DNA from: an uncultured Chloroflexia bacterium
Lineage (GTDB): Bacteria > Chloroflexota > Limnocylindria > Limnocylindrales > CSP1-4
Direction: 5' to 3'
Length of the DNA stretch: 64,000 nt
Assembly (NCBI GenBank): GCA_963711105.1
Contig: CAVQCV010000005.1
Location: 1,025,092-1,089,091 of the forward strand
In this document: one piece after another, positions 1-64,000 of the stretch
Numbering within the stretch: position 1 is the stretch's first letter
Layout: the number at the start of each line of letters is the position of its first letter
Notes under the pieces: generated by a model
Seen by the model: the letters and a program-made list of their open reading frames with translations, nothing else
Database searches by the model: none
What the model was told of the DNA's origin: nothing
Translations under genes and position numbers: made by a program

Positions 1-57
1 GGACCTCCCGGCCGGTTCCGTCGAACCTACCGCCCGGCGAACCAGGTCCGGGCGACC

Positions 58-1233
58 TCAGCTCGAGGCCGGCGTGGCGCTCGCCTCCGGCGAAGGTGAA
101 ACCGTCGCGGCGGGACTGGCCGTGGGCGTTGCCGCGGTGGGCGATCCGGTCGGCGCGGGCGACCCGCTGGCCCCCGGAGACCCCGACGCGGTCGGCTGGA
201 CCGACGGGAACTCTAGCGGCGATGGAGACGCGCTCGCGACCGGCAAGTCGAGGCCCTGCCGGATCAAGACCAGATTGGCCGTGTAGGCCTCGTCGTACTG
301 GGTGATCTGGTCCTGCAAGGCCGCTATCTCGTAAGTGGTCTGGGCCGTATCCACCAACTTCAGCACGGACACGAACTGGTCGGACGCGATCTTGAGGGTG
401 TTGACCCGATCCTGGGCGTCGCCCCAATCCTTCACTTCCATGATCGCGGCCGTCCAGCCGCTGATCTGGTTGGAGTAGGTCCGAACCGCAGCCTGGTAGT
501 TGGCCAGGTCGAATGGCGTGGCGGCCGCGGCGGCGGCAACATCCGCCCGAGCCTGCTCACGCAGCGGCGACCACTTCTTCTCGATCGTGCTGAACTGCTG
601 GCCCAGTGTCGGGGGCTTCAGATACGTCGTGTAGACCCACAATCCGCCGAGCAACAAGAACAGGACTGCCATCAGCGGGGCGTAGGCACGCACCCAGCGG
701 TAGGCAAGGCCGTGCTGCCGCTTCTTGCGTGGCGCGCTCCGGGCCGCTCGCCGGGCCTCGGCCCGACTTCGCGCTTCCGCCGCACCCTCGACGTTCCGAG
801 AACCGGCGGACCTGGAAGGCGTCGACGGAGTCTCGACCGGTTCGACTTCGTCCGACGTCGCCTCAATCGGCGTGGCCTCGGCCGGAGTGGCCTCCGCCGG
901 CTTGGGCTGGCGTGGCGTGTATTCGATGCGACCGTGGCCCTTCCGACCCGATCCGGATCGACCCCTGTGCGACTGCGGCGACAATGCGGACCTCCTGACA
1001 GCTACCTGCGAGCCGGCGGTCTCGGCGCCACTCGACTGGACCCTGAAACCGGCGGTGCGGCAGGCCCCGAGAGTCTGACACAACTGCCTGACGGGCGTGG
1101 CGGCGGGGCCCGTGGCGTGGCGATTGCCGGCTCGTTCCAAACGCCACCGACGACTCCCCGCCGGACCTGTCGGCAACCCGGCGTCCTCTGGGTGGCCGGC
1201 GACGCCTTCGTACCGATTCGCAACCTTTACCAA
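58..1233 (-). CDS. Hypothetical membrane-anchored protein with Ser/Pro/Ala/Thr-rich C-terminal tail
   Basis: 391-aa ORF. Basic cytoplasmic N-region, one predicted TM helix ([18 protein letters not shown]), then low-complexity SPAT-rich tail. Start uncertain and may be an internal Met. Confidence 0.5.
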
Positions 1234-1363
1234 CTTGATTCCATGGCATCAAACGGGGGAAACTGCGATTTCCGCAACCGATGAGGGCTCCTGCCGGAGC
1301 AGGGAGCCCGTGTATACGTCTCTGCCGGCGCGACCGGACGGTCGGGTGGATCGCAGCTTGGAG

Positions 1364-4300
1364 ATGGAATTGGGCCAGACTGGCAGACCGCGAGCCCAGG
1401 GCCTGTACGACCCTGCCTACGAACACGACGCGTGCGGTTTCGGCTTCGTCGTGGATATCGCAGGCCGGCCGTCGCACGCCATCGTCCGCGACGCCCTGAC
1501 AGTCCTGGTCAACCTGGAACACCGCGGCGCCACCGGTTCGGAGAAGAACACCGGCGATGGGGCCGGTCTGACAATCCAGATCCCCCACCGGTTCCTTTCG
1601 GAGATGGCCGAGAAGTCGGGGATCCGGTTGCGCGGCCGCGGCGGCTACGGCGTCGGCATGGTCTTCCTGCCGCCGGACCGGATCAGCCGCGTCGAATGCT
1701 TCCGATTGTTCGAGCGCGTGGTCGAGGAAGAGGGCCTGCACTTCCTGGGCTGGCGCGAGGTCCCGACGGACAACACCGGCCTCGGCGCCAGCGCCAAGTC
1801 CAGCCAGCCACTCGTCCGCCAGGTCTTCATCGACCGGCCGGAGGGCCTGATCGAGGACCTCGCCTTCGAGCGCAAGCTCTACATCGTCCGACGCCTAGTC
1901 GAGAAGGCCGTGTCGCGGTCCGCCATCCCCAGCCGGGGCGACTTCTACATTCCTTCGCTGAGCTGCCGGACGGTGGTCTACAAGGGCATGCTCAACGCCT
2001 CCCAGCTTCGGACCTTCTACCCGGATCTGAACGACGAACGCGTCGAGAGCGCCATCGCCATGGTCCACTCGCGCTTCTCGACCAACACCTTCCCGTCGTG
2101 GGCGCGGGCCCATCCGTACCGCTACATATCCCACAACGGCGAGATCAACACCCTGCGCGGCAACATCAACTGGATGCACGCCCGCCAGAGCCAGTTCCAC
2201 TCGAAGCTGTTCGGCGATGAACTGACCAAGGCCCTGCCGGCGATCGACATCGACGGCTCGGACTCGGCGATCCTGGACAACACCCTCGAGCTGTTGTACC
2301 TCTCGGGCCGGAGTGTGGCCCACTCGCTGATGATGATGGTGCCCGAGCCCTGGCAGCACCACGAGTCGATGGCCCCGGAGAAGAAAGCCTTCTACGAGTT
2401 CCACTCCTGCCTGATGGAACCGTGGGACGGGCCCGCTTCCATCGCTTTCACGGACGGCATCCGAATCGGCGCCACGCTGGATCGCAACGGCCTGCGACCT
2501 GCCCGCTACTACGTCACCGCGGACGGCCGGGTCGTCATGGCGTCCGAAGCCGGCGTGCTGGATATCGACCCCTCTCAGGTCGTCGCCAAGGGCCGCCTCC
2601 AGCCGGGCCGCATGTTCCTCGTCGACACGATCGAACAACGCATCATCTCGGATGACGAGCTCAAGCACCGTGTCTCCACGGAGCACCCCTACCAGGATTG
2701 GATCCGTGAGTGGCTGGTCAGGCTGACCGAGCTGCCGCCCCCGCCACGGGTGATCGAGCCGGACCACGAGACCGTCCTGCGGCGCCAGGAAGTGTTCGGC
2801 TACACCGCCGAAGACGTTCGAGTCCAGATCAACGCCATGGCCGCGTCGGGCACGGACCCGGTCGGCGCGATGGGCAACGACCAGGCCCTGGCCGTGCTCT
2901 CCGAGCGGCCGCAGCTGCTCTACTCCTACTTCAAGCAGCTGTTCGCCCAGGTCACGAACCCGCCGATCGACGCCATCCGCGAGGAGATCATCACCGCGAC
3001 CGAGATGGCCATCGGCCCCGAGGGCAACCTCCTCGAGCCGGAGCCGCAGGCGGCCCATCAGCTGGAGCTGCCTTCCCCGGTCCTCTCGAACGAGGAACTG
3101 GAGAAGATCCGGCACCTGTCCTCCGCGGAGGGACCGCACGGCTTCCGGACCCTGACTCTGCCGATCCTCTACAGCGTCTCGGATGGCGGCTCGGGCTTGC
3201 GCAAGGCGATCGAGCAGCTCCGCGACCGGGCCTCGGAGGCCATCGCCGAAGGGCACAACATAATCATCCTCTCGGATCGAGGGCACACCGAGGAAGAGGC
3301 GCCCATTCCCGCACTCCTCGCGGTCGCGGCCGTGCATCACCACCTGGTCAGGTCGGGCACGCGTACCCGTGTCGGTCTGGTTCTCGAGTCCGGCGAGCCG
3401 CGCGAGGTCCATCACTTCGCCCTGCTGATCGGCTACGGGGCGAGCGCCGTCAACCCGTACCTCGCGTTCGAGACCATCCACGACCAGGTCCGCCTGGGCA
3501 TGATCGCGGGCGACGCCGAGCACGCCGAGAAGAAGTACCGCAAGGCGATCGCCAAGGGCATCGTCAAGGTCATCTCCAAGATGGGCATCAGCACCATCCA
3601 GAGCTACCACGGCGCCCAGGTTTTCGAAGCCATAGGCCTCAACCAGGACTTCGTCGACGAGTACTTCACCGGCACGCCGACGCGCATCAGCGGCATCGGA
3701 GTCGATGTGGTCGCGCGCGAAGTGAAGATGCGACAGGACCGGGCCTATCCGCCACGCCGTCCCGTCTATCACAAGCAGCTGGGAACGGGCGGCAGCATCC
3801 AGTTCCGCGACGACGGCGAGCGCCACCTCCTGACGCCGCTGTCCATCGCCCAGCTCCAGCATGCGACGCGGACCGGCAGCTACGAGGCGTTCAAGGAGTA
3901 CTCGCACCTCATCGACGACCAGTCGGAAGGGCTGTGCACGCTGCGCGGCCTGATGGAGTTCAAGCCGAACCACCGGCACGCCGTCTCCATCGACGAGGTC
4001 GAGCCGGTGGAGTCGATAGTCAAGCGCTTCAAGACGGGCGCGATGAGCTACGGCTCCATCTCCCAGGAAGCCCACGAAGCCCTGGCCATCGCGATGAACC
4101 GCCTCGGCGGCAAGTCGAACACCGGCGAAGGCGGCGAGGACCCGGCTCGCTTCGAGACCATGCCCAACGGCGACTCGATGAAGAGTGCCATCAAGCAGGT
4201 CGCCTCCGGTCGCTTTGGCGTGACGAGCGAGTATCTCGTCAGCGCCCGAGAGATCCAGATCAAGATGGCCCAGGGCGCCAAGCCCGGTGAGGGCGGTCAG

Positions 4301-6004
4301 CTGCCCGGAACCAAGGTCTATCCCTGGATCGCCAAGGTCCGCCACTCGACGCCCGGCGTCGGCCTCATCAGCCCGCCACCGCACCACGATATCTACTCCA
4401 TCGAGGATCTGGCCGAGCTGATCCACGACCTCAAGAACGCCAACCCCACGGCGCGCATCTCGGTCAAGCTCGTGTCCGAGGTCGGCGTCGGGACGATCGC
4501 CGCGGGCGTCGCCAAAGCCCACGCGGACGTGATCCTGATCAGCGGCTACGACGGCGGGACGGGCGCGTCGCCGCTCAGCTCGATCAAGCACGCCGGCCTG
4601 CCGTGGGAACTGGGCATCGCCGAGACGAACCAGGTCCTCCTGATCAACGACCTTCGCTCGCGCGTCGCCGTCGAAGTCGACGGCCAGATGAAGACCGGCC
4701 GCGACGTTGTCGTCGGTGCGCTGCTGGGCGCCGAGGAGTTCGGCTTCTCGACCGCCCCGCTGATCTCCCTCGGCTGCGTGATGATGAGGGTCTGCAACCT
4801 CAACACCTGCCCGGTCGGTATCGCCACCCAGGATCCGGAACTCCGACACCGGTTCGCAGGCGATCCGGAGTACGTGGTCAACTTCATGAAGTTCGTGGCC
4901 CAGGAAGTGCGGGAGCACATGGCCGTTCTCGGCTTCCGGACCTTCGAGGAGATGGTCGGCCACTCCGAGCGCCTGGAGATGCGCCGGGCCATCGACCATT
5001 GGAAGGCCCACAACCTGGACTTCAGCCGGATCCTGTACCAGCCGCAGGTGCCCAAGGGCGTCGGCCGGACGTGCCAGATAGTCCAGGAGCACAAGCTCGA
5101 GCAGTCGCTCGACGCCACGACGCTCATCCCGCTCTGTGCCCCGGCTCTGGAGCGCGGCGAAAAGGTCGAGGCCGAGCTACCGATCCACAACACCAACCGG
5201 GTCGTGGCCACGTCGCTCGGCTCCGAGGTCACCCGCCGCTACGGCGGGGAGGGCCTGCCGGAGGACACGATCAAGCTCCACTTCAGGGGCTCGGCCGGTC
5301 AGAGCTTCGGCGCGTTCGTGCCGCGGGGCGTCACCCTGACCCTCGAAGGCGACACCAACGACTACCTTGGGAAGGGCTTGTCCGGCGGCAAGATCATCCT
5401 CTTCCCGCCGCGTGAAGCGAGCTTCGTGCCCGAGGACAACGTCATCGCCGGCAACGTCGCCTTCTACGGCGCCACGTCCGGCGAGGCCTACATCCGCGGC
5501 GTCGCCGGGGAGCGCTTCTGCGTCCGCAACTCCGGGGTCAGCGCCGTGATCGAAGGCCTGGGCGACCACGGCTGCGAGTACATGACCGGTGGCCGCGTGG
5601 TAGTCATCGGCAAGACCGGGCGCAACTTCGCCGCCGGCATGTCCGGTGGCGTGGCCTACGTCCTGGACGAAAGCGGCGAGGGCGGAGCGGCCGGAGGGGG
5701 CTTCGAGCGAGTCTGCAACAAGGAGATGGTCCAGCTGTTTCCGCTCTCGAATCCGGAGGAAGTGGCCGCGGTTCGCCATCTGCTCGAAAACCACGCCGAA
5801 TACACAGGCAGCGCGAGAGCGAAGGCCCTTCTCGCCGATTGGGAGACGACGGTCAACCGGTTCATCCGGGTCGTGCCCAACGACTACCGCCGAGTTCTCG
5901 AGGCCCAGGCGCGCATGCGCGAGCGCGGCATGAGCCAGGAGGAAGCCGAGATGGCCGCCTTCGACGAGAACGTCCAGGACGCGCGACGCGTGGCGGGGAA
6001 CTAG
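1364..6004 (+). CDS. gltB: Glutamate synthase large subunit (GOGAT alpha)
   Basis: N-terminal Ntn amidotransferase Cys (ACGFGFV), plus FMN and Fe-S central and C-terminal GXGXG domains, about 1546 aa. Start taken at ATG 1364 (MELGQTG...) and the upstream in-frame extension from 1097 ignored. Confidence 0.95.
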
Positions 6005-6006
6005 CG

Positions 6007-7479
6007 ATGGGCAAGCCGACGGGTTTCATGGAGTTCGAGCGCGAGCCCGCGCACACCCGACCACCGCTCGAGCGAATCAAAGATTGGTCCGACGCCCATC
6101 CCGAATACGACGAGAAGACGCTCCGGGACCAGGGCGCCAGGTGCATGGACTGCGGCATCCCTTACTGCCACACCGGCGAACTGGTCAAGGGTCTGGCGGT
6201 CGGCTGCCCGATCAACAACCTGATCCCGGAGTGGAACGACCTCGTCTACCGGGGCCAGTGGCGCGAGGCGATCATCCGCCTCCACAAGACCAACAACTTC
6301 CCGGAGTTCACCGGCCGCGTCTGTCCGGCGCCGTGCGAGGGTTCATGCACGCTCGGCATCAACCAGCCGCCGGTGATGATCAAGAACAACGAGCTGGAAA
6401 TCATCGAGCGCGCCTTCCGCGAAGGCTGGGTCGTGCCCGAGCCGCCGCTGGCCCGCACCGGGTTCAAGGTCGCGGTCGTCGGATCCGGGCCGGCCGGCCT
6501 GTCCGCCGCCGCGCAACTGAATCGCGCCGGCCACGAAGTCACCGTCTACGAGCGTGACGATCGGGTCGGCGGCTTGCTCATGTACGGCATCCCGAACATG
6601 AAGCTGGACAAGGGCGTCGTTCAGCGCCGCGTCGACATCCTCGCGGCCGAGGGCATCACGTTCGTGACCGGCGTGGAAGTCGGCCGAACCATCGAGGCGG
6701 ACAAGCTCGTCGCCGATTTCGACGCCGTCGTTCTGGCGACCGGTTCGACGGTGCCGCGCGATCTGCGCGTCGAGGGCCGCGAGCTGACGGGCGTCCACTT
6801 CGCCATGGACTATCTGGCCGCCAACACCAGGGCCGTCCTCGGCGGCACCGAGCCGCCCATCTCGGCGAAGGGCAAGAACGTCATCGTCATCGGCGGCGGC
6901 GACACCGGCACTGACTGCGTCGGCACGGCCATCCGCCACGGCGCGAAGAGCGTCACCCAGCTCAAGATCCTGCCCAAGCCGCCCGACACCCGGGCCGACG
7001 ACAACCCCTGGCCGCAGTGGCCCAAGGTCTACAAGCTCGACTACGGCCAGGAAGAGGCCGCCGCGATGTGGGGCGCAGACCCGCGCCGCTACCTCGTCAA
7101 CACTCGCCGCCTGACCGGCGAGAACGGCCACGTCAAGGCCATCGAGACCGTCGAGATCGAGTGGGTCCACTCCGACGGCCGCCTCACCATGAAGGAGTGC
7201 GAGGGCACGGCGCAGGTGCTGCCGGCGGACCTCGTCCTGATCGCGATGGGCTTCGTCGGGCCGCAGCCGGAACTGCCGGCGGCCTTCGGCTGCAAGCTGG
7301 ACCACCGCGGCAACATCGTCCACGACCAGGATCAGTTGACGTCCGTGCCGGGCGTCTTCGCGGCCGGCGACTGCGCCCGGGGCCAGTCGCTCGTCGTCTG
7401 GGCCATCCGGGAGGGCCGCCGGGCCGCCCGCGGCGTCGACAAGTATCTGATGTACGGCGAGACCGTCCTGCCGGGCTGA
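6007..7479 (+). CDS. gltD: Glutamate synthase small subunit (NADPH, beta)
   Basis: [13 protein letters not shown] start 3 bp after the gltB stop. Fe-S Cys clusters and FAD/NADPH GxGxxG ([14 protein letters not shown]) present. Confidence 0.95.
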
Positions 7480-7507
7480 ACCCGGCCTCAATTGCTCGGA
7501 AGTACGG

Positions 7508-8092
7508 TCAGGGCGCCGGAGCAGGACTTGGCACGTTGCCGTACGTGGCCGGGCTGACCCACGACAGCGGACCGCCCCAGTAGCGGAGCCAGGCGCGCCC
7601 GATGACCGACGATTTGGCGATGGGCCCGAAGACCCGCAAATCTTGAGACGCCTGGCGGTGGTCGCCCAGCACGAACAGGTACCCGTCCGGCACGACCCAG
7701 CTCGACTGGTCGGTTATCGGAGCGGTCTCCTGGCCGGGGTAGACGTAGGGCTCGTCGAGCTTCGCGCCGTTGACCCAAACCGCGCCGTCGTGGACGTCGA
7801 CCCGATCCCCGGCGACGGCGACGACGCGCTTGATGAACGGCACGTCCTGGCCGTCCTCGCGGTACCCGGCGGGCGGCTCGAACACGATCACGTCGCCCCT
7901 TCTGTAGTCCGTGAAGTGGGGCGAGAGCTTGTCGACCAGGACGTACTGGCCCGGCTCGAGGGTGGGCTCCATAGAGACCTGGAGTATCTGGTAGGGCTGG
8001 GCGACGAAGTTCTGGACGACGAAGAAGATGATCAGCGTCAGAACGATCGTCTCGACGATCTCGAAGAGGCAGCCTCGCCAGTTGGCCTTCAT
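7508..8092 (-). CDS. lepB: Signal peptidase I
   Basis: 195 aa from internal Met (MKANWRG...). N-terminal TM, catalytic Ser region (VSMEPTL), Lys box (KRVVAVAGD), GDHRQASQDLR box. Confidence 0.85.
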   Translation of the reverse strand: MKANWRGCLFEIVETIVLTLIIFFVVQNFVAQPYQILQVSMEPTLEPGQYVLVDKLSPHFTDYRRGDVIVFEPPAGYREDGQDVPFIKRVVAVAGDRVDVHDGAVWVNGAKLDEPYVYPGQETAPITDQSSWVVPDGYLFVLGDHRQASQDLRVFGPIAKSSVIGRAWLRYWGGPLSWVSPATYGNVPSPAPAP

Positions 8093-8533
8093 GCAGGTTC
8101 GCCTCGATTGGTGCGGGCGACCCCGCGATGGACGCCTGGAATTGCCTAGAAGGTAGCATCTCCGACCGAATCCACGAGCGCGGCCCCGGCGCAGGTATCG
8201 GAGGCCAGTGCCGGCAGACCGTGCGCGCGGGGCGCCGCCCGTTCGTCCGGGTCGGCGAACCCTCGTGTCGATTGTCCGGTATCGTCTCCGACGTGAGTAC
8301 GATCGTGGAGTTCCGAGGGCCGTTCCGTCTGGTCGAAGAAGGGGCAAATCGGCTGCGCCGCATGGGCCGCGGAACCTGGTACTGCCGCTGTGGCACCGTG
8401 GCCACCGCCACACGCGGCAAGCCGCGCTGCGACGAGTGCCGCTCCGGTCGCGATTGCGGTCTCGACTGCAGCCTGACGAGCCTCCTTTGCCCCAGCTGCG
8501 GCGCCAGCCTCACGCAACCCTAGGATCCCGGGC

Positions 8534-9979
8534 ATGGCCACCGCTTCGAACCCTGCAGCCCACCCCATCTACCTGGCCGGCCGCTGGGTCGAGTCGCCCG
8601 AAAGACTGGGCGTCGCCAATCCCGCCCGGCCCGGCGAGATGGCCGGCGCCACGTTCTACGCCACTCCGGAGCAATACGAGGAGGCCGTGCGGGCCGCCGT
8701 CGCGGCGTTCGAAGCGACCCGCAAGCTGCCGGCTTACCAGCGCAGCGCGGCCCTTCGCCACATCAGCGAGGGCATCGCGACCCGTCGCGAGGAACTGGGC
8801 CGCCTGATCGCCACCGAATCGGGCAAGCCTATCCGCGACGCCCTTGGAGAGGTGGACCGGGCGGTGCTGACGTTTCGGATAGGCGCGGAGGAAGCCGAAC
8901 GGATCGGCGGCGAACTCATCCCCCTGGACCTGAACCCGGCATCGCGCGGACGGACCGGCATCGTCCGCCGCTTCCCGATCGGCCCGATCGCGGCCGTCAG
9001 TCCGTTCAACTTCCCGCTCAATCTCGCCGCCCACAAGCTTGCCCCGGCCATCGCTTCGGGCAACCCGATCGTCCTCAAGCCGCCGTCCAGGGACCCGCTC
9101 ACGATGCTAGCCGTGGCCGAAAGCGTGGCCGAGGCCGGGCTCCCGGACGGGGCGGTGAGCATCCTGCCCATGACGCGCGAGCTGGGCGACCGCATGGTTT
9201 CCGACGAGCGCTTCAAGCTCCTGACCTTCACCGGCAGCCCCGAAGTAGGCTGGAAGATGAAGGAGCGGGCCGGCAAGAAGAAGGTCGTCCTCGAACTGGG
9301 CGGCAACGCCGGCGTCATCGTCGATCGAACGGCGGACCTGGCCTGGGCGGCCTCGCGCGTCGTCAGCGGCGCCTTCAGCTATGCCGGCCAGGTGTGCATC
9401 AGCGTCCAACGCGTGTTCGTGCACGAATCGATCTGGGGCGAGCTCATGGACCGCCTGCTTGAGCTCGCTGGCAACCTCAGGATCGGCGATCCCCTCGATC
9501 CCGCGACCGACATCGGTCCGATGGTGGACGAAGCCGCCGTCGCGCGCACCCAGGCCTGGGTCGATGAAGCCGTCTCCCTGGGCGGGCGGACGCTTCTGGG
9601 CGGCAAGGCCGACGGGCAGTTCTTTCCACCAACCATCCTGATCGACACGCCGGCGCAGGCGAGGGTTTGCCGGAACGAGGCTTTCGCGCCACTGCTGGTC
9701 GCCTTTCCTTTTGCGCACTTCGACGACGCCATCCGCCGGGTCAACAATTCGGCCTACGGCCTGCAAGCCGGCGTCTTCACCAACGACCTGACCCACGCCT
9801 GGACGGCCTTCGAGGAAATCGAGGCGGGTGGGGTGATCGTCAACGACGTACCCACGTATCGCATCGACCACATGCCCTACGGAGGCTCGAAGGACTCCGG
9901 CCAGGGCCGCGAGGGCGTGCGCTACGCAATTGAAGACATGACCGAGCTTCGGATCATGGTCCTGGCCCAGCCCGGCTGA
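8534..9979 (+). CDS. NAD(P)-dependent aldehyde dehydrogenase family protein
   Basis: 481 aa. ALDH fold motifs (ELGGNAG; catalytic Cys region GQVCIS; PYGGSKDSG). Confidence 0.85.
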   Translation: MATASNPAAHPIYLAGRWVESPERLGVANPARPGEMAGATFYATPEQYEEAVRAAVAAFEATRKLPAYQRSAALRHISEGIATRREELGRLIATESGKPIRDALGEVDRAVLTFRIGAEEAERIGGELIPLDLNPASRGRTGIVRRFPIGPIAAVSPFNFPLNLAAHKLAPAIASGNPIVLKPPSRDPLTMLAVAESVAEAGLPDGAVSILPMTRELGDRMVSDERFKLLTFTGSPEVGWKMKERAGKKKVVLELGGNAGVIVDRTADLAWAASRVVSGAFSYAGQVCISVQRVFVHESIWGELMDRLLELAGNLRIGDPLDPATDIGPMVDEAAVARTQAWVDEAVSLGGRTLLGGKADGQFFPPTILIDTPAQARVCRNEAFAPLLVAFPFAHFDDAIRRVNNSAYGLQAGVFTNDLTHAWTAFEEIEAGGVIVNDVPTYRIDHMPYGGSKDSGQGREGVRYAIEDMTELRIMVLAQPG

Positions 9980-10011
9980 GCGAGGCGCGCCCGTCGCCGC
10001 GGCCCGGGGGC

Positions 10012-10846
10012 CTAGTCCCAGCGCATCAGCGAGCCGAACGACCAGCGCATTGCCTCCACCAGAGATGCATCGAGGGGCAAGCTGACCGTCGCCTGCTGTC
10101 CGGTAGCCCGGCCGACGACACGGACGTTCAGGTATTCGCCGGTCCAGGCCAGCGAACTCAGCCTGTCGCGCGGGACGGCCAGGACGTCCACGCCGTAGCG
10201 GGTCGTGTCGTCCAGGTACTCCGGCGGTTCCGAGGCGATGACCAGCTCCCGAGCGCCCAGCAGGGCGACGCCGCAGGCGGGGCCGCTTCTGGTCCGCGGG
10301 GCCGCCACGTTCCCGACGGCGATTCGAGCCGGTTCCGTGAGATCGGGCCGGACGCTCGCGAATTCCAGGACCACCGCCCACTTGTGCGGCAACTCGTCCG
10401 GGCCCCGGCCGGCCTTCGACCCATCCATCCAGACGAAAGCCGAATCCACGGGCAAGACGGTGCCCGCCATAGTGCGGCGCAACGCGTCCAGGCCGGGCTG
10501 CAGCGAGTCCCGGCTCGCGGTGTTGTAGCGAACGGCGATGCCCGAGTTCGCGGCCATCAGGCGCAGCTTCCCGTACAGGAGGATCTGGCGATCCTCCACG
10601 AAGAGCAACTCGTCGATGGGCACCGACGTCAGGCGGCCCTGCATACCGTCCTCGACCCAGAGGGCAACGACCGAATCGCCGAAGCCGAGGACCTCGGTTG
10701 GGGTGGCGATGGGCCGCAGACCGGCCAGATGCGTCGCCCGCGGAATCACGAACAGGCGCTCGGGGGCCAGTTCGCCACAGGCAGCCTGGATGGCAGACAC
10801 GGCCTCCGGCGGCGGTTCGAGGCGCTGCCCCCGGTCTGCGTGCATT
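10012..10846 (-). CDS. Hypothetical protein
   Basis: C-terminal roughly 277 aa of a long minus ORF. The upstream part of that ORF overlaps ada in another frame and is discounted. No recognisable motifs. Confidence 0.45.
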
Positions 10847-10957
10847 TCTTCACTGGTGCCGATGCCCTGGTCCACCCAGCGGCCTCCCTTCGCAGGCAGC
10901 TTTGCCAGAGCGATAGTACGTGACGCGGCCGCCCGGCGAGGGGCCGGCCGGAACCGG

Positions 10958-12130
10958 CTACTCGAGGCCGGAGGCCAGGACGGTGGGCCTGCGGGGATCG
11001 CGCTCGGTCGGGGAGCTGCCGGCCCGTTCGGCGGCCAGGAGCTGCTTCTTGCGCGCCAGCCCGTACGCATAGCCGTGCAGCGAGCCGTCCGAGGCGACCA
11101 CGCGATGGCACGGCACGACGATTGCGACCGGGTTCGCCGCGCAGGCGGCACCGACGGCCCGGGCCGCCCGCGGCGCCCCCACCGACGCCGCGACATCGCC
11201 GTAGGAGCGCGTCTGCCCGGCCGGGATCTGGCGCAGCGCATCCCAAACCCGCCGCCGGAACGCGGTCGCGTGAACGTCGAGCGGCAAAGTGCTCGCCTCG
11301 GGGCGCGGATTGCCCGCCGCCAGATCCGACACGAGCGCGGCCACCTCGCCCATGCCCGAGTCGTCGCGCGTAACGGCCGCGCCTGAGTACTCGCGCCGGA
11401 GATCGCCGGCCAGATCGTCCGCTTCCGTTCCCAGCCGTACCGCGCACAAGCCCCGATCCGTGGCCGCGACCAGCGCCACTCCGTCCGGGATCGGCGCGAG
11501 TGTCCAGCGGATCCGCTCCCCCGCCCCACCCGCTTTGTACCTGCCCGGGGCCATGCCGAGCTCCGTGCCGGCCGCCTCGTAGCCCGAGCTCGACGACCCG
11601 TAGCCCGCCTCGAACAGCGCGCCCAGGACGTCGCGCCCACTGGAGAGGTGGGCCCGGAGATGCTCGGCCCGGCGCGCGGCCGCCCAGGCCCTGGGCGTGA
11701 CTCCCAGCCGCTCGCGAAAGAGCTCCCGCAGCCGCCGCTCCGGCACTCCCGCGGCCGCCGCGAGCTCGCGATCGCCCGGGGCTTCCTCGCCGGAGGCCAG
11801 CGCCACGCCGAGCGTGGCCACTGTCAATTCCACGGGATCGCGGCGGGCGCTTGGATCGTCGCCCGAGGCCTCGCCGTCGAACCGGCGCTCTGGATGGCAG
11901 CGCAGGCAAGGCCTCGCCCCAGCCTCGAGCGCCTCGTCGAGGCTTTTCACGATCCGGACCCGGTCCCGCCCGGGCGTCCGGGCCGGGCACCCCGGCCGGC
12001 ACACGATGCCGGTGCTCGTGACGACCAGCAGCCACGTGCGTCCGCCGGCCGGACGCCGTTCCGCGATCGCCGCCCACTCTTCGTCCGTCGGCGCCGAACC
12101 GACCTGACTGAGTCGCTGTCGCTGATTCAT
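10958..12130 (-). CDS. ada: Bifunctional Ada regulator / O6-methylguanine-DNA methyltransferase (Ada zinc domain + AraC HTH + MGMT)
   Basis: N-terminal Ada Zn-binding motif (TGIVCRPGCPAR...RPCLRCHPE), central AraC-type HTH, C-terminal MGMT with PCHRVV active-site Cys. Confidence 0.85.
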   Translation of the reverse strand: MNQRQRLSQVGSAPTDEEWAAIAERRPAGGRTWLLVVTSTGIVCRPGCPARTPGRDRVRIVKSLDEALEAGARPCLRCHPERRFDGEASGDDPSARRDPVELTVATLGVALASGEEAPGDRELAAAAGVPERRLRELFRERLGVTPRAWAAARRAEHLRAHLSSGRDVLGALFEAGYGSSSSGYEAAGTELGMAPGRYKAGGAGERIRWTLAPIPDGVALVAATDRGLCAVRLGTEADDLAGDLRREYSGAAVTRDDSGMGEVAALVSDLAAGNPRPEASTLPLDVHATAFRRRVWDALRQIPAGQTRSYGDVAASVGAPRAARAVGAACAANPVAIVVPCHRVVASDGSLHGYAYGLARKKQLLAAERAGSSPTERDPRRPTVLASGLE

Positions 12131-12241
12131 GCGCCGATCCTAGTCGCCCCGGCGGCCGGCGACTTCCGGCCGAGTGCTTTGGCCCGGCGAACTCGACGCC
12201 CGACCCGCTACAGTCGCGCCCATGCAGGAAGTGCAAGCGTC

Positions 12242-13258
12242 ATGAAGATCGGGATCGCCGTCGGCGGCGCCATGCCGGAGGTCGCCGACCTGGCGCGTCG
12301 GGCGGAGGAAGCCGGGCTCGAATCCGTCTGGCTCGCCGAACTCGACCATTCGGCGTTCGTCCAGGCGGCCGCGGCCATTCCGGCAACGCGCGACATCGGC
12401 GTGGGCACGGGCGTGGCGCTGGCCTTCCCCCGTTCGCCGACCATCGCCGCCATGACCGCCTGGGATCTCGACGAGCTGTCCGGAGGCCGGTTCATGCTCG
12501 GCCTCGGACCCCAGGTGAAGCGAGTCCTGGAGGCGCGTTTCTCGGTCCGAGTCGACCGCCCTGCCCCGCAGATGCGCGAGTACGTTCGCGCCGTTCGAAC
12601 GGTCTGGGCGGCCAACCGGGGCGACTCGGTCGTGTATGAAGGCGAGGCCTACACGATTACACAGCCGACCTTCTACGGCCGGCCCCGGCCGGACCGTCGC
12701 GACGTGCCGATACTGCTGGCCGCCGTCGGGCCGGTCATGTCCACCGTCTGCGGCGAGGTCGCCGACGGGCTCATCGGCCATCCCCTGGCATCGCCTCGCT
12801 ACCTGCGGGAGGCGGTGCTGCCGGCTGTCGCCGCGGGCGCCGAGCGTGCGGGCCGGCCCATCGATGTCTGCCCCATCAGCGCCACGCTCATCGTCTCGGT
12901 CGGCGAGGACGAAGACGCGGCCCGTCGTGCCGCCCGGCTCCAGATCGCCTTCTACGCCACTACGCCCTCGTACAAGTCGATCCTGGCGCTCCACGACCGA
13001 GCGGCGCTGCCACGCGATCTGCGCCGGGCCTTCGTCAGCCGCGACCGGGCGCAGATGGCCGAACTGATCGACGACGAGCTGCTCGACGCCATCGCCGTGG
13101 CGGGACGGCCGGACGAGGCCCTCGACCGGCTTCGGGCCTGGGAAAGCATCGCCGACCGGGTTATCCTGGGCGTGCCCTGGTACGGCCCGGGGCCGGAGGA
13201 GCAGCGGGACGCCATCGAAGCCGCTCTCGAGATTGGGGCACGGGCGGCCGGCCGCTGA
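12242..13258 (+). CDS. Luciferase-like monooxygenase (LLM) family oxidoreductase, probably F420-dependent
   Basis: 338 aa from MKIGIAVGG. TIM-barrel LLM pattern. Divergent from ada. F420 dependence is inferred from the family and is not directly visible. Confidence 0.7.
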   Translation: MKIGIAVGGAMPEVADLARRAEEAGLESVWLAELDHSAFVQAAAAIPATRDIGVGTGVALAFPRSPTIAAMTAWDLDELSGGRFMLGLGPQVKRVLEARFSVRVDRPAPQMREYVRAVRTVWAANRGDSVVYEGEAYTITQPTFYGRPRPDRRDVPILLAAVGPVMSTVCGEVADGLIGHPLASPRYLREAVLPAVAAGAERAGRPIDVCPISATLIVSVGEDEDAARRAARLQIAFYATTPSYKSILALHDRAALPRDLRRAFVSRDRAQMAELIDDELLDAIAVAGRPDEALDRLRAWESIADRVILGVPWYGPGPEEQRDAIEAALEIGARAAGR

Positions 13259-13384
13259 TCGGCGGCACCGGCGGCGGCACCGGCGGCGGCTTCGGGTCGG
13301 GCGCCCCCACCACAGCGACAACCGCCGGGGCGTCAACTCGACCGTGAGCGGCATGAAGATGCGCCGCCGAGGAGGGAGCCGAAG

Positions 13385-14932
13385 ATGTACCCGACCGGTT
13401 CGAAGGGGTCGCGACGAAAGGTGATCGCGGGACGCAGTCGGAGGGCGCGAGCGCGAGTCGGATTGGCCGCCACCCTCGCCCTGTCGTTCATCGCGGGGGC
13501 CTGTTCTTCGGGCTCCGGGACGCTCCAGGCGTTCTCTCCGGGCTGGATGGCGCCCACCTCGAGCCCTACATGGACGCCCGCGCCGACCGCCACACCCTGG
13601 CCGACGTTCCAGCCGACGTTCGAACCCATCGAGTGGCCGAGCATCGAGCCGGCGCCGTCGGACACGCCCGAGCCAACGCCCAGGCCGCTGCCCACGTTCA
13701 AGACCAGGTCGGGCAAGCTCGATACCGTCATCGGTACGGCTGCGCCGGCCGCACCGGCCAAAGACGGCGGCAAGAGAGCCGCCCAATCGATCAACGAGTT
13801 CAGCTTCGACATGCTTCGCCGCCTCGACCAGACCGGCAACCTGTGTTTCTCCCCGACAAGCATCGAGGTCGCCCTGGCAATGGCGCGGCCGGGCGCCAGA
13901 GGCCAGACCGCGACCGAGATGGATGCCGTCATGCGGGACTTCGGGGCGGACGACCGGGCGGGCGACATCGTGGCGCTGCTGCGGGCACTGGCGGCCGACA
14001 ACTTCGTCGACGATCTGTGGGATGAAAGCGGGCCCGTCACGACTCAGATTGCCCGGCTCGACATCGCCAACGGCGCGTTCCTGCTTCGGGGCTTGCCCGT
14101 CGAACAGCCGTACCTCGATGCTCTCAGCTCGAGGTTCTCGTCACCCGTCTACCTGCTCGACTACGCCCGCGACCCCGAAGGCTCGCGGGCCGCGATCAAC
14201 AACTGGATCTACGACCACACCCAGGGTCTTATCCCCAGCGCGCTGCAGCCGGGCGACGTCGGTACGGCCGACCTGTTCCACCTTACCAACGCGATGTACC
14301 TCAAGGCCAAGTGGCAGGATGAGTTCTTCGATGGTGCCACTGCCGCCAAGCCCTTCACGCGGCTCAACGGATCGAAGGTCTCGGTTCCTACGATGGAAGG
14401 CGGCGGGACGTGGCTGTACGCGTCCGGGCCGGGCTGGCGGGCCGTCGACGTGCCTTACCTTCACGGGCTCCAGGACGGCATGACCATGACGATCGTGATT
14501 CCGGACGACATGGCCGCCTACACGGCGAACCTGAGCCCGGCGACGATGCCTTCGCAATGGAAGACGTATCACGTTTCCCTCTTCCTGCCCAAGTTCAAAA
14601 CGCGGAGCCATGTCGAGCTGGCCCCGGTCCTGGCAACCATGGGCATGCCGACCGCGTTCGGCCCGGGCGCCGATTTCTCCGGGATCACGCAGGCCGGCCC
14701 GGTGGTCCTCGACAACGTCGTCCACGAGGCGGTCATCGAGGTCGACGAACATGGGACGGTGGCGGCCGCGGTCACGGACATCGGCGGCAAGGGCGGCATC
14801 GGCGACTCGATCCCATCGGTGTCGCTGCACGTGGACAAGCCGTTCCTGTACTTCATCCACGACAACGCCACGGGCGCAATCCTGTTCGCGGGCCGGATCG
14901 TCGATCCGTCCCTCACGGGTTCGGACGACTAG
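13385..14932 (+). CDS. Serpin-family protease inhibitor, predicted lipoprotein
   Basis: GGAGG RBS before ATG. Signal peptide with lipobox (LSFIAGAC). Serpin core and inhibitory hinge/RCL (EVDEHGTVAAAVTDIGG) near the C-terminus, then the C-terminal KPFLYFIHD. Confidence 0.85.
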   Translation: MYPTGSKGSRRKVIAGRSRRARARVGLAATLALSFIAGACSSGSGTLQAFSPGWMAPTSSPTWTPAPTATPWPTFQPTFEPIEWPSIEPAPSDTPEPTPRPLPTFKTRSGKLDTVIGTAAPAAPAKDGGKRAAQSINEFSFDMLRRLDQTGNLCFSPTSIEVALAMARPGARGQTATEMDAVMRDFGADDRAGDIVALLRALAADNFVDDLWDESGPVTTQIARLDIANGAFLLRGLPVEQPYLDALSSRFSSPVYLLDYARDPEGSRAAINNWIYDHTQGLIPSALQPGDVGTADLFHLTNAMYLKAKWQDEFFDGATAAKPFTRLNGSKVSVPTMEGGGTWLYASGPGWRAVDVPYLHGLQDGMTMTIVIPDDMAAYTANLSPATMPSQWKTYHVSLFLPKFKTRSHVELAPVLATMGMPTAFGPGADFSGITQAGPVVLDNVVHEAVIEVDEHGTVAAAVTDIGGKGGIGDSIPSVSLHVDKPFLYFIHDNATGAILFAGRIVDPSLTGSDD

Positions 14933-14972
14933 GGATCCAGGCGCCCCAGGCGACGCCGGACAGGATCGATGG

Positions 14973-15048
14973 TGGCGCCCCCGGGGAGACTCGAACTCCC
15001 GACCTTCCGCTTAGAAGGCGGCCGCTCTATCCACTGAGCTACGGGGAC
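14973..15048 (-). tRNA. tRNA-Arg (anticodon TCT)
   Basis: Hand-folded 76-nt cloverleaf on the minus strand. Acceptor GTCCCCG/CGGGGGC, D-arm GCTC...GAGC, anticodon loop CTTCTAA, T-arm GGGAG-TTCGAGT-CTCCC, encoded CCA. Confidence 0.8.
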
Positions 15049-15308
15049 ACCCGAGACTCGTCCGGTCGTTCTACCAGGCCGGCGAGTCGGCGCCACGCAT
15101 GACGTCCTTGCGTAGGGTACCGTGCCGGCCGTCGCGGAGCCACTCCGGCAGCTCGTCGGCGGGCGGCTGGCGGGCGTTGGGGAAGCGGAAACTGACGACC
15201 GGCCTATGGGCCGCAATGGCGCATTGGTCCCATCGCATCCGGCAGGGCCGGTGCTAGACTCAAAAGTCCCTCACCAAGTACGTCCACGGTGCCCTGGAGG
15301 TCGTATCG

Positions 15309-16805
15309 GTGTCGTCGTTTTCGTTTGGGTCCGAACCGGCGGCCGAGCCGCCGAGTGAGGGCGCGCGATCGAGCCTGCCGCTCGATGCCCGCGCCGCTTC
15401 GACCCACGCGGACGTCGCCGCCGCCACCGATGGACAGCTCGCCCTCCAACTCCCCGCCTCTCTGCCCTATCTGGCAATCGTGCCCGAGTGGAAGGATCAG
15501 CAGCGGCTGTGGGGCCACAGCTTCCACCCTATGTGCTCCTACCTGGCCAGCTTCCCCGCCGGCCTGGCGCACGCTTTCATCGCCCGCTACACGAGGCCGG
15601 GCGACGTCGTACTGGATCCCTTCAGCGGCCGCGGCACAACGGCAACGCAGGCCTGCGCGGAGGGACGCGTCGGCGTAGGTAACGACCTCAACCCCTTTGC
15701 CCACATCCTGACGGCGGCCAAGGTGGACGCCCCAACCCGGGCGGAGGTCAAGACCCGCCTGACGGCGATCCGGATCGCCTGGGCTGCAACCGCGCGGGAA
15801 TGGCATTCGATCGCCGCCGCGGTCTCCGCGGAGCCCGATACGGCCATCACCGTGCCCGGCCCCGGCAGCCGCCCGATCGGCGGAAACCCGAAGGCGCGCC
15901 CGGACGGGCCCGTGCCGGCCGAGGTCGCGATGGCGTTCCATCCGCGGACGCTGGCCCAGGTGCTGTTCCTTCGGGCCGGCCTGGATCCGGACGATCGAAC
16001 CGACCGCTTCATCCTCGCTTCGCTGACCGGCATCCTTCACGGCAAGAGCGGCAGCTACCTCTCGGCCGTGATGCCCAACACGTTCAGCATGGCCCCGCGC
16101 TACGTCCGCGATTTCGTGGCCAGAACGGGCTTCCACTCGCCCGAGCGAGACGCTTTCGCCCTTCTGGACGACAAGATCCGCCGCCTGTACCGCCAGCCCG
16201 TGCCAGCCACTCGTGGAATCGCCCTCCTCGGCGACGCTCGCGACGCGGGCGTAAGAACCCGTGAGGCGCTGAGGGCCCGCGGTCTGCCGGACAAGGCGCG
16301 GCTCGTCGTCACTTCCCCGCCCTACCTGCGCGTGGTCAAGTACGGCTACTACAACTGGCTGCGCCTGTGGCTGCTCGGCTACGACGCCTCCGCCATCGAC
16401 GACCTGCTCGACGATGCCCATCACCGCGACGCCTACCTGGTCTTCATGCGGGAAGTGCTGAGCGGCCTGCGAACGGCCCTGGCTGACGACGCGGTCGTGG
16501 CCCTGGTCATCGGCGACGTCGAGATGGATCGGGGCCGGCCGGCCAACGGCGGGATCGGGCTGGCCGAATTGGTCTGGGAGCTGGCCGCCGCGCCGGAAGG
16601 CTACCGCCTCGCAGGCGTGGCCCTGGACGATGTGGCGGCCGGGCGCAAGATGACCAAGCTCTGGGGCGACGAAGCCGGGCAGGCGACCAAGCTGGAACGG
16701 ATCCTCGTCCTGGCGACGAGCGAAGCCGGCCGCCGGCGAGCGACCTACGGCGCCTCGCTGCCGATCGACTGGACCTGGCCGCCCAGAGCGCCCCGCGCCC
16801 TGTAG
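15309..16805 (+). CDS. DNA methyltransferase (N6-adenine or N4-cytosine, alpha-class order), apparently an orphan
   Basis: GTG start with GGAGG 8 nt upstream. AdoMet motif I (VLDPFSGRGTTA) near residue 100 and catalytic motif IV TSPPY near residue 337, about 230 aa apart. No adjacent restriction endonuclease candidate. Confidence 0.7.
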   Translation: MSSFSFGSEPAAEPPSEGARSSLPLDARAASTHADVAAATDGQLALQLPASLPYLAIVPEWKDQQRLWGHSFHPMCSYLASFPAGLAHAFIARYTRPGDVVLDPFSGRGTTATQACAEGRVGVGNDLNPFAHILTAAKVDAPTRAEVKTRLTAIRIAWAATAREWHSIAAAVSAEPDTAITVPGPGSRPIGGNPKARPDGPVPAEVAMAFHPRTLAQVLFLRAGLDPDDRTDRFILASLTGILHGKSGSYLSAVMPNTFSMAPRYVRDFVARTGFHSPERDAFALLDDKIRRLYRQPVPATRGIALLGDARDAGVRTREALRARGLPDKARLVVTSPPYLRVVKYGYYNWLRLWLLGYDASAIDDLLDDAHHRDAYLVFMREVLSGLRTALADDAVVALVIGDVEMDRGRPANGGIGLAELVWELAAAPEGYRLAGVALDDVAAGRKMTKLWGDEAGQATKLERILVLATSEAGRRRATYGASLPIDWTWPPRAPRAL

Positions 16806-16883
16806 GCGCCTCGCCGGCTCGCGGCCTGCCACGCCCGCCCGTCGCCACCCACGCCGACCCGCGCGCTTATCTACAATCGCGCT

Positions 16884-17111
16884 ATGAAGCAGATGTACTC
16901 GGACAGCGACCTGGCGTCGATGGACCCGCTCGTCCTCATGAAGAACCTGGACCACGTGCGGATGACGAGCCGGCGCCTCAGCTACATCCTGCAGCAGCAG
17001 GTACACCTGTACACGCCTCAGGCCAACGAACTGCGCGAGCGGATCGACAACTACACCGACGCCGAGCGCCAGATCGAGGCCGAGATGGCCCGTCGCCGCC
17101 TGCGCGACTGA
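16884..17111 (+). CDS. Hypothetical small protein (75 aa), possibly leaderless
   Basis: ATG preceded by TACAAT 6 nt upstream (leaderless-type -10). Lower GC than surroundings. Confidence 0.4.
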   Translation: MKQMYSDSDLASMDPLVLMKNLDHVRMTSRRLSYILQQQVHLYTPQANELRERIDNYTDAERQIEAEMARRRLRD

Positions 17112-17130
17112 GCCGCCGCGGCCTTTCGGC

Positions 17131-17550
17131 TCAGCTGGCCATCTGGGCGATCAACCGAACCTGCGCGTCGGCGGACGCCTCCTCCGCCTCGTCCGAAGGG
17201 ATAGCCGCTGGCGCCATTACGGCAACCAGTCGAATCCGGCGTTCCGCCTCTTCACGCGCCACCACCGACACGAGGCCGGCCAGCCGCGGCATATCCGACA
17301 GCCCAAACGTGACACCGTGCTCTGCCAATTCCCCGAACCCCCAGCCGTGGTACAAGCCCCGGCTGGCGACCGCGCACATCTCGTCGTACAACTCGGGCCA
17401 GCCCACCCGCCGGCGGCGATGGCAGAACCTGATGAAGTCGAGGGCAGCATCACTGGTTGGGCGATTTTCCGGGCGCGTCCGCGAATCCATACCCTGCCTC
17501 GTCCTCACTTCAACAACGCCCAAAGCCAGACCCTCCAGACGACCGCGCAC
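17131..17550 (-). CDS. Hypothetical protein
   Basis: 139-aa ORF convergent with the 75-aa ORF. No recognised motifs. AT-richer context. Confidence 0.35.
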   Translation of the reverse strand: MRGRLEGLALGVVEVRTRQGMDSRTRPENRPTSDAALDFIRFCHRRRRVGWPELYDEMCAVASRGLYHGWGFGELAEHGVTFGLSDMPRLAGLVSVVAREEAERRIRLVAVMAPAAIPSDEAEEASADAQVRLIAQMAS

Positions 17551-17730
17551 AGTTCGGTCAGGGCTGGTTCTTCGGTCCCCCGCGTTCTCTCCTCCGCGGT
17601 TGGTCTGGCCATCCTAGGCGCGTGCGGAGTGTCAAAAAAGGGGGTTTCTCCACCAACTAGTCCACCAAGTTTTCCACAGAACGTGTGTTCGAGACAGGGC
17701 GGCTCTGGGACCCTCGAACAGCGAACCGGA

Positions 17731-17766
17731 AAACGAAAAACGCCCCCGGGGCGCGGTCCGGGGGCG
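17731..17766 (-). terminator. Rho-independent terminator of tRNA-Glu
   Basis: Hairpin cgcccccgg-N8-ccgggggcg followed on the minus strand by TTTTTCGTTT, 12 nt downstream of the tRNA 3' end. Confidence 0.65.
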
Positions 17767-17777
17767 TAAGAATGTGC

Positions 17778-17854
<77 letters not shown>

Positions 17855-17971
17855 ATCGTGGCGGACCGCCTCGCGGCGGGCCGGCGGGGATGATAACAGG
17901 CCCAACCGCCCCGTGCCAACGCCACGCAGAACGCCGGTTTGCGTCTGCGCACCGCCAGTCCCGGAACGCGC

Positions 17972-18865
17972 CTATAGACGATGCGCCTCCAGGAACGCCC
18001 GAACGCCCTCGGCGACCTGCTGGAAGCTCTGTTCGCCGATCACCAGCCCATAGTGTGAGTGGGCCCCGTACGGCTCGAAGGTGGCCCCGAGCCAATCTGC
18101 AAGACGGCCGGCGCCCGTGGCGGCGGAGGTGCCGTCCAGACCGGCGCCCACGACGAGGATGGGCAGCCCGGCCAGCCGGGATCGATCGACCGGGATGCCT
18201 TCGAGGATCTCGCGCTTGGCCAGACCCGATTCGTGGGGTTTCTGCCCGAAGAGGTGCTGCAGCCGAATCACGTCGTCGATGGTGAGATCGCGGTTGGCGC
18301 GCACCAGCTTCTCCGGGAGCGTCTCCCAGCCCATGTGATCGCGCCCGTACACGTCCGGCGTGTCGCGCAGTTCGTGCGGCTTGACCGGCGGTCGGAGGTC
18401 GCGCGGCAACTCGCTGTCCAGAAGAACGATGGCTGCCAGAGGGTGGCGTTCGGCCGCCTTGAGGGCCAGCAGGCCACCCATGCCGTGGCCGACGAGAACG
18501 GCGTTCGGGCCCAGCTTGCCCATAACCGCCACCACGTCCTCGACGTAGATCTCGAAATCGGTAGTGGCCACGTCCCCGGTCGCCGACCAGTAGTGGTTGC
18601 GCAGGTTGAGGGCGTGGCCTTCCCAGCCGCGACCGGCAAAGTAGCCCAGGTACCTTTCCCAGAGCCACGAGCCGGTCATCTCGCCGTGGATGAACAGCAG
18701 GGGCCTGCGCCGCGAGCGGCGTTCGGGCATCCACGACTCCACGTACAGGCCGCGCTCCGGGACCTCGATTTCGTCCTTGCGGATCGGGCGGCCGTTGGGG
18801 CCGACCTGGTGGGACCGCGCGACGCGCAGCCCTTCTGGTATCTCGTTCATATGCCTCGTGTCCAT
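17972..18865 (-). CDS. Alpha/beta-hydrolase fold protein
   Basis: Nucleophile elbow GHGMGG, LLFIHGE oxyanion region. Start chosen at an internal Met. Confidence 0.75.
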   Translation of the reverse strand: MDTRHMNEIPEGLRVARSHQVGPNGRPIRKDEIEVPERGLYVESWMPERRSRRRPLLFIHGEMTGSWLWERYLGYFAGRGWEGHALNLRNHYWSATGDVATTDFEIYVEDVVAVMGKLGPNAVLVGHGMGGLLALKAAERHPLAAIVLLDSELPRDLRPPVKPHELRDTPDVYGRDHMGWETLPEKLVRANRDLTIDDVIRLQHLFGQKPHESGLAKREILEGIPVDRSRLAGLPILVVGAGLDGTSAATGAGRLADWLGATFEPYGAHSHYGLVIGEQSFQQVAEGVRAFLEAHRL

Positions 18866-18899
18866 TGAATGCAGCCCGGAGCGGCCACCCGCCTCCGTG

Positions 18900-20222
18900 T
18901 CACCATTCATGCGGGTTGATGATGAGGCCGGTGAGAGCTTTGGGGTAGAAGTAGGTCGACTTCTGGGGCATCACGTCACCGTCCGCCGCTACGGCCGCTA
19001 TCTCGGCGACGGGTGTTGGATCGAGCAGGAACGCCATGTCGGCCGAGTCGTCGTGGAGATCGACGGCGTCGAGGGCCTCCGGCACGGACTTCGTGTAGGC
19101 GAGCCGGCCCGCGGCGATGGCGTCGCGGTCGAGGCCGCATAGCCGGTCCAGGGCCGTCTGCAAGAGCGTGACGTCGAGGCGCCGAATGGCCTCGCCTCCG
19201 GCGGGCAGGAAGCGCGCGAACGCATCGCGTTTTGCGCGCAGCACGGCCCCTCCCTCGCGGGTCCAGAGGCCCAGCCTGCCCTCCCCGCCAGGCGCGCGGT
19301 CCACGTCCTTGAACGCGGCCTCCAGCTCGGAACGGCCCGCGACCGGAGTCACCTCGAATAGCTCGTGGGCGCGCGAGAGAAACGTCGCCACGCCCGGATC
19401 GCCCAGTTCGCGGACCACGCGGTGGGTGGGCAGCACGGTCAGCTTCTGCCGGGTCGTCTCGAGGAACAGCATCAGGACGTAGTCCGAGGCGGGGTTCACC
19501 TCGCCGGTCTTGTTGGCACGTCGCTCGTCGCGGTAGCGGATGGCGGTTTCGTAGCGGTGATGGCCGTCGGCGATGGTCACGGCCTGACGGGCGGCCGCCT
19601 CGATCGCGACCCGGGCCTGCTCCGCCTTCGGCCCGTTCTCCGGTACCGCCCAGACGCGATGCCTCACCCCGTCGTCGTCGGTGACGTCGATGTCGGGGCT
19701 CGTCGCGGCGATGGCCCGCAGGGCCCGGACCGATGCCCCGCGCTTGTCCGCGTACAGACCAACGACCGGGCTGGTGTTGACGCTTGTCGCCTTCATCAGG
19801 CGGTAACGGTCCTCTTTGGGGGCCGAGAGGGTGCGCTCGTGCGGCAGGACGCCCGATCCCGGTCCAAAGGGTTCCAGCAGAAGCCGGCCGAAGAAGCCAA
19901 TCTGAGTCCGGGTGCGCCTCGTGCCCGGCACGCGATAGGTTTGCTCATACACGTAGATGGCCGGGTAGAGGTCCTTGCGCAGAACGCCACTGGTACGCCA
20001 CTCGGTCAGGAGCCGGCCGGCTCGGCGGTAGCGCTCCTCAGGGCCGTCGCCCGGCAGAACCTCGGGCAGATCGATGCGAACCGCGTTCGTCGCGCTGCGC
20101 GCCAGCAGCCTGTTGTGGAGTTCCGGCCCGATGACGTCGTACGGGGGGCAGACGACGTCGTTGAGGTCCCCGACGACACCCGGATCGTAGCGAAGGGCGC
20201 GGAACGTTCGAATCAGCGGCAA
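18900..20222 (-). CDS. DUF1015-like conserved hypothetical protein
   Basis: N-terminus MPLIRTFRALRY is typical of the DUF1015 family. 440 aa. Confidence 0.65.
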   Translation of the reverse strand: MPLIRTFRALRYDPGVVGDLNDVVCPPYDVIGPELHNRLLARSATNAVRIDLPEVLPGDGPEERYRRAGRLLTEWRTSGVLRKDLYPAIYVYEQTYRVPGTRRTRTQIGFFGRLLLEPFGPGSGVLPHERTLSAPKEDRYRLMKATSVNTSPVVGLYADKRGASVRALRAIAATSPDIDVTDDDGVRHRVWAVPENGPKAEQARVAIEAAARQAVTIADGHHRYETAIRYRDERRANKTGEVNPASDYVLMLFLETTRQKLTVLPTHRVVRELGDPGVATFLSRAHELFEVTPVAGRSELEAAFKDVDRAPGGEGRLGLWTREGGAVLRAKRDAFARFLPAGGEAIRRLDVTLLQTALDRLCGLDRDAIAAGRLAYTKSVPEALDAVDLHDDSADMAFLLDPTPVAEIAAVAADGDVMPQKSTYFYPKALTGLIINPHEW

Positions 20223-20416
20223 CCGTTGCTCCTCGAAAAGCCCGATGCGGGACGACCGTGCAGCGGCGCCGACGGGCGGTCACGCCCGCCGTGGTCGGGC
20301 GGAACAGCGGGATCGTACGGTACTGAGCGCCGCGGGTCCAATCTCGGGACGATGGAGGGGGCCGCAGGCCGCGGTCGGGTCGGTGCGCCCCGTGGTCGCT
20401 TCTGCGGAAGTGCCAT

Positions 20417-21337
20417 ATGGGCGATGCGGCGGAGCGCGCCTGCTGCTACTTTTCCGAAATGCGTCAGGACCGGGCCGTCCACGTGGATCGGTCGTTCAAT
20501 CATGCAGCCGCCGAGGGCAGCCGGATCGAGCCGGCCTCTTCGGGCAGCACGCAGCTCCCAGCGGCCGATGCCGTGGCCCAGCTGTACCCGAGCCACCCCT
20601 TCGAACACGGCACGGATCAGGAGTTGATCGATCGTCGCGTCAGAACGGCCAATCCGCTGATCACGCCTTCGCCGGGACCGGGCGCATCCTCCAACCTGCG
20701 GCGCGAAGTCCTGTATGCGCTCCGAACCGGCGGCCCCGCGTCCCCGGACCAGATCGCCGATCGCGTCAACGCCAGCCGGACGGGTGTCCTGCAGCAGATG
20801 CGAACCCTGGAGACGGCCGGCCTGGTCACCCGTTCGCTCAGCCGCCACGGCGTCGGCAGGCCGCGCCACGTCTACGATCTCACTCCCTCTGCCCAGGAGC
20901 TATTCCCGGCCAACTACGGGGCGCTGACCCAGTCCGTGCTATCGGCCATTCACAAGGTTGGCGGCGACGAGCTGATCGACAGGGTTTTCGAGGCCCGCCG
21001 GGAGATGCTGCGGCATCGCATCGAACGCCGCTTCGAGCATCTTCCGCCGAACGCCAGCCTCTGGGACAGGGTCAAGGAAGTCGCGAGCTACCAGGACGAA
21101 ACGGGTTACCTGGGCCGCGCGACCATCGAGGCCGACGGCACGATCCACCTGTCCGAGCACAACTGCGCCATCTACGCGGTTTCCGGCACCTACCAGATCG
21201 CATGCGCGGCGGAACTGGAGCTGATCGCGGAGGTCCTGGGGGCGCGGGTGACGCGGGAGTGCCACATCCTGACGGGTGCCCGCAGCTGCACCTACCGCAT
21301 CGAACCGGCCGACTCGCCTCCAACCACAAGGACCTAG
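20417..21337 (+). CDS. ArsR-type winged-helix transcriptional regulator with Cys-containing C-terminal domain (COG2345/SufR-like)
   Basis: HTH segment (VLYALRTGGPASPDQIADRVNASRTGVLQQMRTLETAGLV...RPRHVYDLT) and C-terminal Cys residues. The first roughly 90 aa are low-complexity, so the true start may be internal. Confidence 0.55.
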   Translation: MGDAAERACCYFSEMRQDRAVHVDRSFNHAAAEGSRIEPASSGSTQLPAADAVAQLYPSHPFEHGTDQELIDRRVRTANPLITPSPGPGASSNLRREVLYALRTGGPASPDQIADRVNASRTGVLQQMRTLETAGLVTRSLSRHGVGRPRHVYDLTPSAQELFPANYGALTQSVLSAIHKVGGDELIDRVFEARREMLRHRIERRFEHLPPNASLWDRVKEVASYQDETGYLGRATIEADGTIHLSEHNCAIYAVSGTYQIACAAELELIAEVLGARVTRECHILTGARSCTYRIEPADSPPTTRT

Positions 21338-21356
21338 CCGCCTTCGAGGTTCGGGC

Positions 21357-22421
21357 TCAGGCTTCCTCGCGCTCGACTTCCTCCCGGCTGGCCGGCTCCG
21401 ACCCCATCGGAACAGCCCCGACCTTCGGTACGAACGAAGCCGACAGCGAGGTCTCGGCCGCGCGTACCTGCTCCTCGTAGCTCAGGATTTCGAGGCGCCC
21501 GAGCGTGGCGAGTTCGTCTCGGATGTACGTCCGGAGCATCTCGGGGCCGTCCGTGCTGATCGCGTAGCGCACGTCATTGCGGCGGAACTGCTCGAAGATC
21601 CAGCGGAATTCTTCCCAACCGGAGACGACCTCGGTCTGGAGGTTCGAAGTCGGGCAGATTTCGAGCACGGTCCCCCGCTCGCGCAGCATGCCCATCGTCC
21701 GCGGATCGTAGGCCGACTTGACTCCGTGGCCGATCCGGTCCGGCTCGAGCTGCTCGATTACCTCGGCGACCTCTTCGACCGGGCCGGATTCGCCGACGTG
21801 GACCGTGATGCCCAGGCCGAACTTGCGGGCGCGCTGGAACAAATCGCGATAGTCCGAGACGACGAATCCGGCCGACTCGGGCCCGGCGATGTCGATGCCA
21901 ACGATGCCCCGGTCGTGCCAGGCGATCGCCTTCTCGGCGATGATCTCGTTCATCTCATAAGGGAAGGCGCGGTCCAGGCAGAAGATCAGCCCCGGCCGGA
22001 TCGGGTATTCCAGCGTGGCCCGATCCATGCCTCGCAGCGCCGCGGCGATGATGTGGTCCAGATCCTGCTCGCCGCCCCGGTTGCGCTTCATCGGGTTGAA
22101 ACGCAACTCCGTGGTCGTGACGTTGTTCTTGCGGTAGGCACCGCAAACAACCTCGTAGACGCTCCGCTCCATGGCCAGTGGGGACGACTGGATCAGCTCG
22201 GTCCAGTGGAACAGCGCCAGGTACTCGTCGAACGAGTGGCCGCGCGAAGGCGAGGCGGTGATGATGTCTCGGAACTCCCAGTAATCCTTTGTCGGCAACT
22301 TGATGCCCTGGGAGTGGGCGATGCCCCACATGATCGCTGGCGTGACCGCGCCGCCGAGGTGGCAATGCAGCTCGGCCAGCGGCATTCGGGGCGGCAGATG
22401 ACGGGCCATCCGCCAGAGCAT
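21357..22421 (-). CDS. add: Adenosine/adenine deaminase family protein
   Basis: Metal-binding motifs LHCHLGG, HVGESG, ICPTSN, STDGP. The ORF-track N-terminal extension (GVGVGV...) is the antisense of the Pro/Thr linker of the next gene and is discarded. Confidence 0.8.
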   Translation of the reverse strand: MLWRMARHLPPRMPLAELHCHLGGAVTPAIMWGIAHSQGIKLPTKDYWEFRDIITASPSRGHSFDEYLALFHWTELIQSSPLAMERSVYEVVCGAYRKNNVTTTELRFNPMKRNRGGEQDLDHIIAAALRGMDRATLEYPIRPGLIFCLDRAFPYEMNEIIAEKAIAWHDRGIVGIDIAGPESAGFVVSDYRDLFQRARKFGLGITVHVGESGPVEEVAEVIEQLEPDRIGHGVKSAYDPRTMGMLRERGTVLEICPTSNLQTEVVSGWEEFRWIFEQFRRNDVRYAISTDGPEMLRTYIRDELATLGRLEILSYEEQVRAAETSLSASFVPKVGAVPMGSEPASREEVEREEA

Positions 22422-22575
22422 AGCCCCTCGGATGGAACCTGCCTTCCGAACCGCCGGCCCTACCGGGCAGCGTTCCTTGCGAACCCTCGCAAGCCCCGCT
22501 ACGCTGCGCTGACGAAAGCGCTGCGCATGCCCCGACGGAGGGCCGGCGCCGCCTCCCACAAGCCAGGGGGTATAG

Positions 22576-23529
22576 ATGAACTCGCCCAGGATCCGCGCCG
22601 CAACACTGGTCGCGGTCCTTGCTATCGTCGCCACGGCGTGCGGCGAAGCCACGCCGACGCCCGCGCCAACTCCGGTCCCCACGACCAGCCCCACGCCGTC
22701 CCCCTCACCGGCGCCGACGCCGACGCCCACACCAACGCCCACACCCACGCCCCCGCCGGTAGCCCCGGACGAGTTGTCCAGCCCGGGCCGGCTGTGGATC
22801 TGCACCGACCCGACAACTCCGCCTCAAACGTACCTCGACCCGAACGGGGAGATCATCGGATCGGACGTCGAGATCGGGTCCGAGATCGCCCGCCACCTGG
22901 GCTTGTATCCGATCATCCAGCCGACGGCCGCCAAGCTGCAGGGCACGTACCTGACCAAGGGCAACTGCGACATCATCATCTCGGCCACGACGATCTCCGC
23001 GGCGACGCTCAAGAGCTACGACATGGTGCCCTATTTCCAGTACGGCCAGGTCTTGCTCGTGCCCGCTGGCAATCCCAAGACCATCGCCGGGACCCTCGAC
23101 CTCTGCGGCAAGAAGGCAGGGGCGCGCAAGGGCAGCCTCGAGGCGGCCCACGTGTCCGGGCAATCGCCCTACAACTCGGCCCTGGGCCTGACGTCCAATT
23201 GCCAGGCATCTCATATGGGCGCCCTTACGGCCAAGACGTTCGCCAGCGACACGGCCGGGCTGGACGCCCTCAAGGCCGGTTCGATCGACGCCTACTTGAT
23301 AACCTCGACGGCGGCTGCCTACGAGATGGCGCAGCGCCCGGATACGTTCGCGACCGTGCCGGGCATCTTCCTGGACCCGACCAGGCAGGGCATCATCGTC
23401 CGCAAGTCCTCGCCCGGACTTGAGAGCGCCGTCAAGAGCGCGTTGCGGATGATGATGCTCGACGGCAGCTACCACGCCATCCTGACGAAGTACGGCATCG
23501 AGTCCGGGGCCGTCGAGGCCACCCGTTAG
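22576..23529 (+). CDS. Polar amino-acid ABC transporter substrate-binding lipoprotein (family 3 SBP), copy 1
   Basis: Lipobox LAIVATAC, PT-rich linker, PBPb fold. Confidence 0.85.
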   Translation: MNSPRIRAATLVAVLAIVATACGEATPTPAPTPVPTTSPTPSPSPAPTPTPTPTPTPTPPPVAPDELSSPGRLWICTDPTTPPQTYLDPNGEIIGSDVEIGSEIARHLGLYPIIQPTAAKLQGTYLTKGNCDIIISATTISAATLKSYDMVPYFQYGQVLLVPAGNPKTIAGTLDLCGKKAGARKGSLEAAHVSGQSPYNSALGLTSNCQASHMGALTAKTFASDTAGLDALKAGSIDAYLITSTAAAYEMAQRPDTFATVPGIFLDPTRQGIIVRKSSPGLESAVKSALRMMMLDGSYHAILTKYGIESGAVEATR

Positions 23530-23802
23530 CCCAGAGCGGCGACCACGGCCGGGCTCGGCCGCGGGCCCAGGGCCCAGGCCGGACCCCTCGATATGACCCT
23601 GTTCGGCCTGGCACTGTTCGACGGCCCGGCGCTGTGCCTCCGGGGTCGGTATGGCTGCGCGAGCGTTGCCTTCGGGTACGGCGGGGCCGGCGATCCTTGC
23701 GCCGTCAAGCCACGACAGGGTACTCTGCGCCCCAGCACCAATGTGGCCGCCTAGGGTGGAAGGCTCCTGGCCACAGGGTCCCTGGAGGAATGGAGGAAAC
23801 CC

Positions 23803-24741
23803 ATGATTTCGCCCAAGTTCCGGCTTGCCGGCATCGTCGCGATCGCGGCGATCGTCGTCGGCGCCTGCAGCTCCGCTGCCACGCCGAGCCCTGCCCCAAC
23901 TGCCGCCCCGACGGCCATGGCGAGCGAGGGCCCCACGGCCCTCGCGGTGGCCACCGTTCCGGCCGACCAGCTGATCGCCGCCGGTACCCTGACGGTCTGC
24001 TCCGACACGAGCTATCCGCCGCAGGAGACCCTCGACTCCAGCAACGTCGCCGTCGGCTCGGACATCGATATCGCCGCTGAGATCGCCAAGCGCCTTGGCC
24101 TGAAGCTTGTGATCAAGTCCACGGTCTTCGACACCATCATTCCGGCCCTACAGGGCGGCAGCTGCGACATCATCATCTCGGCCCAGACGATCACCGACGA
24201 GCGCAAGCAGGTCGTCGACATGGTCCCCTACTTCGCTGCCGGTCAGTCGTTCGTCGTTCTCAAGGGCAATCCGGACAACATCAACGCAGTCACCGATCTC
24301 TGCGGCAAGGCCGTCGCCGCTGAGAAGGGCACCATCGAAGCCGACAACATCGCCGGCACCGGCTCAGGCTACGACGCCACGAACAGCCTCGACTCCCAGT
24401 GCAAGGCGGCCGGAAAGCCCGACATTACACTCCAGGTATTCGACGCAGACACGAATGCCCTGGCGGCGCTCCAGGCCGGAACCGTTGTGGCCCACTTCAC
24501 CGACGAACCGGTGGCGGGCTATGAAGTCGTCAACAGCAGCGGCGCTTTCGAGATGGTCCCGTCCATGACGCTCGAGCGCGGCGCCGAAGGCATCAGCGTT
24601 CTGCCGACCAAGACCGGCCTCGAGGCTTCCGTCAAGGCAGCGCTCCTGGCCATGATGGGCGACGGCACCTACATGACCATTCTCAATAAGTGGGGCGTCG
24701 AGTCCGGCGCGGTTACCGCGGCCGACGTCAACGCCGGCTAG
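23803..24741 (+). CDS. Polar amino-acid ABC transporter substrate-binding lipoprotein, copy 2 (paralog)
   Basis: Lipobox VVGAC. Colinear similarity to copy 1 (…VPYFAAGQSFVV…). Confidence 0.85.
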   Translation: MISPKFRLAGIVAIAAIVVGACSSAATPSPAPTAAPTAMASEGPTALAVATVPADQLIAAGTLTVCSDTSYPPQETLDSSNVAVGSDIDIAAEIAKRLGLKLVIKSTVFDTIIPALQGGSCDIIISAQTITDERKQVVDMVPYFAAGQSFVVLKGNPDNINAVTDLCGKAVAAEKGTIEADNIAGTGSGYDATNSLDSQCKAAGKPDITLQVFDADTNALAALQAGTVVAHFTDEPVAGYEVVNSSGAFEMVPSMTLERGAEGISVLPTKTGLEASVKAALLAMMGDGTYMTILNKWGVESGAVTAADVNAG

Positions 24742-24760
24742 CACGCTCTAGCCCGGTCCG

Positions 24761-25648
24761 ATGACCTCATCGATCGCGCATTCCGGCACCCGGCGAGCAA
24801 TGCTCGCCGGGTGCTTGGTACTCGTTGCCCTGGTCGTGTCCGGATGCTCGAGCAGCAAGGTAACGCTCAAGCCTGACCTCTTCTGGGGCATGATCTTCCA
24901 GCCCAGTCCGGCGGTGGTCAACGGGATCGGGCTGACGGTCGTCATCTCCGTCGCGGCCCAGTTCATCGGCGTGATCCTTGGCGTCTTCGCCGCGATCGGC
25001 AAGATGGCAAAGTTCTGGCCCTTCCGAACCATCGCCAACTTCTACATCTGGTTCTTCCGCGGAACACCCCTGCTCGTCCAGCTCATGTTCTTCTTCTACG
25101 GCCTCCCGGCCGCGGGTGTCTTCCAGTGGCCGATCATCTCGATCGGCCCGGTGCACATTCTGCGCGAGGTCTTCGCGGGAATCGTCATCCTCGGCATCAA
25201 CGAGGGCGCCTACATGGCGGAGATCGTTCGGGCCGGCATCCTCTCTGTCGACCCCGGCCAAACTGAAGCGGCCAAGTCGCTCGGCATGACGTATCGGCTG
25301 ACAATGTCCCGGATCGTGCTTCCGCAGGCCGCGAGGGTGATCATCCCGCCGCTCGGGAACGAGTTCAACAACATGCTCAAGACAACCTCCCTGCTCACCG
25401 TCGTCAGCGTCTACGAGCTCTACAACACGACCTCGGTCGCGGCCGGCCACAACTACCGCTACTTCGAGCTCTTCGGAGCGGCCGCGGTCTGGTATCTGCT
25501 CATGACCACCGTGTGGGGCATCATCCAGAGCCGGATCGAGCGCAGGCTTGGCCGGGGCTCCGCCAGCCAGGGCACCGGCCCCGTCGGGCCACGTAGTGAA
25601 GGCCTCGCCTCTCGACTCATGGCGTTACGGGCGCCGATAGAACAATGA
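24761..25648 (+). CDS. Amino-acid ABC transporter permease
   Basis: EAA loop ([22 protein letters not shown]), multiple TM helices. Confidence 0.85.
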
Positions 25649-26472
25649 CAGTCCAGATCTCCGGAGACCTTCTCGGCGCCATCGGCGGCGTCCCTCGTCC
25701 CGAAGCCGACGTCGTCGTCGACGCTCGCGGCGTCAACAAGTGGTTCGGCCGGCTGCACGTCCTCAAGGACGTTTCGCTCGAGGTCAAGCGCCAGGAGACG
25801 GTCGTAATCATCGGGCCGTCGGGCTCGGGCAAGACCACTTTCATCCGCTGCATGAACCACCTCGAGAAGATTCAGAGCGGCCGAATCTTCGTCAACGGCC
25901 ACCTGATCGGTTATCGCGAGGCGGCCGGCGGCACGAAGCTGGTCGAAGACAGGGAGAGGAACATCGCCCACCAGCGCCAGGAGATCGGGATGGTCTTCCA
26001 GCGCTTCAATCTCTTCCCCCACATGACCGCGCTGGAGAACATCGTCGAGGCGCCGATCCACGTGCGCGGTACCTCCCGCGACGAGGCTGAGGCAATGGGA
26101 CGCGCTCTGCTCGAGCGAGTGGGGCTCGTGGCGAAAGCCAACTCCTACCCCGCGCAGCTCTCCGGTGGCCAGCAGCAGCGCATCGCGATCGCCCGGGCGC
26201 TGGCCATGAAGCCGGCCCTGATGCTGTTCGACGAACCGACGTCCGCGCTGGATCCCGAGATGATCGGCGAGGTGCTGGAGGTCATGAAGGAGCTGGCCCG
26301 CGAAGGCATGACCATGATCGTGGTCAGCCACGAGATGGGCTTCGCCCGCGAAGTGGCCAACCGCGTCGTGATGATGGACGAGGGCGTCGTCGTCGAAGAA
26401 GGCACTCCGGATCAGGTGTTCTCCCACCCCGCGCAGGAGCGCACGAAGGCGTTCCTCTCGAAGATCCTGTAG
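25645..26472 (+). CDS. Amino-acid ABC transporter ATP-binding protein
   Basis: Walker [10 protein letters not shown], signature LSGGQQQR, Walker [12 protein letters not shown]. 4-bp overlap with the permease. Confidence 0.9.
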
Positions 26473-26477
26473 CCGCC

Positions 26478-27047
26478 CCGGGGCCGGCGGCGCCACGCTT
26501 TGGCGAGGGGCGGCGGCCACGCTTTGGCGAGGGGCGGCGGCCACGCTTTGGCGAGGGGCGGCGCCACGCTTTGGCGAGGGGCGGCGCCACGCTTTGGCGA
26601 GGGGCGGCGCCACGCTTTGGCGAGGGGCGGCGCCACGCTTTGGCGAGGGGCGGCGCCACGCTTTGGCGAGGGGCGGCGCCACGCTTTGGCGAGGGGCGGC
26701 GCCACGCTTTGGCGAGGGGCGGCGCCACGCTTTGGCGAGGGGCGGCGCCACGCTTTGGCGAGGGGCGGCGCCACGCTTTGGCGAGGGGCGGCGCCACGCT
26801 TTGGCGAGGGGCGGCGGCCACGCTTTGGCGAGGGGCGGCGCCACGCTTTGGCGAGGGGCGGCGCCACGCTTTGGCGAGGGGCGGCGCCACGCTTTGGCGA
26901 GGGGCGGCGCCACGCTTTGGCGAGGGGCGGCGGCCACGCTTTGGCGAGGGGCGGCGCCACGCTTTGGCGAGGGGCGGCGCCACGCTTTGGCGAGGGGCGG
27001 CGGCCACGCTTTGGCGAGGGGCGGCGGCCACGCTTTGGCGAGGGGCG
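26478..27047. repeat. Tandem repeat array, about 24 copies of a 23/24-bp unit (CACGCTTTGGCGAGGGGCGGCG[G]C)
   Basis: Counted directly from sequence. Head-to-tail copies with only one variable position (one or two G). No unique spacers. Open in several frames only because the unit lacks stop codons. Confidence 0.9.
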
Positions 27048-27112
27048 GCCCGCCCACTCGAAACCAACTCTCGGCGTCCGAGCTGACTTGCTCAACGTCA
27101 ACCGTGGCGACC

Positions 27113-27925
27113 CTAACCAGGCCCCGGGAGATCGGTGGCACCCCCATCCCGGCGAGATGGGCTTCCTGAGGCGTCGCCTGAGCGTGAGCTGGGCCGATCC
27201 AGGTCATGTCGGGTGGCTCTGACTCTCAATGCGCCCCCTGAACGTTGCCCAGCGTTACCGGGGTTGACATCGGACAGGAACCACAGTCCCCGGATGTCGC
27301 CCCGAGGAGCGCGGATCCATTTGCGCACCTCCAGCGATCCGGCTGGGTACGCGGCACGTACGACGGGACCGAATTCCTCGACGGTGTGTCTCGCCTGGCT
27401 CTCTCCGGGCATCGCCAGCACGGTCCCGACCAGAAGCGGCTGCCATCCAAGCTCACGAGCCAGCCGGGGCGCCAGCCTGCGCTTTCGATCGAGTGTCGAC
27501 AGCGTGTCCTGCAGATCTAAGATGACCGGCTTGGCCTCCACCACCAGCAGAGCGCGAGTTGCGGCGTGCCAGCCCATCGCGTCGAGCGCGCCGTTCTCGC
27601 CGAAGATCGCAAATGTCAGTTCAGGGCGTACTTCCCAGCTCGCGGCCGTGAGCCTCTGAACAATCGCCCTGACGAGGGCCGCGTGCCTGGCGTCGAGCAG
27701 CCTCGCAATCTCCCCGCCGCGCCATCGCGGGCTGAACGGAACAGAAACCCCGAGAGCCGCGCCGACGTGCCTGATCGAACGCAGCGACATCTGTTCCAGG
27801 TGGCCGCTCTCGATCATCGAGACCATCGCCCGGCTGACTCCCGCCGCAGCCGCCACATCGGCCTGACGCAAGCGGCGCCGAAGGCGCACGGCGCGCATGA
27901 CGGCACCGACCCGGACATCGTCCAT
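27113..27925 (-). CDS. XRE-family HTH transcriptional regulator
   Basis: N-terminal HTH (LRQADVAAAAGVSRAMVSMIESG). Stop lies just downstream of the tandem-repeat array. Confidence 0.65.
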   Translation of the reverse strand: MDDVRVGAVMRAVRLRRRLRQADVAAAAGVSRAMVSMIESGHLEQMSLRSIRHVGAALGVSVPFSPRWRGGEIARLLDARHAALVRAIVQRLTAASWEVRPELTFAIFGENGALDAMGWHAATRALLVVEAKPVILDLQDTLSTLDRKRRLAPRLARELGWQPLLVGTVLAMPGESQARHTVEEFGPVVRAAYPAGSLEVRKWIRAPRGDIRGLWFLSDVNPGNAGQRSGGALRVRATRHDLDRPSSRSGDASGSPSRRDGGATDLPGPG

Positions 27926-27990
27926 GGCCCGAGCATAGGCCGCCAGGATCTACGCAGGCTTATCGGACTCCGAGCGGCATGGGCCGGACG

Positions 27991-29109
27991 TCAGTCTCGG
28001 CGGTAGACGACCCGCCCCTGGGCGTCGATCGCGGGCTGCGGCCTGGACGGAACGACCGCGCCGCCACTCCCCGCGCCCGTTCCCGCGCCACTCCCCGCCA
28101 GCCGGGCGGCACGCAGCCCCTCCGCGTCCGGGACCTGGTCGCGGGCGTGGTAGCTCGAACGGACCAGCGGCCCCGATTCCACGTGCTTGAAGCCCAGGGC
28201 GAGCGCCTCCTCGCGCATCTCGGTGAATTCGTCGGGGTGGTAGTAGCGCTCGACGGCGAGATGCTCCGCCGAGGGCCGCAGGTACTGGCCGAGGGTCAGG
28301 ATGTCGCAGTCCACAGCGCGCAGGTCCACAAAAGCTCGGTGCAGCTCGGCCCGGGTCTCGCCCAAACCGACCATGATCGACGACTTCGTGTGAACCGCTG
28401 CCGGCCGCCCGTCCACCCCTGCTCCCAGCTCCTTGAAGTAGCGCTTGGCCCGGGCCAGCACGTCGAGCGACCGATCGTAGCGCGCTCGCTTCCGGACCGG
28501 CTTCTGCAGCCGTTCGACCGTTTCGACGTTGTGGTTGAGGATGTCCGGCCCGGCCGCCATGACCGCCCGCAGCGGCGCTTCGTCGCCGTTGAAGTCCGGT
28601 ATCAGGACCTCGACGCCCATGCCCGGGCAGGCCGCCCGCAGCCGCCGGATCGTGTCGGCGAACACGCTCGCTCCGCCGTCCGCCAGATCGTCGCGGGCGA
28701 CGCTCGTGACCACGACATGTTCGAGCCCCAGCCCGCTGATCGCCTCGGCCACGCGGCGAGGCTCGTCCAGGTCGTGGATGGTTGGTTTCCCCGTCTTAAC
28801 AGCGCAGAACCCGCACGCTCTTGTGCAGGTATCGCCGAGGATCATGACCGTGGCGGTGCGCATGTCCCAGCACTCGCCCATGTTCGGGCAGTGGGCCTCT
28901 TCGCAGACCGTGTGCAGAGCCAGACCGTGGAGCCGCCGTCGCAGCTCCTGGTACGTCTCGCCCGAGGGGATCCGGGCCTTGATCCATTCGGGGTGTCGCC
29001 GCAACGCGGTCGATCCGTCCACGGCGGCCGCGTCGAACCCTCCTCCGCCCATGGCGATGGTAGGCGGCAGAAGTCGGCCGGACGGCTGGAGTTCGGGCGT
29101 GTCGGACAT
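27991..29109 (-). CDS. lipA: Lipoyl synthase
   Basis: Radical-SAM Cys motifs CPNMGECW and CTRACGFC. Confidence 0.9.
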   Translation of the reverse strand: MSDTPELQPSGRLLPPTIAMGGGGFDAAAVDGSTALRRHPEWIKARIPSGETYQELRRRLHGLALHTVCEEAHCPNMGECWDMRTATVMILGDTCTRACGFCAVKTGKPTIHDLDEPRRVAEAISGLGLEHVVVTSVARDDLADGGASVFADTIRRLRAACPGMGVEVLIPDFNGDEAPLRAVMAAGPDILNHNVETVERLQKPVRKRARYDRSLDVLARAKRYFKELGAGVDGRPAAVHTKSSIMVGLGETRAELHRAFVDLRAVDCDILTLGQYLRPSAEHLAVERYYHPDEFTEMREEALALGFKHVESGPLVRSSYHARDQVPDAEGLRAARLAGSGAGTGAGSGGAVVPSRPQPAIDAQGRVVYRRD

Positions 29110-29130
29110 GGGAAGTCTCGAGTTCTGGGT

Positions 29131-30552
29131 CTAGTAGATCGGTGTGTCGGGGCCCATCGATTCGAGCCGGCAGATTACGTCGCGGACGAACCGCCCGACC
29201 TGTGCCCCATCCGTCGCCCGATGGTCGTAGCCGGCGACGAGGTTCATCATCGAGCGGACGGCGATGACGTCTCCTTCGGGCGTCTCGCGCACGACGGGCC
29301 GCTTGACGACGGCTTCGGTGGTCAGGATCACGACCTCCGGCGGGTTGATGATCGGCACGGTCAGGATTGATCCGAACCAGCCGGTGTTGTCGACGGTGAA
29401 GGTCCCGCCCTGGAGGTCCTCGAGGCGCAGCTTGTTCGCCCGGGCTCGGCCGGCCAGGTCCTGGATGGCCCGGTTCAGGCCGTTGATCGAGAGCTGGTCG
29501 GCGTCGTGGATGACGGGCACGATCAACCCGTTATCAACCGCGATGGCGATGCCGATGTTGACGCGGCGCTTTCGCAGCAGACCGCCTTCGGTGTAGTGGG
29601 CGTTGAGGTCCGGGTGCTCGTGGAGCGACTCGACGACGGCCTTCACAATGAACGGCAAGAAGCTCAGGCTCACGCCTTCGCGCGCCTTGTACGAGCCCCC
29701 AACGGAGGCTCGAACGTTGACGACAGTGGTCATGTCGGCTTCGAACGTGCTGTGGGCGACGGGGATCGTCGAGGCACGGGTCATCTGGGCGGCGATGCCG
29801 CGGCGCATCTGGGTGTGCGGGATCAGGACCTCGTCCTGGCCGGCTTCCCAGGTGACCGCCGGTTGGGACGGCGAAGTCGAAGGGACGGACTGTGCCAGGC
29901 CGGGCGCGTGACTCGGGACTCCGAGCAAGGGTGCCGCCATTTGGGCGCCAGAGACCGCCGCCTGACCGGCGGCCGCGACGGCTCCCCCACCCCGGGCACG
30001 CTCGACGGCGGCGATGACGTCTTCTCGGGTGATACGTCCGGCGTGTCCGCTGCCCACGACCTGTTCCGGCGAGAGTCCATGCTCGCGCAGCATCCGGCGG
30101 ACGGCCGGAGTCATGCGCGCGTCGGCGTCGCCGACGGCGGGGAGTGGCCCGGGGAGTGGCGCCGTCGCCGGGCGAGCCGGCTCGGCCATCACGGGCACGA
30201 GCGGCGCCGCCGTGGCGGGCGCGGCGGGCGTGGCGGGCGCGGGTGGAGTGCCGCCGGCCGAAGCCGCGGGAGCCGCCGCCTTCGCGGCGGCCGTGCCCGC
30301 CCCACGACCCGTGGCCCCTTCCGCCTCCTCGATCTCGGCGATCTCGACGTTGTATGCGACCGTCTGCCCCTCTTCGACCAGGATCGCGCGCAACACGCCC
30401 GCAAACGGAGAGGGAACCTCGGCGTTGACCTTGTCGGTGATGACTTCCAGGAGCGGCTCGTCCTTGGCGACGCTGTCGCCGGGCTTCTTGAGCCACTTCC
30501 CGATCGTGCCTTCAGCCACGCTCTCTCCGAGCTGCGGCATGGTCACCTTTGC
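29131..30552 (-). CDS. dlaT: Dihydrolipoamide acyltransferase, E2 component of a 2-oxoacid dehydrogenase complex
   Basis: GTG start with GGAGG upstream (MAKVTMPQLGESV...). Lipoyl domain (ITDKV), E3-binding domain, catalytic DHRATDG motif. The long upstream ORF extension is discarded. Confidence 0.9.
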   Translation of the reverse strand, partial: AKVTMPQLGESVAEGTIGKWLKKPGDSVAKDEPLLEVITDKVNAEVPSPFAGVLRAILVEEGQTVAYNVEIAEIEEAEGATGRGAGTAAAKAAAPAASAGGTPPAPATPAAPATAAPLVPVMAEPARPATAPLPGPLPAVGDADARMTPAVRRMLREHGLSPEQVVGSGHAGRITREDVIAAVERARGGGAVAAAGQAAVSGAQMAAPLLGVPSHAPGLAQSVPSTSPSQPAVTWEAGQDEVLIPHTQMRRGIAAQMTRASTIPVAHSTFEADMTTVVNVRASVGGSYKAREGVSLSFLPFIVKAVVESLHEHPDLNAHYTEGGLLRKRRVNIGIAIAVDNGLIVPVIHDADQLSINGLNRAIQDLAGRARANKLRLEDLQGGTFTVDNTGWFGSILTVPIINPPEVVILTTEAVVKRPVVRETPEGDVIAVRSMMNLVAGYDHRATDGAQVGRFVRDVICRLESMGPDTPIY

Positions 30553-30940
30553 CACGTCGATAGATCCTCCGGGAGCTGCGCGCCCGATCCTTCTGGGGCG
30601 TGGCGTTAGTGTGGCGCATCCGGCGCCCTTTGGTCCTCGTGGATCGCGGCCCGGTTCTGCAGAGCGCTCCGCCGTACCTCGACACTCCGCCGCCGGGGGC
30701 GGCCTGCCACTTGCGCTCGCCACGCGGACCGGACAAGGTCCCGCGCGCCGGTTTCGAGGCTGGAGAGCCATTATTGGAGACAAAGATGCGGCCACCGCGC
30801 CTCGGGCGCCCCACCATTGCCGGCCGCACGGGGCGCCGGGACGAAGGCGGATCGAACTCGCCGGCCCGGCAGCCCCGCCGATCGTGTGTCGCCAGCCAGG
30901 TGCTGCGGCTGGAGACCACGGATGAAAGGAAGTAATCGCT

Positions 30941-32404
30941 ATGGCCGTCGCGGCGGACAGCAAGCCGGGTTCCAGAGCCACCGAACGTTCCGACGCCTTC
31001 GTCTTCTTCGGGGCGACCGGTGACCTTGCCTACAAGAAGATATTCCCGGCGCTGGCCGGTCTCGTACGCGACGAGGGCTTCGCGATGCCGATAGTGGGCA
31101 TCGCCCGCCACGGCGACCTCGACAGCCTCAAAGACCGGGCCCGCCGGAGCCTGGCCGAACACGGCGTCGAGGACGCCGCCGTCGTTGCGTCGCTGACAGA
31201 CCGTCTTCGCTTCGTCCAGGGATCGGACGACGACCTCGAGACGTTCCGCGCGCTTCGCAAGGAGCTTGGCACCGCGCGCCACCCGATCCACTATCTGGCC
31301 GTTCCGCCGGCCCTGTTCGCGGAAGTGGTGGACAACCTCCAGGCCTCCGGCTGCGCCGAAGGGGCGCGCATCATCGTGGAGAAGCCGTTCGGCCACGACC
31401 GGGCCTCCGCCGCGGCCCTCAACGCCACGATCCACAAGGTCTTCCGCGAGCCCAGCATCTTCCGCATCGACCACTACCTGGGCAAGGAGGCGGTCCAGAA
31501 CCTGCTCTACTTCCGCTTCGCCAATTCGTTCCTGGAGCCCATCTGGGATCGCAACTACGTCTCCAGCGTTCAGATCAACATGCCCGAGGCCTTCGACGTG
31601 GCGGACCGCGGGGCCTTCTACGATTCGGCCGGCGCGATCCGGGACGTCGTGCAGAACCATTTGCTCCAGGTCGTCAGCCTGCTGGCGATGGAGCCGCCCT
31701 CCGGCCGGAGCCCGGAGGCCATCCGCAACGAACAGTTCAAGGTGCTCGACTCCATCCGCCCTCTGACTCCGGCGGACGTAGTGCGCGGCCAGTACCGGGG
31801 CTACCTGAGCGTGGACGGCGTGGCGCCCGGCTCGACCAAGGAAACGTACGCCGCGCTGCGTCTCCACGTCGACAGCTGGCGCTGGGGCGGAGTGCCGTTC
31901 TACATCCGCACCGGCAAGAGCCTGCCGGTCACCGTGAGCGAGGTTCGGGTCGAACTGAAGCGGCCGCCCCACTCCATCTTCGGCGAGGCCCAGCCACCCG
32001 ATGCCGACTACCTCCGTTTCCGACTCACGCCCGACATGTCCATCTCCTTCGGAGCCCGGGCCAAGAAGCCGGGTGAGGCGATGGTCGGGGAGGCCGTCGA
32101 GTTGTACGCGTCCCACGAGAGCGGCGATGAGCGGCCGGCCTACCAGCGCCTGATCGGCGATGCAATACGAGGCGACCAGACCATGTTCGCGCGCGAGGAC
32201 TGGGTCGAGGCGGCCTGGCGGGTCGTCGACGGAGTCCTCGACGACAGGACGCCTCTCAGTGTCTACGATCCCGGCACGTGGGGCCCCGAGGAGGCCGCAT
32301 CGGTGCTCGTCCACGGCGACCGCTGGCTCGACCCGGTCGAGAAGCGGGCGCCCGGCAACGGGGCGACGGCCCGCGGCGAACGGCTGGCGGCTTCGACCCG
32401 ATGA
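30941..32404 (+). CDS. zwf: Glucose-6-phosphate 1-dehydrogenase
   Basis: Signature RIDHYLGKE, N-terminal GATGDLA NADP site. Confidence 0.9.
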   Translation: MAVAADSKPGSRATERSDAFVFFGATGDLAYKKIFPALAGLVRDEGFAMPIVGIARHGDLDSLKDRARRSLAEHGVEDAAVVASLTDRLRFVQGSDDDLETFRALRKELGTARHPIHYLAVPPALFAEVVDNLQASGCAEGARIIVEKPFGHDRASAAALNATIHKVFREPSIFRIDHYLGKEAVQNLLYFRFANSFLEPIWDRNYVSSVQINMPEAFDVADRGAFYDSAGAIRDVVQNHLLQVVSLLAMEPPSGRSPEAIRNEQFKVLDSIRPLTPADVVRGQYRGYLSVDGVAPGSTKETYAALRLHVDSWRWGGVPFYIRTGKSLPVTVSEVRVELKRPPHSIFGEAQPPDADYLRFRLTPDMSISFGARAKKPGEAMVGEAVELYASHESGDERPAYQRLIGDAIRGDQTMFAREDWVEAAWRVVDGVLDDRTPLSVYDPGTWGPEEAASVLVHGDRWLDPVEKRAPGNGATARGERLAASTR

Positions 32405-34860
32405 GCGACGATAGCGGCGGCCCGACGGCGGGCGGTCTCGCCCCCGGAGCGCCGGGGCTTGCCCCGACCTGGTCGAGCAGTGACAAAGACGCCATCGGAA
32501 CCTCGCACTACTCGAGCCGGGTCTGGTTCACCGTCGGCCACGGCATCCTCAACGAAGTGTACTGGCCGCACGTGGACCGGCCCCAAATCCGCGACCTGGG
32601 CTTCATCGTCGCCGACGGCGAGGGGTTCTGGAGCGAGGTCAAGCGGGACACCGAGCACGCGGTGAGCCACGAAAAGGACGGCGTGCCGGCCATCACGGCC
32701 GTCCACGACCATGCCCGCTATCGCCTGACCCTGCGCATCTGCGCCGACGACCATGCCGACGTCGTCCGCATCGAGGCCAGGCTCGAGGACAAGCGCGACC
32801 CGACGGATCCCGAGCGCGCCGCCCATCCGCTCCGCCTCTACCCACTGCTCGCACCTCACCTGGGGCTCAGCGGCGTTCACAGCCAGGCCTGGGTCGGCGA
32901 ATACAAGGGCCGCTCGATGCTCTTCGCCCAGCGCGGCCAGTGGGCCCTCGCCTTCGCCTCGGATCCGGGCCCCACCCGCCAGAGCGTAGGCTACGTTGGA
33001 GCTTCGGACGGCTGGCAGGATTTCGCGGCCAACGGCCGCATGACGTGGGCCTACGGACACACGGACCCGGGGAACGTGGCCGGCATGACCGAGATCGCCC
33101 TAGACGGCGGCGCCTGTCAGATGGCTCTGGCCTTCGGCTCGAGACCCGAGGAGGCGGGCCTGGAAGCGTGCGCCGCGCTGGCGGGCCACTTCCGGAGCGC
33201 CTGGGCCGAATACGCCGCCAACTGGCACGGCTTCCTGCGCACGGTCGTCGAGCCGCCGGCCGACCTGCCCGACGCGGACAGAGCGTTCTACGTGAACTCG
33301 GCCGCCGCCCTGCGCTCGATGCAGGACCGGACCGAGCCGGGAGCCACCGTGGCCAGCCTGTCGATTCCATGGGGCAACACAAGCAACAACCTGGGCGGCT
33401 ATCACCTCGTCTGGGCGCGCGACCTCGTGGAATCGGCCGGGGCCTTCGTGGCTATGGGCGCGGAGGCGACCGCCAGGCGCACGCTGGCGTATCTGATCGC
33501 GTCGCAGGAACCGGACGGCCATTGGGCCCAGAACCAGTGGGTCGACGGCGACGCGTACTGGACCGGAATGCAGCTCGATGAAGCCGCCTACCCGCTCCTG
33601 CTCGCCGGGGCGCTGAAGGGCGGAGCCTCGCACATGCATGGCCGAACCGGCAAGCACGCGGCCGTCTTCCGCGAACTGCTGACCGAGACCGCGCTTGACG
33701 GCATGATCGCCCGGGCGGCCGGGTTCATCGCTCGCACCGGCCCGGCCACCGGCCAGGACCGCTGGGAGGAAGACGCGGGCCTTTGCCCCTCGACGCTCGC
33801 CCCGGTCGTGGCTGCCCTGGTCGTGGCGGCCGGGCATCTGCCCGAACCGGCCGCCTCCTACTGCCTGGAGCTGGCCGACGACTGGAACGCCTCGATCGAA
33901 GACTGGACGTACGCCCGCGACACGCGCCTGGCTCGCCAACAGGGCGTGGACGGCTACTACGTCCGCATCGCCGCGTCCGAGGTCCTGGCCGGGGCGCCCC
34001 TGTCCACCCTCGTGTCCGTGCGCAATCAACCGCCCGGGTCCTCCAAGATCCCCGGTGACGAGATGATCGGCACGGATTACCTGGCTCTGGTCAGGTTCGG
34101 GCTGCGCCTGCCGGACGATCCTCGAATCCTCTCGACGCTGAAGGTCGCGGACGCCCTGCTGAGAACAGACACGCCGAGCGGCCCGGTCTGGCATCGCTAC
34201 ACCGGCGACGGCTACGGCGAGCACGAGGACGGCAGCGCCTTCGACGGTACCGGCGTCGGCCGGGGCTGGCCGATTCTTGTCGGCGAGCGGGGCCACTATG
34301 AGCTGGACGCCGGCCGCGACCCGCGTCCCTACCTCGAGGCCATGCGGCGGATGGCGTCGAGCGCCGGGATGCTGCCCGAGCAGATCTGGGAGGCGGATCC
34401 CATCCCGGCCCGAGGCCTCTTCCCGGGCCGACCGAGCGGCTCGGCCATGCCGCTGGCGTGGGCCCACGCCGAGTACATCAAGCTCGTCCGCTCGGTCGCC
34501 CTGGGACACTCGATCGACCGCCCGGAGGCGGCCTGGCGCCGCTACCACGGCCGGGTCCCGAAAGCCGTCCGGGCGACGTGGCGGTTCTCCGCCCCTCGCC
34601 CGTCCATGCCGGCCGGCCGCGTCCTGCGCCTGGAGCTGCTCGCGCCGGCGCGGGTCCACTACTCGCTCGACGGTCGCGGAACCTGGACGGATCTCGACGC
34701 CCGCGAGACCGGTCTGGGCGTCTGGGTGGCGGACATCCCCGGTTCGGAACGCCTGACTCCCGGCGAGAGCGTGGACTTCACCGTCTGGTGGCCGGCGTCG
34801 AAAGCGTGGGAAGGCCGCGATCTTCGAGTGGAGGTTGGCCCGGCGGCGGTCAGGAGTTGA
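32401..34860 (+). CDS. Glycoside hydrolase family 15 protein (glucoamylase/trehalase-like)
   Basis: ATGA overlap with the zwf stop. N-terminal beta-sandwich and (alpha/alpha)6 catalytic domain motifs (LGGYHLVWARDLVESAGAFVAMG; WEEDAG). Confidence 0.8.
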   Translation: MSDDSGGPTAGGLAPGAPGLAPTWSSSDKDAIGTSHYSSRVWFTVGHGILNEVYWPHVDRPQIRDLGFIVADGEGFWSEVKRDTEHAVSHEKDGVPAITAVHDHARYRLTLRICADDHADVVRIEARLEDKRDPTDPERAAHPLRLYPLLAPHLGLSGVHSQAWVGEYKGRSMLFAQRGQWALAFASDPGPTRQSVGYVGASDGWQDFAANGRMTWAYGHTDPGNVAGMTEIALDGGACQMALAFGSRPEEAGLEACAALAGHFRSAWAEYAANWHGFLRTVVEPPADLPDADRAFYVNSAAALRSMQDRTEPGATVASLSIPWGNTSNNLGGYHLVWARDLVESAGAFVAMGAEATARRTLAYLIASQEPDGHWAQNQWVDGDAYWTGMQLDEAAYPLLLAGALKGGASHMHGRTGKHAAVFRELLTETALDGMIARAAGFIARTGPATGQDRWEEDAGLCPSTLAPVVAALVVAAGHLPEPAASYCLELADDWNASIEDWTYARDTRLARQQGVDGYYVRIAASEVLAGAPLSTLVSVRNQPPGSSKIPGDEMIGTDYLALVRFGLRLPDDPRILSTLKVADALLRTDTPSGPVWHRYTGDGYGEHEDGSAFDGTGVGRGWPILVGERGHYELDAGRDPRPYLEAMRRMASSAGMLPEQIWEADPIPARGLFPGRPSGSAMPLAWAHAEYIKLVRSVALGHSIDRPEAAWRRYHGRVPKAVRATWRFSAPRPSMPAGRVLRLELLAPARVHYSLDGRGTWTDLDARETGLGVWVADIPGSERLTPGESVDFTVWWPASKAWEGRDLRVEVGPAAVRS

Positions 34861-36292
34861 TCTGGCGTCCCGCGACGGCCATGGCCGCCTCGCCCACGAC
34901 CTCGGCCAGTGTCGGATGCGGGTGAGTGGCGGCCCCGATCTCCCAGGCCGTCGCCTCCAGCGTCATCCCCAGGGCCGCCTCCGCGATGAGGTCCGTCACC
35001 GCCGGCCCGATCAGGTGGATGCCCAGAACCTCATCCGTGGCCGCGTCGGCGATGACCTTGGCGAAGCCCTCCGTCTCCCCGACGATCACGGCCTTTGCGA
35101 TCGCGGCGAAGTTGAACTTGCCGATCTTGACGGCGATGCCCCGATCGGCACACTGCTGTTCGGTCAGGCCGATCGACGCGACTTGAGGATGCGTGTACGT
35201 GGCCCGCGGCTGGTGGTCGTAGTCGATCGCCTCGGGGCCCTCGCCGGCGATCTCATGGACCGCCACGATGCCCTCGTGGGCCGCGACGTGGGCCAGCATC
35301 AGCCCGCCGATCAGGTCGCCGATGGCGTAGACGTGTGGTTCGGCCGTCCGCATCCAGCCGTCGACCTTGACGAAGCCGCGCTCCAGCTCGACCTTCGTCG
35401 TCTCGAGGCCCAGTTCCTCGCTGTTGGGCGCCCGGCCGGTCGCGACCAGCAGCTGTTCAACCTTGAGTTCTTCCTCCGCCCCGCCTTCGGGCCCGACCGT
35501 CATCGAGACGCCGTCCTTGGTGACCTTGACGGCCTTGGTGTCGAAGCGGGCATTCGTCATGACGCGAATGCCGCGCCGGCTGAAGCTGCGTTCCAGCGCG
35601 CTGCTCAGGTCGCGGTCCTCGAGCGGGACGATCACCGGCAGGTATTCCAGCAGCGTGACGTTGACACCGAGGTCGTGATAGAACGACGCGAACTCCGACC
35701 CGACGGCTCCGGCCCCCACGATGGCGATCGACTTCGGCAGCTCCGCCTTTGTAGTCACGTCATCCGAGGTGATGATGCGCTTGCCGTCCGGCACGAGCCC
35801 GGGCAGGCTCTTGACCCGGCTGCCTGTGGCCAGGATCACGTTCCTGGCCCGCAGGATCTGCTCCCCTGCCCCGCCCGCAGGCGCGCCGTCCTCGCCGTTC
35901 AGCGAGACCCGGACCGTCGTGGCGCCGTCGAGACGGCCACGACCCGCCACCCAGGTCACCTTGTTCTTGTCCACGAGGCTCTTGAGCCCCGTCCACATGC
36001 GCTTCACGACCTGGTCGCGGCGCCTGGCGATCGCCTCGTAGTCGAAACGGGCCTCGCCTTCCAGCAGGATCCCGAACTCACGAGCCTTCTTGAGGCGGGC
36101 GAACAGCTCGGCCAATTCGAGCAACGCCTTGGTTGGGATGCAACCGACGTGCAGGCACGTGCCGCCGATCTTGCCCTCGTCCACGAGCGCGACGCGCAGG
36201 CCGAGCTGGGCGGCTCGGAAGGCGGCCGTATAACCGCCAGTACCGGCGCCAAGGACGATCAGGTCGAAATCGGTGCTGGTGCTTTGCGCCAT
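34850..36292 (-). CDS. lpdA: Dihydrolipoamide dehydrogenase (E3)
   Basis: FAD site VLGAGTGG, redox disulfide GGTCLHVGCIP, C-terminal HPHPTLAE interface motif. Confidence 0.9.
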   Translation of the reverse strand: MAQSTSTDFDLIVLGAGTGGYTAAFRAAQLGLRVALVDEGKIGGTCLHVGCIPTKALLELAELFARLKKAREFGILLEGEARFDYEAIARRRDQVVKRMWTGLKSLVDKNKVTWVAGRGRLDGATTVRVSLNGEDGAPAGGAGEQILRARNVILATGSRVKSLPGLVPDGKRIITSDDVTTKAELPKSIAIVGAGAVGSEFASFYHDLGVNVTLLEYLPVIVPLEDRDLSSALERSFSRRGIRVMTNARFDTKAVKVTKDGVSMTVGPEGGAEEELKVEQLLVATGRAPNSEELGLETTKVELERGFVKVDGWMRTAEPHVYAIGDLIGGLMLAHVAAHEGIVAVHEIAGEGPEAIDYDHQPRATYTHPQVASIGLTEQQCADRGIAVKIGKFNFAAIAKAVIVGETEGFAKVIADAATDEVLGIHLIGPAVTDLIAEAALGMTLEATAWEIGAATHPHPTLAEVVGEAAMAVAGRQINS

Positions 36293-36392
36293 GGGTCGGC
36301 GTCCTCGCTAGCTCGGGGTATGCGCCCGAAGGGTATTCGGTGCGCCGGGAACGGGCAACCGCCACGGGCAGGTCGGGCGTGCGGCGAGACGG

Positions 36393-36917
36393 CTAGACCG
36401 CGAACTTCGCCAGGAAGGTTTCCGTGTCGGCCCGCTCGATTTCGAGCCGCACGCACGCCGGGATCGCCGCGAATGCCCGCTCGATCTCCGGATCCTCCAG
36501 GAAACCCTTGGCGAGGTAGGCACCCACGAACGACTGCTGAGCCGCGTAGGCGTCCATCAGCGACCGGTCGGGATCTGGGGGCAGCGGATCCCGCGCCAGT
36601 CTCCTCGCGAACGAGCGCGCCGCCTCGACCAGGTCCGGCCGTTCGGTCGCGGCTCGGGCGATGGCGGCCTGCAGCGACGGCAGGACGGGCAGGCTCAGGT
36701 CGCGCTCATAGACCACGGTCAACGTGCCGCCGGCCGCGGCGTGGGCCCAAAAGTGGCCCTTGAACTCCTCGTCCCAGTAGCCGGGCTGCTCCTTCGACCA
36801 GACCGAGGAGATGGTTCGCCAGCCCGCTTCGCGGAGCCGGTTCTTGACCGGCTCGACCACGATCTGGGCGTTGTACTCCGAACCTTCGGCGTAACGGATG
36901 GTTCGATGCTCGGACAC
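36393..36917 (-). CDS. Hypothetical protein
   Basis: 174-aa ORF. 3-bp gap to the next gene suggests an operon. No recognised motif. Confidence 0.45.
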   Translation of the reverse strand: MSEHRTIRYAEGSEYNAQIVVEPVKNRLREAGWRTISSVWSKEQPGYWDEEFKGHFWAHAAAGGTLTVVYERDLSLPVLPSLQAAIARAATERPDLVEAARSFARRLARDPLPPDPDRSLMDAYAAQQSFVGAYLAKGFLEDPEIERAFAAIPACVRLEIERADTETFLAKFAV

Positions 36918-36919
36918 GG

Positions 36920-37288
36920 TTACCTCGTCAGAAGAAACGCGAACAGGGCGAAGGCGGCCAGGGCGACGAGCGGGAGGACGAGCGTCAACAGGATCGGGGC
37001 CAGGGTCGGATTCTCCAGCTCACGACCGGACCCGGACCGTCCGCTTGGCTCCTTCGCATCCGGGTCGACCGAGATGAAGGCAAGATCGATGGCCGAGGTG
37101 GACCGAAGGTCGAACTTGAGCCAGCGATAGTCTTCCAGCTCCCACCCGGCCCGGGCGAAGTCGTCGGCGATGGCGGATGCGAGGGCAAGCGTTCGCTCAG
37201 CCCCCAGATCCTTGGCCTGTCTGATCGCCCTCATTCGACGTCCCTCCGTTGGCTCGTGCCGGCCAGCCGATGATATGTGGTCGAACAT
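36920..37288 (-). CDS. Hypothetical protein with C-terminal TM anchor
   Basis: 122 aa. C-terminal hydrophobic helix (PILLTLVLPLVALAAFALFAFLL). Confidence 0.4.
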   Translation of the reverse strand: MFDHISSAGRHEPTEGRRMRAIRQAKDLGAERTLALASAIADDFARAGWELEDYRWLKFDLRSTSAIDLAFISVDPDAKEPSGRSGSGRELENPTLAPILLTLVLPLVALAAFALFAFLLTR

Positions 37289-37404
37289 TGGACCCGCCCG
37301 CGGCCCAGGAGGATCGGCAAGCAGACCCAGGCTCGAAGATATCCCCGCACCAAACGACCCGGGCAGAGCGCCCGGGTCGTGCCATCAACTGAGTGGAGCG
37401 AGGG

Positions 37405-37719
37405 TCAGTCGCCGCGAGCCGCCCGGAAGCAGTCGCTGCAATAAACGGGCTTGCCGTTGGTGGGTCGGAACGGGACTTCAGTGGATTTGCCGCATCGGCT
37501 GCAGGTGGCCGGGAACATCTGGCGCGGTCCGCGATCGAAGCCGCCGCCGAAGCCGCCGTGGCTGCCGCCCTCGGGCCTGGAGGCCTTACGGGCCGACCGA
37601 CAGGATGTGCAGCGCTTGGGGTCCGTGAAGCCCCTCTGCGCGTAGAAGTCCTGCTCGCTCGCGGTGAATACGAACTGCTGGCCGCAATCGGCGCAAACCA
37701 GGATCTTGTCCGTGTACAC
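37405..37719 (-). CDS. Zinc-ribbon domain protein
   Basis: Four CxxC pairs (CADC, CTSC, CSRC, CSDC) in 104 aa. Confidence 0.6.
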   Translation of the reverse strand: MYTDKILVCADCGQQFVFTASEQDFYAQRGFTDPKRCTSCRSARKASRPEGGSHGGFGGGFDRGPRQMFPATCSRCGKSTEVPFRPTNGKPVYCSDCFRAARGD

Positions 37720-38045
37720 GAGAACCTAGAACTCCTCTCAGTAGCCGCTCCCTCCGTGTCCTCGCGGCTAGGCGTGAGAGGCCCGGTCGTCGTGCTACCT
37801 AGACTTGCCCGCGGCCAGCCCGCGAGCTTAGCGGCGGGATTGTACGTCCGGAGTACCAGCGTGCATAGGGTTTTATGAATCCGTGGATGGGAACGATCGG
37901 GCTATGTGTGGTCCGCTTGACATCTGTCCTGTGGCTGGTAGAAAAGGGTAGAAATCGGATCGGGCCGCTCTGGAGTACGGGAGAGCCCGGCCGGCCGGGT
38001 CTCCCGAGCCCGGTCTGCCGCATACAAAGCGAGGCTCACAACGGC

Positions 38046-39365
38046 ATGTCCTCACCACATCGCCGCCTTCTGACCTGCGCCTGGGCGATCCTTCTGGCCT
38101 CCACCCTGGCCTGGGTCCCAGCCCAGGCCGCAACTTCCGCCGCCACGTTCGTGACGCCCACTCCGGGCCTTACGACCGTTCTTCAGTCGGCTACTTCGTA
38201 TACGGTCAGCTGGTCCGTCACGCCCGGTGCCGGCGTCACCTCCACCAGCATCGTCGTCCAAACGTCGCGACCCCTCGCGAAGGGCGGCTGCGACGCGCGC
38301 TGGCTGCCCGTCGGCAGCTCGTCGGTGACTGGGACCTCCTATCAAGCGAACGACCTACTGACGAATCGCTGCTACAGATTCCTTCTCAAGCTGGCAACGG
38401 CGTCGGGCAATCGGACCGTGGCTTCGCCGGTCCTGGTTCAGGGCGCGGCTGGGTACGGCCCCGCCGGCGATTTCACCAACCCGTTCCTCGACGGCGTCGT
38501 CGCCTATGAGACAACCGCCCGTGTCGGCTGGGTCGAGCGCGACACCTTCGGCTCCAAGATCGTGGCGAGAAACCTGTTCGAGCAGAGCGCCACGTCGACC
38601 GGCGATTCCTGCGCCGGCGTCAGCTGGTCCGCGCCCGTCCAGCTGGCCTTCAGCGGGACGTCGATCGACCGGACGGTCAGCCGCTCCCATTGCTACCGCT
38701 ATCTACTCACCCTCCAGGACGCGGCCGGGTATAGAACTGAGATCGTGTCCGGGGCGATGCCGGTTGCGGCCGCGCTACCGGACTGGACCGGCACGGTGAA
38801 CATGTACCAGCCCAACACGTTCGCCTCGCAGGCCACCAATACGTGGTGCGTCGCGGCGACGAGCCAGATCATGCTGAACATGATCCTCGACCAGCACGAC
38901 TCGTCCAGCTCATCGCAATCTACCTACATCAGCTACGCCCAGGCTCACGACGGTGGCTCCTACCCGGCCGGCTCGAATCCGCTTGGCTGGGCCGCTGTCA
39001 TGAGCCGCTACGGCGGCGCCAAGTACACCGTGCAGACGTTCTCGAGCAGCGCCTCGGCCCTCAAACAGGCCGTCATTCGGATGCGGCTGACCAACAAGCC
39101 GGTCGGGTTGCTCGTCTGGAGCGGCCGCCACGCCTGGGTCCTGAACGGCTTCAGCGCGACCGCGGACCCGGCCACGACAAGCGACTTCACCATCACCGCG
39201 GTGTACGTCACCGGCCCGCTGTATCCCCGTACGCCGAACTCGCTGGGCTACGACCAGCCACCGAACATGTCGCTCACGCCCGCGCAGCTGAACAGCTACT
39301 TCAAGACCTACTCCGACACGGTCGTCAGGACCTGGAACGGCACCTACGTGGTCGTGATGCCTTAG
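38046..39365 (+). CDS. Secreted protein with C-terminal papain-like (C39-like) peptidase domain
   Basis: Signal peptide from the internal Met (MSSPHRRLLTCAWAILLASTLAWVPAQA). Two repeated beta-rich modules. The C-terminal domain has a candidate catalytic Cys (NTWCVAATSQIM) and His (GRHAWVLNGF). The fold assignment is tentative. Confidence 0.55.
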   Translation: MSSPHRRLLTCAWAILLASTLAWVPAQAATSAATFVTPTPGLTTVLQSATSYTVSWSVTPGAGVTSTSIVVQTSRPLAKGGCDARWLPVGSSSVTGTSYQANDLLTNRCYRFLLKLATASGNRTVASPVLVQGAAGYGPAGDFTNPFLDGVVAYETTARVGWVERDTFGSKIVARNLFEQSATSTGDSCAGVSWSAPVQLAFSGTSIDRTVSRSHCYRYLLTLQDAAGYRTEIVSGAMPVAAALPDWTGTVNMYQPNTFASQATNTWCVAATSQIMLNMILDQHDSSSSSQSTYISYAQAHDGGSYPAGSNPLGWAAVMSRYGGAKYTVQTFSSSASALKQAVIRMRLTNKPVGLLVWSGRHAWVLNGFSATADPATTSDFTITAVYVTGPLYPRTPNSLGYDQPPNMSLTPAQLNSYFKTYSDTVVRTWNGTYVVVMP

Positions 39366-39473
39366 GCGATCGGAGAAGACGGCGCGGGAAACGCGCCGGG
39401 CGACGACGCCGGGGACGCCGAGCCGGGGGCCGCTCCCCACGCCGGGCGCCGCACGGCGGGCCGCGACGGCGAT

Positions 39474-40340
39474 CTAGATCCGGTCCGCCTCGGCGGGGAT
39501 CCCAATCGGGGCGACCAGTACGCGGCCGGCCACGCCGGCGCCGCGACGGGCCAGAAGACCCGTCTTGGGCCGGTGGAACGTGACCGTGACGTGGGCCCGA
39601 ACCACGGGGTCGGATAAATCGCCGCTCGTCAGATCCACAGCCGTCGGGCAGTCGATCGAAACTACCGGGATGCCAGCCGCGCGCGCCGCCACGATCAGAT
39701 CCACGGCCCCGCGGATCGGTTCTCGCAGCGGGCCGGCCCTGCCCGTGCCCAGCAGCGCATCGACGACCACGGCGGCCCTGTCCGCCGCCTGTCCGAGGAT
39801 CGCCACGTCGCGGGCGACAGGGGTGTGGATCCGTTCCACGTGGTCGAGCGTCGACAGGCGGTCCCAGTTGCGCGCCGTGTCCCGCCCCGACGGACGGCCC
39901 TCCGCGGCCACGAGGACGACAACCACCCGCGCCCCCTGACGGGCCAGGTAGCGCGCCGCCACCAGACCGTCGCCGCCGTTGTTGCCCGGGCCGCACAGGA
40001 CCAGTATCGGCCCCCTGTCCCAGCGGTCCGTCTGGACCGCGAGAGCCTTGATCGCGGCCGCGGCGGCGCAGCCCGCGTTTTCCATGAGCCGCTCACCGGG
40101 CACTCCGAGGGCCTGGGCGCGCCGGTCGGCCCCGGTCATCGCCTCTGCCCCGATAGCCGAGGCGGCCATCGAGCGGGACCAGCGGTCGGCCAGCCCGTCG
40201 AGCGTCAGGCCGAAGATCGCCGGGTCGCCGGCGGGCGGCGGTGGAGCCGCCCAGCTCTCGCCGTCCGAAGCGCGGGCGGCGCGGGCGGCGACGGCCGCGT
40301 CCGGAGCGGACCGGGAGGCCGGCTTTCGTGGCTGCGGCAT
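39474..40340 (-). CDS. nnrE: NAD(P)H-hydrate epimerase (YjeF N-terminal domain)
   Basis: Motif LVLCGPGNNGGDGLVAARYL. The start is probably an internal Met. Confidence 0.7.
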   Translation of the reverse strand: MPQPRKPASRSAPDAAVAARAARASDGESWAAPPPPAGDPAIFGLTLDGLADRWSRSMAASAIGAEAMTGADRRAQALGVPGERLMENAGCAAAAAIKALAVQTDRWDRGPILVLCGPGNNGGDGLVAARYLARQGARVVVVLVAAEGRPSGRDTARNWDRLSTLDHVERIHTPVARDVAILGQAADRAAVVVDALLGTGRAGPLREPIRGAVDLIVAARAAGIPVVSIDCPTAVDLTSGDLSDPVVRAHVTVTFHRPKTGLLARRGAGVAGRVLVAPIGIPAEADRI

Positions 40341-40350
40341 CGGCTGCTCG

Positions 40351-43344
40351 CTAGCCCGTGCTCTGGAGGCCGGCCGCCACGCCGTTGACCGTCAGCTGGA
40401 CAAGACCCAGAAGCCGGTCTCGATCCGGGTCGCCCGGGGGCGTTGCCCGCAGCCGGGCCAGGAACCGGACCTGCAGATGTGAGAGCGGATCGATATACGG
40501 GCTGCGCAATCGAATGGAGCGCTTGACGTCCGGCTCGCGATCGAGCAGATCGGCGTCCGATGTCACCTTCGCCAGTTCCTCGATGGACAACCGATACTCG
40601 TCGAGAACGCAGCCCCACAACCGTTCGCCCGTCGGCGTGTCGCACAGGGCCGCGTACAGGCAGGCGATCTCAGGCTCGGAGCGGTAGAGGATCAGCGCCG
40701 CGTTGTCCAGGGCGCTCGAGAGCAGCGGCCAATCCCGATACAAGCTGGCGATCTTCTCGACCGCCTTGCCGCCGTGGGCGCGCCGATAGGCCTTGAGCGC
40801 CGAGCCCAAGCCGTACCAGGCCGGCAGACCGATTCGAGCTTGCGACCAGGAGAAGACCCACGGGATGGCCCGCAGCGACTCGATGCCCGGGGCGGGCGGC
40901 GGCGGCTCGACGACCCAGGAAGGCTGGGCCAGCTTGCGCGGCGGCTCCGCGGACCCTCGCCTGGCCGGCCGGGATCCCATCGCCATCGCCGATAGCTCCG
41001 CGATGGGCGTGATCGCGCGGAAGAACTCCGGGAAACCGGGCTCCTCGTAGACGAGCGAGCGATAGGCGTTGCCGGAGGCGTCGGCCATCTCTGCAAGCGC
41101 CGCCCGGCCGCGCCCCTCCACTTCGGCTACGCAGTCGTCGTGGTCGTGGGTCGAGGCGATCACGACTGCCCCGGCCATCAAGCTCAGGTGGCGCTCGGCC
41201 ACGCCGATGTTGGCGTAGTTGGCGGCGATGATCTCGCCCTGTTCGGTCATCTTGAAGCGGCCGTCGATGGAGCCGGGTGCCTGGGCCAGGATGGCGCGGT
41301 TCGTCGGTCCGCCGCCGCGGCCGATCGCGCCGCCACGGCCGTGGAACAACGTCAGCTCGACGCCGAATTGCCGGGCCACCTCCACCAGCCGCTCCTGGGC
41401 CTGGTACAGCATCCAGACTGCGGCCAGGAAGCCGGACTCCTTGTTCGAGTCCGAGTAGCCGAGCATCACTTCCTGGCGGTTGCCGCGCGACTCGAGGTGG
41501 CGCCGGTAATCCGGGTCGGAGAACAACTCGGTCATGATTTCGCCGCAGTGCTGGAGCGCATCCGCAGACTCGAACAGGGGCACGACGTCCAGGTTGGCCG
41601 GGCCACGAACCAGGCCGCTGGTGGCGACCGAAGGTACGATCCCGCCGGCCGCCATCTCGGCCAGCTGCAGGACGGCCATCACGTCCGCGGCGCGGCGAGT
41701 GAAGCTCACGACGTAGCGATGGCAAGCGTCCTCGCCGAACCGCCGCTGGATTGCTGCCACGGCACGGAAGGTTGCCAGGACCTCACCCGGGGAGACTCCC
41801 GGAACCAGCTCCCGGGCCAGATCCGGCGAGTTCATGCCGCGCGAATGCATCAGCGCATCCAGGGCCTCGGCGTGGACCTCAGAGTGCTGCCGGATCTCGA
41901 GCGCGGCCAGGTGAAAGCCGAACGTCTCGACCTGCCAGCGCAGGTCCTGGAGTTCGCCGTACGCGACCCGCGGCAAGCCGTCGTGGACCAGGCAGGTCTG
42001 CATCTCCGCCAGCTCCTCGACGAGCTGCTCGACGGTCTCATACCGGCCGGTGACGGGACCGGCGTCTTCGGTGAGATACCAGCGCGTCCGGCGCAGCCTC
42101 TCGGCGATGGCGCCCAGGCGGCGGCGGTACGGTTCGTCGGGGAAGCGACGGCTCAGGTCGCGCATGGTCTCGTTCAGATCCTCGGCATCGCGGGCGAGCC
42201 GGTTCTCGAGCTCCGGATGCAGCCCCTCGCGCGCAATCCGCACGGACAGCGTGTTGCCGAGCCTGGTGGCAACGGCCTCATATCCTCGCATGACGTGGTC
42301 GGCGTGGATGCGGGGCACCTGCCGGGTCAGCTCCGCGGTCACGAACGGGTTGCCGTCGCGGTCGCCGCCGATCCACGAACCCCACCTCAGGAAGGCCGAG
42401 ATGCGGGGCGGTCTCGTGCCGCTCAGGCCCGTGTCGCCAGTCGTATCGCCTTCGCCGGCGGCGTCGCCGCCGTCCGCACGGGAAGGGCTCAGGGCCGGCG
42501 TCCCGTCCGCCACGGGCCGGGTCGCGATCCTGGCCCTGTCGATGGCCCGGTCGTAGGCGCGGTAGACCCGAGGCACCGCCCGGAACAGGGTTTCGTCGAA
42601 GAACGCCAGGGCCGACCGGACTTCGTCGATCGGCGTGGGCTGGACCTGGCGCAACGGCGACGTCCGCCACAGCAGTGAGATCTCTTCGCGCAGCCTGCGC
42701 TTGATATCGGCTTCGTCGACCGGTCCGAGTCTCGGGTCGTCGAGCTGCTCCAGCAATCGATAGCAGCGCCGCAGGGCCGTCAGCGTCGTCCGGCGGCGGG
42801 CTTCGGTGGGGTGTGCGGTCAGCACCGGGGTGATGCGGAGGCGCCGGAGCAGCAGTTCGATCCGGTCGAGAGACCAATCGCGCTCCAGCAGCCAATCGAT
42901 GGTCGCGTCCGGCGAACCCTGTTCCGGAACCTGGGACTTCTGGACCTGTCTCTGCTGTCGGACATGGTCGTGCTCTTCGCACAGGTTCACCAGCTGGAAG
43001 TAGAGGCTGAACGCTCGCGCCATTTCCTCTGCCTGCTCGAGCGAGAGGCTGTCCAGCTCGTCGGACAGCGCTTGGCCGGCCTTTTTGTCCCCGGTCTCGC
43101 GGAACGAGATCGAGCGAAGCCGGGTGCGCTCCACGAGATCCAGCAGCGACTGCCCGCCCTGCTCGGCGATCACTTGCCCCAGCAGCGAGCCGAGCAGCTT
43201 GACCTCGCGCGCCAGCTGGTCACCGGCGCCCGAGGCTCGGGATGGCCTGGCGGCGGAGCGGCCGGGCGTGGGCACGGAGCCGGCTACGGGGGCGGGCTTC
43301 GAGCGGGACCGGGTGGGGGGCGACTGCTTGACGGCCATGTCCAT
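40351..43344 (-). CDS. ppc: Phosphoenolpyruvate carboxylase
   Basis: 997 aa. PEPC motifs VMLGYSDSNKESG and FHGRGGAIGRGGGP, C-terminal ...NGVAAGLQSTG. Confidence 0.95.
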   Translation of the reverse strand: MDMAVKQSPPTRSRSKPAPVAGSVPTPGRSAARPSRASGAGDQLAREVKLLGSLLGQVIAEQGGQSLLDLVERTRLRSISFRETGDKKAGQALSDELDSLSLEQAEEMARAFSLYFQLVNLCEEHDHVRQQRQVQKSQVPEQGSPDATIDWLLERDWSLDRIELLLRRLRITPVLTAHPTEARRRTTLTALRRCYRLLEQLDDPRLGPVDEADIKRRLREEISLLWRTSPLRQVQPTPIDEVRSALAFFDETLFRAVPRVYRAYDRAIDRARIATRPVADGTPALSPSRADGGDAAGEGDTTGDTGLSGTRPPRISAFLRWGSWIGGDRDGNPFVTAELTRQVPRIHADHVMRGYEAVATRLGNTLSVRIAREGLHPELENRLARDAEDLNETMRDLSRRFPDEPYRRRLGAIAERLRRTRWYLTEDAGPVTGRYETVEQLVEELAEMQTCLVHDGLPRVAYGELQDLRWQVETFGFHLAALEIRQHSEVHAEALDALMHSRGMNSPDLARELVPGVSPGEVLATFRAVAAIQRRFGEDACHRYVVSFTRRAADVMAVLQLAEMAAGGIVPSVATSGLVRGPANLDVVPLFESADALQHCGEIMTELFSDPDYRRHLESRGNRQEVMLGYSDSNKESGFLAAVWMLYQAQERLVEVARQFGVELTLFHGRGGAIGRGGGPTNRAILAQAPGSIDGRFKMTEQGEIIAANYANIGVAERHLSLMAGAVVIASTHDHDDCVAEVEGRGRAALAEMADASGNAYRSLVYEEPGFPEFFRAITPIAELSAMAMGSRPARRGSAEPPRKLAQPSWVVEPPPPAPGIESLRAIPWVFSWSQARIGLPAWYGLGSALKAYRRAHGGKAVEKIASLYRDWPLLSSALDNAALILYRSEPEIACLYAALCDTPTGERLWGCVLDEYRLSIEELAKVTSDADLLDREPDVKRSIRLRSPYIDPLSHLQVRFLARLRATPPGDPDRDRLLGLVQLTVNGVAAGLQSTG

Positions 43345-44104
43345 GGAGCATAACCGACCGGGGCCGCCGCCACCGTCGGGGTCATTTCTGCGCCCCGCAT
43401 ACCGGTTTCGAGCGGCCCGAAGCGTCGTCGAGGACCAGCTCGATCCGCCGAAGCCCTCGGCTGGCTGCTGGCTCGAACCCAGGAGGCCGATCGTCTATCC
43501 CTGATGGTACGAAGGAGGCAACAAGGTTCCGGGCCGGACGTCGACACCTCCACAAGTGGCCTGCTTCTCGCAGGCGCCATTTCGGAGGCACGATGCTCCG
43601 GAGCCGAGAAGTTCCGATGGCGGTTGTTTCAACCGCCGCCTCGAACGCCGCGCCGGATCCCCGCGCTTGAGCGTCCGCCGGGCCTCCTTCTCGTTCGTCC
43701 CCTCAGTCGAGCGCGCCATCGCGGTCTCGACTGCCCCTTCGCACCTCCAATTCGGCCGGAACACCGGCTGATCGCGCATGGACCGCCCCGCCGACGCCAC
43801 AAGCCGCCGACGGGGCGGCCCGCCAACGCGCCACCCCGACCGGCCGGGCGAAATCGCCCTCTGCTCGTACGCAAGGGCCGCCGACAACTAGGTCGAGGCA
43901 TTCGATAGGCGGCGCGCCCTGAAAGAACGCGCGCGGCGACGTCGATGGTGAATCCTCAAGGCCGGAGCGGCGGCTGGCTCGCCCTCCGGCCCACTCGCTT
44001 TCGGGTGGGGTTCCTGGCCTACCCGGACGGGTGGACGGGGCAGGCCCGTTGGCACCCACGTCCATGACCACTAACCGGTCCCGTTCTCGAGCCCCGCGAC
44101 TACG

Positions 44105-44659
44105 ATGGCCGGCATGACCCTCCCGGCCCATGTCACCCCACTCCGTTTAAGCCAGCGGCTCTCGAAAGCTCCGGCGGACGGCTGCCCCCCGGACACGGCC
44201 GGCAACCTGGAGTGGTTGGGTTCGGAGATAGAAGCCGTACGACCCGGGACACGTCGCTTCCTCACCGACCTGACACTGCCCGTCAGAGGCGGCAGCCACG
44301 AGGTCCAGTTCAGGAAGGCCGCGTTCGTGGACGTCGGGCCGTTCAAGCCCACGCCGGACGGCTGCGAGGCGGAGGTTGGCTGGCGGTCGTCGTCGTTGGC
44401 GCCGCTGTTTCCCGTCTTCGCAGGACGTCTCAAGATCGGCCGCGGCGAAGTGGTCCTCGACGGCTACTACGCTCCCCCCGGTGGCCAGTTCGGAGCGGTC
44501 CTGGATCACGCCTTCCTGAACATCGCCGCTCGCGGCACGGCTCGCTGGTTCCTCCAGCGTGTCGTCGCGGCACTGGTCGGGGAACTCGAGTTGGGCCCCG
44601 AGCCTCGCATCGCCGCGCGATCAGGCATGCCGCCGGCCAGGAGCGACGCGCAGCCGTAG
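44105..44659 (+). CDS. Hypothetical protein
   Basis: 184-aa ORF with reasonable codon periodicity. No motif recognised. Confidence 0.4.
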   Translation: MAGMTLPAHVTPLRLSQRLSKAPADGCPPDTAGNLEWLGSEIEAVRPGTRRFLTDLTLPVRGGSHEVQFRKAAFVDVGPFKPTPDGCEAEVGWRSSSLAPLFPVFAGRLKIGRGEVVLDGYYAPPGGQFGAVLDHAFLNIAARGTARWFLQRVVAALVGELELGPEPRIAARSGMPPARSDAQP

Positions 44660-44868
44660 GCACACGCTCGAAGCGCCCGCCGGGCCGTCCGCTGCCCGCC
44701 GCGCCGCCCGATGTCTGCGCCTCACGCAACCAATCGGCGCATCAAGCACCTATCTTCCGCGAATCTTGCGGGAAACCCACCCGGCCTATATGGATTCGCA
44801 ACAGGCGGAGGAGTAACGTGAGGGGTGAGCGCAGAAACGCCGCGCACCCCCGAAGGAAGGAGGCACTC

Positions 44869-45102
44869 GTGCCGGAGCCGTCCGCCATCGAGGGGGTCTT
44901 ACGCACTCTAGTCGAGGCCCTGGAGGCCAGAGAGTCAGCTGAGCCCGATCTTCCCGCCTGGGAAGCCAACGCCAGACTGCGAGCTGCGGAAGCCAACCTT
45001 CTCCGCCTGTACCGGGAATCCGGTCACTCCGAGGCACACCGGGTCGCGATAGACATCGAGGTGGGCTACGTTTCGGTGGGAGCCTCCTCCGAAGTAGCCT
45101 GA
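44869..45102 (+). CDS. Hypothetical small protein (77 aa)
   Basis: GTG start 6 nt after a strong SD (GAAGGAAGGAGG). Helical, charged sequence. Confidence 0.4.
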   Translation: MPEPSAIEGVLRTLVEALEARESAEPDLPAWEANARLRAAEANLLRLYRESGHSEAHRVAIDIEVGYVSVGASSEVA

Positions 45103-45214
45103 CCGCCGATCTACCCTGCGGCCAAACAAGCTCCGCTGACGGCCCGCGGCGATGCCCGCGGGCCGCTGCAGTTAATCGGCGGCGCCACCGATAACTCGAC
45201 TGGTTGGGTTAGCC

Positions 45215-46513
45215 GTGCCGACGGAGCCTATCGTGCTTACAAGGGCATCGCGGAGGCCCGACGCGAACACCGCTCGAACGGATCTTCGCCTTCGAGCCGT
45301 CTACCGCCGGGAACTCCAGGACAGCGTGGCGTTCACGGCCTTGGCGGTCGCGTTCGCGATCGCGGCAACGTCCGCGGTCGTGTTCGTCGTAGCGCCTTCG
45401 GCCGCGCTCGCCAATGTTGCCGCGACCACGCCTTTTGTCGTGGCCGCTCTTGTCGTCGCACGCACCGTGACCCGCCGGTACCGGCACTACGTCATCGCCC
45501 TGGGGATGTTCGCCGGCTTGCTGCCGGTCGCGACGACCGTCATCACCTCGATCTTGATGCCGCAGTCCGAGGCCTACGCGCACGGCGCCATCGGTCTGAT
45601 CCCCCTGGCGTTCGCGGTCGTGGTGCCGCTCGAACGCCGGCCCCATCTCATCTGGCTGGCCCTCGCCAACGTCATCATCTTCGCCCCCGGTGTCCTGTTC
45701 GGGTCGAGCGTGTCGTTCTCGACACATCCGATCGCCCTGGTCGCAACCGCAGCCCTCGCCTCGACCTTGAGCGTCCTGGCCAACCGCATCCAGCTCCGTC
45801 GCCGGAGCGAGATGAACGACCAGCTCCGGGCGATGCGCGATCTCTACGGACGCATGAAGGACCACGAGCAGGACCTCCGGCGCCAGGACGAGTTCCTGTT
45901 CATGCAGCAGGAGACCCTGGTTGTCCAGCAGGCGGAGCTGCTGCGGCTCAACGAGGAGCTCGAGAACATAGCCCGCCTCGACGCCTTGACCGGCCTCGGC
46001 AACCGGCTCCGGCTCAACGAGGATCTGGCCCAGGTCGCGGCTCGCATCGAGCGTCACGGCGGCTCAGTCGGGTTGCTCCTGATGGACCTGGACAGGTTCA
46101 AGCGGCTCAACGACGTTTCCGGCCACCTGGCCGGAGACGCGGCGCTGAGGGGCGTCGCCGACGTCCTGCGCAAGACCAGCCGGGTGGGCGACGGACTCTA
46201 TCGATACGGCGGCGAGGAGTTCCTGGTCATCCTCCATGACTGCGACGACACGGTGCTGGAATCGGCCGGTCAGCGCTATATCTCAGCCATCGAGGCAGCG
46301 GGGATGACGCACCCGGACAACCCGCCCTGGGGCCTGGTCACGGCGAGCGCCGGTGCGCGCGAGATGTCGCAGCGGAACTGCGCCAACATCGATGGCGCGC
46401 TGCACGACGCCGACGAGGCCTTGTACGTCGCCAAGGCCAAGGGCCGGAACCGGCTCGTGATCCACCGGCCGACGGACGTGGTTCCGCTCGACCGGCAGCG
46501 AGCAGCTAGCTAG
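45215..46513 (+). CDS. Membrane-bound diguanylate cyclase (GGDEF domain)
   Basis: N-terminal multi-TM region, coiled linker, GGDEF domain with RYGGEEF active site and an RxxD-like I-site region. Confidence 0.85.
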   Translation: MPTEPIVLTRASRRPDANTARTDLRLRAVYRRELQDSVAFTALAVAFAIAATSAVVFVVAPSAALANVAATTPFVVAALVVARTVTRRYRHYVIALGMFAGLLPVATTVITSILMPQSEAYAHGAIGLIPLAFAVVVPLERRPHLIWLALANVIIFAPGVLFGSSVSFSTHPIALVATAALASTLSVLANRIQLRRRSEMNDQLRAMRDLYGRMKDHEQDLRRQDEFLFMQQETLVVQQAELLRLNEELENIARLDALTGLGNRLRLNEDLAQVAARIERHGGSVGLLLMDLDRFKRLNDVSGHLAGDAALRGVADVLRKTSRVGDGLYRYGGEEFLVILHDCDDTVLESAGQRYISAIEAAGMTHPDNPPWGLVTASAGAREMSQRNCANIDGALHDADEALYVAKAKGRNRLVIHRPTDVVPLDRQRAAS

Positions 46514-46526
46514 ATCTACGGTCGCC

Positions 46527-46940
46527 CTAGAACGGGAGCAGGATGGCGACCACCGCGACCGCCACGCCGACGGCGGCCGAAGCCAGGCCGATCTGCGTCG
46601 ACCGACGCCGGTCGCGCGCTCGATCGTCGGCGTCCTGGACCTCTCGCCCGTCACCCAATTCCCCGAAGTTGTACATCCCTCGGGAGCCAAAGCCTGCGCA
46701 GAAGTGGAAATGGGCCTGGAGGTAGCCGGACGCCGCTGCCCCTGCCGTGGCGAAGAGGATCAGCCTGGACAGGTGCGGCGCGCCGGCAAGCACGAGCGCG
46801 GGGAAGACGAGCACCGTCGCGATCAAGCCGGCGTGGCCGACCGTCCGCCGACGGCGTATCTCCGCCGGCCCGATGTTGCATACGCCGGGCTGGTACAGGT
46901 CCAGAGTGGGATCAGCCTGGGAAATCATGGTGGCGCTCAT
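46527..46940 (-). CDS. Small membrane protein (DUF4395-like)
   Basis: 137 aa from an internal Met. Two TM helices plus conserved Cys and His residues (GVCNIGP...HFHFCAGFG). Confidence 0.45.
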   Translation of the reverse strand: MSATMISQADPTLDLYQPGVCNIGPAEIRRRRTVGHAGLIATVLVFPALVLAGAPHLSRLILFATAGAAASGYLQAHFHFCAGFGSRGMYNFGELGDGREVQDADDRARDRRRSTQIGLASAAVGVAVAVVAILLPF

Positions 46941-47231
46941 ATCTGCCTCGGTGACTGTGCTCCCCATGCTAGGCGAATCCGGCCCGGGGGGCGGCCCGGG
47001 CCGCGCGTTGGTCCAATTCCCGAAACCCCCGGTGCGTCGGAGACCGGCGCGCGGGGTGGACACACTCAGGCGCGCCGACCGCCGGGGGTGTTTTCGGTCG
47101 CGGCTCTGCGACGGGGGAGTCCTTTCGACTGGCCCCGACCCGTACAATCGTCGGGCAACCATCCGGTCGGATCGGGCCGACCATTTGTTGGGCAGATCGC
47201 CGTCGGACGCGGCGATGCCAGGAGGAGTCTC

Positions 47232-47459
47232 GTGCTCTTTCGCCGCAAGAAGCAGCACACCGACCAGGACCGCCAGACCGAGCAGGCTGGCCTTGTCGAG
47301 TTGCTGCTGGGTGCCGACGAAATCGAGCGCAAGCGGATCCTCCTCCTGGCCCTCCAGACCGGCGAGCTCCGGAAGTCCGAGGCGGCGGATCTCCTGCGCT
47401 TGGTCGACCGGCTGGAAGCGATGAGCGGCGAGTCCAGCAGGACAACCCAGGGCGACTGA
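47232..47459 (+). CDS. Hypothetical small protein (75 aa)
   Basis: GTG start with AGGAGG 6 nt upstream. Charged, helical sequence. Confidence 0.35.
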   Translation: MLFRRKKQHTDQDRQTEQAGLVELLLGADEIERKRILLLALQTGELRKSEAADLLRLVDRLEAMSGESSRTTQGD

Positions 47460-47770
47460 CCCTAATCCAGCCTGGCCCCGTCGGCGCTTTGTCGAGGGAT
47501 CGCCGAACGCCCGCGGACCCCGAATGGCCTCTCCTGCTCACTGGCACCAGATCCGCCCGGCAGGTCTCCCGACGCTTCCCCTCGCGCCCCGTCCTGCCGG
47601 GCTGAACCCGGCGGTTCCGCCCCGGAGTGCCACCACGCAACACCAATAGGGCACAGCGAGGGATGGTACGGATGGCATCTGCGGCTGGCCGTACCCCGCC
47701 CGAGTCCTCTCGTAAGCGGCCCCCGGCGTCCGGCCCGACCGGTGGGCGATTTCGTTAGGGCCGGGGAGGT

Positions 47771-48814
47771 ATGCCCGTGGGTAGTGGGCAACCCGCCACG
47801 ATGGCGGCCGTCGCCGCCATAGCTTCGGCCAGCACGCGTGATGTGGCGTTGGTCGTGGCCGCGGATCAGAGTGTTCCGGCAGATGTCCGGCAGGGCATCG
47901 TCGAGGCCATCAATGCCACGGCGTTTCGACCGCTGGCGGCCCTCCAGGCGAAGCTCGGGAGGCCGGCGCGGTTCGCCATCGCGATGAAGGTCTATCGCGG
48001 CGACGATCCCGAGGAGAATCGCTTCTACGTCCCGATCGCCTCGGCCATCGCCCACATATGCGCCGCTCACGGCGCAGCGGTGGTGCCAGCGACAATGCGG
48101 GTCGACATGCGCCGGAGACTGACGGAACTCCCGACGGCGTTGTGCGACGGCAGCTGCGACGGCGCCTTCCTGGTTGGTGCGCAGTTGGACGCGGACGCGG
48201 TCGACCGGATCCACTCCCTGGGAGTCCCGACAGTACTCGTCGACGGCTACTCGCAGGGCGACAGTCTGGATTCGGTCGTTGTGGACAACGAAGCCGGTGC
48301 GAGGCTTGCGGTAGAACACCTCGTCTCCCTCGGCCACACGGAAATCGGGCTGTTGGGCACGGAGCCGGGCAGCTACCCAAGCAAGCTGGGGCGGCGAGCC
48401 GGCTACCGCGACACGCTCGTCGCGCACGGGCTGCCGCCGCACTACATCGATACGCCCTATCTACTGAGCGACGCCGCCTCAATCGTCGGGCTGCGTTACG
48501 TAGAAGATCACCCCGAAGTCACCGCCGTCTTCGGCGCCACAGACGTCATGACCGTCGGTCTGTTGCAGGCGGCTCGGGACGCCGGCTACATCCTGCCTCA
48601 TGACCTGTCGCTCATCGGATTCGACGACATCGACCTGGCCAGCCTGGTGATGCCCGCCCTGACGACCATCTCGATCGACAAGCCGCTGATGGGCCGAGCG
48701 GCGTTTGCGCTGCTGGCCCACCGGCTCGAGTTCCCCGATTCGGATCCCATCACATCGGTCGTGCTGCCGCATCTCGTGGAACGGGAGAGCGTCGCGCCAC
48801 GACGAGACCGCTAG
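47771..48814 (+). CDS. LacI-family transcriptional regulator
   Basis: Periplasmic-binding-fold effector domain (VPTVLVDGY...IGFDDIDLA). The N-terminal HTH is divergent. Confidence 0.7.
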   Translation: MPVGSGQPATMAAVAAIASASTRDVALVVAADQSVPADVRQGIVEAINATAFRPLAALQAKLGRPARFAIAMKVYRGDDPEENRFYVPIASAIAHICAAHGAAVVPATMRVDMRRRLTELPTALCDGSCDGAFLVGAQLDADAVDRIHSLGVPTVLVDGYSQGDSLDSVVVDNEAGARLAVEHLVSLGHTEIGLLGTEPGSYPSKLGRRAGYRDTLVAHGLPPHYIDTPYLLSDAASIVGLRYVEDHPEVTAVFGATDVMTVGLLQAARDAGYILPHDLSLIGFDDIDLASLVMPALTTISIDKPLMGRAAFALLAHRLEFPDSDPITSVVLPHLVERESVAPRRDR

Positions 48815-48880
48815 CGGTGATGTCGGGCGCGTCGGCCGAGTTAGACCGACTGCGCTCCACTTCCGGTCGGCCGCCCCGGT

Positions 48881-49159
48881 TCAGCCTGCGGAGGCGCGGT
48901 CGCGGCGTTCCCATCGAGCCCGGGCCTTGAGCCGTTCGACCTCGCGGTCGCGAGGCACGCCCGAGGGGGCGAGCGAACCCAGCAGTTCTCGCGTGCAGGT
49001 CTCGACCTGTGCGACCGCCCGATCGAAGGCCTGTTGGTTGGCTCGCGAGGGCGCGGTCATGCCGCTGACCTTGCGCACGAACTGGAGGGCTGCGGAGCGA
49101 ACTTCGTCGTCGGTCGCCGGCGGCTCGAAATTGTGAAGCTGACGGATGGATCGGCACAT
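48881..49159 (-). CDS. DUF2277-like conserved hypothetical protein
   Basis: Starts MCRSIRQLHNFEPPATDDEV, characteristic of this small actinobacterial family. Confidence 0.55.
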   Translation of the reverse strand: MCRSIRQLHNFEPPATDDEVRSAALQFVRKVSGMTAPSRANQQAFDRAVAQVETCTRELLGSLAPSGVPRDREVERLKARARWERRDRASAG

Positions 49160-49277
49160 GTCCGTACCTTCCCACCGCCCGCCCAAAGCGCGTCGGCGAC
49201 GAGCCGTCCGGGCCGCCTGCCGGTCCGGTCCGTGCCTGGGCAGCGACCCCGCCCTTACGAGTCGGCTGCCGAGTCGA

Positions 49278-50342
49278 TCAGGGCTTCCACTTGGTGTAGA
49301 GGAGGGGGTTCTTGGCGTCGGCCATGGTCCCGCCCGTCCATGGGTAGTCCGTCCAGACTTCGAAGTGGAGGTGTGCGCCGGACGAAGCCCCGGTGCTGCC
49401 GATCTTGCCGATCTGGTCGCCCGCCTGGACCTTCTGTCCGGCCTTGACCGTGACTGCGGAGAGGTGGTTGTAGGTGGTGTAGAGCGTCCCGCCGTGCGAT
49501 ATCCAGACCACGATGCCGCCCGCCGCGCCGTCCGTGCCGGCTTTCCGGCGGCCCGCGTAGATCACCGTGCCCGCGGCGGCAGCCACGACCGGCGAGCCCC
49601 ACCGAGCGCCGATATCAATCGCGTCGTGCCAGTGGCGGCATGTGCCGAAACGCGGCTCGCCGGTGTACGTGACGCAGCCGTACGTCAGGGTCAGGTTGTG
49701 GCTGCTCGGCACCGGCCAGGCGAGCTTGTTGAGCCAGTCAACCGGCCTCATGGACTTGAGAGCCACCGGCAGCGGCTTGTTCGGAACGCCCGGGAGGAGC
49801 AGCATCGCGCCCTCGGTCACATCCGCCGTGGCCAGGCTGTTCGCGTCCATGATCACCTGCGAGTCGATGCCGTACTTGTCCGCGATGGCCGTGAGCGTGT
49901 CACCCTTGACGGTCTTCATCACCACGCCGTCCACGGGCGGGATCACCAGTGTCCAGCCGATCCTGATCAGGTTGGGGTCCGTGATGATCGTGCTGTTCGA
50001 CCAGAAGACCGTCGCGGTGGACAGCCCGAAATCCTGCGCGATCCGGGTCAAAGTGTCGCCCGGCCGAACCTGGTAGGACGAAAAGACCGAGTTCCCGATC
50101 GGCACAAGCGAGCGCGGCGGGGTGGGCGTGGGTGTCGGATCCGGAGTCGGCGAAGGCGACGGTGTCGCCGTAGGGGCGGGCGTTGGGCTGAACACTGCCG
50201 CCAGGGCGGGATGGACGCCCGCCTGGGCGGAAGCGGTTCGTCCGGCCAGAAGGGCTATCGTCGATACCGAGACCGCGACTATCAGGGCGGCCGCTATCAG
50301 AACGCCGCCTTTGCGCCCGATGGAGCGCGGCCCAACGTGCAT
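49278..50342 (-). CDS. LysM-domain M23 metallopeptidase
   Basis: Signal/TM, PT linker, two LysM repeats (YQVRPGDTLTRIAQ; KTVKGDTLTAIADKYG), M23 motifs HxxxD (HDAIDIG) and HLHFEV. Confidence 0.85.
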   Translation of the reverse strand: MHVGPRSIGRKGGVLIAAALIVAVSVSTIALLAGRTASAQAGVHPALAAVFSPTPAPTATPSPSPTPDPTPTPTPPRSLVPIGNSVFSSYQVRPGDTLTRIAQDFGLSTATVFWSNSTIITDPNLIRIGWTLVIPPVDGVVMKTVKGDTLTAIADKYGIDSQVIMDANSLATADVTEGAMLLLPGVPNKPLPVALKSMRPVDWLNKLAWPVPSSHNLTLTYGCVTYTGEPRFGTCRHWHDAIDIGARWGSPVVAAAAGTVIYAGRRKAGTDGAAGGIVVWISHGGTLYTTYNHLSAVTVKAGQKVQAGDQIGKIGSTGASSGAHLHFEVWTDYPWTGGTMADAKNPLLYTKWKP

Positions 50343-50839
50343 CGAGATGCCGGGCAGCGGCAGACGAGGCAATCGCCGCGCGCGCGGCGAGGACGTGATT
50401 GTGGCCGAGACGTCCTTGGGCAGCGCGGCCGTGGCCCTGGCGACCGACCGCCTGCCGCGGATGTCGCGCCGGGATGCTTCCACCCTGATGGACGTTGTGG
50501 AAGTGTCGATCTCGTCGGCCAGGTGCTCGGCCAGCCAGTCCTCCACGTTGCGTGGGCGCAGCGTGCCGGGTTTGGCCTTGCGGGCCTGCTGAAGGTTGGC
50601 CGTCCGCTTCTCGGACGTTGACCGGTGACTCCACGGGAGGTGGAGTCCCGCTGCGGCCCCCTTCTTCAGGATTGCCAAGTCTTCTACTCCGTGTGGAACG
50701 CCACGGTCCGTGACAATCGACCGCCTCCCCTGGGAGCGGCACCACATCGGCGGCCGACGGGGCGGCCGTAGAGTGAACCGCCTCGTCCCTACCCTACCAG
50801 CACCCGCAAATCACTGCTGACAGGTGGGGCCTGCCGGAG

Positions 50840-51355
50840 CTAGAGCTCGAGCCCGGCGCCCTGGAGGCGCCGCAAGAAGAAGGTGACGTAGCCCCTCAGA
50901 TAGCCCGTCGCAAAGCGCTCCGCAGCGGCCAGGTAGTCGGTCTCGCTTTCGAACTCGTCTGCTCGGAACGGAACCGACCGGATACTGGGAACAGCCGGGC
51001 GTTCGCCGGTTTGCCAGCGCTCCAGCCAGTCAGGAACGAGGTCCGGGTCGGCGTCCATCGTCTTCTGTGCCGTGGCCGCGCCGTCGCTCACGCCGCGCCG
51101 GTAGAAGGGGTCCAGCCTGCGCTCGCGGGCGGCCTTGCGGCCCCGGGTCTTCCGCGGCCACAGCTTGTCCGGCGGATCGAACTGGTAGACCAGCTCGACG
51201 GCGGCCTCAATCTCCTCGATGCCCCCTAAAGCCGCATCCATGCCCCATCTCCCGTCCCGGCTTCCCATCCTCGTCATCGATCGCGCCCGATCTAAGAATG
51301 CCAGCTCGCAAACCACCGCGCCCAATGCAAGCGCGTCTTCCGGGCAGGCAGGCAC
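50840..51355 (-). CDS. Hypothetical protein
   Basis: 171-aa ORF immediately outside the left boundary of the integrative element. Confidence 0.4.
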   Translation of the reverse strand: MPACPEDALALGAVVCELAFLDRARSMTRMGSRDGRWGMDAALGGIEEIEAAVELVYQFDPPDKLWPRKTRGRKAARERRLDPFYRRGVSDGAATAQKTMDADPDLVPDWLERWQTGERPAVPSIRSVPFRADEFESETDYLAAAERFATGYLRGYVTFFLRRLQGAGLEL

Positions 51356-51379
51356 AACGGCGGATCGGCTTGGGGAAGC

Positions 51380-51427
51380 TGGCTGGCGCGCTAGGATTCG
51401 AACCTAGAATCCCCTGATCCAGAGTCA
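51380..51427 (-). repeat. Distal att repeat (partial tRNA-Gln 3' half, 48 bp)
   Basis: Identical to 58563-58610. The sequence upstream of it cannot form an acceptor stem, so it is not a tRNA gene. Confidence 0.8.
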
Positions 51428-51544
51428 CCAGGCGGCTACCGACGTGCTACTCAGCGTGGCAGGGCCACCGACAGGGGCTCAGTTAGGGGATCGAGAGCGT
51501 AGACTGACGCCAGCGTCCGACATGACGGGAAGGGGTGAACCGGA

Positions 51545-52045
51545 ATGCGCAAGCTCCTACTGGCCGTTGTCCTGGTAGCCGCTGGGTCCCTATCCGGGTG
51601 TGGGGCGGCCACGGACTCGACGGTGCCCACGAATACGGCGACCTCGGCGGCGTTGACGTTGCCGGCCACGACCCCGGCGCCCGTCGCGGCATCAGCTACG
51701 CCCGCAGCTACTAGCCGGTGCGAGACGCCGAGCCAGACACTCGTGGATGCGATCTCCAGCGGCCTCAAGATCGGTGGCGGCGGCACCATAAGGGGCGCGC
51801 AAGCCGTACGGTCGACTGATTTCGAGAGGGTCTGGTTCGTCTCCGCCGACCTCCAGGGATCGGGGCTGGAGGGCAAGACCGACATCGCCACGTGGGCCAC
51901 AAACGACCTGAACGGCGCCGGAGCGATCTACTCCGTCGATGCCGTTGCGGCCGAGTTCAGCGACTGGGGGAGGCCGCCCAGCATGAGCATGAGCGACGAT
52001 GGGGCCCAAGCCTCCGCTCAGTGCGCCAGAGATAGCGTCAAGTAG
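51545..52045 (+). CDS. Lipoprotein, hypothetical
   Basis: Signal peptide with lipobox (AAGSLSGC). 166 aa. Confidence 0.55.
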   Translation: MRKLLLAVVLVAAGSLSGCGAATDSTVPTNTATSAALTLPATTPAPVAASATPAATSRCETPSQTLVDAISSGLKIGGGGTIRGAQAVRSTDFERVWFVSADLQGSGLEGKTDIATWATNDLNGAGAIYSVDAVAAEFSDWGRPPSMSMSDDGAQASAQCARDSVK

Positions 52046-52232
52046 ACGGGCCAGGGACAGCCGCTCAACCTGCCGAGAGCCACGGCAGGCACCTGCCGGC
52101 GGTCGCCATCTCGCGGGCGTACTCGGGCAGGCAGTCGAAGCACGGCCGATCCTGAGCGTGGCTGGGTCACCGAAAGGGGGCCAGTCAGAGGATGTAGGAG
52201 ACTAGACTTGGAGTCTGACTGGCCGTTCATGT

Positions 52233-52985
52233 ATGGGTGGTCCGCAGATTGGACGGAGGGCGACAACCGTGACCGACAGGGCGGAACACGAGCCGGTTAT
52301 GCCGGTTGTGCCGAAGACTCCCAAATGGGAAGAGTACGCCCGTGAGCGGGTCAGGGTCGGGATCAAGAAATTTTCCAAGCCGCTCGCCGAGTTCCTCGCC
52401 CGAGACGCGAACGAGGGCGACACGCGGCTCCTCGTAACCGACTTCCTGTGCGAAGCCCTGGGCTTCGACAAGTTCTCAGAGCTGGCCACCGAGTATGTGG
52501 TCAAGGGCGAGTTCGCCGACTACGGCGTCCGGATCGACAAACAGCTCGTGGCCTTCATCGAGGTCAAGCGGGTCGCCACCAAGCTCAGCCAGAACCACCT
52601 TCGCCAGGTCGAGATGTACGCGGTCAACGAGGGCATCGAATGGATGATCCTCACCAACGGCGCGCAATGGCAGGCCTACCACCTGACCCCCGGCATGCCT
52701 GTCCAGATCGACCTCGCGCTCGAGGTGGACCTCCTGGGCCCCGACTCACCCGCCAAGAAGGCTGATGCGATCTACCACCTGACCCGCGAAGCCCTGAAGC
52801 GCCGCGTAATTGACGAACTCTGGAAGGCCAAGCGCACTTCGTCGCCGAGGGCCATAGCCCAAATCCTCGCCTCGCCCGCTGTCGCCACGGTCGTCCGCAA
52901 GGAGTTAGGGCGCCAGGGCTACCGGGCCACGGACGCCGAGGCCGCTGCTCTCATCAAGGCGGCGATCCGAGCCGACTGCCAGTAG
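52233..52985 (+). CDS. HSDR_N-like PD-(D/E)xK nuclease-fold protein (standalone type I R-subunit N-terminal domain homolog)
   Basis: Motif order D(TRLLVTDF)...D(YGVRID)...EVK...TNG matches the HSDR_N_2 restriction-endonuclease-like core. Start probably internal (MPVVPKTPKWEEY). Confidence 0.55.
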   Translation: MGGPQIGRRATTVTDRAEHEPVMPVVPKTPKWEEYARERVRVGIKKFSKPLAEFLARDANEGDTRLLVTDFLCEALGFDKFSELATEYVVKGEFADYGVRIDKQLVAFIEVKRVATKLSQNHLRQVEMYAVNEGIEWMILTNGAQWQAYHLTPGMPVQIDLALEVDLLGPDSPAKKADAIYHLTREALKRRVIDELWKAKRTSSPRAIAQILASPAVATVVRKELGRQGYRATDAEAAALIKAAIRADCQ

Positions 52986-52990
52986 AGGAC

Positions 52991-53007
52991 CCCCCCCGGG
53001 GGGGGGC
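52991..53007. terminator. C8G9 homopolymer palindrome, possible bidirectional terminator
   Basis: ccccccccggggggggg lies between convergent genes ending at 52985 (+) and 53042 (-). Confidence 0.45.
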
Positions 53008-53041
53008 GCATGTCGATCTTCTTTCGCGCGTTGGCTTCTTG

Positions 53042-54133
53042 TCAGCGGTAGCGGGCGTCCGGATCGGGGCCGATCGGGTCGGAGTACGGCGCCTCCGGGG
53101 TCGCCATCCCAGCGGCCACGGTCTTGGCCCGAATGGACTCGACCACGAAACGGTTCACCTGGCCGTCGGTCGGATCGCCGACTGCGCGGGCTGCCGCGAT
53201 GGCGGCCCGGCTGGCTCGCGCATGGATGGCGGCCTGCTCGACCCTCCACGATTCGACTTCGGCGTTGACGGCGTCCCGAGCTTCGGCCGCTTCTGCGTGG
53301 CCGTCCCACGTTGCCACGTACGCGGCCTCGAGCCGGTCGACCATCCGTGTGGCTGCGGGGACTCCGTGTTCCTGAGCAGCCATCGCGAAGGCCCGGGCGT
53401 TGACCAGATCGCCGGCCGCTTCGGCGGCTTCGGCCTGCCCGAGCAGGATGTTGGCGGCGGCGGTCGGGCCGCTGACGGTCTTCGCCAGTCGGGCCGCCCG
53501 GAGCTCTATGCCCATGTCGACATTGACTTGTTCTGGCGTCCGGGTGTCGCGGGCGAGGGCCTTCCGGGCGTCGCCGGCGGCCTTCGCGCGCCACGTTTCC
53601 ATCCCGCCAGCGGCCCGAGCTGTTACGTGGTCGAGGGCGTCCAGGAGGCGCTTGCGCTCGCGGGTCTTCCACTCCCGATCGAGGCCGTTGTCTTCGGTGA
53701 GCTTCTCGAGGGCCGCGGTGATCTCGGCGGCCTGCTGTTGCGTTACGTTCCTGATCTTGCGGGCGGTTTCGATCGCGATATCGGGGGGCATGGTCTTCTC
53801 CTGTCGCTTGGCCTCGCGACGCAGGCGCGCCGCTTCGGCGGTTAGGGTGGCCGGGTCGGGTGAACCGGCCAGGCCGAGCTTGTCCATGAGCGTCGCCGTC
53901 GCCGACTCCGTGCCGGGCGTCGGGGCCGCGAGCAGCCCGGCCAGGGCTTCGTATCGGTCCGCCTGCCTTCGCGTCTCGGCGATGCGCTCCGCTGGCTTCA
54001 TCGCGGCCTGTTGGATCGCGGCCTGACGGGCTTCCTCTTGCTCTCGCTGGGCGGCGCGAATGGCGATTTCCTGCCGCTCTTCTCGGGCTCGCGCTTCCGG
54101 CGACATGGCGGCTCGGCGGCTCCAGCTGTTCAT
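53042..54133 (-). CDS. Hypothetical Ala/Arg/Glu-rich protein (363 aa)
   Basis: First gene of a four-gene minus-strand operon with overlapping stop/start codons. Confidence 0.5.
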   Translation of the reverse strand: MNSWSRRAAMSPEARAREERQEIAIRAAQREQEEARQAAIQQAAMKPAERIAETRRQADRYEALAGLLAAPTPGTESATATLMDKLGLAGSPDPATLTAEAARLRREAKRQEKTMPPDIAIETARKIRNVTQQQAAEITAALEKLTEDNGLDREWKTRERKRLLDALDHVTARAAGGMETWRAKAAGDARKALARDTRTPEQVNVDMGIELRAARLAKTVSGPTAAANILLGQAEAAEAAGDLVNARAFAMAAQEHGVPAATRMVDRLEAAYVATWDGHAEAAEARDAVNAEVESWRVEQAAIHARASRAAIAAARAVGDPTDGQVNRFVVESIRAKTVAAGMATPEAPYSDPIGPDPDARYR

Positions 54134-54576
54134 CGCTCGTCACCTGCCTCTGTGGCAGCCTCAGAGGGCCGCTCTACGGGGGGTGCGGGGTCGGAGCGGA
54201 CATTGGCGCCACTCGGGCAATCGGAGCGCCAGGAGGCCGGGTCCCGATAGCCGAGCACTGCGGCCCTGACGTCGGGCGAGAGACGATCGAGAGCGGCGGC
54301 CATCGCGGCCATGCCGGCTTGCGTTTCGGCGTGCTCGGCCAGCTGCCGGCGGATCGCTCCGATGACGGCGGCCTGGGTGGCGTCGGCTGGTTGGCACTCG
54401 GCCAGGAACGCGGCCAGGTCCAGGCTGATGCCGAACGACCGACCGGGCCAGTCGGCGTACAGGGCGGCGCGTACAAGCCATCCGGCGTCAAGGTCGACGG
54501 ATCGGCCGTCCGGGCTCGCGAACGTGGCGGCCGGCCGGGAGGGACCCGCGATCGGGTCGGTTGCGGGGAACCTCAT
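54130..54576 (-). CDS. Hypothetical protein (148 aa)
   Basis: 4-bp overlap with the downstream gene. Good periodicity. Confidence 0.45.
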   Translation of the reverse strand: MRFPATDPIAGPSRPAATFASPDGRSVDLDAGWLVRAALYADWPGRSFGISLDLAAFLAECQPADATQAAVIGAIRRQLAEHAETQAGMAAMAAALDRLSPDVRAAVLGYRDPASWRSDCPSGANVRSDPAPPVERPSEAATEAGDER

Positions 54577-54872
54577 CGCGGCGCCTTCGCTTTCGGGGCG
54601 CGGGCGGCCTTCGCGGCCAGGATGAGCGAGCGCTCGACGTCGCCTCCGTCCGGGTTCGAGTCGGGGTCGCAGCCAGCCAAGAAGTCGATCGCCTCATCGG
54701 ACAGGAGGCCGAGCGACGGCTCTCCGGGGGCGGCCAGGTAGGCGTCCAACGGCACCGTCAACGGGAGCGCCAGGGTTGAGCCGTCGGGCCGGCGGAAGAC
54801 TGCCCGGCCAGCCGATGCGACCGCATCGATGTCCTGCCGCAGCCGGCGGGCGCGGAGCGAGATACGAGACAT
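54573..54872 (-). CDS. Hypothetical protein (99 aa)
   Basis: 4-bp overlaps on both sides. Confidence 0.4.
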   Translation of the reverse strand: MSRISLRARRLRQDIDAVASAGRAVFRRPDGSTLALPLTVPLDAYLAAPGEPSLGLLSDEAIDFLAGCDPDSNPDGGDVERSLILAAKAARAPKAKAPR

Positions 54873-54873
54873 G

Positions 54874-55302
54874 TCAACCTCCTGGGGCTACGCGGGGTCG
54901 GGTGAATACTTCGCCCAGCTCGCCCGACTGGACGGCCGCAACCTGCTCCTCGAGCTCGGCCAGGCGATCGGTGACCACGGCCTCGTCATGTACCTGGACG
55001 ATCGATCGGGCCAGGCTGGCGATCGCATGGCCACGGGCGGGATCGAGTGAGCCGGAGAACGTCTCGGCGAGTGCCTGCTCGAGCGTCGCGGCCACGCCGG
55101 AGAACGGGCCTTGGCGGACGATCCGGTAGGCGCGGGCGAGGTTCGAGCGATGCCGGCCGCCCTTCGCGGAGCCGGTGCGGCGGGCGTCCAGGGCAGCCGG
55201 GTCCTGGGAGTGGGCCAGGCATCCCCCGTCCGGCTGCGTGGCGAAGCTGCCGCAGGGCGAGCCGTCGCGCCGTCGATACCGGCACTGGGGCTGTGGGGTC
55301 AT
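54874..55302 (-). CDS. Hypothetical protein with N-terminal Cys/His cluster (142 aa)
   Basis: CRYRRRDGSPCGSF...GGCLAH motif suggests a zinc-binding protein. Confidence 0.45.
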   Translation of the reverse strand: MTPQPQCRYRRRDGSPCGSFATQPDGGCLAHSQDPAALDARRTGSAKGGRHRSNLARAYRIVRQGPFSGVAATLEQALAETFSGSLDPARGHAIASLARSIVQVHDEAVVTDRLAELEEQVAAVQSGELGEVFTRPRVAPGG

Positions 55303-55549
55303 CGTTCCATCCCCTGACTGGGGGAGTTTCGGGAGGCGTTCGGGCGGGTCGCTGAGCGTGAACGGCGGGCCCCTTGGACCGGCTGATCGTCAATCAGGGG
55401 ATCAGCCCGGCAGACGTCGCAAACCCAGCCGGCGCCGTCTCGGCGATGCCCGAATTGATGGGCGGCGTAGTCGTCGCAGCGGACCGTCTCAGACGGCGCG
55501 GCGCTCACGGGGCCGGCCGGCTCCGCGTCCGGCGGCGTGGACAGGTACA

Positions 55550-55849
55550 TCATCCGACGGCCCTCCGGCGAGGCAGGTCTACGACGTCGGCCGACTCGTG
55601 CGCGTGCGTGGGGGCTGGGGCGGCCTGGGCCGAGCACAGGCGGACAGGGTGGGCGCCTTCGAGCGGGACAGTTTCGTCGATCGTCCCAGGAACGACGGCC
55701 GCAACCGTGCGCCACGTCTCGGCCGCGTCTTCGATCGTGTCGGTGATCGACACCAGGGCGAAGGCCGCTACGTCTCGGCACTCTCCGTCGACCAGGGCGT
55801 GCCACGGCTCGGCCACGGGGCACAGGCTGACGATCCGCTCCGCGCTCAC
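55550..55849 (-). CDS. Hypothetical protein
   Basis: GTG start overlapping the stop of the upstream gene (GTGA). Confidence 0.35.
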   Translation of the reverse strand: MSAERIVSLCPVAEPWHALVDGECRDVAAFALVSITDTIEDAAETWRTVAAVVPGTIDETVPLEGAHPVRLCSAQAAPAPTHAHESADVVDLPRRRAVG

Positions 55850-56685
55850 GACGTGGCAGCCTTTCGCCCGGCGATCTTCGCGGCGCAGCGAAGGCAGTAC
55901 TTGGATCCGTCGCCGGGGTGGTCGGCCGCGTGTCCCACCATGTCGTAGCACCACGGACTCGACCAGGTTGCGGCGCGATCGACTCCGATTCGCGTCGCTG
56001 GGTCCGATCCGGTTGTGCCGTTCTGTTGCGGAAGAATCGGCGCTATCTCCGCTCGATCAACCGGCTCCGACCCTTCCGTCGAAGAAAGCTCGGCTGCGGC
56101 TTGAGAAGAACGGTTGAGTTCTGGATTCTGTCCTACTCGGACGGAGGTACCAACCGGAATCTCAGTCTCAGTAGGAATCTCAGTCTCAGTAGTTGGATCG
56201 ACCGTTGGCTGATTGCCCAACGGTTCGTTGGCTGATTGCCCAACGGTTCGTTGGCTGGTTCGTTGGGATCGCGGCAGGAAATGCCCGGCATCGTCTCGAC
56301 GGGCCGCCCGAGCGGAGGCCTGACCGGCGACCTTCGCGGCCTCGATCCGCTTCGCCCTGGCCTCTTCTTGGGTTGGGATGCGATAGCGGTAGTCCGGCAG
56401 CCGCTCGATTAGGCCGAGCCGGGCCAGCTCATCCGCCAGTTCGTCCGATACCGAGCGGTTGAGATCTGCCGGACTCGGCCAGGCGCGATCCGCAGCCAGC
56501 GTGAGCCGAACCAAGACGGCGAGCTTGCGATCATCCGAGTAGACGCCAGCGAGGGCCGGATCGTCCGCGAGGGCATGGGGCAGTCGGACCCAGGCCTCGC
56601 GGCGCAGGTCAACCGCGCGGCTGCTCATCGTACGGGCCCTGGAGTGGAGGCGGGACCGCCCAGGCCGACGATCCCGCCCGCACAC
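55846..56685 (-). CDS. Putative DNA-binding/replication protein of the element
   Basis: N-terminal winged-helix-like segment, central low-complexity region encoded by DNA-level repeats, C-terminal Cys/His cluster (HPGDGSKYCLRCAAK). The function is a guess. Confidence 0.4.
   Translation of the reverse strand: MCGRDRRPGRSRLHSRARTMSSRAVDLRREAWVRLPHALADDPALAGVYSDDRKLAVLVRLTLAADRAWPSPADLNRSVSDELADELARLGLIERLPDYRYRIPTQEEARAKRIEAAKVAGQASARAARRDDAGHFLPRSQRTSQRTVGQSANEPLGNQPTVDPTTETEIPTETEIPVGTSVRVGQNPELNRSSQAAAELSSTEGSEPVDRAEIAPILPQQNGTTGSDPATRIGVDRAATWSSPWCYDMVGHAADHPGDGSKYCLRCAAKIAGRKAATS
56157..56260. repeat. Direct and inverted repeats (18-bp x2, then 23-bp x2 plus a partial copy containing ccgttgg-N8-ccaacgg)
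   Basis: gaatctcagtctcagtag x2 (56157-56192). cgttggctgattgcccaacggtt x2 plus a partial copy (56204-56260). The 23-bp unit is out of frame between copies, so these repeats are DNA-level. Confidence 0.75.
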
Positions 56686-56953
56686 GGCTGGGAGGATGCT
56701 GATTGCCGGCGACGTCGCGCCTGGCTCGCTCTGAGGCTCAGGGCCGCCATGTGCTGCCGGCGAAGGAAAGCGGCCCGGCGGCTCGCCTCCTCGGGTGTGA
56801 GGCTCTCGCCGCGGGCAGCCGCTTCCTCGATGGCCCGCCGCACGAACCCGGCCAGCTGCCCGGCGAGGGCCGGGGCGACGTTGGTCTTGCCTTGAGCATG
56901 AAGCGCGAACGCGCCGATCCGGGCGCGTGTGGAGCGCTCCGCGGCGGTGAGGC

Positions 56954-57205
56954 TCACCGGAGGACCTCGAGCTCGGCCGGGTCCACTCCGATGGCTTCGA
57001 GCCACGCGGCCTGTCGGCGCGCCGGCATCGGAGAGACGCCGTTCTCGACCGCAGTCACGAAGACCCGGGCGACGCCAAGATGGCCGGCGAGTTGCTCCTG
57101 GCTGAGGCCCGCCATCAGCCGACGCTCCACCAGGAGCCGGAGAGCGGGTGCGCGCTCGCTCAGCGGCAGGCGGGAGGCTGGGAACCTGCGCGTACGAAAG
57201 GCCAC
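56954..57205 (-). CDS. XRE/Cro-like HTH protein (regulator or excisionase candidate)
   Basis: HTH LSQEQLAGHLGVARVFVTAVENG. 83 aa. Upstream of the integrase. Confidence 0.55.
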   Translation of the reverse strand: MAFRTRRFPASRLPLSERAPALRLLVERRLMAGLSQEQLAGHLGVARVFVTAVENGVSPMPARRQAAWLEAIGVDPAELEVLR

Positions 57206-57527
57206 CGGACCACCTCACGTTGAGGTTGTCCCGGTGGCCTCTGACTGCGGCTCGGGTTTCGCTTATCTCGATGGATTGGCCGGCTATCCCGCCCTCACGG
57301 CGTGTATCAAGTCGTGCCGGACCTTCTTGAAGCCTCGGAGTCTTGAACGGGCCTTGTGTGCTTCTCTCGCTGCGAGCGCCTCGTTCTGAGGGCCTGTGCG
57401 CTTCTCTCGCTGTGGAGGGTCCGCTCCGTGCTGACCGCCGATCCATCACGGCGTCCGTACTTACGGTATGGTGCCGTGTAGGCCGGTGTCAAGCCGTCCC
57501 CGTGATCTCGGCTACCTCGGGGCTCCC

Positions 57528-58541
57528 CTACAGCCGGTCGGCCGGACTCAGCCGTCGGTGCGCCTCCCGGGCGCGTTCGTCCGCGGCGCTCGCCCCGTAC
57601 CGGCTCAGCATCGTTCGGGATCTCCAGCCGGCAAGGCGCATCAGGTCGGTTTCGTTCCCACCCGCCGACAGCCACCCCGACGCGAACGAATGGCGCAACA
57701 CGTGGGCGTGGAACCCCTCAACCCCGGCCACGGCGGCCCGGCGCTTGAGGGCCTGGACGATGCCGCGACTCTCGAGCCGACCGCGCCTGCCGAGCCAGAA
57801 CCATTCGCTGCTCGCGTCGCGATGGTGGGCGCGGGCGCGCATGTAGCGATTGAGGGCACGGCCGACGGTGGCGCCGAACGGGAGGGCGCGGCGCGATCCG
57901 CCCTTGCCCACCACCACGGCGACGGCTTGCGTCATGTCGACGTCAGCGGTCGTGAGGTTGGCGACTTCGCTCAACCGGGCACCCGTGTCGAAGTACAACA
58001 GCAACAGGGCGAGGTCCCGGCGATCCTCGAATTCGGTCCCGCCGCATGCCCGGACGAGGGCGGCGATCTGCTCCTGCGTCAGCACGGGCACTGGATCGAC
58101 GGCCACGGCCGGTTGCTTCATGCGCGCCATCGGCGAAAGCGTGATCTCGCCCTCTTCGATCATGTAGGCGAAGAATGGCCGGAGTGAGCGGAAGCGGAGC
58201 GCCACGGTTGCCGGAGAGCGCCCGCGCTCGGTCAGGTCCAGTAGGAACGCCTCGACATGCTCGCGGCGTATCGCGCTCGCCTGAGTCGGCATCCCCCGAT
58301 CGGCCAGGAAGTCGCCCAGCTGCCGCAGGCTGTCCGCGTAGCTCTCGATGGTCCGGGGGCTCTTGTGCTCCGCCCTAAGATGGGTCGTCCAGGGCTCGAC
58401 TTCGGCCCGGACGTCGCCAAAGCGGGTGCCGGTTGTGGTCTGTTCGGTCATTCGGTCCCCTTTGGAATGTGTCCAGTAAGGGGATCGTACCACCGACGTG
58501 CTAACCGTCAACGGCCGGAGGCCACCCAGTAAGGGGCTCAA
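57528..58541 (-). CDS. int: Tyrosine recombinase / phage-type integrase
   Basis: SAM-like N-domain plus catalytic domain with R...HxxR (HVLRHSFAS) and the Tyr region ([13 protein letters not shown]). Start possibly at the internal MTEQTTTG. Confidence 0.9.
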
Positions 58542-58562
58542 TCTGAGCGTGAACCGGGGGGT

Positions 58563-58637
58563 TGGCTGGCGCGCTAGGATTCGAACCTAGAATCCCCTGA
58601 TCCAGAGTCAGGTGCCTTACCGTTAGGCCACGCGCCA
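58563..58637 (-). tRNA. tRNA-Gln (anticodon CTG)
   Basis: Hand-folded 75-nt cloverleaf. U1-A72 acceptor (TGGCGCG/CGCGCCA), anticodon stem CCTGA/TCAGG, loop CTCTGGA, T-arm CTAGG-TTCGAAT-CCTAG, encoded CCA. Confidence 0.85.
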
Positions 58638-58760
58638 GCGGTCGGCTGATCTTAGCGGATTCCGTGGCGGCGCGGCTTTCGGCAGCGTACGCGCTCAGCA
58701 ACGCCGGTCGAGACTCGAGCCGACCCCGCCTGTCACTCTCCCCCGCGAACGGAGGGACGT

Positions 58761-59681
58761 TTGGAAGAACAGGCCAACGCGGTTCAGCGGATGCAGGATT
58801 ACGTCGAGAGACACCTGGATCGCCGGATCACGCTCGACGAGCTGGCGGAGGCGGCCGGGTATTCGCCCTGGCACGCGACCCGGCTCTTCCGGGAGTACGT
58901 GGGCATCGGGCCCTCGGACTACCTGCGCGCCCGGCGGCTTACGGTGGCAGCGATGAAACTGCGCGATTCCTCGGACCGAGTCCTGGACGTCGCCCTTGGC
59001 GCCGGCTTCGGCTCGCACGACGGATTCACGCGGGCATTCGCCGACCGCTTCGGCCTGACTCCCAATCGTTATCGAGCGGAGGCGCCGCCGCTGCCTCTGT
59101 TCCTGCCGCGGAATGCCCGCGGCGAGTACCTGTACGCAACGGAGGGAGCGAACCCGATGACCGAATCCGTGACGGCCCAGGCCGCCAAACCCATCTCGAG
59201 CCCCATCTTCGTCCGGGCCGTAGAGCGACCCCGGCGCAAGTTCATCCTTCTGCGGGGACGCCAGGCAACCGACTACATGGCCTACTGCGAGGAGGTCGGC
59301 TGCGACATCTGGGGCATTCTCCTCAGCGTCAAGGGCGCCCTCGACGAGCCGATGGGCGTATGGCTGCCCGAGTCGCTCCGGCGTCCGGGCACCTCGGTAT
59401 ACGCCCAGGGGGTCGAAGTCCCGCTCGACTACTCGAGCCAGGTGCCGGACGGCTGTGAGCTGATCGAGCTGCCGGCCTGCACGTATCTCCTATTCCAGGG
59501 CCAGCCGTATCGAGAGGAGGATTGGGCCCGAGCCATCGGCGAAACCTGGGAGGCCATCAAGGTCTTCGACCCGGAGCCGCTCGGCTTCAGCTGGGCGCCC
59601 GATAGCGGGCCGCGCTACCAGCTCGAGCCGGTCGCCGCCCGCGGCTACATCGAGGCCTGGCCGGTCCGACCCACGAAGTAG
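58761..59681 (+). CDS. AraC-family transcriptional regulator with GyrI-like effector domain
   Basis: N-terminal AraC HTH (ITLDELAEAAGYSPWHATRLF...GFGSHDGFTRAF). C-terminal domain of about 160 aa. Confidence 0.75.
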   Translation: MEEQANAVQRMQDYVERHLDRRITLDELAEAAGYSPWHATRLFREYVGIGPSDYLRARRLTVAAMKLRDSSDRVLDVALGAGFGSHDGFTRAFADRFGLTPNRYRAEAPPLPLFLPRNARGEYLYATEGANPMTESVTAQAAKPISSPIFVRAVERPRRKFILLRGRQATDYMAYCEEVGCDIWGILLSVKGALDEPMGVWLPESLRRPGTSVYAQGVEVPLDYSSQVPDGCELIELPACTYLLFQGQPYREEDWARAIGETWEAIKVFDPEPLGFSWAPDSGPRYQLEPVAARGYIEAWPVRPTK

Positions 59682-59766
59682 GCACGGACGCTCTTCTTAC
59701 GGTCCCCTTGCGAAACGTGCCAGGCGCCCGGTGGATGACCCTCCGGGCGCCTGCCATCCTGGGGCC

Positions 59767-60735
59767 ATGAGGCTCGGGCGCCGCATCCTCAAGATCGTCG
59801 GGGCGATCGCGCTGGTCGCCGTCCTGGTCGTCGCCGTCGTCGTGGTTCGCTGGATCAAGTCCATCCCACCCGCCGGCCCAGCCGGCAGCACCACGCCCGG
59901 CACCTGGACCTACAAGTTCGAGTTCGGCGGGACCGAACGCTCGTACGTCCTGCACGTCCCCAAGAGCCTGGACGCGACCCGGCCCGTACCGCTGTTGATG
60001 GAACTGCACGGCGGCGGCGGATCCGGCGACCGCATCGACGGCCTGACCGGCTTCTTCGCCCTGGCGGATCGCGAGGGCTTCGTGGTCGCGGCGCCGAGCG
60101 GCATCGGCAGAGCCTGGAACGACGGGCGCGAGGAGAAGGCCGGCGCGACCGGCGGTGCCGACGACGTCGGCTTCCTCTCGGCCGTGATCGATCGAGTCGA
60201 AAGCCAGGCCTCGATCGATGCCCGGCGCGTCTACGTGACCGGCATGTCCAACGGGGCCATCATGTCCGGCCGGCTCGCCTGCCAGCTCTCGGATCGGATA
60301 GCGGCCGTGGCCCAGGTCGCGGGCACGGCCGCCGTCTCGGTGGCGGCGAGTTGCGATCCCGGCCGCCCCGTGCCGATCCTGGAGATCCACGGCACCGCGG
60401 ACCCGCTGGTCCCGTACGGCGGCGGAACCGTGGCCTCGATGCTCGGCGGACGCGGGGACGTCGTGAGCGTGGACGGCTGGGCCGCGGCCTGGGTGGCCCG
60501 GAACGGCGACGACGCCACTCCCCAGACGACGATCATCGGATCGGACACGACCGTCCGGACGTGGCACGGCGCCACTCCCCGATCCGACGTCGTGTTCTAT
60601 CGGGTGAATGGCGCCGGACACACGTGGCCGGGCGGCTCGCAGTACCTGCCCCGTCTCATCATCGGCACGACGAGCGACAGCTTCGACGCATCCGACGTCA
60701 TCTGGGCCTTCCTGTCCGCCCACCGGCTCAGCTGA
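59767..60735 (+). CDS. Secreted esterase of the PHB-depolymerase/LpqC-like alpha/beta-hydrolase family
   Basis: N-terminal TM/signal, nucleophile elbow GMSNGA, HGTADP motif. Confidence 0.65.
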   Translation: MRLGRRILKIVGAIALVAVLVVAVVVVRWIKSIPPAGPAGSTTPGTWTYKFEFGGTERSYVLHVPKSLDATRPVPLLMELHGGGGSGDRIDGLTGFFALADREGFVVAAPSGIGRAWNDGREEKAGATGGADDVGFLSAVIDRVESQASIDARRVYVTGMSNGAIMSGRLACQLSDRIAAVAQVAGTAAVSVAASCDPGRPVPILEIHGTADPLVPYGGGTVASMLGGRGDVVSVDGWAAAWVARNGDDATPQTTIIGSDTTVRTWHGATPRSDVVFYRVNGAGHTWPGGSQYLPRLIIGTTSDSFDASDVIWAFLSAHRLS

Positions 60736-61384
60736 ACCTGGTCTGGGCCCGGGCACCGGCGCCCGTCGACGGGACGGCTGCCGACACAAAGAAATGCCCC
60801 CGCCGTATGTACGGCGGGGGCATTCCACGCTCGCAGTCGGGCGCGAACGCACTCGGAGTCGAGCGCCCGGAACGGGCCGTCCCCGCTCCGCAATTCGCCG
60901 GCCGGCGCCCTAGCGGATGTAGCCGGTGTACGTGTTCGTCACCCCGATCGGCGATGGCAACGGAGGTGCCAGTCCCGAGCCCAAGGCGGCGGGCGTAGTC
61001 GCCGGTCCCGCCGGTCAGAGCCCAGACGAACTTCTCGCCGCCCGAGTTGCCCCGAACGAGCAGCGTGAAGTAGAGGGCCCCGCTCCCGTCCGAGCAGGTG
61101 AACGTCTTGTCGACGGTGAGGACGTAGCCGTTCTGGTTGGGCCCCCGCAGGTAGGTGAGGCTGGTGTCGTCGACGATCCCGGCCGCGCAGATCAGGCTGC
61201 TGCCGCTGGTCGTGAACGTCCCGTGGTTGAGCGGATTACCTGTGGTGCTCGAGACGACCATGTCCGACACGATCGTGACGCGCTGGGGCCTCGTCGCCGC
61301 CGCGGCCGGACCCGCTGCGGCCAGAAGTACCGAGACCGCCATCAGGGCCGCGAATGCCCGCGCCGGGAACTTGATAGTGCTCAT
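60728..61384 (-). CDS. Secreted protein, paralog of the anti-sigma factor's extracytoplasmic domain
   Basis: Signal peptide MSTIKFPARAFAALMAVSVLLAAAGPAAA. Shares FxCxDGSG...L.GGTG.YA.L.G.GTGT blocks with the 61579-62361 protein. The 3' end is suspicious because the ORF runs through the terminator-like hairpin. Confidence 0.45.
   Translation of the reverse strand: MSTIKFPARAFAALMAVSVLLAAAGPAAAATRPQRVTIVSDMVVSSTTGNPLNHGTFTTSGSSLICAAGIVDDTSLTYLRGPNQNGYVLTVDKTFTCSDGSGALYFTLLVRGNSGGEKFVWALTGGTGDYARRLGLGTGTSVAIADRGDEHVHRLHPLGRRPANCGAGTARSGRSTPSAFAPDCERGMPPPYIRRGHFFVSAAVPSTGAGARAQTRFS
60793..60824 (-). terminator. GC-rich hairpin (15-bp perfect stem), terminator-like
   Basis: aatgcccccgccgta-tg-tacggcgggggcatt. 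The minus-strand orientation is followed by UUCUUUGUGU. Confidence 0.45.
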
Positions 61385-61578
61385 GGTCCATTCCTCTCTG
61401 CCGGCGGCCTGACCGTGATCTCCCCCCGGCCCGCCAATCGGACCGTGTGCCACGGCTTTCCGCCACAACACACAGATGAGACTCCCGGCCCAAATGTCCC
61501 CAGGTGTCGTCCATTTGACACACCTCGCCCGGTAGGCGGCCTCGACCTGTGCGCGGCGCGGGATCGGGCCCGGTCCGG

Positions 61579-62361
61579 TCAATGCAAGAGCGATCCCGTC
61601 AGCGTGTTGATCGCCTGGCTGGGACCCGGACTCGTCGTCGTCCCGGTGCCGGCGCCCTGGAGGTCCGCATATGCCCCGGTGCCGCGCAGGATCTGCCACT
61701 GCAGGGACTCGATCCCCGGCGTCTCGACGTGAACGCGAAGCTCCAGGACGAAGCTCCCGCTGCCGTCGTCGCAGCTGAACTGCTTGGGCACGGTGAAGTC
61801 CGTCAGTGAGCCGCGGCCGATCGCGCCGGAGTCCACGACCTCGAGATCGACGACGGTTCCGTGCTGGCAGACCAGACCCATTTCGACGGCCTGGCCGGTC
61901 GCGTTGAAGGTGCCCGTGTTCGGGCCGTCGGCACGGTCGACGATGAACGAGGTGAACACCACATCCTCCGGCTGCCCGCTCGCATGGGGGCTGAGAGAGG
62001 GCGCGGGCGTGGCTGAGGGTCGAGGTGTCGTGGCGCCGCTGGAGGGGGTGACGAGAGGGCTCTCGGCCGCGTGAGTCGGCGACGCCGCCCCGGGCACGGG
62101 AGATGCGTGCCGGAACGGGCCCACGGCCAGGAGGTTCATACCCAGCGCCAGAACGACCACTGCCGCGACGGCGACCCAGGCGAGGTTCAAGCTCGGCCAC
62201 CGCGGGTCCGGGCGGGGGCGGGGCACGAGACGGCTAAGGCGGGGCTCGCTCGTCGCCAGCGAGTGAGCCAGGCGCCCGGCATCGATCTCGGTGGGCGCCG
62301 TCTCGACGAACTCGCGTATGGACGCTCCGAGGCGTCGCTCGAAATCCTCACGCCCGCTCAT
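61579..62361 (-). CDS. Putative membrane-anchored anti-sigma factor
   Basis: ATGA overlap with the ECF sigma gene. Cytoplasmic N-domain, one TM (LNLAWVAVAAVVVLALGMNLLAV), extracytoplasmic C-domain. Confidence 0.55.
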   Translation of the reverse strand: MSGREDFERRLGASIREFVETAPTEIDAGRLAHSLATSEPRLSRLVPRPRPDPRWPSLNLAWVAVAAVVVLALGMNLLAVGPFRHASPVPGAASPTHAAESPLVTPSSGATTPRPSATPAPSLSPHASGQPEDVVFTSFIVDRADGPNTGTFNATGQAVEMGLVCQHGTVVDLEVVDSGAIGRGSLTDFTVPKQFSCDDGSGSFVLELRVHVETPGIESLQWQILRGTGAYADLQGAGTGTTTSPGPSQAINTLTGSLLH

Positions 62362-62882
62362 CGTTCAAGCTCCGCTCGGAGGCGATCGAGAACGCGATCC
62401 AGGCGGCTCCGGACGCCTGAGGCCGACATGCGGAGAACCTCGCCGATCTCGGCCGAGTCCAGCCCGGCGGCGTAGCGCAGACCGATGAGGGTCCGCTCCT
62501 CCGGCTTGAGTCGCGCCAGCGCTTCGGCGACGTCGAGGGCGACCGCCGAACGATAGGGCCCCGGTTCGCCGACTCGATCCTCGATGAAGTCGATCCTGAA
62601 CGCCGAGACGCGGCGCTGGGCGCGCACGAGCTGCCGCGCCTCGTTTGCGGCAACCGAGAGAAGCCAGGCTCGAATCTGCTCATGATCTCGAAGCGACCCC
62701 AGGCGTCTCCAGGCAATCGTCCAGGCCGACTGCACTGCGTCCTCCGTGAGTTCGCGGTCGCCGCCGCAGATGAAGTAGGCAAGGCGAGCCATGTCGGAGT
62801 GGAATTCCTCGACGAGCCGGGTGAAAGCAGCTTCATCGCCGGCGGCCGCTCGCGGCACGAGCGCCACGATGGCCCGGGCCAC
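62358..62882 (-). CDS. ECF (sigma-70 family) RNA polymerase sigma factor
   Basis: Region 2 (FTRLVEEFHSDMARLAYFI) and region 4 HTH (LIGLRYAAGLDSAEIGEVLRMSASGVRSRL). GTG start chosen. Confidence 0.8.
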   Translation of the reverse strand: MARAIVALVPRAAAGDEAAFTRLVEEFHSDMARLAYFICGGDRELTEDAVQSAWTIAWRRLGSLRDHEQIRAWLLSVAANEARQLVRAQRRVSAFRIDFIEDRVGEPGPYRSAVALDVAEALARLKPEERTLIGLRYAAGLDSAEIGEVLRMSASGVRSRLDRVLDRLRAELER

Positions 62883-63098
62883 GGGCGCGCGGGGCGGCGC
62901 CGTGGCCCGAATCCCGGACGACAGACCCTCTGACAAGAGTTGCTCCCCCCACTTCCTCCTGCGCGATCCGTCATTGCCAACGTGCCAGATGAGAACCGGC
63001 CAACAACCCGGCCGGCCGGTGAGGATTCTACGCCAGCGGAGAAGCGCTCCGCCGCCCGCCATCCGGACCCACCGGCATCGCGAGGCGAACTCGAGCGC

Positions 63099-63812
63099 CT
63101 ACGCCGGCGCAACCGCCGGCGCGGCCGTCTGCCCGGACTCGGCCGGTTCACGCAGCCCTTTCGCAATGAGCCAGACCGCGAAGACCATCTCCTGCACCGC
63201 GAACGGCATCAGCAGCAGTGAATAGTCGGCAAACTCGGTGCGGCTGACGATCGCGTACAGAGCGATGCCCAGATACGTGACGATCGTGACGAGGCCCCAG
63301 CCCGAGAGCCAGCGTGGCATCAGCTCGTGCCGCCAGAACAGCCAGTAGTAGATGAACGCTCCGACGGCGAACGGGAGGGAGGCGAACGTACCGCACTGGT
63401 TCGCGATCGCCCGGAGCGCCGAGGCCGACGATCCGACGGCCGCCGAGCCGACCGTGCCGGCCGCGGCCGCGTCCTGGCCGACAGCGATGAGAGCGGCCGC
63501 GATCGCCGCCGACACGAGGAACAGAGTGCCTTCGATGGCCCGCAACCCGGCCACTGCCATGGCAAGCCCGGCGTCGAATCGGCGCAGGATCGGGTACATC
63601 GCGAAGCCGACCCCGGCGCAGGCCAGGCCCATCAGCCCCGACAGGGCCGCGAATACGGCGACCCGGTCGGAGTTGGCGGCGACCCCGGCAACGAAGTCGG
63701 AACCGTCGAGCAGCGTCCCGAGGACCGCGAGACTGGCCACTCCGTTGACGGTGGCCGCTACGAGCGTCCATCCGGCAAGCCCGGCGAACCTTCGAGTCGT
63801 GCGAGGGTTCAT
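63099..63812 (-). CDS. DUF4386-like integral membrane protein
   Basis: Six predicted TM helices. 4-bp overlap with the upstream HTH gene. Confidence 0.55.
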   Translation of the reverse strand: MNPRTTRRFAGLAGWTLVAATVNGVASLAVLGTLLDGSDFVAGVAANSDRVAVFAALSGLMGLACAGVGFAMYPILRRFDAGLAMAVAGLRAIEGTLFLVSAAIAAALIAVGQDAAAAGTVGSAAVGSSASALRAIANQCGTFASLPFAVGAFIYYWLFWRHELMPRWLSGWGLVTIVTYLGIALYAIVSRTEFADYSLLLMPFAVQEMVFAVWLIAKGLREPAESGQTAAPAVAPA

Positions 63813-64000
63813 CGATTCTCCTCAGATTCGGGGTACTGGAAGACTTCGTCGAGCCGAACGCCGAGCGCGTGGGCGATCTGGAAGGCCATCTCGAGCGACG
63901 GCGAGTACTTGCCCTGCTCGATGGCGATGATCGTCTGGCGTGTGGCGCCAACCCTGTCCGCGAGATCCGCCTGCGTCATCTCGCCGTGGGCGAAGCGCAA
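63809..64000 (-). CDS. Small XRE-family HTH regulator (possibly truncated by window edge)
   Basis: HTH LADRVGATRQTIIAIEQGKYSPSLEMAFQIAHAL. The ORF reaches the window end, so the true start is unknown. Confidence 0.55.
   Translation of the reverse strand: MRFAHGEMTQADLADRVGATRQTIIAIEQGKYSPSLEMAFQIAHALGVRLDEVFQYPESEENR

Follow-up and report, generated by a model that had tools for sequence, protein, structure and literature searches.

What is the tandem repeat that fills most of the space between two converging genes in an uncultured Limnocylindria (Chloroflexota) bacterium, and why should a repeat be found at that place? We addressed this question in a 64,000-nucleotide stretch of the genome, hereafter referred to as the window, and in related genomes. 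The array is a genuine non-coding minisatellite, or variable-number tandem repeat (VNTR), located in a convergent gap, and by itself it is an ordinary one; the unusual part is how often, across the class, arrays occupy the gap beside one of the two genes, which encodes a DNA-binding protein fused to a nuclease-like domain. The features of the array and of its immediate surroundings are the following:

23803-24741, + strand: solute-binding protein of the ABC operon (Pfam SBP_bac_3).
25645-26472, + strand: polar amino-acid ABC transporter ATPase (Pfam ABC_tran, E 3.9e-35; NCBIfam GlnQ/EhuA-like).
26478-27049, no strand assigned: tandem array, made of a partial unit-like stretch and then 24 head-to-tail units.
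26486-26500, no strand assigned: an instance of the 15-bp dyad CGCCA-N5-TGGCG, read from the sequence.
27070-27082, - strand: terminator-like hairpin CTCGG-ACG-CCGAG with a T-rich tail, between the XRE stop and the array, from a consensus scan.
27113-27925, - strand: gene for an XRE-HTH and PD-(D/E)XK nuclease-like protein of 270 aa, from HMM, alignment and model.

Running TRF on the window returned a single array (26486-27049, period 23, 24.3 copies, 98% matches, score 1074), whose start is carried back to about 26478 by the partial unit-like stretch GGGGCCGGCGGCGC; this partial first unit begins 6 bp past the stop codon of the ABC ATPase gene. On the + strand the unit reads CACGCTTTGGCGAGGGGCGGCG(G)C. 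Its core, the 21-mer CACGCTTTGGCGAGGGGCGGC, is invariant and occurs exactly 24 times between 26494 and 27049, on the + strand only, with a spacing of 23 bp in 17 cases and of 24 bp in six. The sole variable position among the units is the junction, which is either GC (23 bp) or GGC (24 bp). A first-pass annotation of the same DNA had reported about 24 head-to-tail copies at 26478-27047, varying at this position alone and lying between the ABC ATPase gene and a convergent XRE gene; the exact mapping of the 21-mer and the gene calls bear this out, with the end of the array displaced by 2 bp. The dyad CGCCA-N5-TGGCG is found at every junction of 23-bp units and takes the form GCCA-N5-TGGC in the 24-bp units. 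The window has a G+C content of 68.7%, and the unit is G-rich on the + strand, which is the ABC-sense strand, and C-rich on the XRE-sense strand.

The gap extends over 640 bp from the ABC ATPase stop (26472, +) to the XRE stop (27113, -), most of it array. The ATPase, which ends in ...FLSKIL, is the product of the gene that closes the SBP-permease-ATPase operon (23803-26472; Pfam SBP_bac_3 and BPD_transp_1), while past the XRE gene lie the genes for lipoyl synthase and then for the E2 subunit of a 2-oxoacid dehydrogenase. The contig that bears the array, on which the XRE protein finds a 100% match, is 1.35 Mb long and the setting of the minisatellite is chromosomal. Given the predicted terminator-like hairpin, the array would sit past the end of the XRE transcript, as this placement suggests; the hairpin stems from the consensus scan only, and such sites are no more numerous than in shuffled sequence.

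All six reading frames are open through the array. Codon-usage log-odds nevertheless ranged from -0.12 to -0.26 per codon over the six frames, compared to +0.48 for the ABC ATPase and +0.29 for lipoyl synthase. Negative scores in every frame, together with the frame rotation imposed by the 23/24-bp mixture, rule out a coding repeat, as the first-pass annotation had argued. That annotation had also invoked an antisense overlap with a real gene: any ORF across the array is necessarily antisense to the conserved ABC or XRE gene, and the spurious long ORFs do run antisense into the ABC gene, but the array itself overlaps no gene. Its statement that the array is not a CRISPR proved correct as well, since the spacings of 23 and 24 bp equal the unit size and the units abut without unique spacers. 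Searching Rfam with the array gave zero matches, both at the gathering threshold and at E<=1, and its predicted folding was not better than that of shuffles on either strand (z = -1.72 and -0.65), which excludes a known or structured RNA. A G-quadruplex was rejected with a hand-scored unit value of about 0.9 on the G4Hunter scale, under the usual threshold. As regards context, no Rep or Par gene adjoins the array and it is not on a plasmid, so a plasmid iteron or centromere array was discarded on these grounds.

The unit appears to be private to this locus. No extra copy of the 21-mer was present in the 64-kb window at up to 3 mismatches (chance expectation 0.01), and the exact core was absent from 185,579 species-representative genomes and from viral contigs. 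A degenerate core gave four single matches in JGI metagenomes, one of which was checked by eye, and no array. With no other copies in the window or in the searched collections, a dispersed family of the REP/BIME, MIRU or MITE type was ruled out. Membership in a known family of intergenic repeats had been put forward in the first-pass annotation as a finding that would speak against its reading, and the unit is absent as an array from the collections searched.

A sister genome provided more direct evidence on the nature of the array. The locus L001 (ENA ERZ25039495, contig_59910) encodes P0002, an 87% relative of the window's XRE protein, and preserves full synteny, with the genes for E2, lipoyl synthase and the XRE protein followed by the convergent genes for the ABC ATPase, permease and binding protein. 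Its XRE-ABC gap measures 315 bp and contains about 10 copies of the window's unit, again with 23 and 24 bp mixed, in three variants (CCACGCTTTGG, CCACGCGTTGG and CCACTCGTTGG). Because the orthologous site has about 10 copies instead of 24, the array is inherited and gains or loses whole units, as was expected of the candidate VNTR. What was found corresponds to a bacterial minisatellite in each respect: copies of a unit in the 10-100 bp range abut without spacers (24 copies, 23/24-bp period), there is no dependence on reading frame (mixed period, negative codon scores), and copy number differs, 24 versus about 10, at the same locus of two genomes, probably from different species. Because the sister MAG carries the unit at the orthologous site, an assembly artefact can be ruled out; collapse of the array on re-assembly had been set beforehand as a refutation of the first-pass reading, and this independent second assembly does contain the array. 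The ERZ250394xx accessions are Microflora Danica (MFD) MAGs, which come from deep Nanopore sequencing (PMC12313526), and the 1.35-Mb contig of the window probably belongs to the same Nanopore set. The copy number is credible because long reads span 560 bp; the single-base G/GG calls deserve some caution, though the polymorphism is seen in both the window and the L001 arrays.

The comparison of the two genomes also bears on constraint. The flanking genes are 85-93% identical at the nucleotide level, identity at the third codon positions of the ABC ATPase is 75.4%, and numerous indels separate the two gaps outside the repeat. Yet both genomes share one and the same major unit variant, and the substitutions between L001 units all fall within the N5 centre of the dyad, leaving the arms invariant. 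For a 23-mer drifting as third positions do, the probability of remaining unchanged is about 0.75^23, or about 0.001, when the major variant only is considered in these two genomes, and the chance of at most two changes comes to about 0.05 when the two variable positions of L001 are counted as divergence, again for two genomes. The unit would then be better conserved than neutral sites, which hints at constraint in this pair. Together with the operator-like dyad, such conservation keeps the protein-binding array proposed in the first-pass annotation as a candidate, binding being putative.

We characterized the convergent neighbour, which the first-pass annotation had called an XRE regulator. 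An XRE-type HTH is indeed present, but the protein is not a plain regulator, as the HTH (residues 1-60) is fused to a nuclease-like domain (79-217), followed by a disordered and hypervariable tail (about 223-270). In an alignment of 26 homologs, E102, D115, E130 and K132 are invariant and form the PD-(D/E)XK signature (E...D...ExK), and the tail is hypervariable past about residue 235. The AlphaFold2 model has a pLDDT mostly above 90 for residues 1-60 and 79-217, the latter adopting an alpha-beta-beta-beta-alpha-beta core, and below 50 for residues 223-268. Foldseek matched the N-terminus to Cro/C1-type regulators and the C-terminal domain to restriction-endonuclease-like domains (R2 retrotransposon RLE domain, AF1548, VC1899, Can2 nuclease domain), with E-values of 2e-4 to 2e-2 and low TM scores. 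From signature and modelled fold, the second domain can be assigned to the PD-(D/E)XK superfamily, with putative nuclease activity. In Pfam, NCBIfam, PADLOC and PHROGs the HTH alone was recognised, and Pfam has no family for the nuclease-like domain. Matches to TAL effectors in a PDB sequence search were noise, with no significant stretch. A type III toxin-antitoxin locus of the ToxIN kind was rejected, as the array is 3' of the gene and the protein combines an HTH with a PD-(D/E)XK fold.

The 3' end of the XRE-nuclease gene carries a second type of repeated sequence, a 28-nt motif with the family consensus TAGCATCGCCCCGGGTGAAG[A/T]TGAGCA, of which the window contains the following parts:

27089-27116, - strand: 28-nt motif copy TAGGGTCGCCACGGTTGACGTTGAGCA, overlapping the XRE-nuclease stop (nhmmer E 6.4e-4, a weak match).
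27251-27268, no strand assigned: inverted-repeat partner of the stop-proximal motif, inside the ORF at the boundary between folded domain and disordered tail.

In the closer homologs the motif cluster keeps fixed offsets from the stop codon, one copy overlapping it and a second standing exactly 50 bp 3' of the stop-proximal one. The stop is provided either by a TAG that opens the motif or by an internal TGA, so that the motif is conserved at the nucleotide level. A profile search located an inverted copy within the ORF, 163-176 nt ahead of the stop, where the folded domain ends; in the window the inverted-repeat arms occupy 27097-27114 and 27251-27268, 136 nt apart, and other loci share this layout. 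RNAalifold predicted zero pairs between the inverted copies, which rules out an RNA stem, and because no consensus pairing was found the copies behave as DNA-level sites. An inversion polymorphism was also rejected, with 12 of 12 aligned copies in one orientation; a 9-mer in L081 is the sole contrary hint. The last 51 codons of the XRE ORF score -0.44 per codon, a non-coding-like value, compared to +0.12 for the folded part, which fits a tail produced by reading into the motif element. A second copy of the whole composite element, about 230 bp long, occurs 5' of the E2 gene in L010, L015, L017, L018 and L070, in unchanged orientation and with no paralog beside it, and tandem arrays flank it too. 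Short-unit arrays come after the motif cluster in L004, L005, L012, L013, L016 and L018. By eye, the array unit of the window resembles the motif (TCGCCA...), but the profile misses the units at E<=10 and a derivation of one from the other was discarded.

We then considered arrays next to this gene across the class. A scan of representative genomes with the homolog alignment gave 71 loci, essentially all of them in Chloroflexota/Candidatus Limnocylindria MAGs, and TRF was run on every locus found. Gaps were defined with a simple gene caller based on a codon model, whose output for L001 and L003 agrees with the gene calls in the database, and the outcome was as follows:

Downstream of the HTH-nuclease gene: 57 gaps, array in 30 (53%), 24% of bases in arrays.
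Upstream of the HTH-nuclease gene: 67 gaps, array in 26 (39%), 14% of bases.
Remaining gaps of the same loci: 452 gaps, array in 71 (16%), 4.6% of bases.

Compared to the other gaps, arrays were enriched downstream (odds ratio 6.0, p = 3e-9) and upstream (odds ratio 3.4, p = 3e-5) in 69 loci, Fisher p-values that overstate independence, the loci being partly orthologous. Among convergent gaps, 50% of the 38 next to this gene hold arrays versus 23% of the 75 others. That 23% of other convergent gaps hold arrays anyway counts against a link to the gene, and arrays are lacking from about half of the gaps that follow the HTH-nuclease gene. Array density in these genomes is 0.36 per kb.

The downstream arrays arose independently, because the 38 of them represent 36 unit families that are unrelated to one another and whose periods range from 7 to 80 bp. 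On the XRE-sense strand, 15 of the arrays in convergent gaps are C-rich and three G-rich, and that of the window is of the C-rich type. Individual loci illustrate this diversity. L003 is syntenic with the window and its protein 57% identical, and its XRE-ABC gap contains a different repeat (53 bp x 3); L081 has the gene and two 15-bp arrays in a 238-bp gap; L040, from a short-read MAG, has an array of 20 bp x 10.9. In L079 and L080, where the gene is absent, 56 bp without an array separate the ABC ATPase from the convergent gene. L004 and L005 have identical flanks and units that differ outside a GCCACGCG core. This core is tandem in the gap in three lineages (L001 and the window; L004 and L005; L018) and ranked top in an unbiased 8-mer screen, a pattern with few lineages behind it. 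The HTH is well conserved across the XRE-nuclease family and the array units are not, which counts against the units in general being HTH recognition sites. The HTH-nuclease fusion, the recurrence of arrays across the class and the motif cluster at the 3' end of the gene were missed in the first-pass annotation.

On balance, we lean towards the explanation that the array is a minisatellite, driven by slippage, in a repeat-prone zone that is tied to the HTH-nuclease gene and its motif element. A protein, most plausibly the HTH-nuclease encoded next to it, would bind or cut the motif cluster, and this would make the zone prone to repeats: bound protein or cutting could stall replication forks or produce breaks, whose repair could yield tandem duplications. 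The seed of the array may have been a G-rich descending arm and T-tract past the stop codon of the ABC operon, and the array would then expand and contract by slipped-strand mispairing or unequal recombination. It would act mainly as a spacer or insulator of variable length between two converging transcription units. In this explanation the activity of the nuclease domain and the binding of protein to motif or units are both putative; given the operator-like dyad and the conservation of the unit, there is a real, though minority, chance that the units are protein-bound as well.

A more far-reaching version, which we put forward tentatively and think rather unlikely, is that the array is one output of an undescribed cis/trans module present across Candidatus Limnocylindria. 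Such a module may comprise the XRE-HTH protein fused to a PD-(D/E)XK nuclease-like domain, the composite element of about 230 bp with three copies of the 28-nt motif, which may also encode the disordered tail, and fast-evolving tandem arrays abutting that element. In several genomes a second copy completes a bracket around the E2-lipoyl synthase-nuclease block. Through binding or nicking of the motif, the protein would either generate the arrays, as a programmed or semi-programmed hypervariable locus, or use them as a binding platform. Nothing relevant emerged from literature searches on tandem repeats in Limnocylindria or in convergent gaps, nor did these yield anything on the association of arrays, 28-nt motif cluster and HTH-nuclease. 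The class-wide association of these three is the unusual part of our results; it is a lead worth testing and not an established system.

A different possibility is that the array consists of some 24 functional binding sites of an operator or iteron-like kind, each dyad accommodating a dimer, possibly of the HTH-nuclease. The resulting nucleoprotein block may keep the convergent units apart, as a roadblock or an insulator, or the array may titrate the protein as a sink. The centres of the half-sites are 10 bp apart, typical of Cro/XRE-type dimer geometry; L001 substitutions spare the arms of the dyad, the major unit is identical across genomes with 25% divergence at synonymous-type sites, the GCCACGCG core recurs, and arrays are enriched beside the gene of a DNA-binding protein. 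Set against these points are 36 unrelated unit families facing one conserved HTH, the L004 and L005 units that are unlike outside the core despite identical flanks, the array-free half of orthologous gaps, a location at the 3' end of both genes with no promoter, and a motif profile that misses the units. We regard functional binding sites as possible, though unlikely. It is improbable, in our view, that the array is a neutral minisatellite tolerated in a permissive untranscribed gap, unconnected to the HTH-nuclease gene and its motif, with the enrichment reflecting shared ancestry and long tolerant gaps. Convergent gaps are generally richer in arrays, the genomes are repeat-rich, unit sequences turn over fast and no structural or coding signal was found, all as neutrality would have it. 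Yet the excess holds against other convergent gaps, the origins are independent, arrays also flank the second motif element 5' of the E2 gene, the gap shrinks to 56 bp where the gene is absent, the unit is conserved above neutral expectation, and the arrays of convergent gaps are biased towards C on the XRE-sense strand.

A role at the RNA level is very improbable. The units could form REP-like hairpins (CGCCA-loop-UGGCG) in the 3'-UTR that stabilise the ABC mRNA, or a rut-like tract for Rho loading on the XRE-sense strand. A 5-bp hairpin is possible in each unit with the variable positions of L001 in the loop, the array starts just past the ABC stop codon, and convergent-gap arrays are mostly C-rich in the XRE sense; but predicted folding is no better than shuffles on both strands, Rfam is without a match, the XRE transcript may stop short at the terminator-like hairpin before the array, and the unit has about 30% G on the XRE-sense strand, which makes a poor rut site. 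That the array results from an error of assembly or consensus, or else encodes a repeat in a protein, is scarcely credible. The source is probably a Nanopore MAG, in which G versus GG indels can be consensus errors, and the six frames are open, yet an independent assembly of a different species agrees in unit, G/GG polymorphism and location, comparable arrays exist in short-read MAGs such as L040, and the codon scores are negative throughout, with ORFs antisense to the conserved ABC and XRE genes.

The array alone is usable as a VNTR marker for an uncultured lineage of soil Chloroflexota, and long-read MAGs now resolve loci of such tandem-repeat type. If the link with the HTH-nuclease gene is causal, the locus would offer a natural example of a protein or site that locally drives or uses the formation of bacterial tandem repeats, and it would point to a function for the widespread and unannotated HTH-PD-(D/E)XK family.

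Several known systems can be compared with this locus. The closest in form are bacterial VNTRs or minisatellites such as the MIRU-VNTR/ETR loci of Mycobacterium tuberculosis. Like them, the array is made of spacer-less head-to-tail units of tens of bp, is intergenic and highly homogeneous, varies in copy number between related genomes (24 versus 10) and presumably evolves by slippage or unequal recombination. MIRUs themselves are 40-100 bp long and dispersed at dozens of loci, typically within operons, where they contain small ORFs coupled to the flanking genes; the unit described here, in contrast, is confined to one locus in a convergent gap, and arrays are tied class-wide to one family of neighbour gene. 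REP/BIME elements of enterobacteria, which can stabilise mRNA or bind proteins, are likewise short, GC-rich imperfect palindromes located in 3' intergenic and often convergent positions. They are present as hundreds of dispersed copies in alternating orientation, whereas the array unit is strictly head-to-tail and found at one locus, with no copy elsewhere in the 64-kb window or the searched collections. ToxI repeats of type III toxin-antitoxin systems also place short tandem repeats beside a nuclease gene. In those systems the repeats precede the toxin gene in the same orientation and share its transcript, and the ToxN fold differs from PD-(D/E)XK, while our array is 3' of the gene, past a terminator-like hairpin, and the putative nuclease joins an HTH to a PD-(D/E)XK fold. 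Finally, tandem protein-binding arrays are exemplified by plasmid iterons and by the centromeres sopC of F (12 x 43 bp) and parC of R1. With these the array shares direct repeats of about 20-40 bp that each bear a short dyad, a conserved unit in variable copy number, and an adjacent gene for a DNA-binding protein. It differs from them in being chromosomal, without rep or par genes, at the 3' ends of both neighbours, and in that related genomes have unrelated units, protein binding being putative for the array described here.

The gene at 27113-27925 (- strand), labelled an XRE regulator, encodes an HTH fused to a PD-(D/E)XK nuclease-like domain, in which E102, D115, E130 and K132 are invariant; this nuclease part was covered by no family in Pfam, NCBIfam, PADLOC or PHROGs. 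More than 300 homologs were found, essentially all from Chloroflexota/Limnocylindria MAGs and often with two copies per genome. The codon-usage score of the window gene is unusually low, and its final 51 codons score as non-coding.

The final ~55 codons of the HTH-nuclease gene are overlapped by a conserved composite element of ~230 bp. It carries an inverted copy of the 28-nt motif and a central GATTCCACGCTC; a second copy of the motif sits at the stop codon, and a third follows this one by exactly 50 bp. In several genomes, a second copy of the element was observed upstream of the E2 (2-oxoacid dehydrogenase) gene, so that the E2-lipoyl synthase-nuclease block is bracketed by it. An RNA consensus structure was sought in the element with RNAalifold and none was found.

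Composite element at the homologous loci (L-handles) and in the window
Window 27089-27116 and 27251-27268: motif sites of the element
L004-L020: element at the XRE-nuclease stop
L010 375-580: element
L015 6898-7064: element
L017 24-234: element
L018 6075-6280: element
L070 6883-7093: element

The sister genome L001 carries two more perfect arrays, both absent from the window, where the counterpart gaps (27926-27990 and 30556-30940) are free of arrays.

Additional arrays in L001
7733-7951: 5.9 copies of a 37-bp unit, in the gap separating lipoyl synthase from the start of the HTH-nuclease gene
4639-4821: 2 copies of a 92-bp unit, located upstream of E2

Elsewhere in the window, two perfect small tandem duplications, GGAATCTCAGTCTCAGTA x 2.1 and CGTTGGCTGATTGCCCAACGGTT x 2.4, lie side by side at 56156-56257 in locally AT-richer surroundings, and a tRNA-Gln gene (58563-58637) is found at a distance of ~2.3 kb; the CGTTGGCTGATTGCCCAACGGTT unit contains the inverted repeat TTGG-N-CCAA. 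A degenerate CGCCCA-type repeat (22678-22757), which shows both a 24-bp and a 6-bp period, is enclosed by overlapping long ORFs (21276-23423 and 22576-23529, both + strand) and is possibly a low-complexity coding linker.

Comparison of two MAG loci, L004 (10829-10940) and L005 (3220-3377), revealed identical 70-bp flanks past the HTH-nuclease stop. Their arrays of 13-bp units are not the same: GCCACGCGACCCC is repeated 3.2 times in L004 and GCCACGCGGTCAC 6.8 times in L005. The flanks can thus be slower to change than the copy number and than the part of the unit that lies outside the GCCACGCG core. In L018, two motif copies together with an array of the 13-bp unit CCCCGCCACGCGG form a module (10805-11202 and 12547-12890) that is present three times, flanking a 1.2-kb gene (11203-12432) on either side, which suggests that the whole motif-plus-array unit was duplicated on a larger scale.

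Follow-up and report, generated by a model that had tools for sequence, protein, structure and literature searches.

AICEs such as pSAM2, SLP1 and pMEA300 are described in the cited accounts as small elements of high-GC Gram-positive hosts that carry small HTH regulators (PMC2440964, PMC3218068). PICMIs integrate beside fis, and the account cited presents AlpA as a key regulator of their activation (PMC10803314). EPIPs measure 11 kb and carry genes for TerS, adaptor, stopper, major capsid and tape-measure proteins (PMC12822802). The locus compared here with these systems lies in a window of 64,000 nucleotides, the whole stretch of DNA that was analysed, from a high-GC host genome (~70% GC). 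The features that define its boundaries are as follows:

58563-58637, minus strand: intact tRNA-Gln(CTG) (ARAGORN; Rfam tRNA, 68.4 bits)
58563-58610, minus strand: integrase-proximal att repeat, the 3' 48 nt of tRNA-Gln (exact repeat)
51380-51427: distal att repeat, an exact copy and the displaced 3' 48 nt of tRNA-Gln, at the element-chromosome junction far from the integrase

On re-inspection, both a repeat search and a pairwise alignment confirmed the perfect 48-bp tRNA-Gln repeat that the preliminary description had placed around the element. The two copies are exact, start 7183 nt apart and span tRNA-Gln positions 28-75 (anticodon stem through 3' end); the length of this exact match makes a chance origin within 64 kb impossible. 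The classic att layout, with a tyrosine integrase adjoining the intact tRNA-Gln, was likewise recovered (Pfam Phage_integrase, 1.5e-26). The interval 51380-58610 is an intact mobile element of ~7.2 kb, inserted site-specifically in the 3' half of tRNA-Gln.

Recombination and control occupy the end of the element next to the tRNA:

57528-58451, minus strand: tyrosine integrase, 307 aa (Pfam Phage_integrase; phrog_1, 3.3e-48)
57206-57527, minus strand: regulatory spacer between the integrase and HTH genes (sequence inspection)
56954-57205, minus strand: XRE-type HTH regulator, 83 aa, which opens the operon (HTH_31, 2e-9; HTH_3, 1e-6)
56625-56957, minus strand: gene S, basic, 110 aa (GTGA and ATGA overlaps; homologues)

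The integrase reading frame is open to 58541 and also matches SAM-like N-terminal domains in Pfam; translation probably begins at the ATG at 58451, for a protein of 307 aa, compared with 310-312 aa for the integrases of relatives. The Arg (TGARLSE), HxxR (HVLRHSF) and Tyr (LSRYGAS) motifs are present, and the protein is 48-52% identical to the integrases of two metagenomic relatives, L007 and M. A promoter-like site lies at 58511-58484. Inspection of the spacer revealed another, consisting of TTGACA (57492-57487), 18 nt and TACCGT (57468-57463), followed by a leader of ~255 nt in which CAGCGAGAGAAGC occurs twice (57412-57400 and 57372-57360); the leader folds no better than shuffled sequence (z = -0.35). 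The HTH gene is kept in all relatives. S is 80% identical to its counterpart in M (tblastx) and 49% to that in L007, and is confined to elements with a tyrosine integrase, an unrelated 62-64-aa gene taking its position in serine-recombinase elements. S, which co-varies with integrase type, is a candidate recombination directionality factor (excisionase, RDF) for the tyrosine integrase and a better one than the HTH protein; of the earlier label 'XRE/Xis-like', the XRE half stands on the HTH_31 match and the Xis half is not upheld.

The remaining genes of the operon are:

55846-56628, minus strand: core gene F, 260 aa (homologous genes in every relative and P0001)
55550-55849, minus strand: gene E, 99 aa (GTGA overlap with the F stop codon; called on L003)
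55299-55553, minus strand: gene E2, 84 aa, whose zinc-ribbon motif is related to the F C-terminus (ATGA overlaps; called on L003)
54874-55302, minus strand: core gene D, 142 aa, with six helices after an N-terminal CCCH zinc ribbon
54573-54872, minus strand: core gene C, 99 aa (homologues in L004, L005, L007 and M, 40-49% identity)
54130-54576, minus strand: gene B, 148 aa, a C paralogue over a domain of ~80 aa (ATGA overlaps at both ends; aligns with C)
53042-54133, minus strand: core gene A, 363 aa, all-helical, last in the operon

In the order XRE-HTH, S, F, E, E2, D, C, B, A, these genes form one minus-strand operon in which stop codons overlap the next start; every junction is a GTGA or ATGA overlap save one, a 1-nt gap. 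An independent caller reproduced the E-to-A gene calls on L003, a Logan contig of 100% identity. The preliminary description had listed four overlapping small Ala-rich proteins as cargo. Junction inspection and the independent calls extend the overlap run, which is counted as ten genes (nine are named, eight small ones and A), and these proteins are the conserved core of a family rather than its cargo. GC3 is 0.78-0.86 in nine of the ten operon genes; in F it falls to 0.68 (ORF as first called) because of the GC-poor centre of that gene.

D is the most conserved core protein, with homologues 53-71% identical and C7, C17, C28 and H31 invariant; its structure model has a pLDDT of 73, and fold and sequence comparisons gave no informative match. 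A is a large helical protein that folds confidently in prediction, and comparisons of its predicted fold were as uninformative as those for D. B has homologues in M and L009, and C remained without a match in family searches (Pfam, PHROGs). E2 is homologous to L009 g6904, which itself matches F C-termini. The sole direct match of E is L009 g6105 (38% over 60 aa, E 4e-4), and it connects to the E genes of L004 and L005 only transitively, via L009. Apart from the XRE-HTH protein, which matches HTH_31, the core proteins have no match in Pfam, PHROGs, PADLOC, NCBIfam, PDB, IMG/VR or phage and plasmid collections; 34 core proteins of relatives gave 0 matches to PHROGs at E <= 0.001. No membrane segments were found in the core proteins, nor enzymatic or NTPase domains (Pfam; Walker-A pattern search).

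F combines an N-terminal domain, read from its sequence pattern as a winged helix, with a low-complexity linker and a C-terminal zinc ribbon; Pfam and PHROG searches with it returned no match. The N-terminal domain is also found by itself, as a protein next to recombinases in unrelated settings, and may therefore be a generic DNA-binding module. The gene contains one further feature:

56000-56271: candidate origin inside F (iteron-like array, 18-nt repeat, stretch of 50-60% GC)

In phage lambda, the origin lies inside the O gene, where dyad repeats are followed by an A+T-richer stretch in the initiator linker. The iteron-like array of F (56201-56266) comprises CCAACG in four direct copies together with the inverted CGTTGG. 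Tandem repeats of 23 nt x 2.4 (56203-56257) and 18 nt x 2.1 (56156-56192) are present, and three of the four exact copies of CCAACGAAC in the 64-kb window fall within 44 bp. GC content drops to 50-60% at the same central position in every complete F gene examined. At this dip the window element, L007, L004 and L005 each have their own, element-specific tandem repeats, with palindromic cores of CCAACG/CGTTGG, GGGAACG-N2-CGTTCCC, ATGCTCCAAGCA and GTTACGG/CCGTAAC, respectively; in M, the F gene showed no array. As 23 nt is not a multiple of three, the copies in the window element are read in different frames, and the periods of 23, 23 and 10 nt exclude repeats at the protein level. The earlier proposal of a replication or DNA-binding gene with iteron-like repeats is borne out as a candidate, with the repeats in F at 56156-56257, and F is a candidate initiator and DNA-binding protein. 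The repeats may just as well serve as a packaging site, as a transfer locus or as operators; pac sites lie inside the terS genes of P22 and SPP1, and by analogy a pac site could be present here instead of an origin.

Beyond the operon, two genes lie on the opposite strand:

52233-52985, plus strand: stand-alone PD-(D/E)xK nuclease of HSDR_N_2 type, 250 aa (Pfam, 1.5e-6; phrog_17239, 7.7e-53)
51545-52045, plus strand: lipoprotein, 166 aa, with a MRKLLLAVVLVAAGSLSGC lipobox (signal peptide then Cys; GC3 0.81)

Both had been named in the preliminary description, and the Pfam HSDR_N_2 match and the signal peptide with its Cys uphold the two assignments. The D...EVK motif of the nuclease is intact, and PADLOC yields weak partial matches only. 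That the nuclease falls in a PHROG family is a point for a phage link. Its closest DNA relative sits in an accessory region of an Arthrobacter megaplasmid, among HipA, Fic and Ltp-lipoprotein genes. The best hydrophobic stretch of the lipoprotein covers residues 4-22, and neither Pfam nor PHROGs matched it. Both genes are absent from all family relatives compared, and they are best read as exchangeable cargo in a variable slot. A role in carrying defence or addiction genes, as suggested earlier, is plausible for this slot only; PADLOC calls no system.

The core operon recurs in six metagenomic relatives (L004, L005, L007, M, L009/L010 and L011), and the shared core genes, those of the window element included, are 30-70% identical. 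The window element belongs to a rare, uncatalogued family of small integrative elements on high-GC metagenomic contigs; no relatives were found in IMG/VR, 50,697 phage records or 185,579 representative genomes. L007 is bounded by an exact 48-bp tRNA-Arg repeat, 7,613 bp apart. The ends of L005 overlap by 15 nt, which closes a 7,923-bp circle with a 53-aa ORF across the junction and suggests, through this overlap, an episomal form. Measured members span 7.2-7.9 kb; a further one is ~8.3 kb and another is longer than 9 kb. The window element, L007 and M carry a tyrosine recombinase, whereas that of L004, L005 and L009 is a serine recombinase; the gene at the S position switches with the recombinase type, and similarities of A and HTH do not track this split. 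As read from gene content, the family is modular, with an exchangeable recombinase at one end, an exchangeable cargo slot at the other, and a translationally coupled core of XRE-HTH, an integrase-matched small gene, F, (E, E2), D, C, (B) and A. One relative carries a pair that reads as toxin-antitoxin-like from sequence, and others have membrane proteins in variable positions.

Neither conjugation genes nor phage structural genes turned up in the window element in searches of Pfam, PHROGs, PADLOC and NCBIfam, in line with the preliminary description. FtsK, relaxase, capsid, portal and ATPase genes were not found, nor any helicase, primase or polymerase gene; the Walker-A pattern matched only twice in the six frames, in the lipoprotein and in S, and both matches are judged from their context to be chance. 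Terminase and tail-like genes, which the window element itself lacks, are present in relatives. Exactly at the D-C position, L009/L010 carry a TerS-like gene and a split TerL, made up of a terminase ATPase (phrog_7579, 1.2e-42; Terminase_6N, 3.9e-9) and a terminase-nuclease-like gene. The TerS-like reading of the 189-aa protein depends on its gene position and a weak HTH_7 match (E 0.003, below the Pfam cut-off), and hhalign detected no relationship between it and D (probability 0.2%). In L005, M and L011, the gene after A encodes C-terminal repeats with weak similarity to minor-tail and tail-hydrolase proteins of actinophages.

Our preferred, still tentative reading, to which we give slightly less than an even chance, is an intact integrative and replicative element that needs a helper for transfer and is probably a phage satellite, with the nuclease and lipoprotein as cargo. 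The HTH protein would silence the operon at the promoter in the spacer; upon derepression, the integrase, with S as directionality factor, would recombine the 48-bp core and release the element as a circle. F would bind the repeats, direct and inverted, that lie within its gene, open the adjacent GC-poor stretch and bring in the host replisome, in the manner of lambda O at ori-lambda. As the window element has no transfer or virion genes, its spread would require a helper, most likely a tailed phage, and D, C, B and A may form a module that diverts helper packaging or capsid assembly. The nuclease and lipoprotein would be accessory cargo, plausibly for exclusion or defence. Our best guess is that the family spreads by hitch-hiking on phages; no helper phage was identified. 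Counting against this reading are the lack of terminase and tail-like genes in the window element, the 0 PHROG matches of the relatives' core proteins, the absence of relatives from IMG/VR, the phage records and the representative genomes, the uninformative folds of A and D, the undetected relationship of D to the TerS-like protein, the short overlap behind the L005 circle, and the other roles that F and its repeats may have. A satellite gathers the most support among the options raised in the preliminary description, solely from the terminase and tail-repeat genes of relatives.

It is rather unlikely that the element is instead an integrative mobilisable plasmid of actinomycete type, an AICE without Tra that would integrate, excise and replicate as above and whose dsDNA would be transferred by TraB/FtsK from a co-resident conjugative plasmid or AICE, the translocase recognising a cis-acting clt-like repeat, possibly the one inside F. 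Direct and inverted repeats are typical of clt loci, and F has both; the host genome is high in GC, and the window copy is free of phage genes. The ~48-bp att at a tRNA 3' end, an integrase gene adjoining that tRNA, and F as candidate Rep also reproduce the AICE layout (PMC3218068). Two of the three defining modules are missing, however, with no FtsK/SpoIIIE Tra and no RepSA, RepAM or Prim-Pol, so that the earlier label of a minimal AICE-like element does not hold (criteria in PMC3218068). AICE membership was rejected because there is neither an FtsK-type Tra nor a known Rep. None of the proteins has a match in 72,556 plasmids, where the nuclease matched at the DNA level only; relatives have terminase and tail-repeat genes instead of conjugation genes, and D, C, B and A would be left without a role.

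We consider it doubtful that the operon is itself a defence or addiction system on a minimal integrating vehicle, with D, C, B, A and the nuclease directed against incoming phages or plasmids instead of promoting the spread of the element. Small islands at tRNA genes often carry defence genes, and the cargo, the toxin-antitoxin-like pair and membrane proteins of relatives, and the HipA, Fic and Ltp-lipoprotein neighbours of the Arthrobacter homologue would fit. Yet PADLOC reports no system, the nuclease and lipoprotein vary where D-C-B-A is constant, the core proteins have no enzymatic or NTPase domains, and L009 has terminase genes in place of D and C, which suggests packaging and not immunity.

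Very little probability attaches to an autonomous small temperate virus, with A as capsid or nucleoprotein, D, C and B in assembly, and a receptor-binding tail-repeat protein lost in the window element. Similar genome sizes (7.2, 7.6 and 7.9 kb), one circular contig, a conserved block of unassigned proteins ending in the confidently folded helical A, and a receptor-binding-like gene coupled to A in three relatives agree with it. They are opposed by the lack of a known capsid fold, of a packaging or morphogenesis ATPase, of membrane segments in core proteins and of IMG/VR matches, by one member of more than 9 kb, and by the relative that has a terminase without capsid or portal, which implies borrowed capsids. 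Least probable of all is a locus that has lost its mobility, either the remnant of a decayed prophage or island or an ancestral region: no excision was observed and no close relative with an empty site was retrieved, but the two 48-bp copies match perfectly, every gene is intact and coupling is tight, and the same layout recurs at another tRNA with its own perfect repeat (tRNA-Arg, L007), with serine recombinases and as a circle (L005).

Compared with known systems, the family resembles AICEs in 3'-end tRNA integration by a tyrosine or serine recombinase, as the cited accounts describe it, and is likened, from sequence alone, to their excision and replication as a circle (PMC2440964, PMC3218068). 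The window element is smaller (7.2 kb, against 10.9-17.3 kb for the three best-characterised AICEs as given in PMC2440964), has no spd, Nudix or Kor homologues, and its relatives carry phage-type rather than conjugation genes. PICMIs of Vibrionaceae, in the account cited, are likewise very small, with a reduced gene content, few core genes for excision and replication, variable defence-type cargo and no recognised capsid-remodelling genes (PMC10803314). Unlike them, the family occupies a tRNA or serine-recombinase site, bears no sequence relation to PICMI proteins and has a much larger core of 8-10 genes; its helper dependence is putative. By analogy with lambda O and ori-lambda and with iteron plasmids, F has an N-terminal DNA-binding domain and repeats within its own linker region, and the spacing of ~23 bp, about two helical turns, is that of ori-lambda and iteron replicons. 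In contrast to lambda O, it has no similarity to Phage_rep_O or any Rep family and ends in a zinc ribbon, and no P-like helicase loader was recognised in the element. Searches for homologues of the hallmark satellite proteins Sid, Psu, Delta, alpha, AlpA, pri-rep, TerS, capsid, adaptor and tape-measure gave no match. The element shares with classical satellites (P4-like, PICI, cf-PICI, PLE) and the actinobacterial EPIPs, MiniFlayer and MulchRoom an integrase, a repressor-type HTH protein and a putative replication module of its own, and one relative encodes a terminase without a capsid, as a satellite might. Sid and CpmB, all-helical size-determining scaffolds, offer a precedent for a protein like A, and the dependence of satellites on helpers for virions is what we propose, by analogy, for this family.

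The element at positions 51380-58610 of the window very probably represents a new family of integrative elements and is still active or was so recently. It is integrated site-specifically at a tRNA-Gln gene and carries an intact, coupled operon; it belongs to a family in which the core is conserved, the recombinases and cargo are exchangeable, and one relative is circular. The observation stands, and its parts cohere better than the preliminary description, made from the sequence by a single reader, could show. The intact tRNA-Gln(CTG) gene (58563-58637, minus strand) was identified by ARAGORN and by Rfam with 68 bits, and its positions 28-75, which run from the anticodon stem through the 3' end, form the 48 nt at 58563-58610, which recur at 51380-51427, 7,183 bp apart, with identity ending at both borders; on re-inspection the two copies were found without a mismatch. 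Beside the intact tRNA lies a tyrosine recombinase (Phage_integrase, 1.5e-26; phrog_1, 3.3e-48) with two SAM-like N-terminal domains, and its translation shows the catalytic motifs TGARLSE (Arg), HVLRHSF (His-x-x-Arg) and LSRYGAS (Tyr). The likely start of the integrase is the ATG at 58451, giving 307 aa (310-312 aa in the relatives), and a promoter-like TTGACG-16-TACGAT is located between the tRNA and this ATG. The element therefore combines the catalytic motifs, the tRNA 3' repeat at both ends and the integrase adjacent to an intact tRNA that characterize a tRNA-targeting tyrosine-integrase island, and the metagenomic relative L007 displays the corresponding arrangement, with its own repeat, at a tRNA-Arg. 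The tRNA-Gln, the 48-bp repeat and the adjacent tyrosine integrase proposed in the preliminary description were thus borne out at their coordinates by ARAGORN, Rfam, the exact repeat and Pfam. Just outside the element, a 489-aa ORF (49278-50747, minus strand) resembles by eye a LysM/M23-type secreted cell-wall peptidase, and the ORF that separates it from the att repeat (50840-51355) matches no family.

The minus strand forms one operon, for which the gene limits below were set by GC3 and start/stop junctions, and two plus-strand genes converge on its last gene, A.

Genes of the window element downstream of the integrase
57205-56954, minus strand, HTH
56957-56625, minus strand, S
56628-55846, minus strand, F
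55849-55550, minus strand, E
55553-55299, minus strand, E2
55302-54874, minus strand, D
54872-54573, minus strand, C
54576-54130, minus strand, B
54133-53042, minus strand, A
52233-52985, plus strand, stand-alone HSDR_N_2 PD-(D/E)xK nuclease (Pfam, 1.5e-6; phrog_17239, 7.7e-53)
51545-52045, plus strand, lipoprotein

All junctions within the operon are GTGA/ATGA overlaps except D/C, which has a 1-nt gap, and GC3 lies between 0.78 and 0.86 in nine of the ten operon genes, being lower in F because of its GC-poor centre. A gene caller applied to a public Logan assembly predicted E, E2, D, C, B and A identically on a contig matching window positions 53251-55986 at 100% identity. The 322-bp spacer between the integrase and HTH contains a promoter-like TTGACA-N18-TACCGT followed by a leader of ~255 nt, in which, downstream of the promoter-like sequence, two direct CAGCGAGAGAAGC repeats, also read as GCGAGAGAAGC-N-CACA, lie 40 nt apart (57355-57412) and could be operators or RNA target repeats. 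A structured RNA in this leader was rejected, as its fold is no better than that of shuffled sequences (z = -0.35) and Rfam matches the tRNA only. The long leaders upstream of HTH in three relatives with a serine recombinase (L004:1560-1718, L005:2083-2241 and L010:4875-5033) have conserved blocks in common, and in the consensus fold of these three sequences 6 of 32 pairs show compensatory changes, including a helix beside the start codon.

The contexts of the relatives were taken from metagenomes, and their genes were compared by all-against-all BLASTP.

Metagenomic relatives of the window element and their gene order
L007: tRNA-Arg(TCG) with an exact 48-bp repeat at a spacing of 7,613 bp; tyrosine integrase, HTH, S, F, D, C and A, followed by a 90-aa gene and three membrane proteins
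M (contigs L002 and L001, overlap 99.96%): tRNA-Arg, tyrosine integrase, a pair read as RelE-like, HTH, S, F-like, D, C, a 78-aa gene, B, A, a 213-aa gene
L004 and L005: a large serine recombinase replaces the tyrosine integrase and is followed by HTH, a 62-63-aa gene, F, E, D and C
L011: A, then a 202-aa gene

The constant set across these relatives is HTH, F, D, C and A, with the exception of L009, described below, while E, E2 and B are present in some and missing in others; B and C are paralogues over a domain of ~80 aa. L005 goes on to A, and the L004 contig (4,147 bp) stops soon after C. The L005 contig (1-7938) ends with 15 nt in common (TCGGCCGGCAAGGTG); closure yields a 7,923-bp circle with a 53-aa ORF spanning the junction, which indicates that it was assembled as a free circle or a tandem array. 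No second repeat was detected in M within 9.3 kb. Two small overlapping genes between the integrase and HTH of this element (L002:1292-1826), the second RelE/ParE-like by eye, may be a toxin-antitoxin insertion. A small gene between recombinase and HTH also occurs as a tandem duplicate in L007:4220-4653 (73 and 71 aa, 50% identical) and singly in L009:4500-4856 (118 aa), and is missing from the window element. Two contigs of Logan run ERR11571143 (L003 and L006) are respectively 100% identical to the window element and to the L005-type element with a serine recombinase, so two members of the family coexist in one sample.

The genes beyond A are different in each element. The preliminary description had regarded the whole content as uncharacterized cargo, which holds for the nuclease and the lipoprotein, since they occupy this variable slot and occur in no relative, but not for the small operon proteins, which are the core of the family. 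Profile searches of the supposed cargo gave a divided result: the nuclease (HSDR_N_2) and the HTH protein were matched, whereas the small proteins of the operon had no match and no defined defence system was found in the window element by the PADLOC models, whose only matches were weak and single-domain (REase_MTase_IIG, covering part of the nuclease at 2.7e-4, and 'control protein', matched by HTH). The nearest DNA relative of the nuclease, with 72% identity over 462 nt, is in the plasmid NZ_CP104273.1 of Arthrobacter sp. zg-Y1110 (17579-30040), where the homologue forms one portion of a longer HsdR-N-domain protein; the accessory region around it also encodes HipA, Fic and an Ltp-family lipoprotein.

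Small integrative elements that are unable to move alone ('hitchers') are thought to be numerous, and they have been catalogued almost entirely by hallmark genes from a few model systems; to our knowledge, almost none are known from Actinomycetota. The present family would be missed by each hallmark-based tool, with 8-10 core proteins lacking any library match. Pfam, PHROGs, PADLOC and NCBIfam, searched with the operon proteins and with 34 homologues, contain no match to S, F, E, E2, D, C, B or A; in PHROGs, none of these 34 core proteins of the relatives had a match at E <= 0.001. The six-frame translation of the window element revealed no credible P-loop; the Walker-A pattern occurs just twice, once in the lipoprotein and once in S, and both occurrences were judged from their context to be chance. 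In blastn searches with the whole element no phage was matched, and against plasmids the nuclease was the sole matching part; D and S had no tblastn match in phages, nor did D or the L007 homologue of S in plasmids, and among PDB sequences the profiles of A, D and the N-terminal domain of F yielded chance-level matches only. The family is rare: only 12 A-like proteins turned up when 1.84 billion cluster representatives were searched exhaustively with HMMER, five relatives of D were present in 5.8 billion clusters, and no relative appeared in 185,579 GTDB representative genomes scanned with A and with D, or in IMG/VR scanned with D, A and the L009 terminase. Neither these genome scans nor exact look-ups of both flanking proteins retrieved a close relative with an empty tRNA-Gln site.

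The comparison of the relatives points to candidate directionality factors. In the three elements with a tyrosine integrase, S (103-110 aa, basic; 80% identical between M and the window) directly follows HTH, and in the three with a serine recombinase an unrelated gene of 62-64 aa takes this position. The closest relative of the window A is that of the serine-type L005 (50%), and the closest to its HTH is that of the serine-type L004 (48%). These affinities cross the recombinase types, which argues that the recombinase and the gene in the S position travel together, independently of the rest, as would be expected of a recombinase with its directionality factor. On the basis of six elements, two of them close relatives, we infer that S and the 62-64-aa gene are candidate directionality factors of their respective recombinases, and the swap thus offers candidates for both recombinase types.

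F consists of three parts, namely an N-terminal domain, a low-complexity linker and a C-terminal W-C...H...C-x-x-C zinc ribbon. The N-terminal domain, which has no family match, is read from its sequence pattern as a putative winged helix. The centre of each complete F gene has 50-63% GC against ~70% on either side, and in four elements it harbours repeats of common design and element-specific sequence.

Repeats inside F
Window: CCAACG(AAC) x 4 with inverted CGTTGG (23-nt period x 2.4), then 18 nt x 2
L007: GGGAACG-N2-CGTTCCC (23-nt period x 2), then (ACGAAG) x 6
L004: ATGCTCCAAGCA x 3.5, then (ACGGTCT) x 3.6
L005: GTTACGG x 3 with inverted CCGTAAC

F of M, in which the GC dip is shallower (60-63%), revealed no repeat array. 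In the entire 64-kb window CCAACGAAC has four exact copies, three of them within 44 bp. Since none of the periods (23, 23 and 10 nt) is divisible by three, successive copies are read in different frames (in the window as RTVGQSAN and then EPLGNQPT), and the repeats are therefore maintained at the DNA level; their palindromic cores would make sense only as candidate protein-binding sites. The window element, L004, L005 and L007 all possess the architecture of iterons as in lambda O, with tandem repeats and an A+T-richer region inside the candidate initiator gene. In phage lambda, ori-lambda lies within the O gene, where dyad-symmetric iterons followed by an A+T-rich stretch occupy the linker of the initiator, and this is the closest known arrangement to that of the family. 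It is slightly more likely than not that a replication origin lies inside F, which would make F with its internal repeats a candidate minimal replicon for high-GC bacteria. Searches of Pfam, PHROGs, NCBIfam and PDB sequences revealed no homology between F and any established Rep family. The profile of its N-terminal domain also matches stand-alone proteins of 129-135 aa (contigs L012-L017), which adjoin tyrosine integrases or precede large serine recombinases, a ParB_N protein being present in one case; the domain is apparently a DNA-binding module widespread among integrative elements, and by itself is no proof of initiator function. The site inside F could instead be a pac or clt locus.

A connection to phages emerges from the element L009/L010, which keeps HTH, a 64-aa gene, F, E, E2, B and A, and carries three genes exactly in the D-C position, between E2 and the B-type gene (L009:7376-9433).

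Genes in the D-C position of L009/L010
Gene 1: 189 aa, weak HTH_7 match (E 0.003, below the Pfam cut-off), read with its position as TerS-like
Gene 2: terminase ATPase, 271-277 aa (phrog_7579, 1.2e-42; Terminase_6N, 3.9e-9)
Gene 3: terminase-nuclease-like, 227 aa (phrog_27743, 1.5e-17; phrog_2, 7e-7)

The terminase large subunit is thus split into separate ATPase and nuclease-like genes, and the ATPase has its nearest counterparts in the TerL proteins of Thermus and Meiothermus phages (35-41% identical). No capsid, portal or tail gene was found in this element, which must therefore borrow procapsids. In addition, the ~200-aa gene after A in L005, M and L011 encodes C-terminal V-x-V-R-R-G-G-x-W-V repeats with weak matches to a minor-tail PHROG (0.004), phrog_20173 (1e-6) and the C-terminus of a glycoside hydrolase from a Streptomyces-phage virion region (5e-4). 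Given the terminase and tail-repeat genes of the relatives, a helper phage is the most likely vehicle, with D, C, B and A as the likeliest hijack module; phage-dependent transfer of the family is held tentatively, as a possibility somewhat short of even. D as a diverged TerS was rejected, as hhalign against the TerS-like protein of L009 was negative. The model of A (pLDDT 87, twelve helices) and that of D (pLDDT 73, a CCCH zinc ribbon and six helices) match generic helical proteins only.

The link of the family to phages is indirect and comes from the relatives only, and we infer the functional steps as follows. The HTH protein would repress the operon promoter, and derepression would lead to the joint production of S and F; Int and S would then excise the circle, F would fire the internal origin with host enzymes, and D, C, B and A would divert the packaging or capsid assembly of a helper phage. 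The nuclease and the lipoprotein may serve as exclusion or defence cargo, to the benefit of the host or of the element. The family has the anatomy of a complete module for integration, excision and replication, with exchangeable recombinases and cargo and, in one relative, a terminase in place of two core genes.

Alternatively, the family could represent a previously unknown, very small temperate virus of high-GC bacteria (~7-8 kb, circular) that needs no helper, in which D-C-B-A would form or assemble the particle, the all-helical A would be the capsid or nucleoprotein, and the tail-repeat protein of the relatives would bind the host; we consider this highly improbable. As the preliminary description had stated, the window element has no recognizable phage structural gene, and PHROGs gave no structural or lysis match of a tailed prophage in its 7.2 kb. 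A filamentous phage and a membrane-vesicle-type virus were dismissed, given the lack of a Zot-type ATPase and of transmembrane proteins in the core, respectively.

The element works like an integrative satellite or mobilizable episome that stands outside all named families. For P4-like elements, PICIs, cf-PICIs and PLEs, no hallmark gene was found; AlpA, Sid, Psu, Delta, alpha-primase, pri-rep, TerS and capsid were all without a match in PHROGs, Pfam and NCBIfam. AICEs are defined by an FtsK/SpoIIIE Tra (PF01580) and a Rep of the RepSA, RepAM (PF12307) or Prim-Pol (PF09250) type (PMC3218068), and they resemble the window element in the tRNA att site, the recombinase types and the logic of integration and replication. 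The suggestion of a minimal AICE-like element did not hold, however: the tRNA-att integrase is present, but two of the three modules, Tra and Rep, are absent, with no PF01580 match at E <= 0.1 in any ORF of the element and no Pfam or NCBIfam match to the three Rep types in F or any other protein. PICMIs integrate next to fis and encode core proteins for excision and replication together with an AlpA activator (PMC10803314); the minimalist idea is common to both, whereas the integration site (fis versus tRNA-Gln) and the core genes differ, the integrase being alike in kind only and the window element giving no AlpA or primase match. EPIPs, the only satellites reported from Mycobacteriaceae, are 11 kb long and have genes for TerS, the adaptor, the stopper, the capsid and the tape measure (PMC12822802). 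The family described here, invisible to hallmark-based detection, combines a possible new packaging-hijack module, a candidate minimal replicon and candidate directionality factors. If the helper-phage reading is true, D, C, B and A would represent a new way to divert phage packaging, and the family would rank among the smallest satellite families known, smaller than the actinobacterial satellites described so far.

Follow-up and report, generated by a model that had tools for sequence, protein, structure and literature searches.

Intragenic repeats of a 7.2-kb integrative element as a candidate replication origin embedded in an initiator-like gene

Repeats that are perfect at the DNA level, lie inside an open reading frame and have a period that is not a multiple of three raise the question of whether they serve the encoded peptide or the DNA, and, if the latter, in which process. 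The repeats studied here lie in the window, the 64-kb (64,000 nucleotides) stretch of DNA that was analyzed, within an element of 7.2 kb integrated at a tRNA-Gln gene. The span of the element, ~51380–58610, is defined by its att repeats: the left repeat (51380–51427), located by exact-match search and alignment, reproduces 48 bp of the 3' part of tRNA-Gln without a mismatch, and the right repeat (58563–58610) is the 3' 48 bp of the tRNA-Gln(ctg) gene itself (58563–58637, minus strand, ARAGORN). The gene order is att, int, xre, o110 and the repeat-bearing gene, all genes being on the minus strand. The tyrosine integrase (57528–58541; Pfam Phage_integrase, 1.5e-26, with SAM-like N-domains) is 48% identical to the integrase of a homologous locus, L004. 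The small XRE-type HTH protein of 83 aa (56954–57205; Pfam HTH_31, 2e-09, and HTH_3, 1e-06) is matched in L002 and L004 by homologues in the corresponding place. The small conserved ORF o110 of ~110 aa (56625–56957) was recognized in the GC3 frame plot and is 48% identical to an ORF of L004 (4990–5301, E = 4e-16). Among the downstream ORFs, o174, o142, o99, o148 and o363 gave no Pfam, PHROG or NCBIfam match (o100 lay outside the scan), and o363 and o142 have no PDB sequence matches. Across the scanned ORFs, Pfam, PHROG and NCBIfam revealed no recognizable helicase, loader, primase or polymerase and no transfer or packaging genes of the element's own.

The repeat-bearing gene comprises 783 nt at 55846–56628 on the minus strand and encodes an initiator-like protein of 260 aa (ORF260) from the ATG at 56628; the mechanical ORF call begins at the GTG at 56685 and gives 279 aa. 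The gene is translationally coupled at both ends, as the TGA of the upstream ORF overlaps its ATG (ATGA) and its own stop overlaps the next GTG (GTGA). The ORF is open in all 10 genes compared, that is, the window gene and those of nine homologous loci, and the C-terminus is conserved in frame. A split of the ORF by a sequencing error, which the preliminary description had named as a finding that would count against it, is thereby ruled out.

The repeats form two adjoining arrays, which are as previously described in most respects. Tandem Repeats Finder reports an 18-bp unit in 2.1 copies at 56156–56192 (100% match, score 74) and a 23-bp unit in 2.4 copies at 56203–56257 (100% match, score 110). 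Direct reading places two perfect 18-bp copies, gaatctcagtctcagtag, at 56157–56174 and 56175–56192 (coding strand, CTACTGAGACTGAGATTC); they belong to a GAGAC/GAGAT short-period run and are translated as TETEIP twice. The 23-bp unit cgttggctgattgcccaacggtt occupies 56203–56225 and 56226–56248 and is followed by cgttggctggtt at 56249–56260 with one mismatch. That the window copies are perfectly identical points to recent duplication. A repeat search finds GGTTCGTTGG three times (56222, 56245 and 56257), and the third copy creates an additional half-site at 56261–56266 that had been overlooked. The candidate iteron cluster therefore extends over 56203–56266 (gene nt 363–426, residues 121–142) and contains six CCAACG/CGTTGG half-sites. 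Four of these make up two full CCAACG-N3-CGTTGG palindromes at 56217–56231 and 56240–56254, 23 bp apart, with flanking half-sites at 56203–56208 and 56261–56266. The inverted repeat ccgttgg/ccaacgg noted earlier is complete in the first copy of the unit, but only there; the dyad that is conserved among homologues, CCAACG-N3-CGTTGG, spans the unit junctions, and this other pairing is the more informative one.

Such a cluster is not expected by chance. Six half-sites within 64 bp compare with an expectation of ~0.04, and the cluster holds 6 of the 43 occurrences of CCAACG on both strands of the 64 kb. CCAACG-N3-CGTTGG with at most one mismatch is found at only these two places in the window (0.20 expected), and none of 500 dinucleotide-preserving shuffles of the repeat region gave any 6-mer six times. 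As had been claimed, the 23-bp period shifts the reading frame from copy to copy: in the frame of the ORF, successive copies are read as ...SQRTSQRTVGQSANEPLGNQPTVD..., and the six half-sites fall in codon phases 2, 2, 2, 1, 1 and 0. A repeat maintained at the peptide level is ruled out by these differing phases.

The 18-bp repeats lie inside a segment at 56100–56206 that, in a nearest-neighbor stability profile, is the least stable duplex in the 64-kb window at the 40-, 60- and 100-bp scales, making it a candidate DNA unwinding element. GC content drops there to ~0.61 compared with ~0.70, and the "AT-rich" tract, made of GAGAC/GAGAT short-period repeats, has ~48–55% GC in a genome of 70% GC. 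Single-strand structure in the segment is not significant (z = −0.9 to −1.4). The wider mid-gene part at 55990–56320 (minus strand) is compositionally atypical, with an in-frame GC3 of 0.37–0.60, and codes for a linker that is predicted to be disordered and is rich in T, S, E and P. No promoter or terminator is predicted in the gene near the repeats, the promoter scan being weak for actinomycete promoters, and an internal promoter or terminator was rejected as the explanation on this basis.

The encoded protein belongs to a large unannotated family. The 279-aa ORF had no match in a word-indexed protein search, and it took an exhaustive HMMER search to recover 403 homologue clusters (50% identity, E ≤ 1e-3), in which all source-named matches are called "hypothetical protein". 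The window protein falls in no Pfam, PHROG or NCBIfam family, 41 family members gave no Pfam match at E ≤ 1, and the family profile found nothing among PDB sequences. A single-protein search found no relative among 185,579 reference genomes, and neither blastn nor tblastn found a match in sequenced phages or plasmids (72,556 plasmids covered by tblastn). The product, from either start, is absent from the protein collection in which its same-genome neighbors are present; the anomalous GC3 trough may be the reason. In the AF2 model, residues 1–120 (56269–56628, minus strand, with a normal coding GC3 of ~0.8) form a winged-helix-like domain, with pLDDT above 90 at residues ~10–120, helices, among them those at residues 33–49 and 62–70, and a β-hairpin (the wing) at residues 75–83, and pLDDT falls below 60 from residue 121. 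The half-sites start exactly at this predicted end of the fold, inside the predicted disordered linker. Foldseek matches to the N-domain are weak and nearly all to winged-helix DNA binders (best E = 0.18 against the PDB), mostly transcription regulators; they include a plasmid Rep-DNA complex (5kbj, E = 1.6), and among viral matches that carry a name the best reach only marginal E values of 0.05–0.08 (DUF1376 and a "DnaA N-terminal domain" protein). An acidic helix precedes the wing in the window protein, which leaves it doubtful which surface would contact DNA. The C-terminal half is predicted to be mostly disordered and carries a Cys/His motif, W-C-x5-H...C-x2-C (55885–55950, minus strand), which is found in the same frame in P0007 and P0093 and where GC3 is back at a normal coding level (0.80–0.87); it appears zinc-ribbon-like, and any role for it is putative. 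The identification of the gene as a "rep" gene follows from architecture and neighborhood rather than from homology, and should be read as putative.

Comparison with the homologous loci shows that the constraint is on the DNA. All nine loci carry an equivalent cluster at the same gene position, with a half-site typical of the lineage in 6–8 copies. When the two strands are merged, the commonest 6-mer of nt 331–480 has 6–8 occurrences in 10 of 10 genes, a number that none of 500 shuffles reaches, compared with at most 3–4 times in other segments of the gene. Neither the cluster nor any full palindrome is found elsewhere in its locus (5–8 observed, 0.1–0.5 expected), and promoters and intergenic stretches, in the element as in the homologous loci, contain no copy of the palindrome. 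The half-site words across lineages (CCAACG, GGAACG as in L004, ACCGCT as in L006 and CCAGCG as in L009) follow the subfamilies of the N-domain, as would be expected if a binding domain and its sites co-evolve. Although identity between the genes is only 30–45%, the half-sites keep their place in the gene, whether they share one word or use that of their lineage, and most of the nine homologous genes have them in several codon phases. The word CCAACG is common to genes whose N-domains are 37–45% identical, where both orientations and all three codon phases are represented and the arrangement varies (palindromes with N2 or N3 spacers, 11-bp direct repeats); repeat periods among homologues are 23, 24 or 11/33 bp. 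The encoded peptides vary (PTPVG, PTAVG, PTDHQRP and GERSVPD/GNAPFPI), the one DNA word being translated as PT, QR, SNG, VG or LG according to phase. The peptide is thus not what homologues preserve, and because the 23-bp period shifts the frame, the half-sites occupy several phases and the peptides differ, conservation at the DNA level, as originally proposed, is borne out. In-frame peptide repeats occur in residues 96–200 of 74 of 153 family proteins, compared with 2 of 153 in residues 1–95.

The neighboring low-stability segment also has counterparts. All homologues have hexamer or pentamer runs (ACGAAG, ACGGAG, CAGACG and AGACG) in the corresponding place, of period 5 in L008–L010, and the GAGAC-type run comes after the half-sites, although the window and L010 show it only weakly. 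The order of half-sites, short-period run and stability trough is kept, and the copy number and arrangement of the repeats differ among homologues. Duplex stability within the gene is lowest immediately 3' of the repeats in six of the nine loci, and in L004, L008 and L010 this is also the minimum of the whole locus; in the other three (L003, L005 and L009) the minimum does not adjoin the repeats. In small integrative cassettes the gene directly follows int and xre, with the integrase type swapping between tyrosine and serine; XRE is absent from L003, L005, L006 and L008, and the repeats are constant. In phage contigs the gene's neighbors are not terminase but early genes of DNA metabolism (YqaJ exonuclease, RusA, NucS-like and SMC-like). 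F420- and GT87-type neighbors are seen in related loci and, together with base composition, suggest a high-GC actinobacterium as the host. A reverse DNA-motif search for two CCAACG-N2-CGTTGG palindromes 8–11 bp apart returned one genome and three metagenome matches, none of them in a family gene, and is a neutral test. In the matching unrelated genome (L011) the double palindrome is intergenic, just upstream of an ArsR-like wHTH regulator gene; the other matches include an in-frame 24-bp repeat in a RAYT/IS200-like transposase gene and a copia retrotransposon fragment.

The reading we favor, with a probability of about 0.6, is that the repeats are iterons which together with the unwinding element constitute the replication origin of the 7.2-kb element, embedded in its own initiator-like gene. 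The preliminary suggestion of an iteron- or origin-like pattern in a rep-like gene gains from the half-sites of the homologues and from the adjoining least stable duplex. The reading draws on what was observed of the arrangement of the repeats, of their conservation as DNA throughout the family, of the place where the fold ends, of the minimum in duplex stability and of the surrounding mobile element. Beyond these, we infer that the sites are bound by ORF260 and not by XRE or a factor of the host, and that the low-stability run is where unwinding would occur, and the reading presumes that the element replicates at all. In the mechanism proposed, the element would be excised, after which the xre-o110-ORF260 operon would be transcribed through the site. 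ORF260 would then bind the CCAACG-N3-CGTTGG dyads through its N-terminal winged-helix-like domain, probably as dimers; the dyads lie 23 bp or roughly two helical turns apart and are flanked by half-sites. The resulting nucleoprotein complex would stress the adjoining 56100–56206, which as the least stable duplex in the region would melt, and a helicase and primase of the host or a helper phage would be loaded at the melted segment, leading to theta-type replication. Several results speak against this reading: sequence comparison found no homology to a known initiator, the fold matches are weak, the helix ahead of the wing is acidic, no replisome gene was recognized in the scanned ORFs, the dyads have the form of operators, three loci have their stability minimum away from the repeats, and the GAGAC-type run is faint in the window and L010.

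An explanation based on regulation is unlikely. Here the palindromes would be intragenic operators for a dimeric HTH protein, either the XRE neighbor or ORF260 acting as a repressor, and would bring about autoregulation or a block to downstream expression with no replication. Dyads of the 6-N2/3-6 form look like typical operators, the similar double palindrome in L011 precedes a regulator gene, the weak fold matches of the N-domain are mostly to transcription regulators, and the in-gene site of RepAM "hints to a regulatory role" (PMC2440964). However, the palindrome is missing from the promoters and intergenic stretches of the element and its homologous loci, the scan, weak as it is for actinomycete promoters, predicts no promoter-like site nearby, and XRE is an inconstant neighbor of constant repeats. 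Operators would also leave the conserved adjoining low-stability, short-period run and the 64-kb stability minimum unexplained, and regulation and origin function may coexist, as in λ. A mere by-product of slippage is much less probable: tandem repeats without DNA-level function would be tolerated in a predicted disordered, low-complexity linker, and the variation in copy number and arrangement among homologues, like the identity of the window copies, fits this account. Slippage does not, however, produce dyad symmetry or the kept order of half-sites, short-period run and trough, and CCAACG is common to genes with N-domains of only 37–45% identity while its orientation, phase and arrangement vary. 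The variation in copy number itself was probably generated by slippage.

Three further explanations assign the repeats to other DNA transactions. In phages P22, SPP1 and P1, packaging sites are often inside the gene of the cognate small terminase, itself a protein with an N-terminal HTH, and the repeats could by analogy be a cis site for DNA transfer, either pac-type in a small-terminase-like gene or a clt-like locus for a helper translocase. The element, having no transfer or packaging genes, must rely on a helper, which would suit such a site. We nevertheless consider this improbable, since the neighbors in phage contigs are YqaJ, RusA, NucS-like and SMC-like genes rather than terminase or portal, the gene is the first substantial one after int-xre in islands, only a disordered linker and no oligomerization core is predicted after the winged-helix-like domain, and neither Pfam nor PHROGs gives a terminase family match. 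A double-strand origin for rolling-circle replication (RCR) like that of RepAM/pC194, where a nicking Rep would find its nick site exposed in hairpin repeats, was rejected as very improbable. The palindrome region does fold better than shuffled sequence (z = −3.0 and −3.6), and an actinomycete precedent exists in RepAM, which binds 8-bp, hairpin-capable repeats in its own coding sequence (PMC2440964). Yet the hairpins are modest and only those implied by 6-bp dyads, the HUH motif is found in 0 of 10 genes, CTTGAT/ATCAAG is absent from 9 of 10 including the window gene (L002 has one copy), the 41 family members match neither PF12307 (RepAM) nor any RCR Rep family, and the disordered C-terminal half would leave no catalytic domain. 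The recombinase arm sites proposed in the preliminary description, that is, arm-type or accessory sites for the integrase or an excisionase, were likewise rejected and have almost no likelihood. The repeats do lie ~1.3 kb from the integrase gene of an integrative element, but the att core is at the element ends, at least 2.3 kb from the repeats, and the same repeats persist in serine-integrase cassettes and inside phage genomes; serine integrases are not known to use arm sites.

If the repeats are indeed an origin embedded in its initiator gene, a function (initiator plus embedded origin) would be assigned to a large unannotated family of 403 clusters in high-GC integrative elements and phages, and the gene would offer a compact candidate replicon module of ~0.8 kb for actinomycete vectors. 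It would also be a natural case of dual coding, in which the origin dictates the sequence of the protein's disordered linker, explaining the anomalous GC3 trough of such genes, which is of use for annotation. A more speculative extension, which we regard as doubtful, concerns the 6–7 kb int-xre-initiator cassettes, which are without capsid, packaging, conjugation or replisome genes. These might represent an undescribed actinobacterial "hitcher" or satellite class that shares an origin-initiator module with temperate phages, and the switching of half-site words might be a replication-specificity or incompatibility code between islands and helper phages.

The closest structural parallel is phage λ, in which ori consists of iterons and an AT-rich tract in the middle of gene O, where iteron number alters the length of O (PMC7466680). 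That study also recoded the iterons of Stx phages synonymously. The λ iterons lie at nt 349–433 of 900 and are spaced 20, 24 and 23 bp, and the window gene resembles this in having a mid-gene site (nt 363–426 of 783) just 3' of the region coding for a putative N-terminal DNA-binding domain, dyad-symmetric sites at a comparable spacing (two palindromes 23 bp apart, compared with several sites 20–24 bp apart in λ) and an easily melted tract (56100–56206) adjoining on the 3' side. Unlike λ, the tract consists of GAGAC/GAGAT repeats at ~48–55% GC, no P-like helicase-loader gene is present among the scanned downstream ORFs, the C-terminal half is mostly disordered with a small Cys/His motif, and the family profile matches λ O with an hhalign probability of only 0.14%, with no Phage_rep_O match in 41 members. 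In SPP1, oriL (AB-box iterons and a DUE) lies inside gene 38, which codes for its binder G38P, an initiator without an AAA+ domain (PMC5737612). The likeness again is iterons and a candidate DUE within the gene itself; in contrast to SPP1, there are no adjoining helicase-loader and helicase genes like genes 39 and 40, and no G38P-family Pfam match in the 41 members. [quoted passage not shown] Shared with pMEA300 are the integrative element at a tRNA gene and repeats within the initiator's own coding sequence, but PF12307 is matched by neither the window protein nor the 41 members, CTTGAT is lacking from the window gene and eight of nine homologues, and HUH from all. [quoted passage not shown] With iteron theta plasmids of the Rep_3/RepA type the gene shares repeated sites in helical phase, an adjoining candidate unwinding element and a predicted N-domain that resembles the winged-helix class; it differs in that the repeats are intragenic, no Rep_3 match is found in 41 members and the 72,556 plasmids hold no relative. 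Plasmid iterons are normally intergenic direct repeats of 17–22 bp. At the level of sequence comparison, then, no homology to O, G38P, RepAM or Rep_3 is detectable. The design itself is the textbook one of λ O and SPP1 G38P, familiar to replication specialists, and the new part is the unannotated protein family in which it would be realized.

The repeats lie within a 7.2-kb integrated element, which is bounded by a 48-bp exact direct repeat (51380–51427 and 58563–58610) that copies the 3' part of tRNA-Gln(ctg). Read leftwards from the tRNA, the minus-strand genes of the element encode a tyrosine integrase (57528–58541), an XRE-type HTH protein (56954–57205), a conserved small ORF (o110, 56625–56957), the 260-residue product of the repeat-bearing gene (55846–56628), and several small ORFs and a 363-residue protein (o363), for which no family match was found. 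The XRE–integrase gap contains 23-nt direct repeats, GGCCTTGTGTGCTTCTCTCGCTG and GGGCCTGTGCGCTTCTCTCGCTG (57350–57412, 87% identical, 40 bp apart), that may be operators or integrase arm-type sites. Two plus-strand genes at the att-distal end (51545–52985) have the look of cargo and could serve as such or in defence; they encode a 166-residue lipoprotein-like ORF and a 250-residue HSDR_N-like protein (phrog_17239, E = 8e-53) with weak matches to the N-terminal domain of type I restriction R proteins. The repeat-bearing gene is genuine, since its ATG shares the bases ATGA with the stop of the conserved ORF upstream, and its stop shares GTGA with the next GTG. Both of its ends show normal high-GC coding statistics (GC3 ~0.8), and in-frame GC3 drops to 0.37–0.60 over the repeat-holding stretch (55990–56320), with a local GC at the repeats of ~0.61 versus ~0.70. 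The product (55846–56685 compared) is absent from the public protein collection (NCBI/ENA) with either start, and o363 (53042–54133; as P0167, 354 residues) and o142 (54874–55302; P0168) of the same genome are present there. Gene calling may have used another start or missed the gene, perhaps as a result of the GC3 trough. Between this gene and o142, the GC3 frame plot shows three frame switches in 550 bp (55300–55850) and several overlapping ORFs are possible (55550–55849, 55299–55823), making the gene calls there uncertain. The conserved o142 protein opens with a C-x8-C-x11-C-x2-H cluster, and the C terminus of the repeat-bearing protein (55885–55950) carries a W-C-x5-H...C-x2-C motif, common to the family proteins P0007 and P0093 and present in only ~4 of 114 members; both look like small zinc-binding modules.

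The repeats reported in the preliminary description were recovered by TRF and by direct reading. TRF found an 18-bp unit in 2.1 copies (56156–56192) and a 23-bp unit in 2.4 copies (56203–56257), both at 100% identity; read directly, 56157–56192 is gaatctcagtctcagtag twice and 56203–56260 is cgttggctgattgcccaacggtt twice followed by cgttggctggtt. The repeat search returned GGTTCGTTGG three times, which adds one more half-site at 56261–56266. The core of the 23-bp array is thus the word CCAACG/CGTTGG six times in 64 bp, where ~0.04 copies are expected from the 43 copies on both strands of the 64-kb window, and shuffling the region 500 times with dinucleotides preserved never gave a 6-mer with as many as six copies. 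The sole CCAACG-N3-CGTTGG palindromes in the window are at 56217–56231 and 56240–56254 (0.2 expected). The inverted repeat described earlier, ccgttgg...ccaacgg with an 8–9-nt spacer, pairs these half-sites in an alternative way; the dyad conserved by the homologues is CCAACG-N2/3-CGTTGG. The palindrome segment is predicted to form modest hairpins only, as expected from its dyads (z ~ −3). Elsewhere in the window, 26486–27049 consists of ~24 copies (98% identity) of a 23/24-bp unit, GGGGCGGCG(G)CCACGCTTTGGCGA; this array appears to be intergenic, between a plus-strand ORF with its end at 26472 and a minus-strand ORF that converges on it (27113–27925), and long ORF calls across the array are probably repeat artefacts. 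A RAYT/IS200-like transposase gene on a low-GC metagenome contig (L012, 407–1252, with a matching locus, L013) contains a run of four or more 24-bp repeats in frame (ALDETPQR), each with a CCAACGCACGTTGG palindrome and CGTCTC, and is another case of palindromic repeats in a coding sequence, unrelated to the present family.

Comparison with the DNA of nine homologues showed a cluster of one 6-bp word, in both orientations, at nt ~345–460 of every gene (9/9). The word is CCAACG/CGTTGG in the window and in L001, L002, L003, and L005, GGAACG/CGTTCC in L004, ACCGCT/AGCGGT in L006, and CCAGCG/CGCTGG in the three phage-borne genes (L008–L010). An unbiased test, taking the most repeated strand-merged 6-mer of nt 331–480 in each gene, gave back these lineage words with 6–8 copies each, a count reached in 0 of 500 shuffles; other segments of the genes hold at most 3–4 copies of their top 6-mer. 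Neither the cluster nor any full palindrome occurs outside this gene position in the respective 5–19-kb locus (5–8 observed versus 0.1–0.5 expected). The arrangement varies between loci, with periods of 24 bp for N2 palindromes, 23 bp for N3 palindromes, and 10–12 bp for direct repeats, so that the spacings remain close to one or two turns of the helix. In most genes the word occurs in different codon phases within the same gene (2,2,2,1,1,0 in the window; 2,0,2,1,0,2,1 in L001; 0,1,0,1,2,1,2,1 in L010), and the peptides it encodes are unrelated between homologues (PTPVG, PTAVG, PTDHQRP, GERSVPD/GNAPFPI, and RTVGQSANEPLGNQPTV). Mixed phases and unrelated peptides around a site cluster shared by nine homologues indicate that DNA rather than peptide is the conserved object, as the preliminary description had proposed from the window. 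In-frame peptide repeats were found in residues 96–200 of 74 of 153 proteins versus residues 1–95 of 2 of 153, the former being a minimum, since a period not divisible by 3 goes undetected in this test.

The 18-bp repeat of the window, too, is part of a conserved module: 3' of the half-sites on the coding strand, a short-period run is present in 10 of 10 genes. Its period is 6 in the islands (ACTGAG, ACGAAG, ACGGAG, or CAGACG) and 5, and hence frame-shifting, in the phage-borne genes (AGACG); GAGAC(N)GAGATTC is common to the window and L008–L010, and the run is less marked in the window and L010. In a nearest-neighbour profile, the least stable duplexes of the entire 64 kb fall here, at 56158–56197 (40 bp), 56147–56206 (60 bp), and 56100–56199 (100 bp), with minima at z ~ +4. 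Of the nine homologous loci, six have their in-gene stability minimum directly 3' of the repeats; in L004, L008, and L010 no other part of the locus is less stable. No significant single-strand structure is predicted for the low-stability segment (z = −0.9 to −1.4).

A word-indexed protein search with the gene product gave no match, and an exhaustive search yielded 403 homologues at E ≤ 1e-3, of which those named by their source are all "hypothetical protein". None of 41 members matched Pfam, and tblastn against 50,697 phage and 72,556 plasmid records was also negative. Family conservation is limited to the N-terminal ~110–120 residues, ending in RDxxGHFxPR. AlphaFold2 predicts a confident N-domain (residues ~10–120, pLDDT >90) of helices, a β-hairpin (75–83), and a long helix (85–108), with wholly disordered sequence from residue 121 onward; codon 121, the exact fold boundary, is also where the half-site cluster begins. 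The phage-borne subfamily has an additional, confidently predicted helical C-domain of ~70 residues and retains the three-part layout. Foldseek matches in the PDB were weak (best E = 0.18; 0.9 for a second model) and almost all winged-helix DNA binders (MarR, IclR, GntR, CRP, RTP, and a plasmid Rep–DNA complex); the named matches among viral models were a DUF1376 protein and a "DnaA N-terminal domain" protein (E = 0.05–0.08). These matches make a winged-helix class plausible for the modelled domain, with no specific relative established.

In the small cassettes the gene comes after int-xre, and the integrase is a tyrosine recombinase in the window and L004 and a serine recombinase in L001, L002, L003, L005, and L006; the module xre-o110-gene-o142-o99-o363 is kept in the window, L002, and L004. 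The ~5.7-kb cassette of L006 (6067–11768) lies between pheT and pheS and splits the host phenylalanyl-tRNA synthetase operon. In phage contigs of 28–43 kb, its neighbours are genes of early DNA metabolism (YqaJ exonuclease, RusA, NucS-like, SMC-like) rather than terminase. Both neighbourhoods agree with an origin of replication. The swapping of integrases between loci and the position of att disfavour recombinase arm sites, an option the preliminary description had raised, and the gene neighbourhoods speak against a pac or clt-type transfer site. Neutral slippage is likewise disfavoured by a word common to proteins of 37–45% identity, in both orientations and all phases, as is a rolling-circle origin by the missing catalytic and nick motifs: HUH is found in 0 of 10 genes and CTTGAT is missing in 9 of 10, the window gene included. 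The half-site palindromes may instead be an intragenic operator or roadblock. Their 6-N2/3-6 dyads are operator-like, and in a Streptosporangiales MAG (L011, 2722–2759) the 50 bp that separate a gene for an FKBP-type isomerase from one for an ArsR-like winged-helix regulator contain a pair of CCAACGACCGTTGG palindromes spaced 10 bp apart, probably the operator of that regulator. However, no copy of the sites lies in any promoter region of the family loci, XRE is an inconstant neighbour, and an operator would leave the conserved low-stability run unexplained.

Within one mobile-element gene, a region coding for a putative DNA-binding domain is followed by dyad sites in helical phase and then by an easily melted tract, the layout of theta-type origins that lie inside the gene of their initiator. 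We consider a candidate iteron and unwinding-element origin inside an unannotated initiator-like gene the most likely function, with a probability of roughly 0.6; the homologous loci, the stability minimum, and the gene context support this reading, and with it the main interpretation of the preliminary description, that of iterons or an origin in a rep-like gene. The element has no recognisable gene for a helicase loader, a helicase, or a primase and so would rely on host or helper functions to replicate. AICEs require an FtsK-like Tra protein; in contrast, the element has none.

No description of this protein family or of the actinobacterial mini-elements was found in the libraries and literature searched; the embedded-origin design is already well known. 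[quoted passage not shown] Profile comparison with λ O gave an hhalign probability of 0.14%, and none of 41 members matched Phage_rep_O, the G38P family, Rep_3, or PF12307. By analogy, the repeat-bearing gene and its product would work like λ O, G38P, and RepAM while belonging to none of those families. In the λ record, the four ori iterons are at nt 349–433 of the O gene with spacings of 20, 24, and 23 bp, compared with sites at nt 363–426 and a spacing of 23 bp in the repeat-bearing gene.
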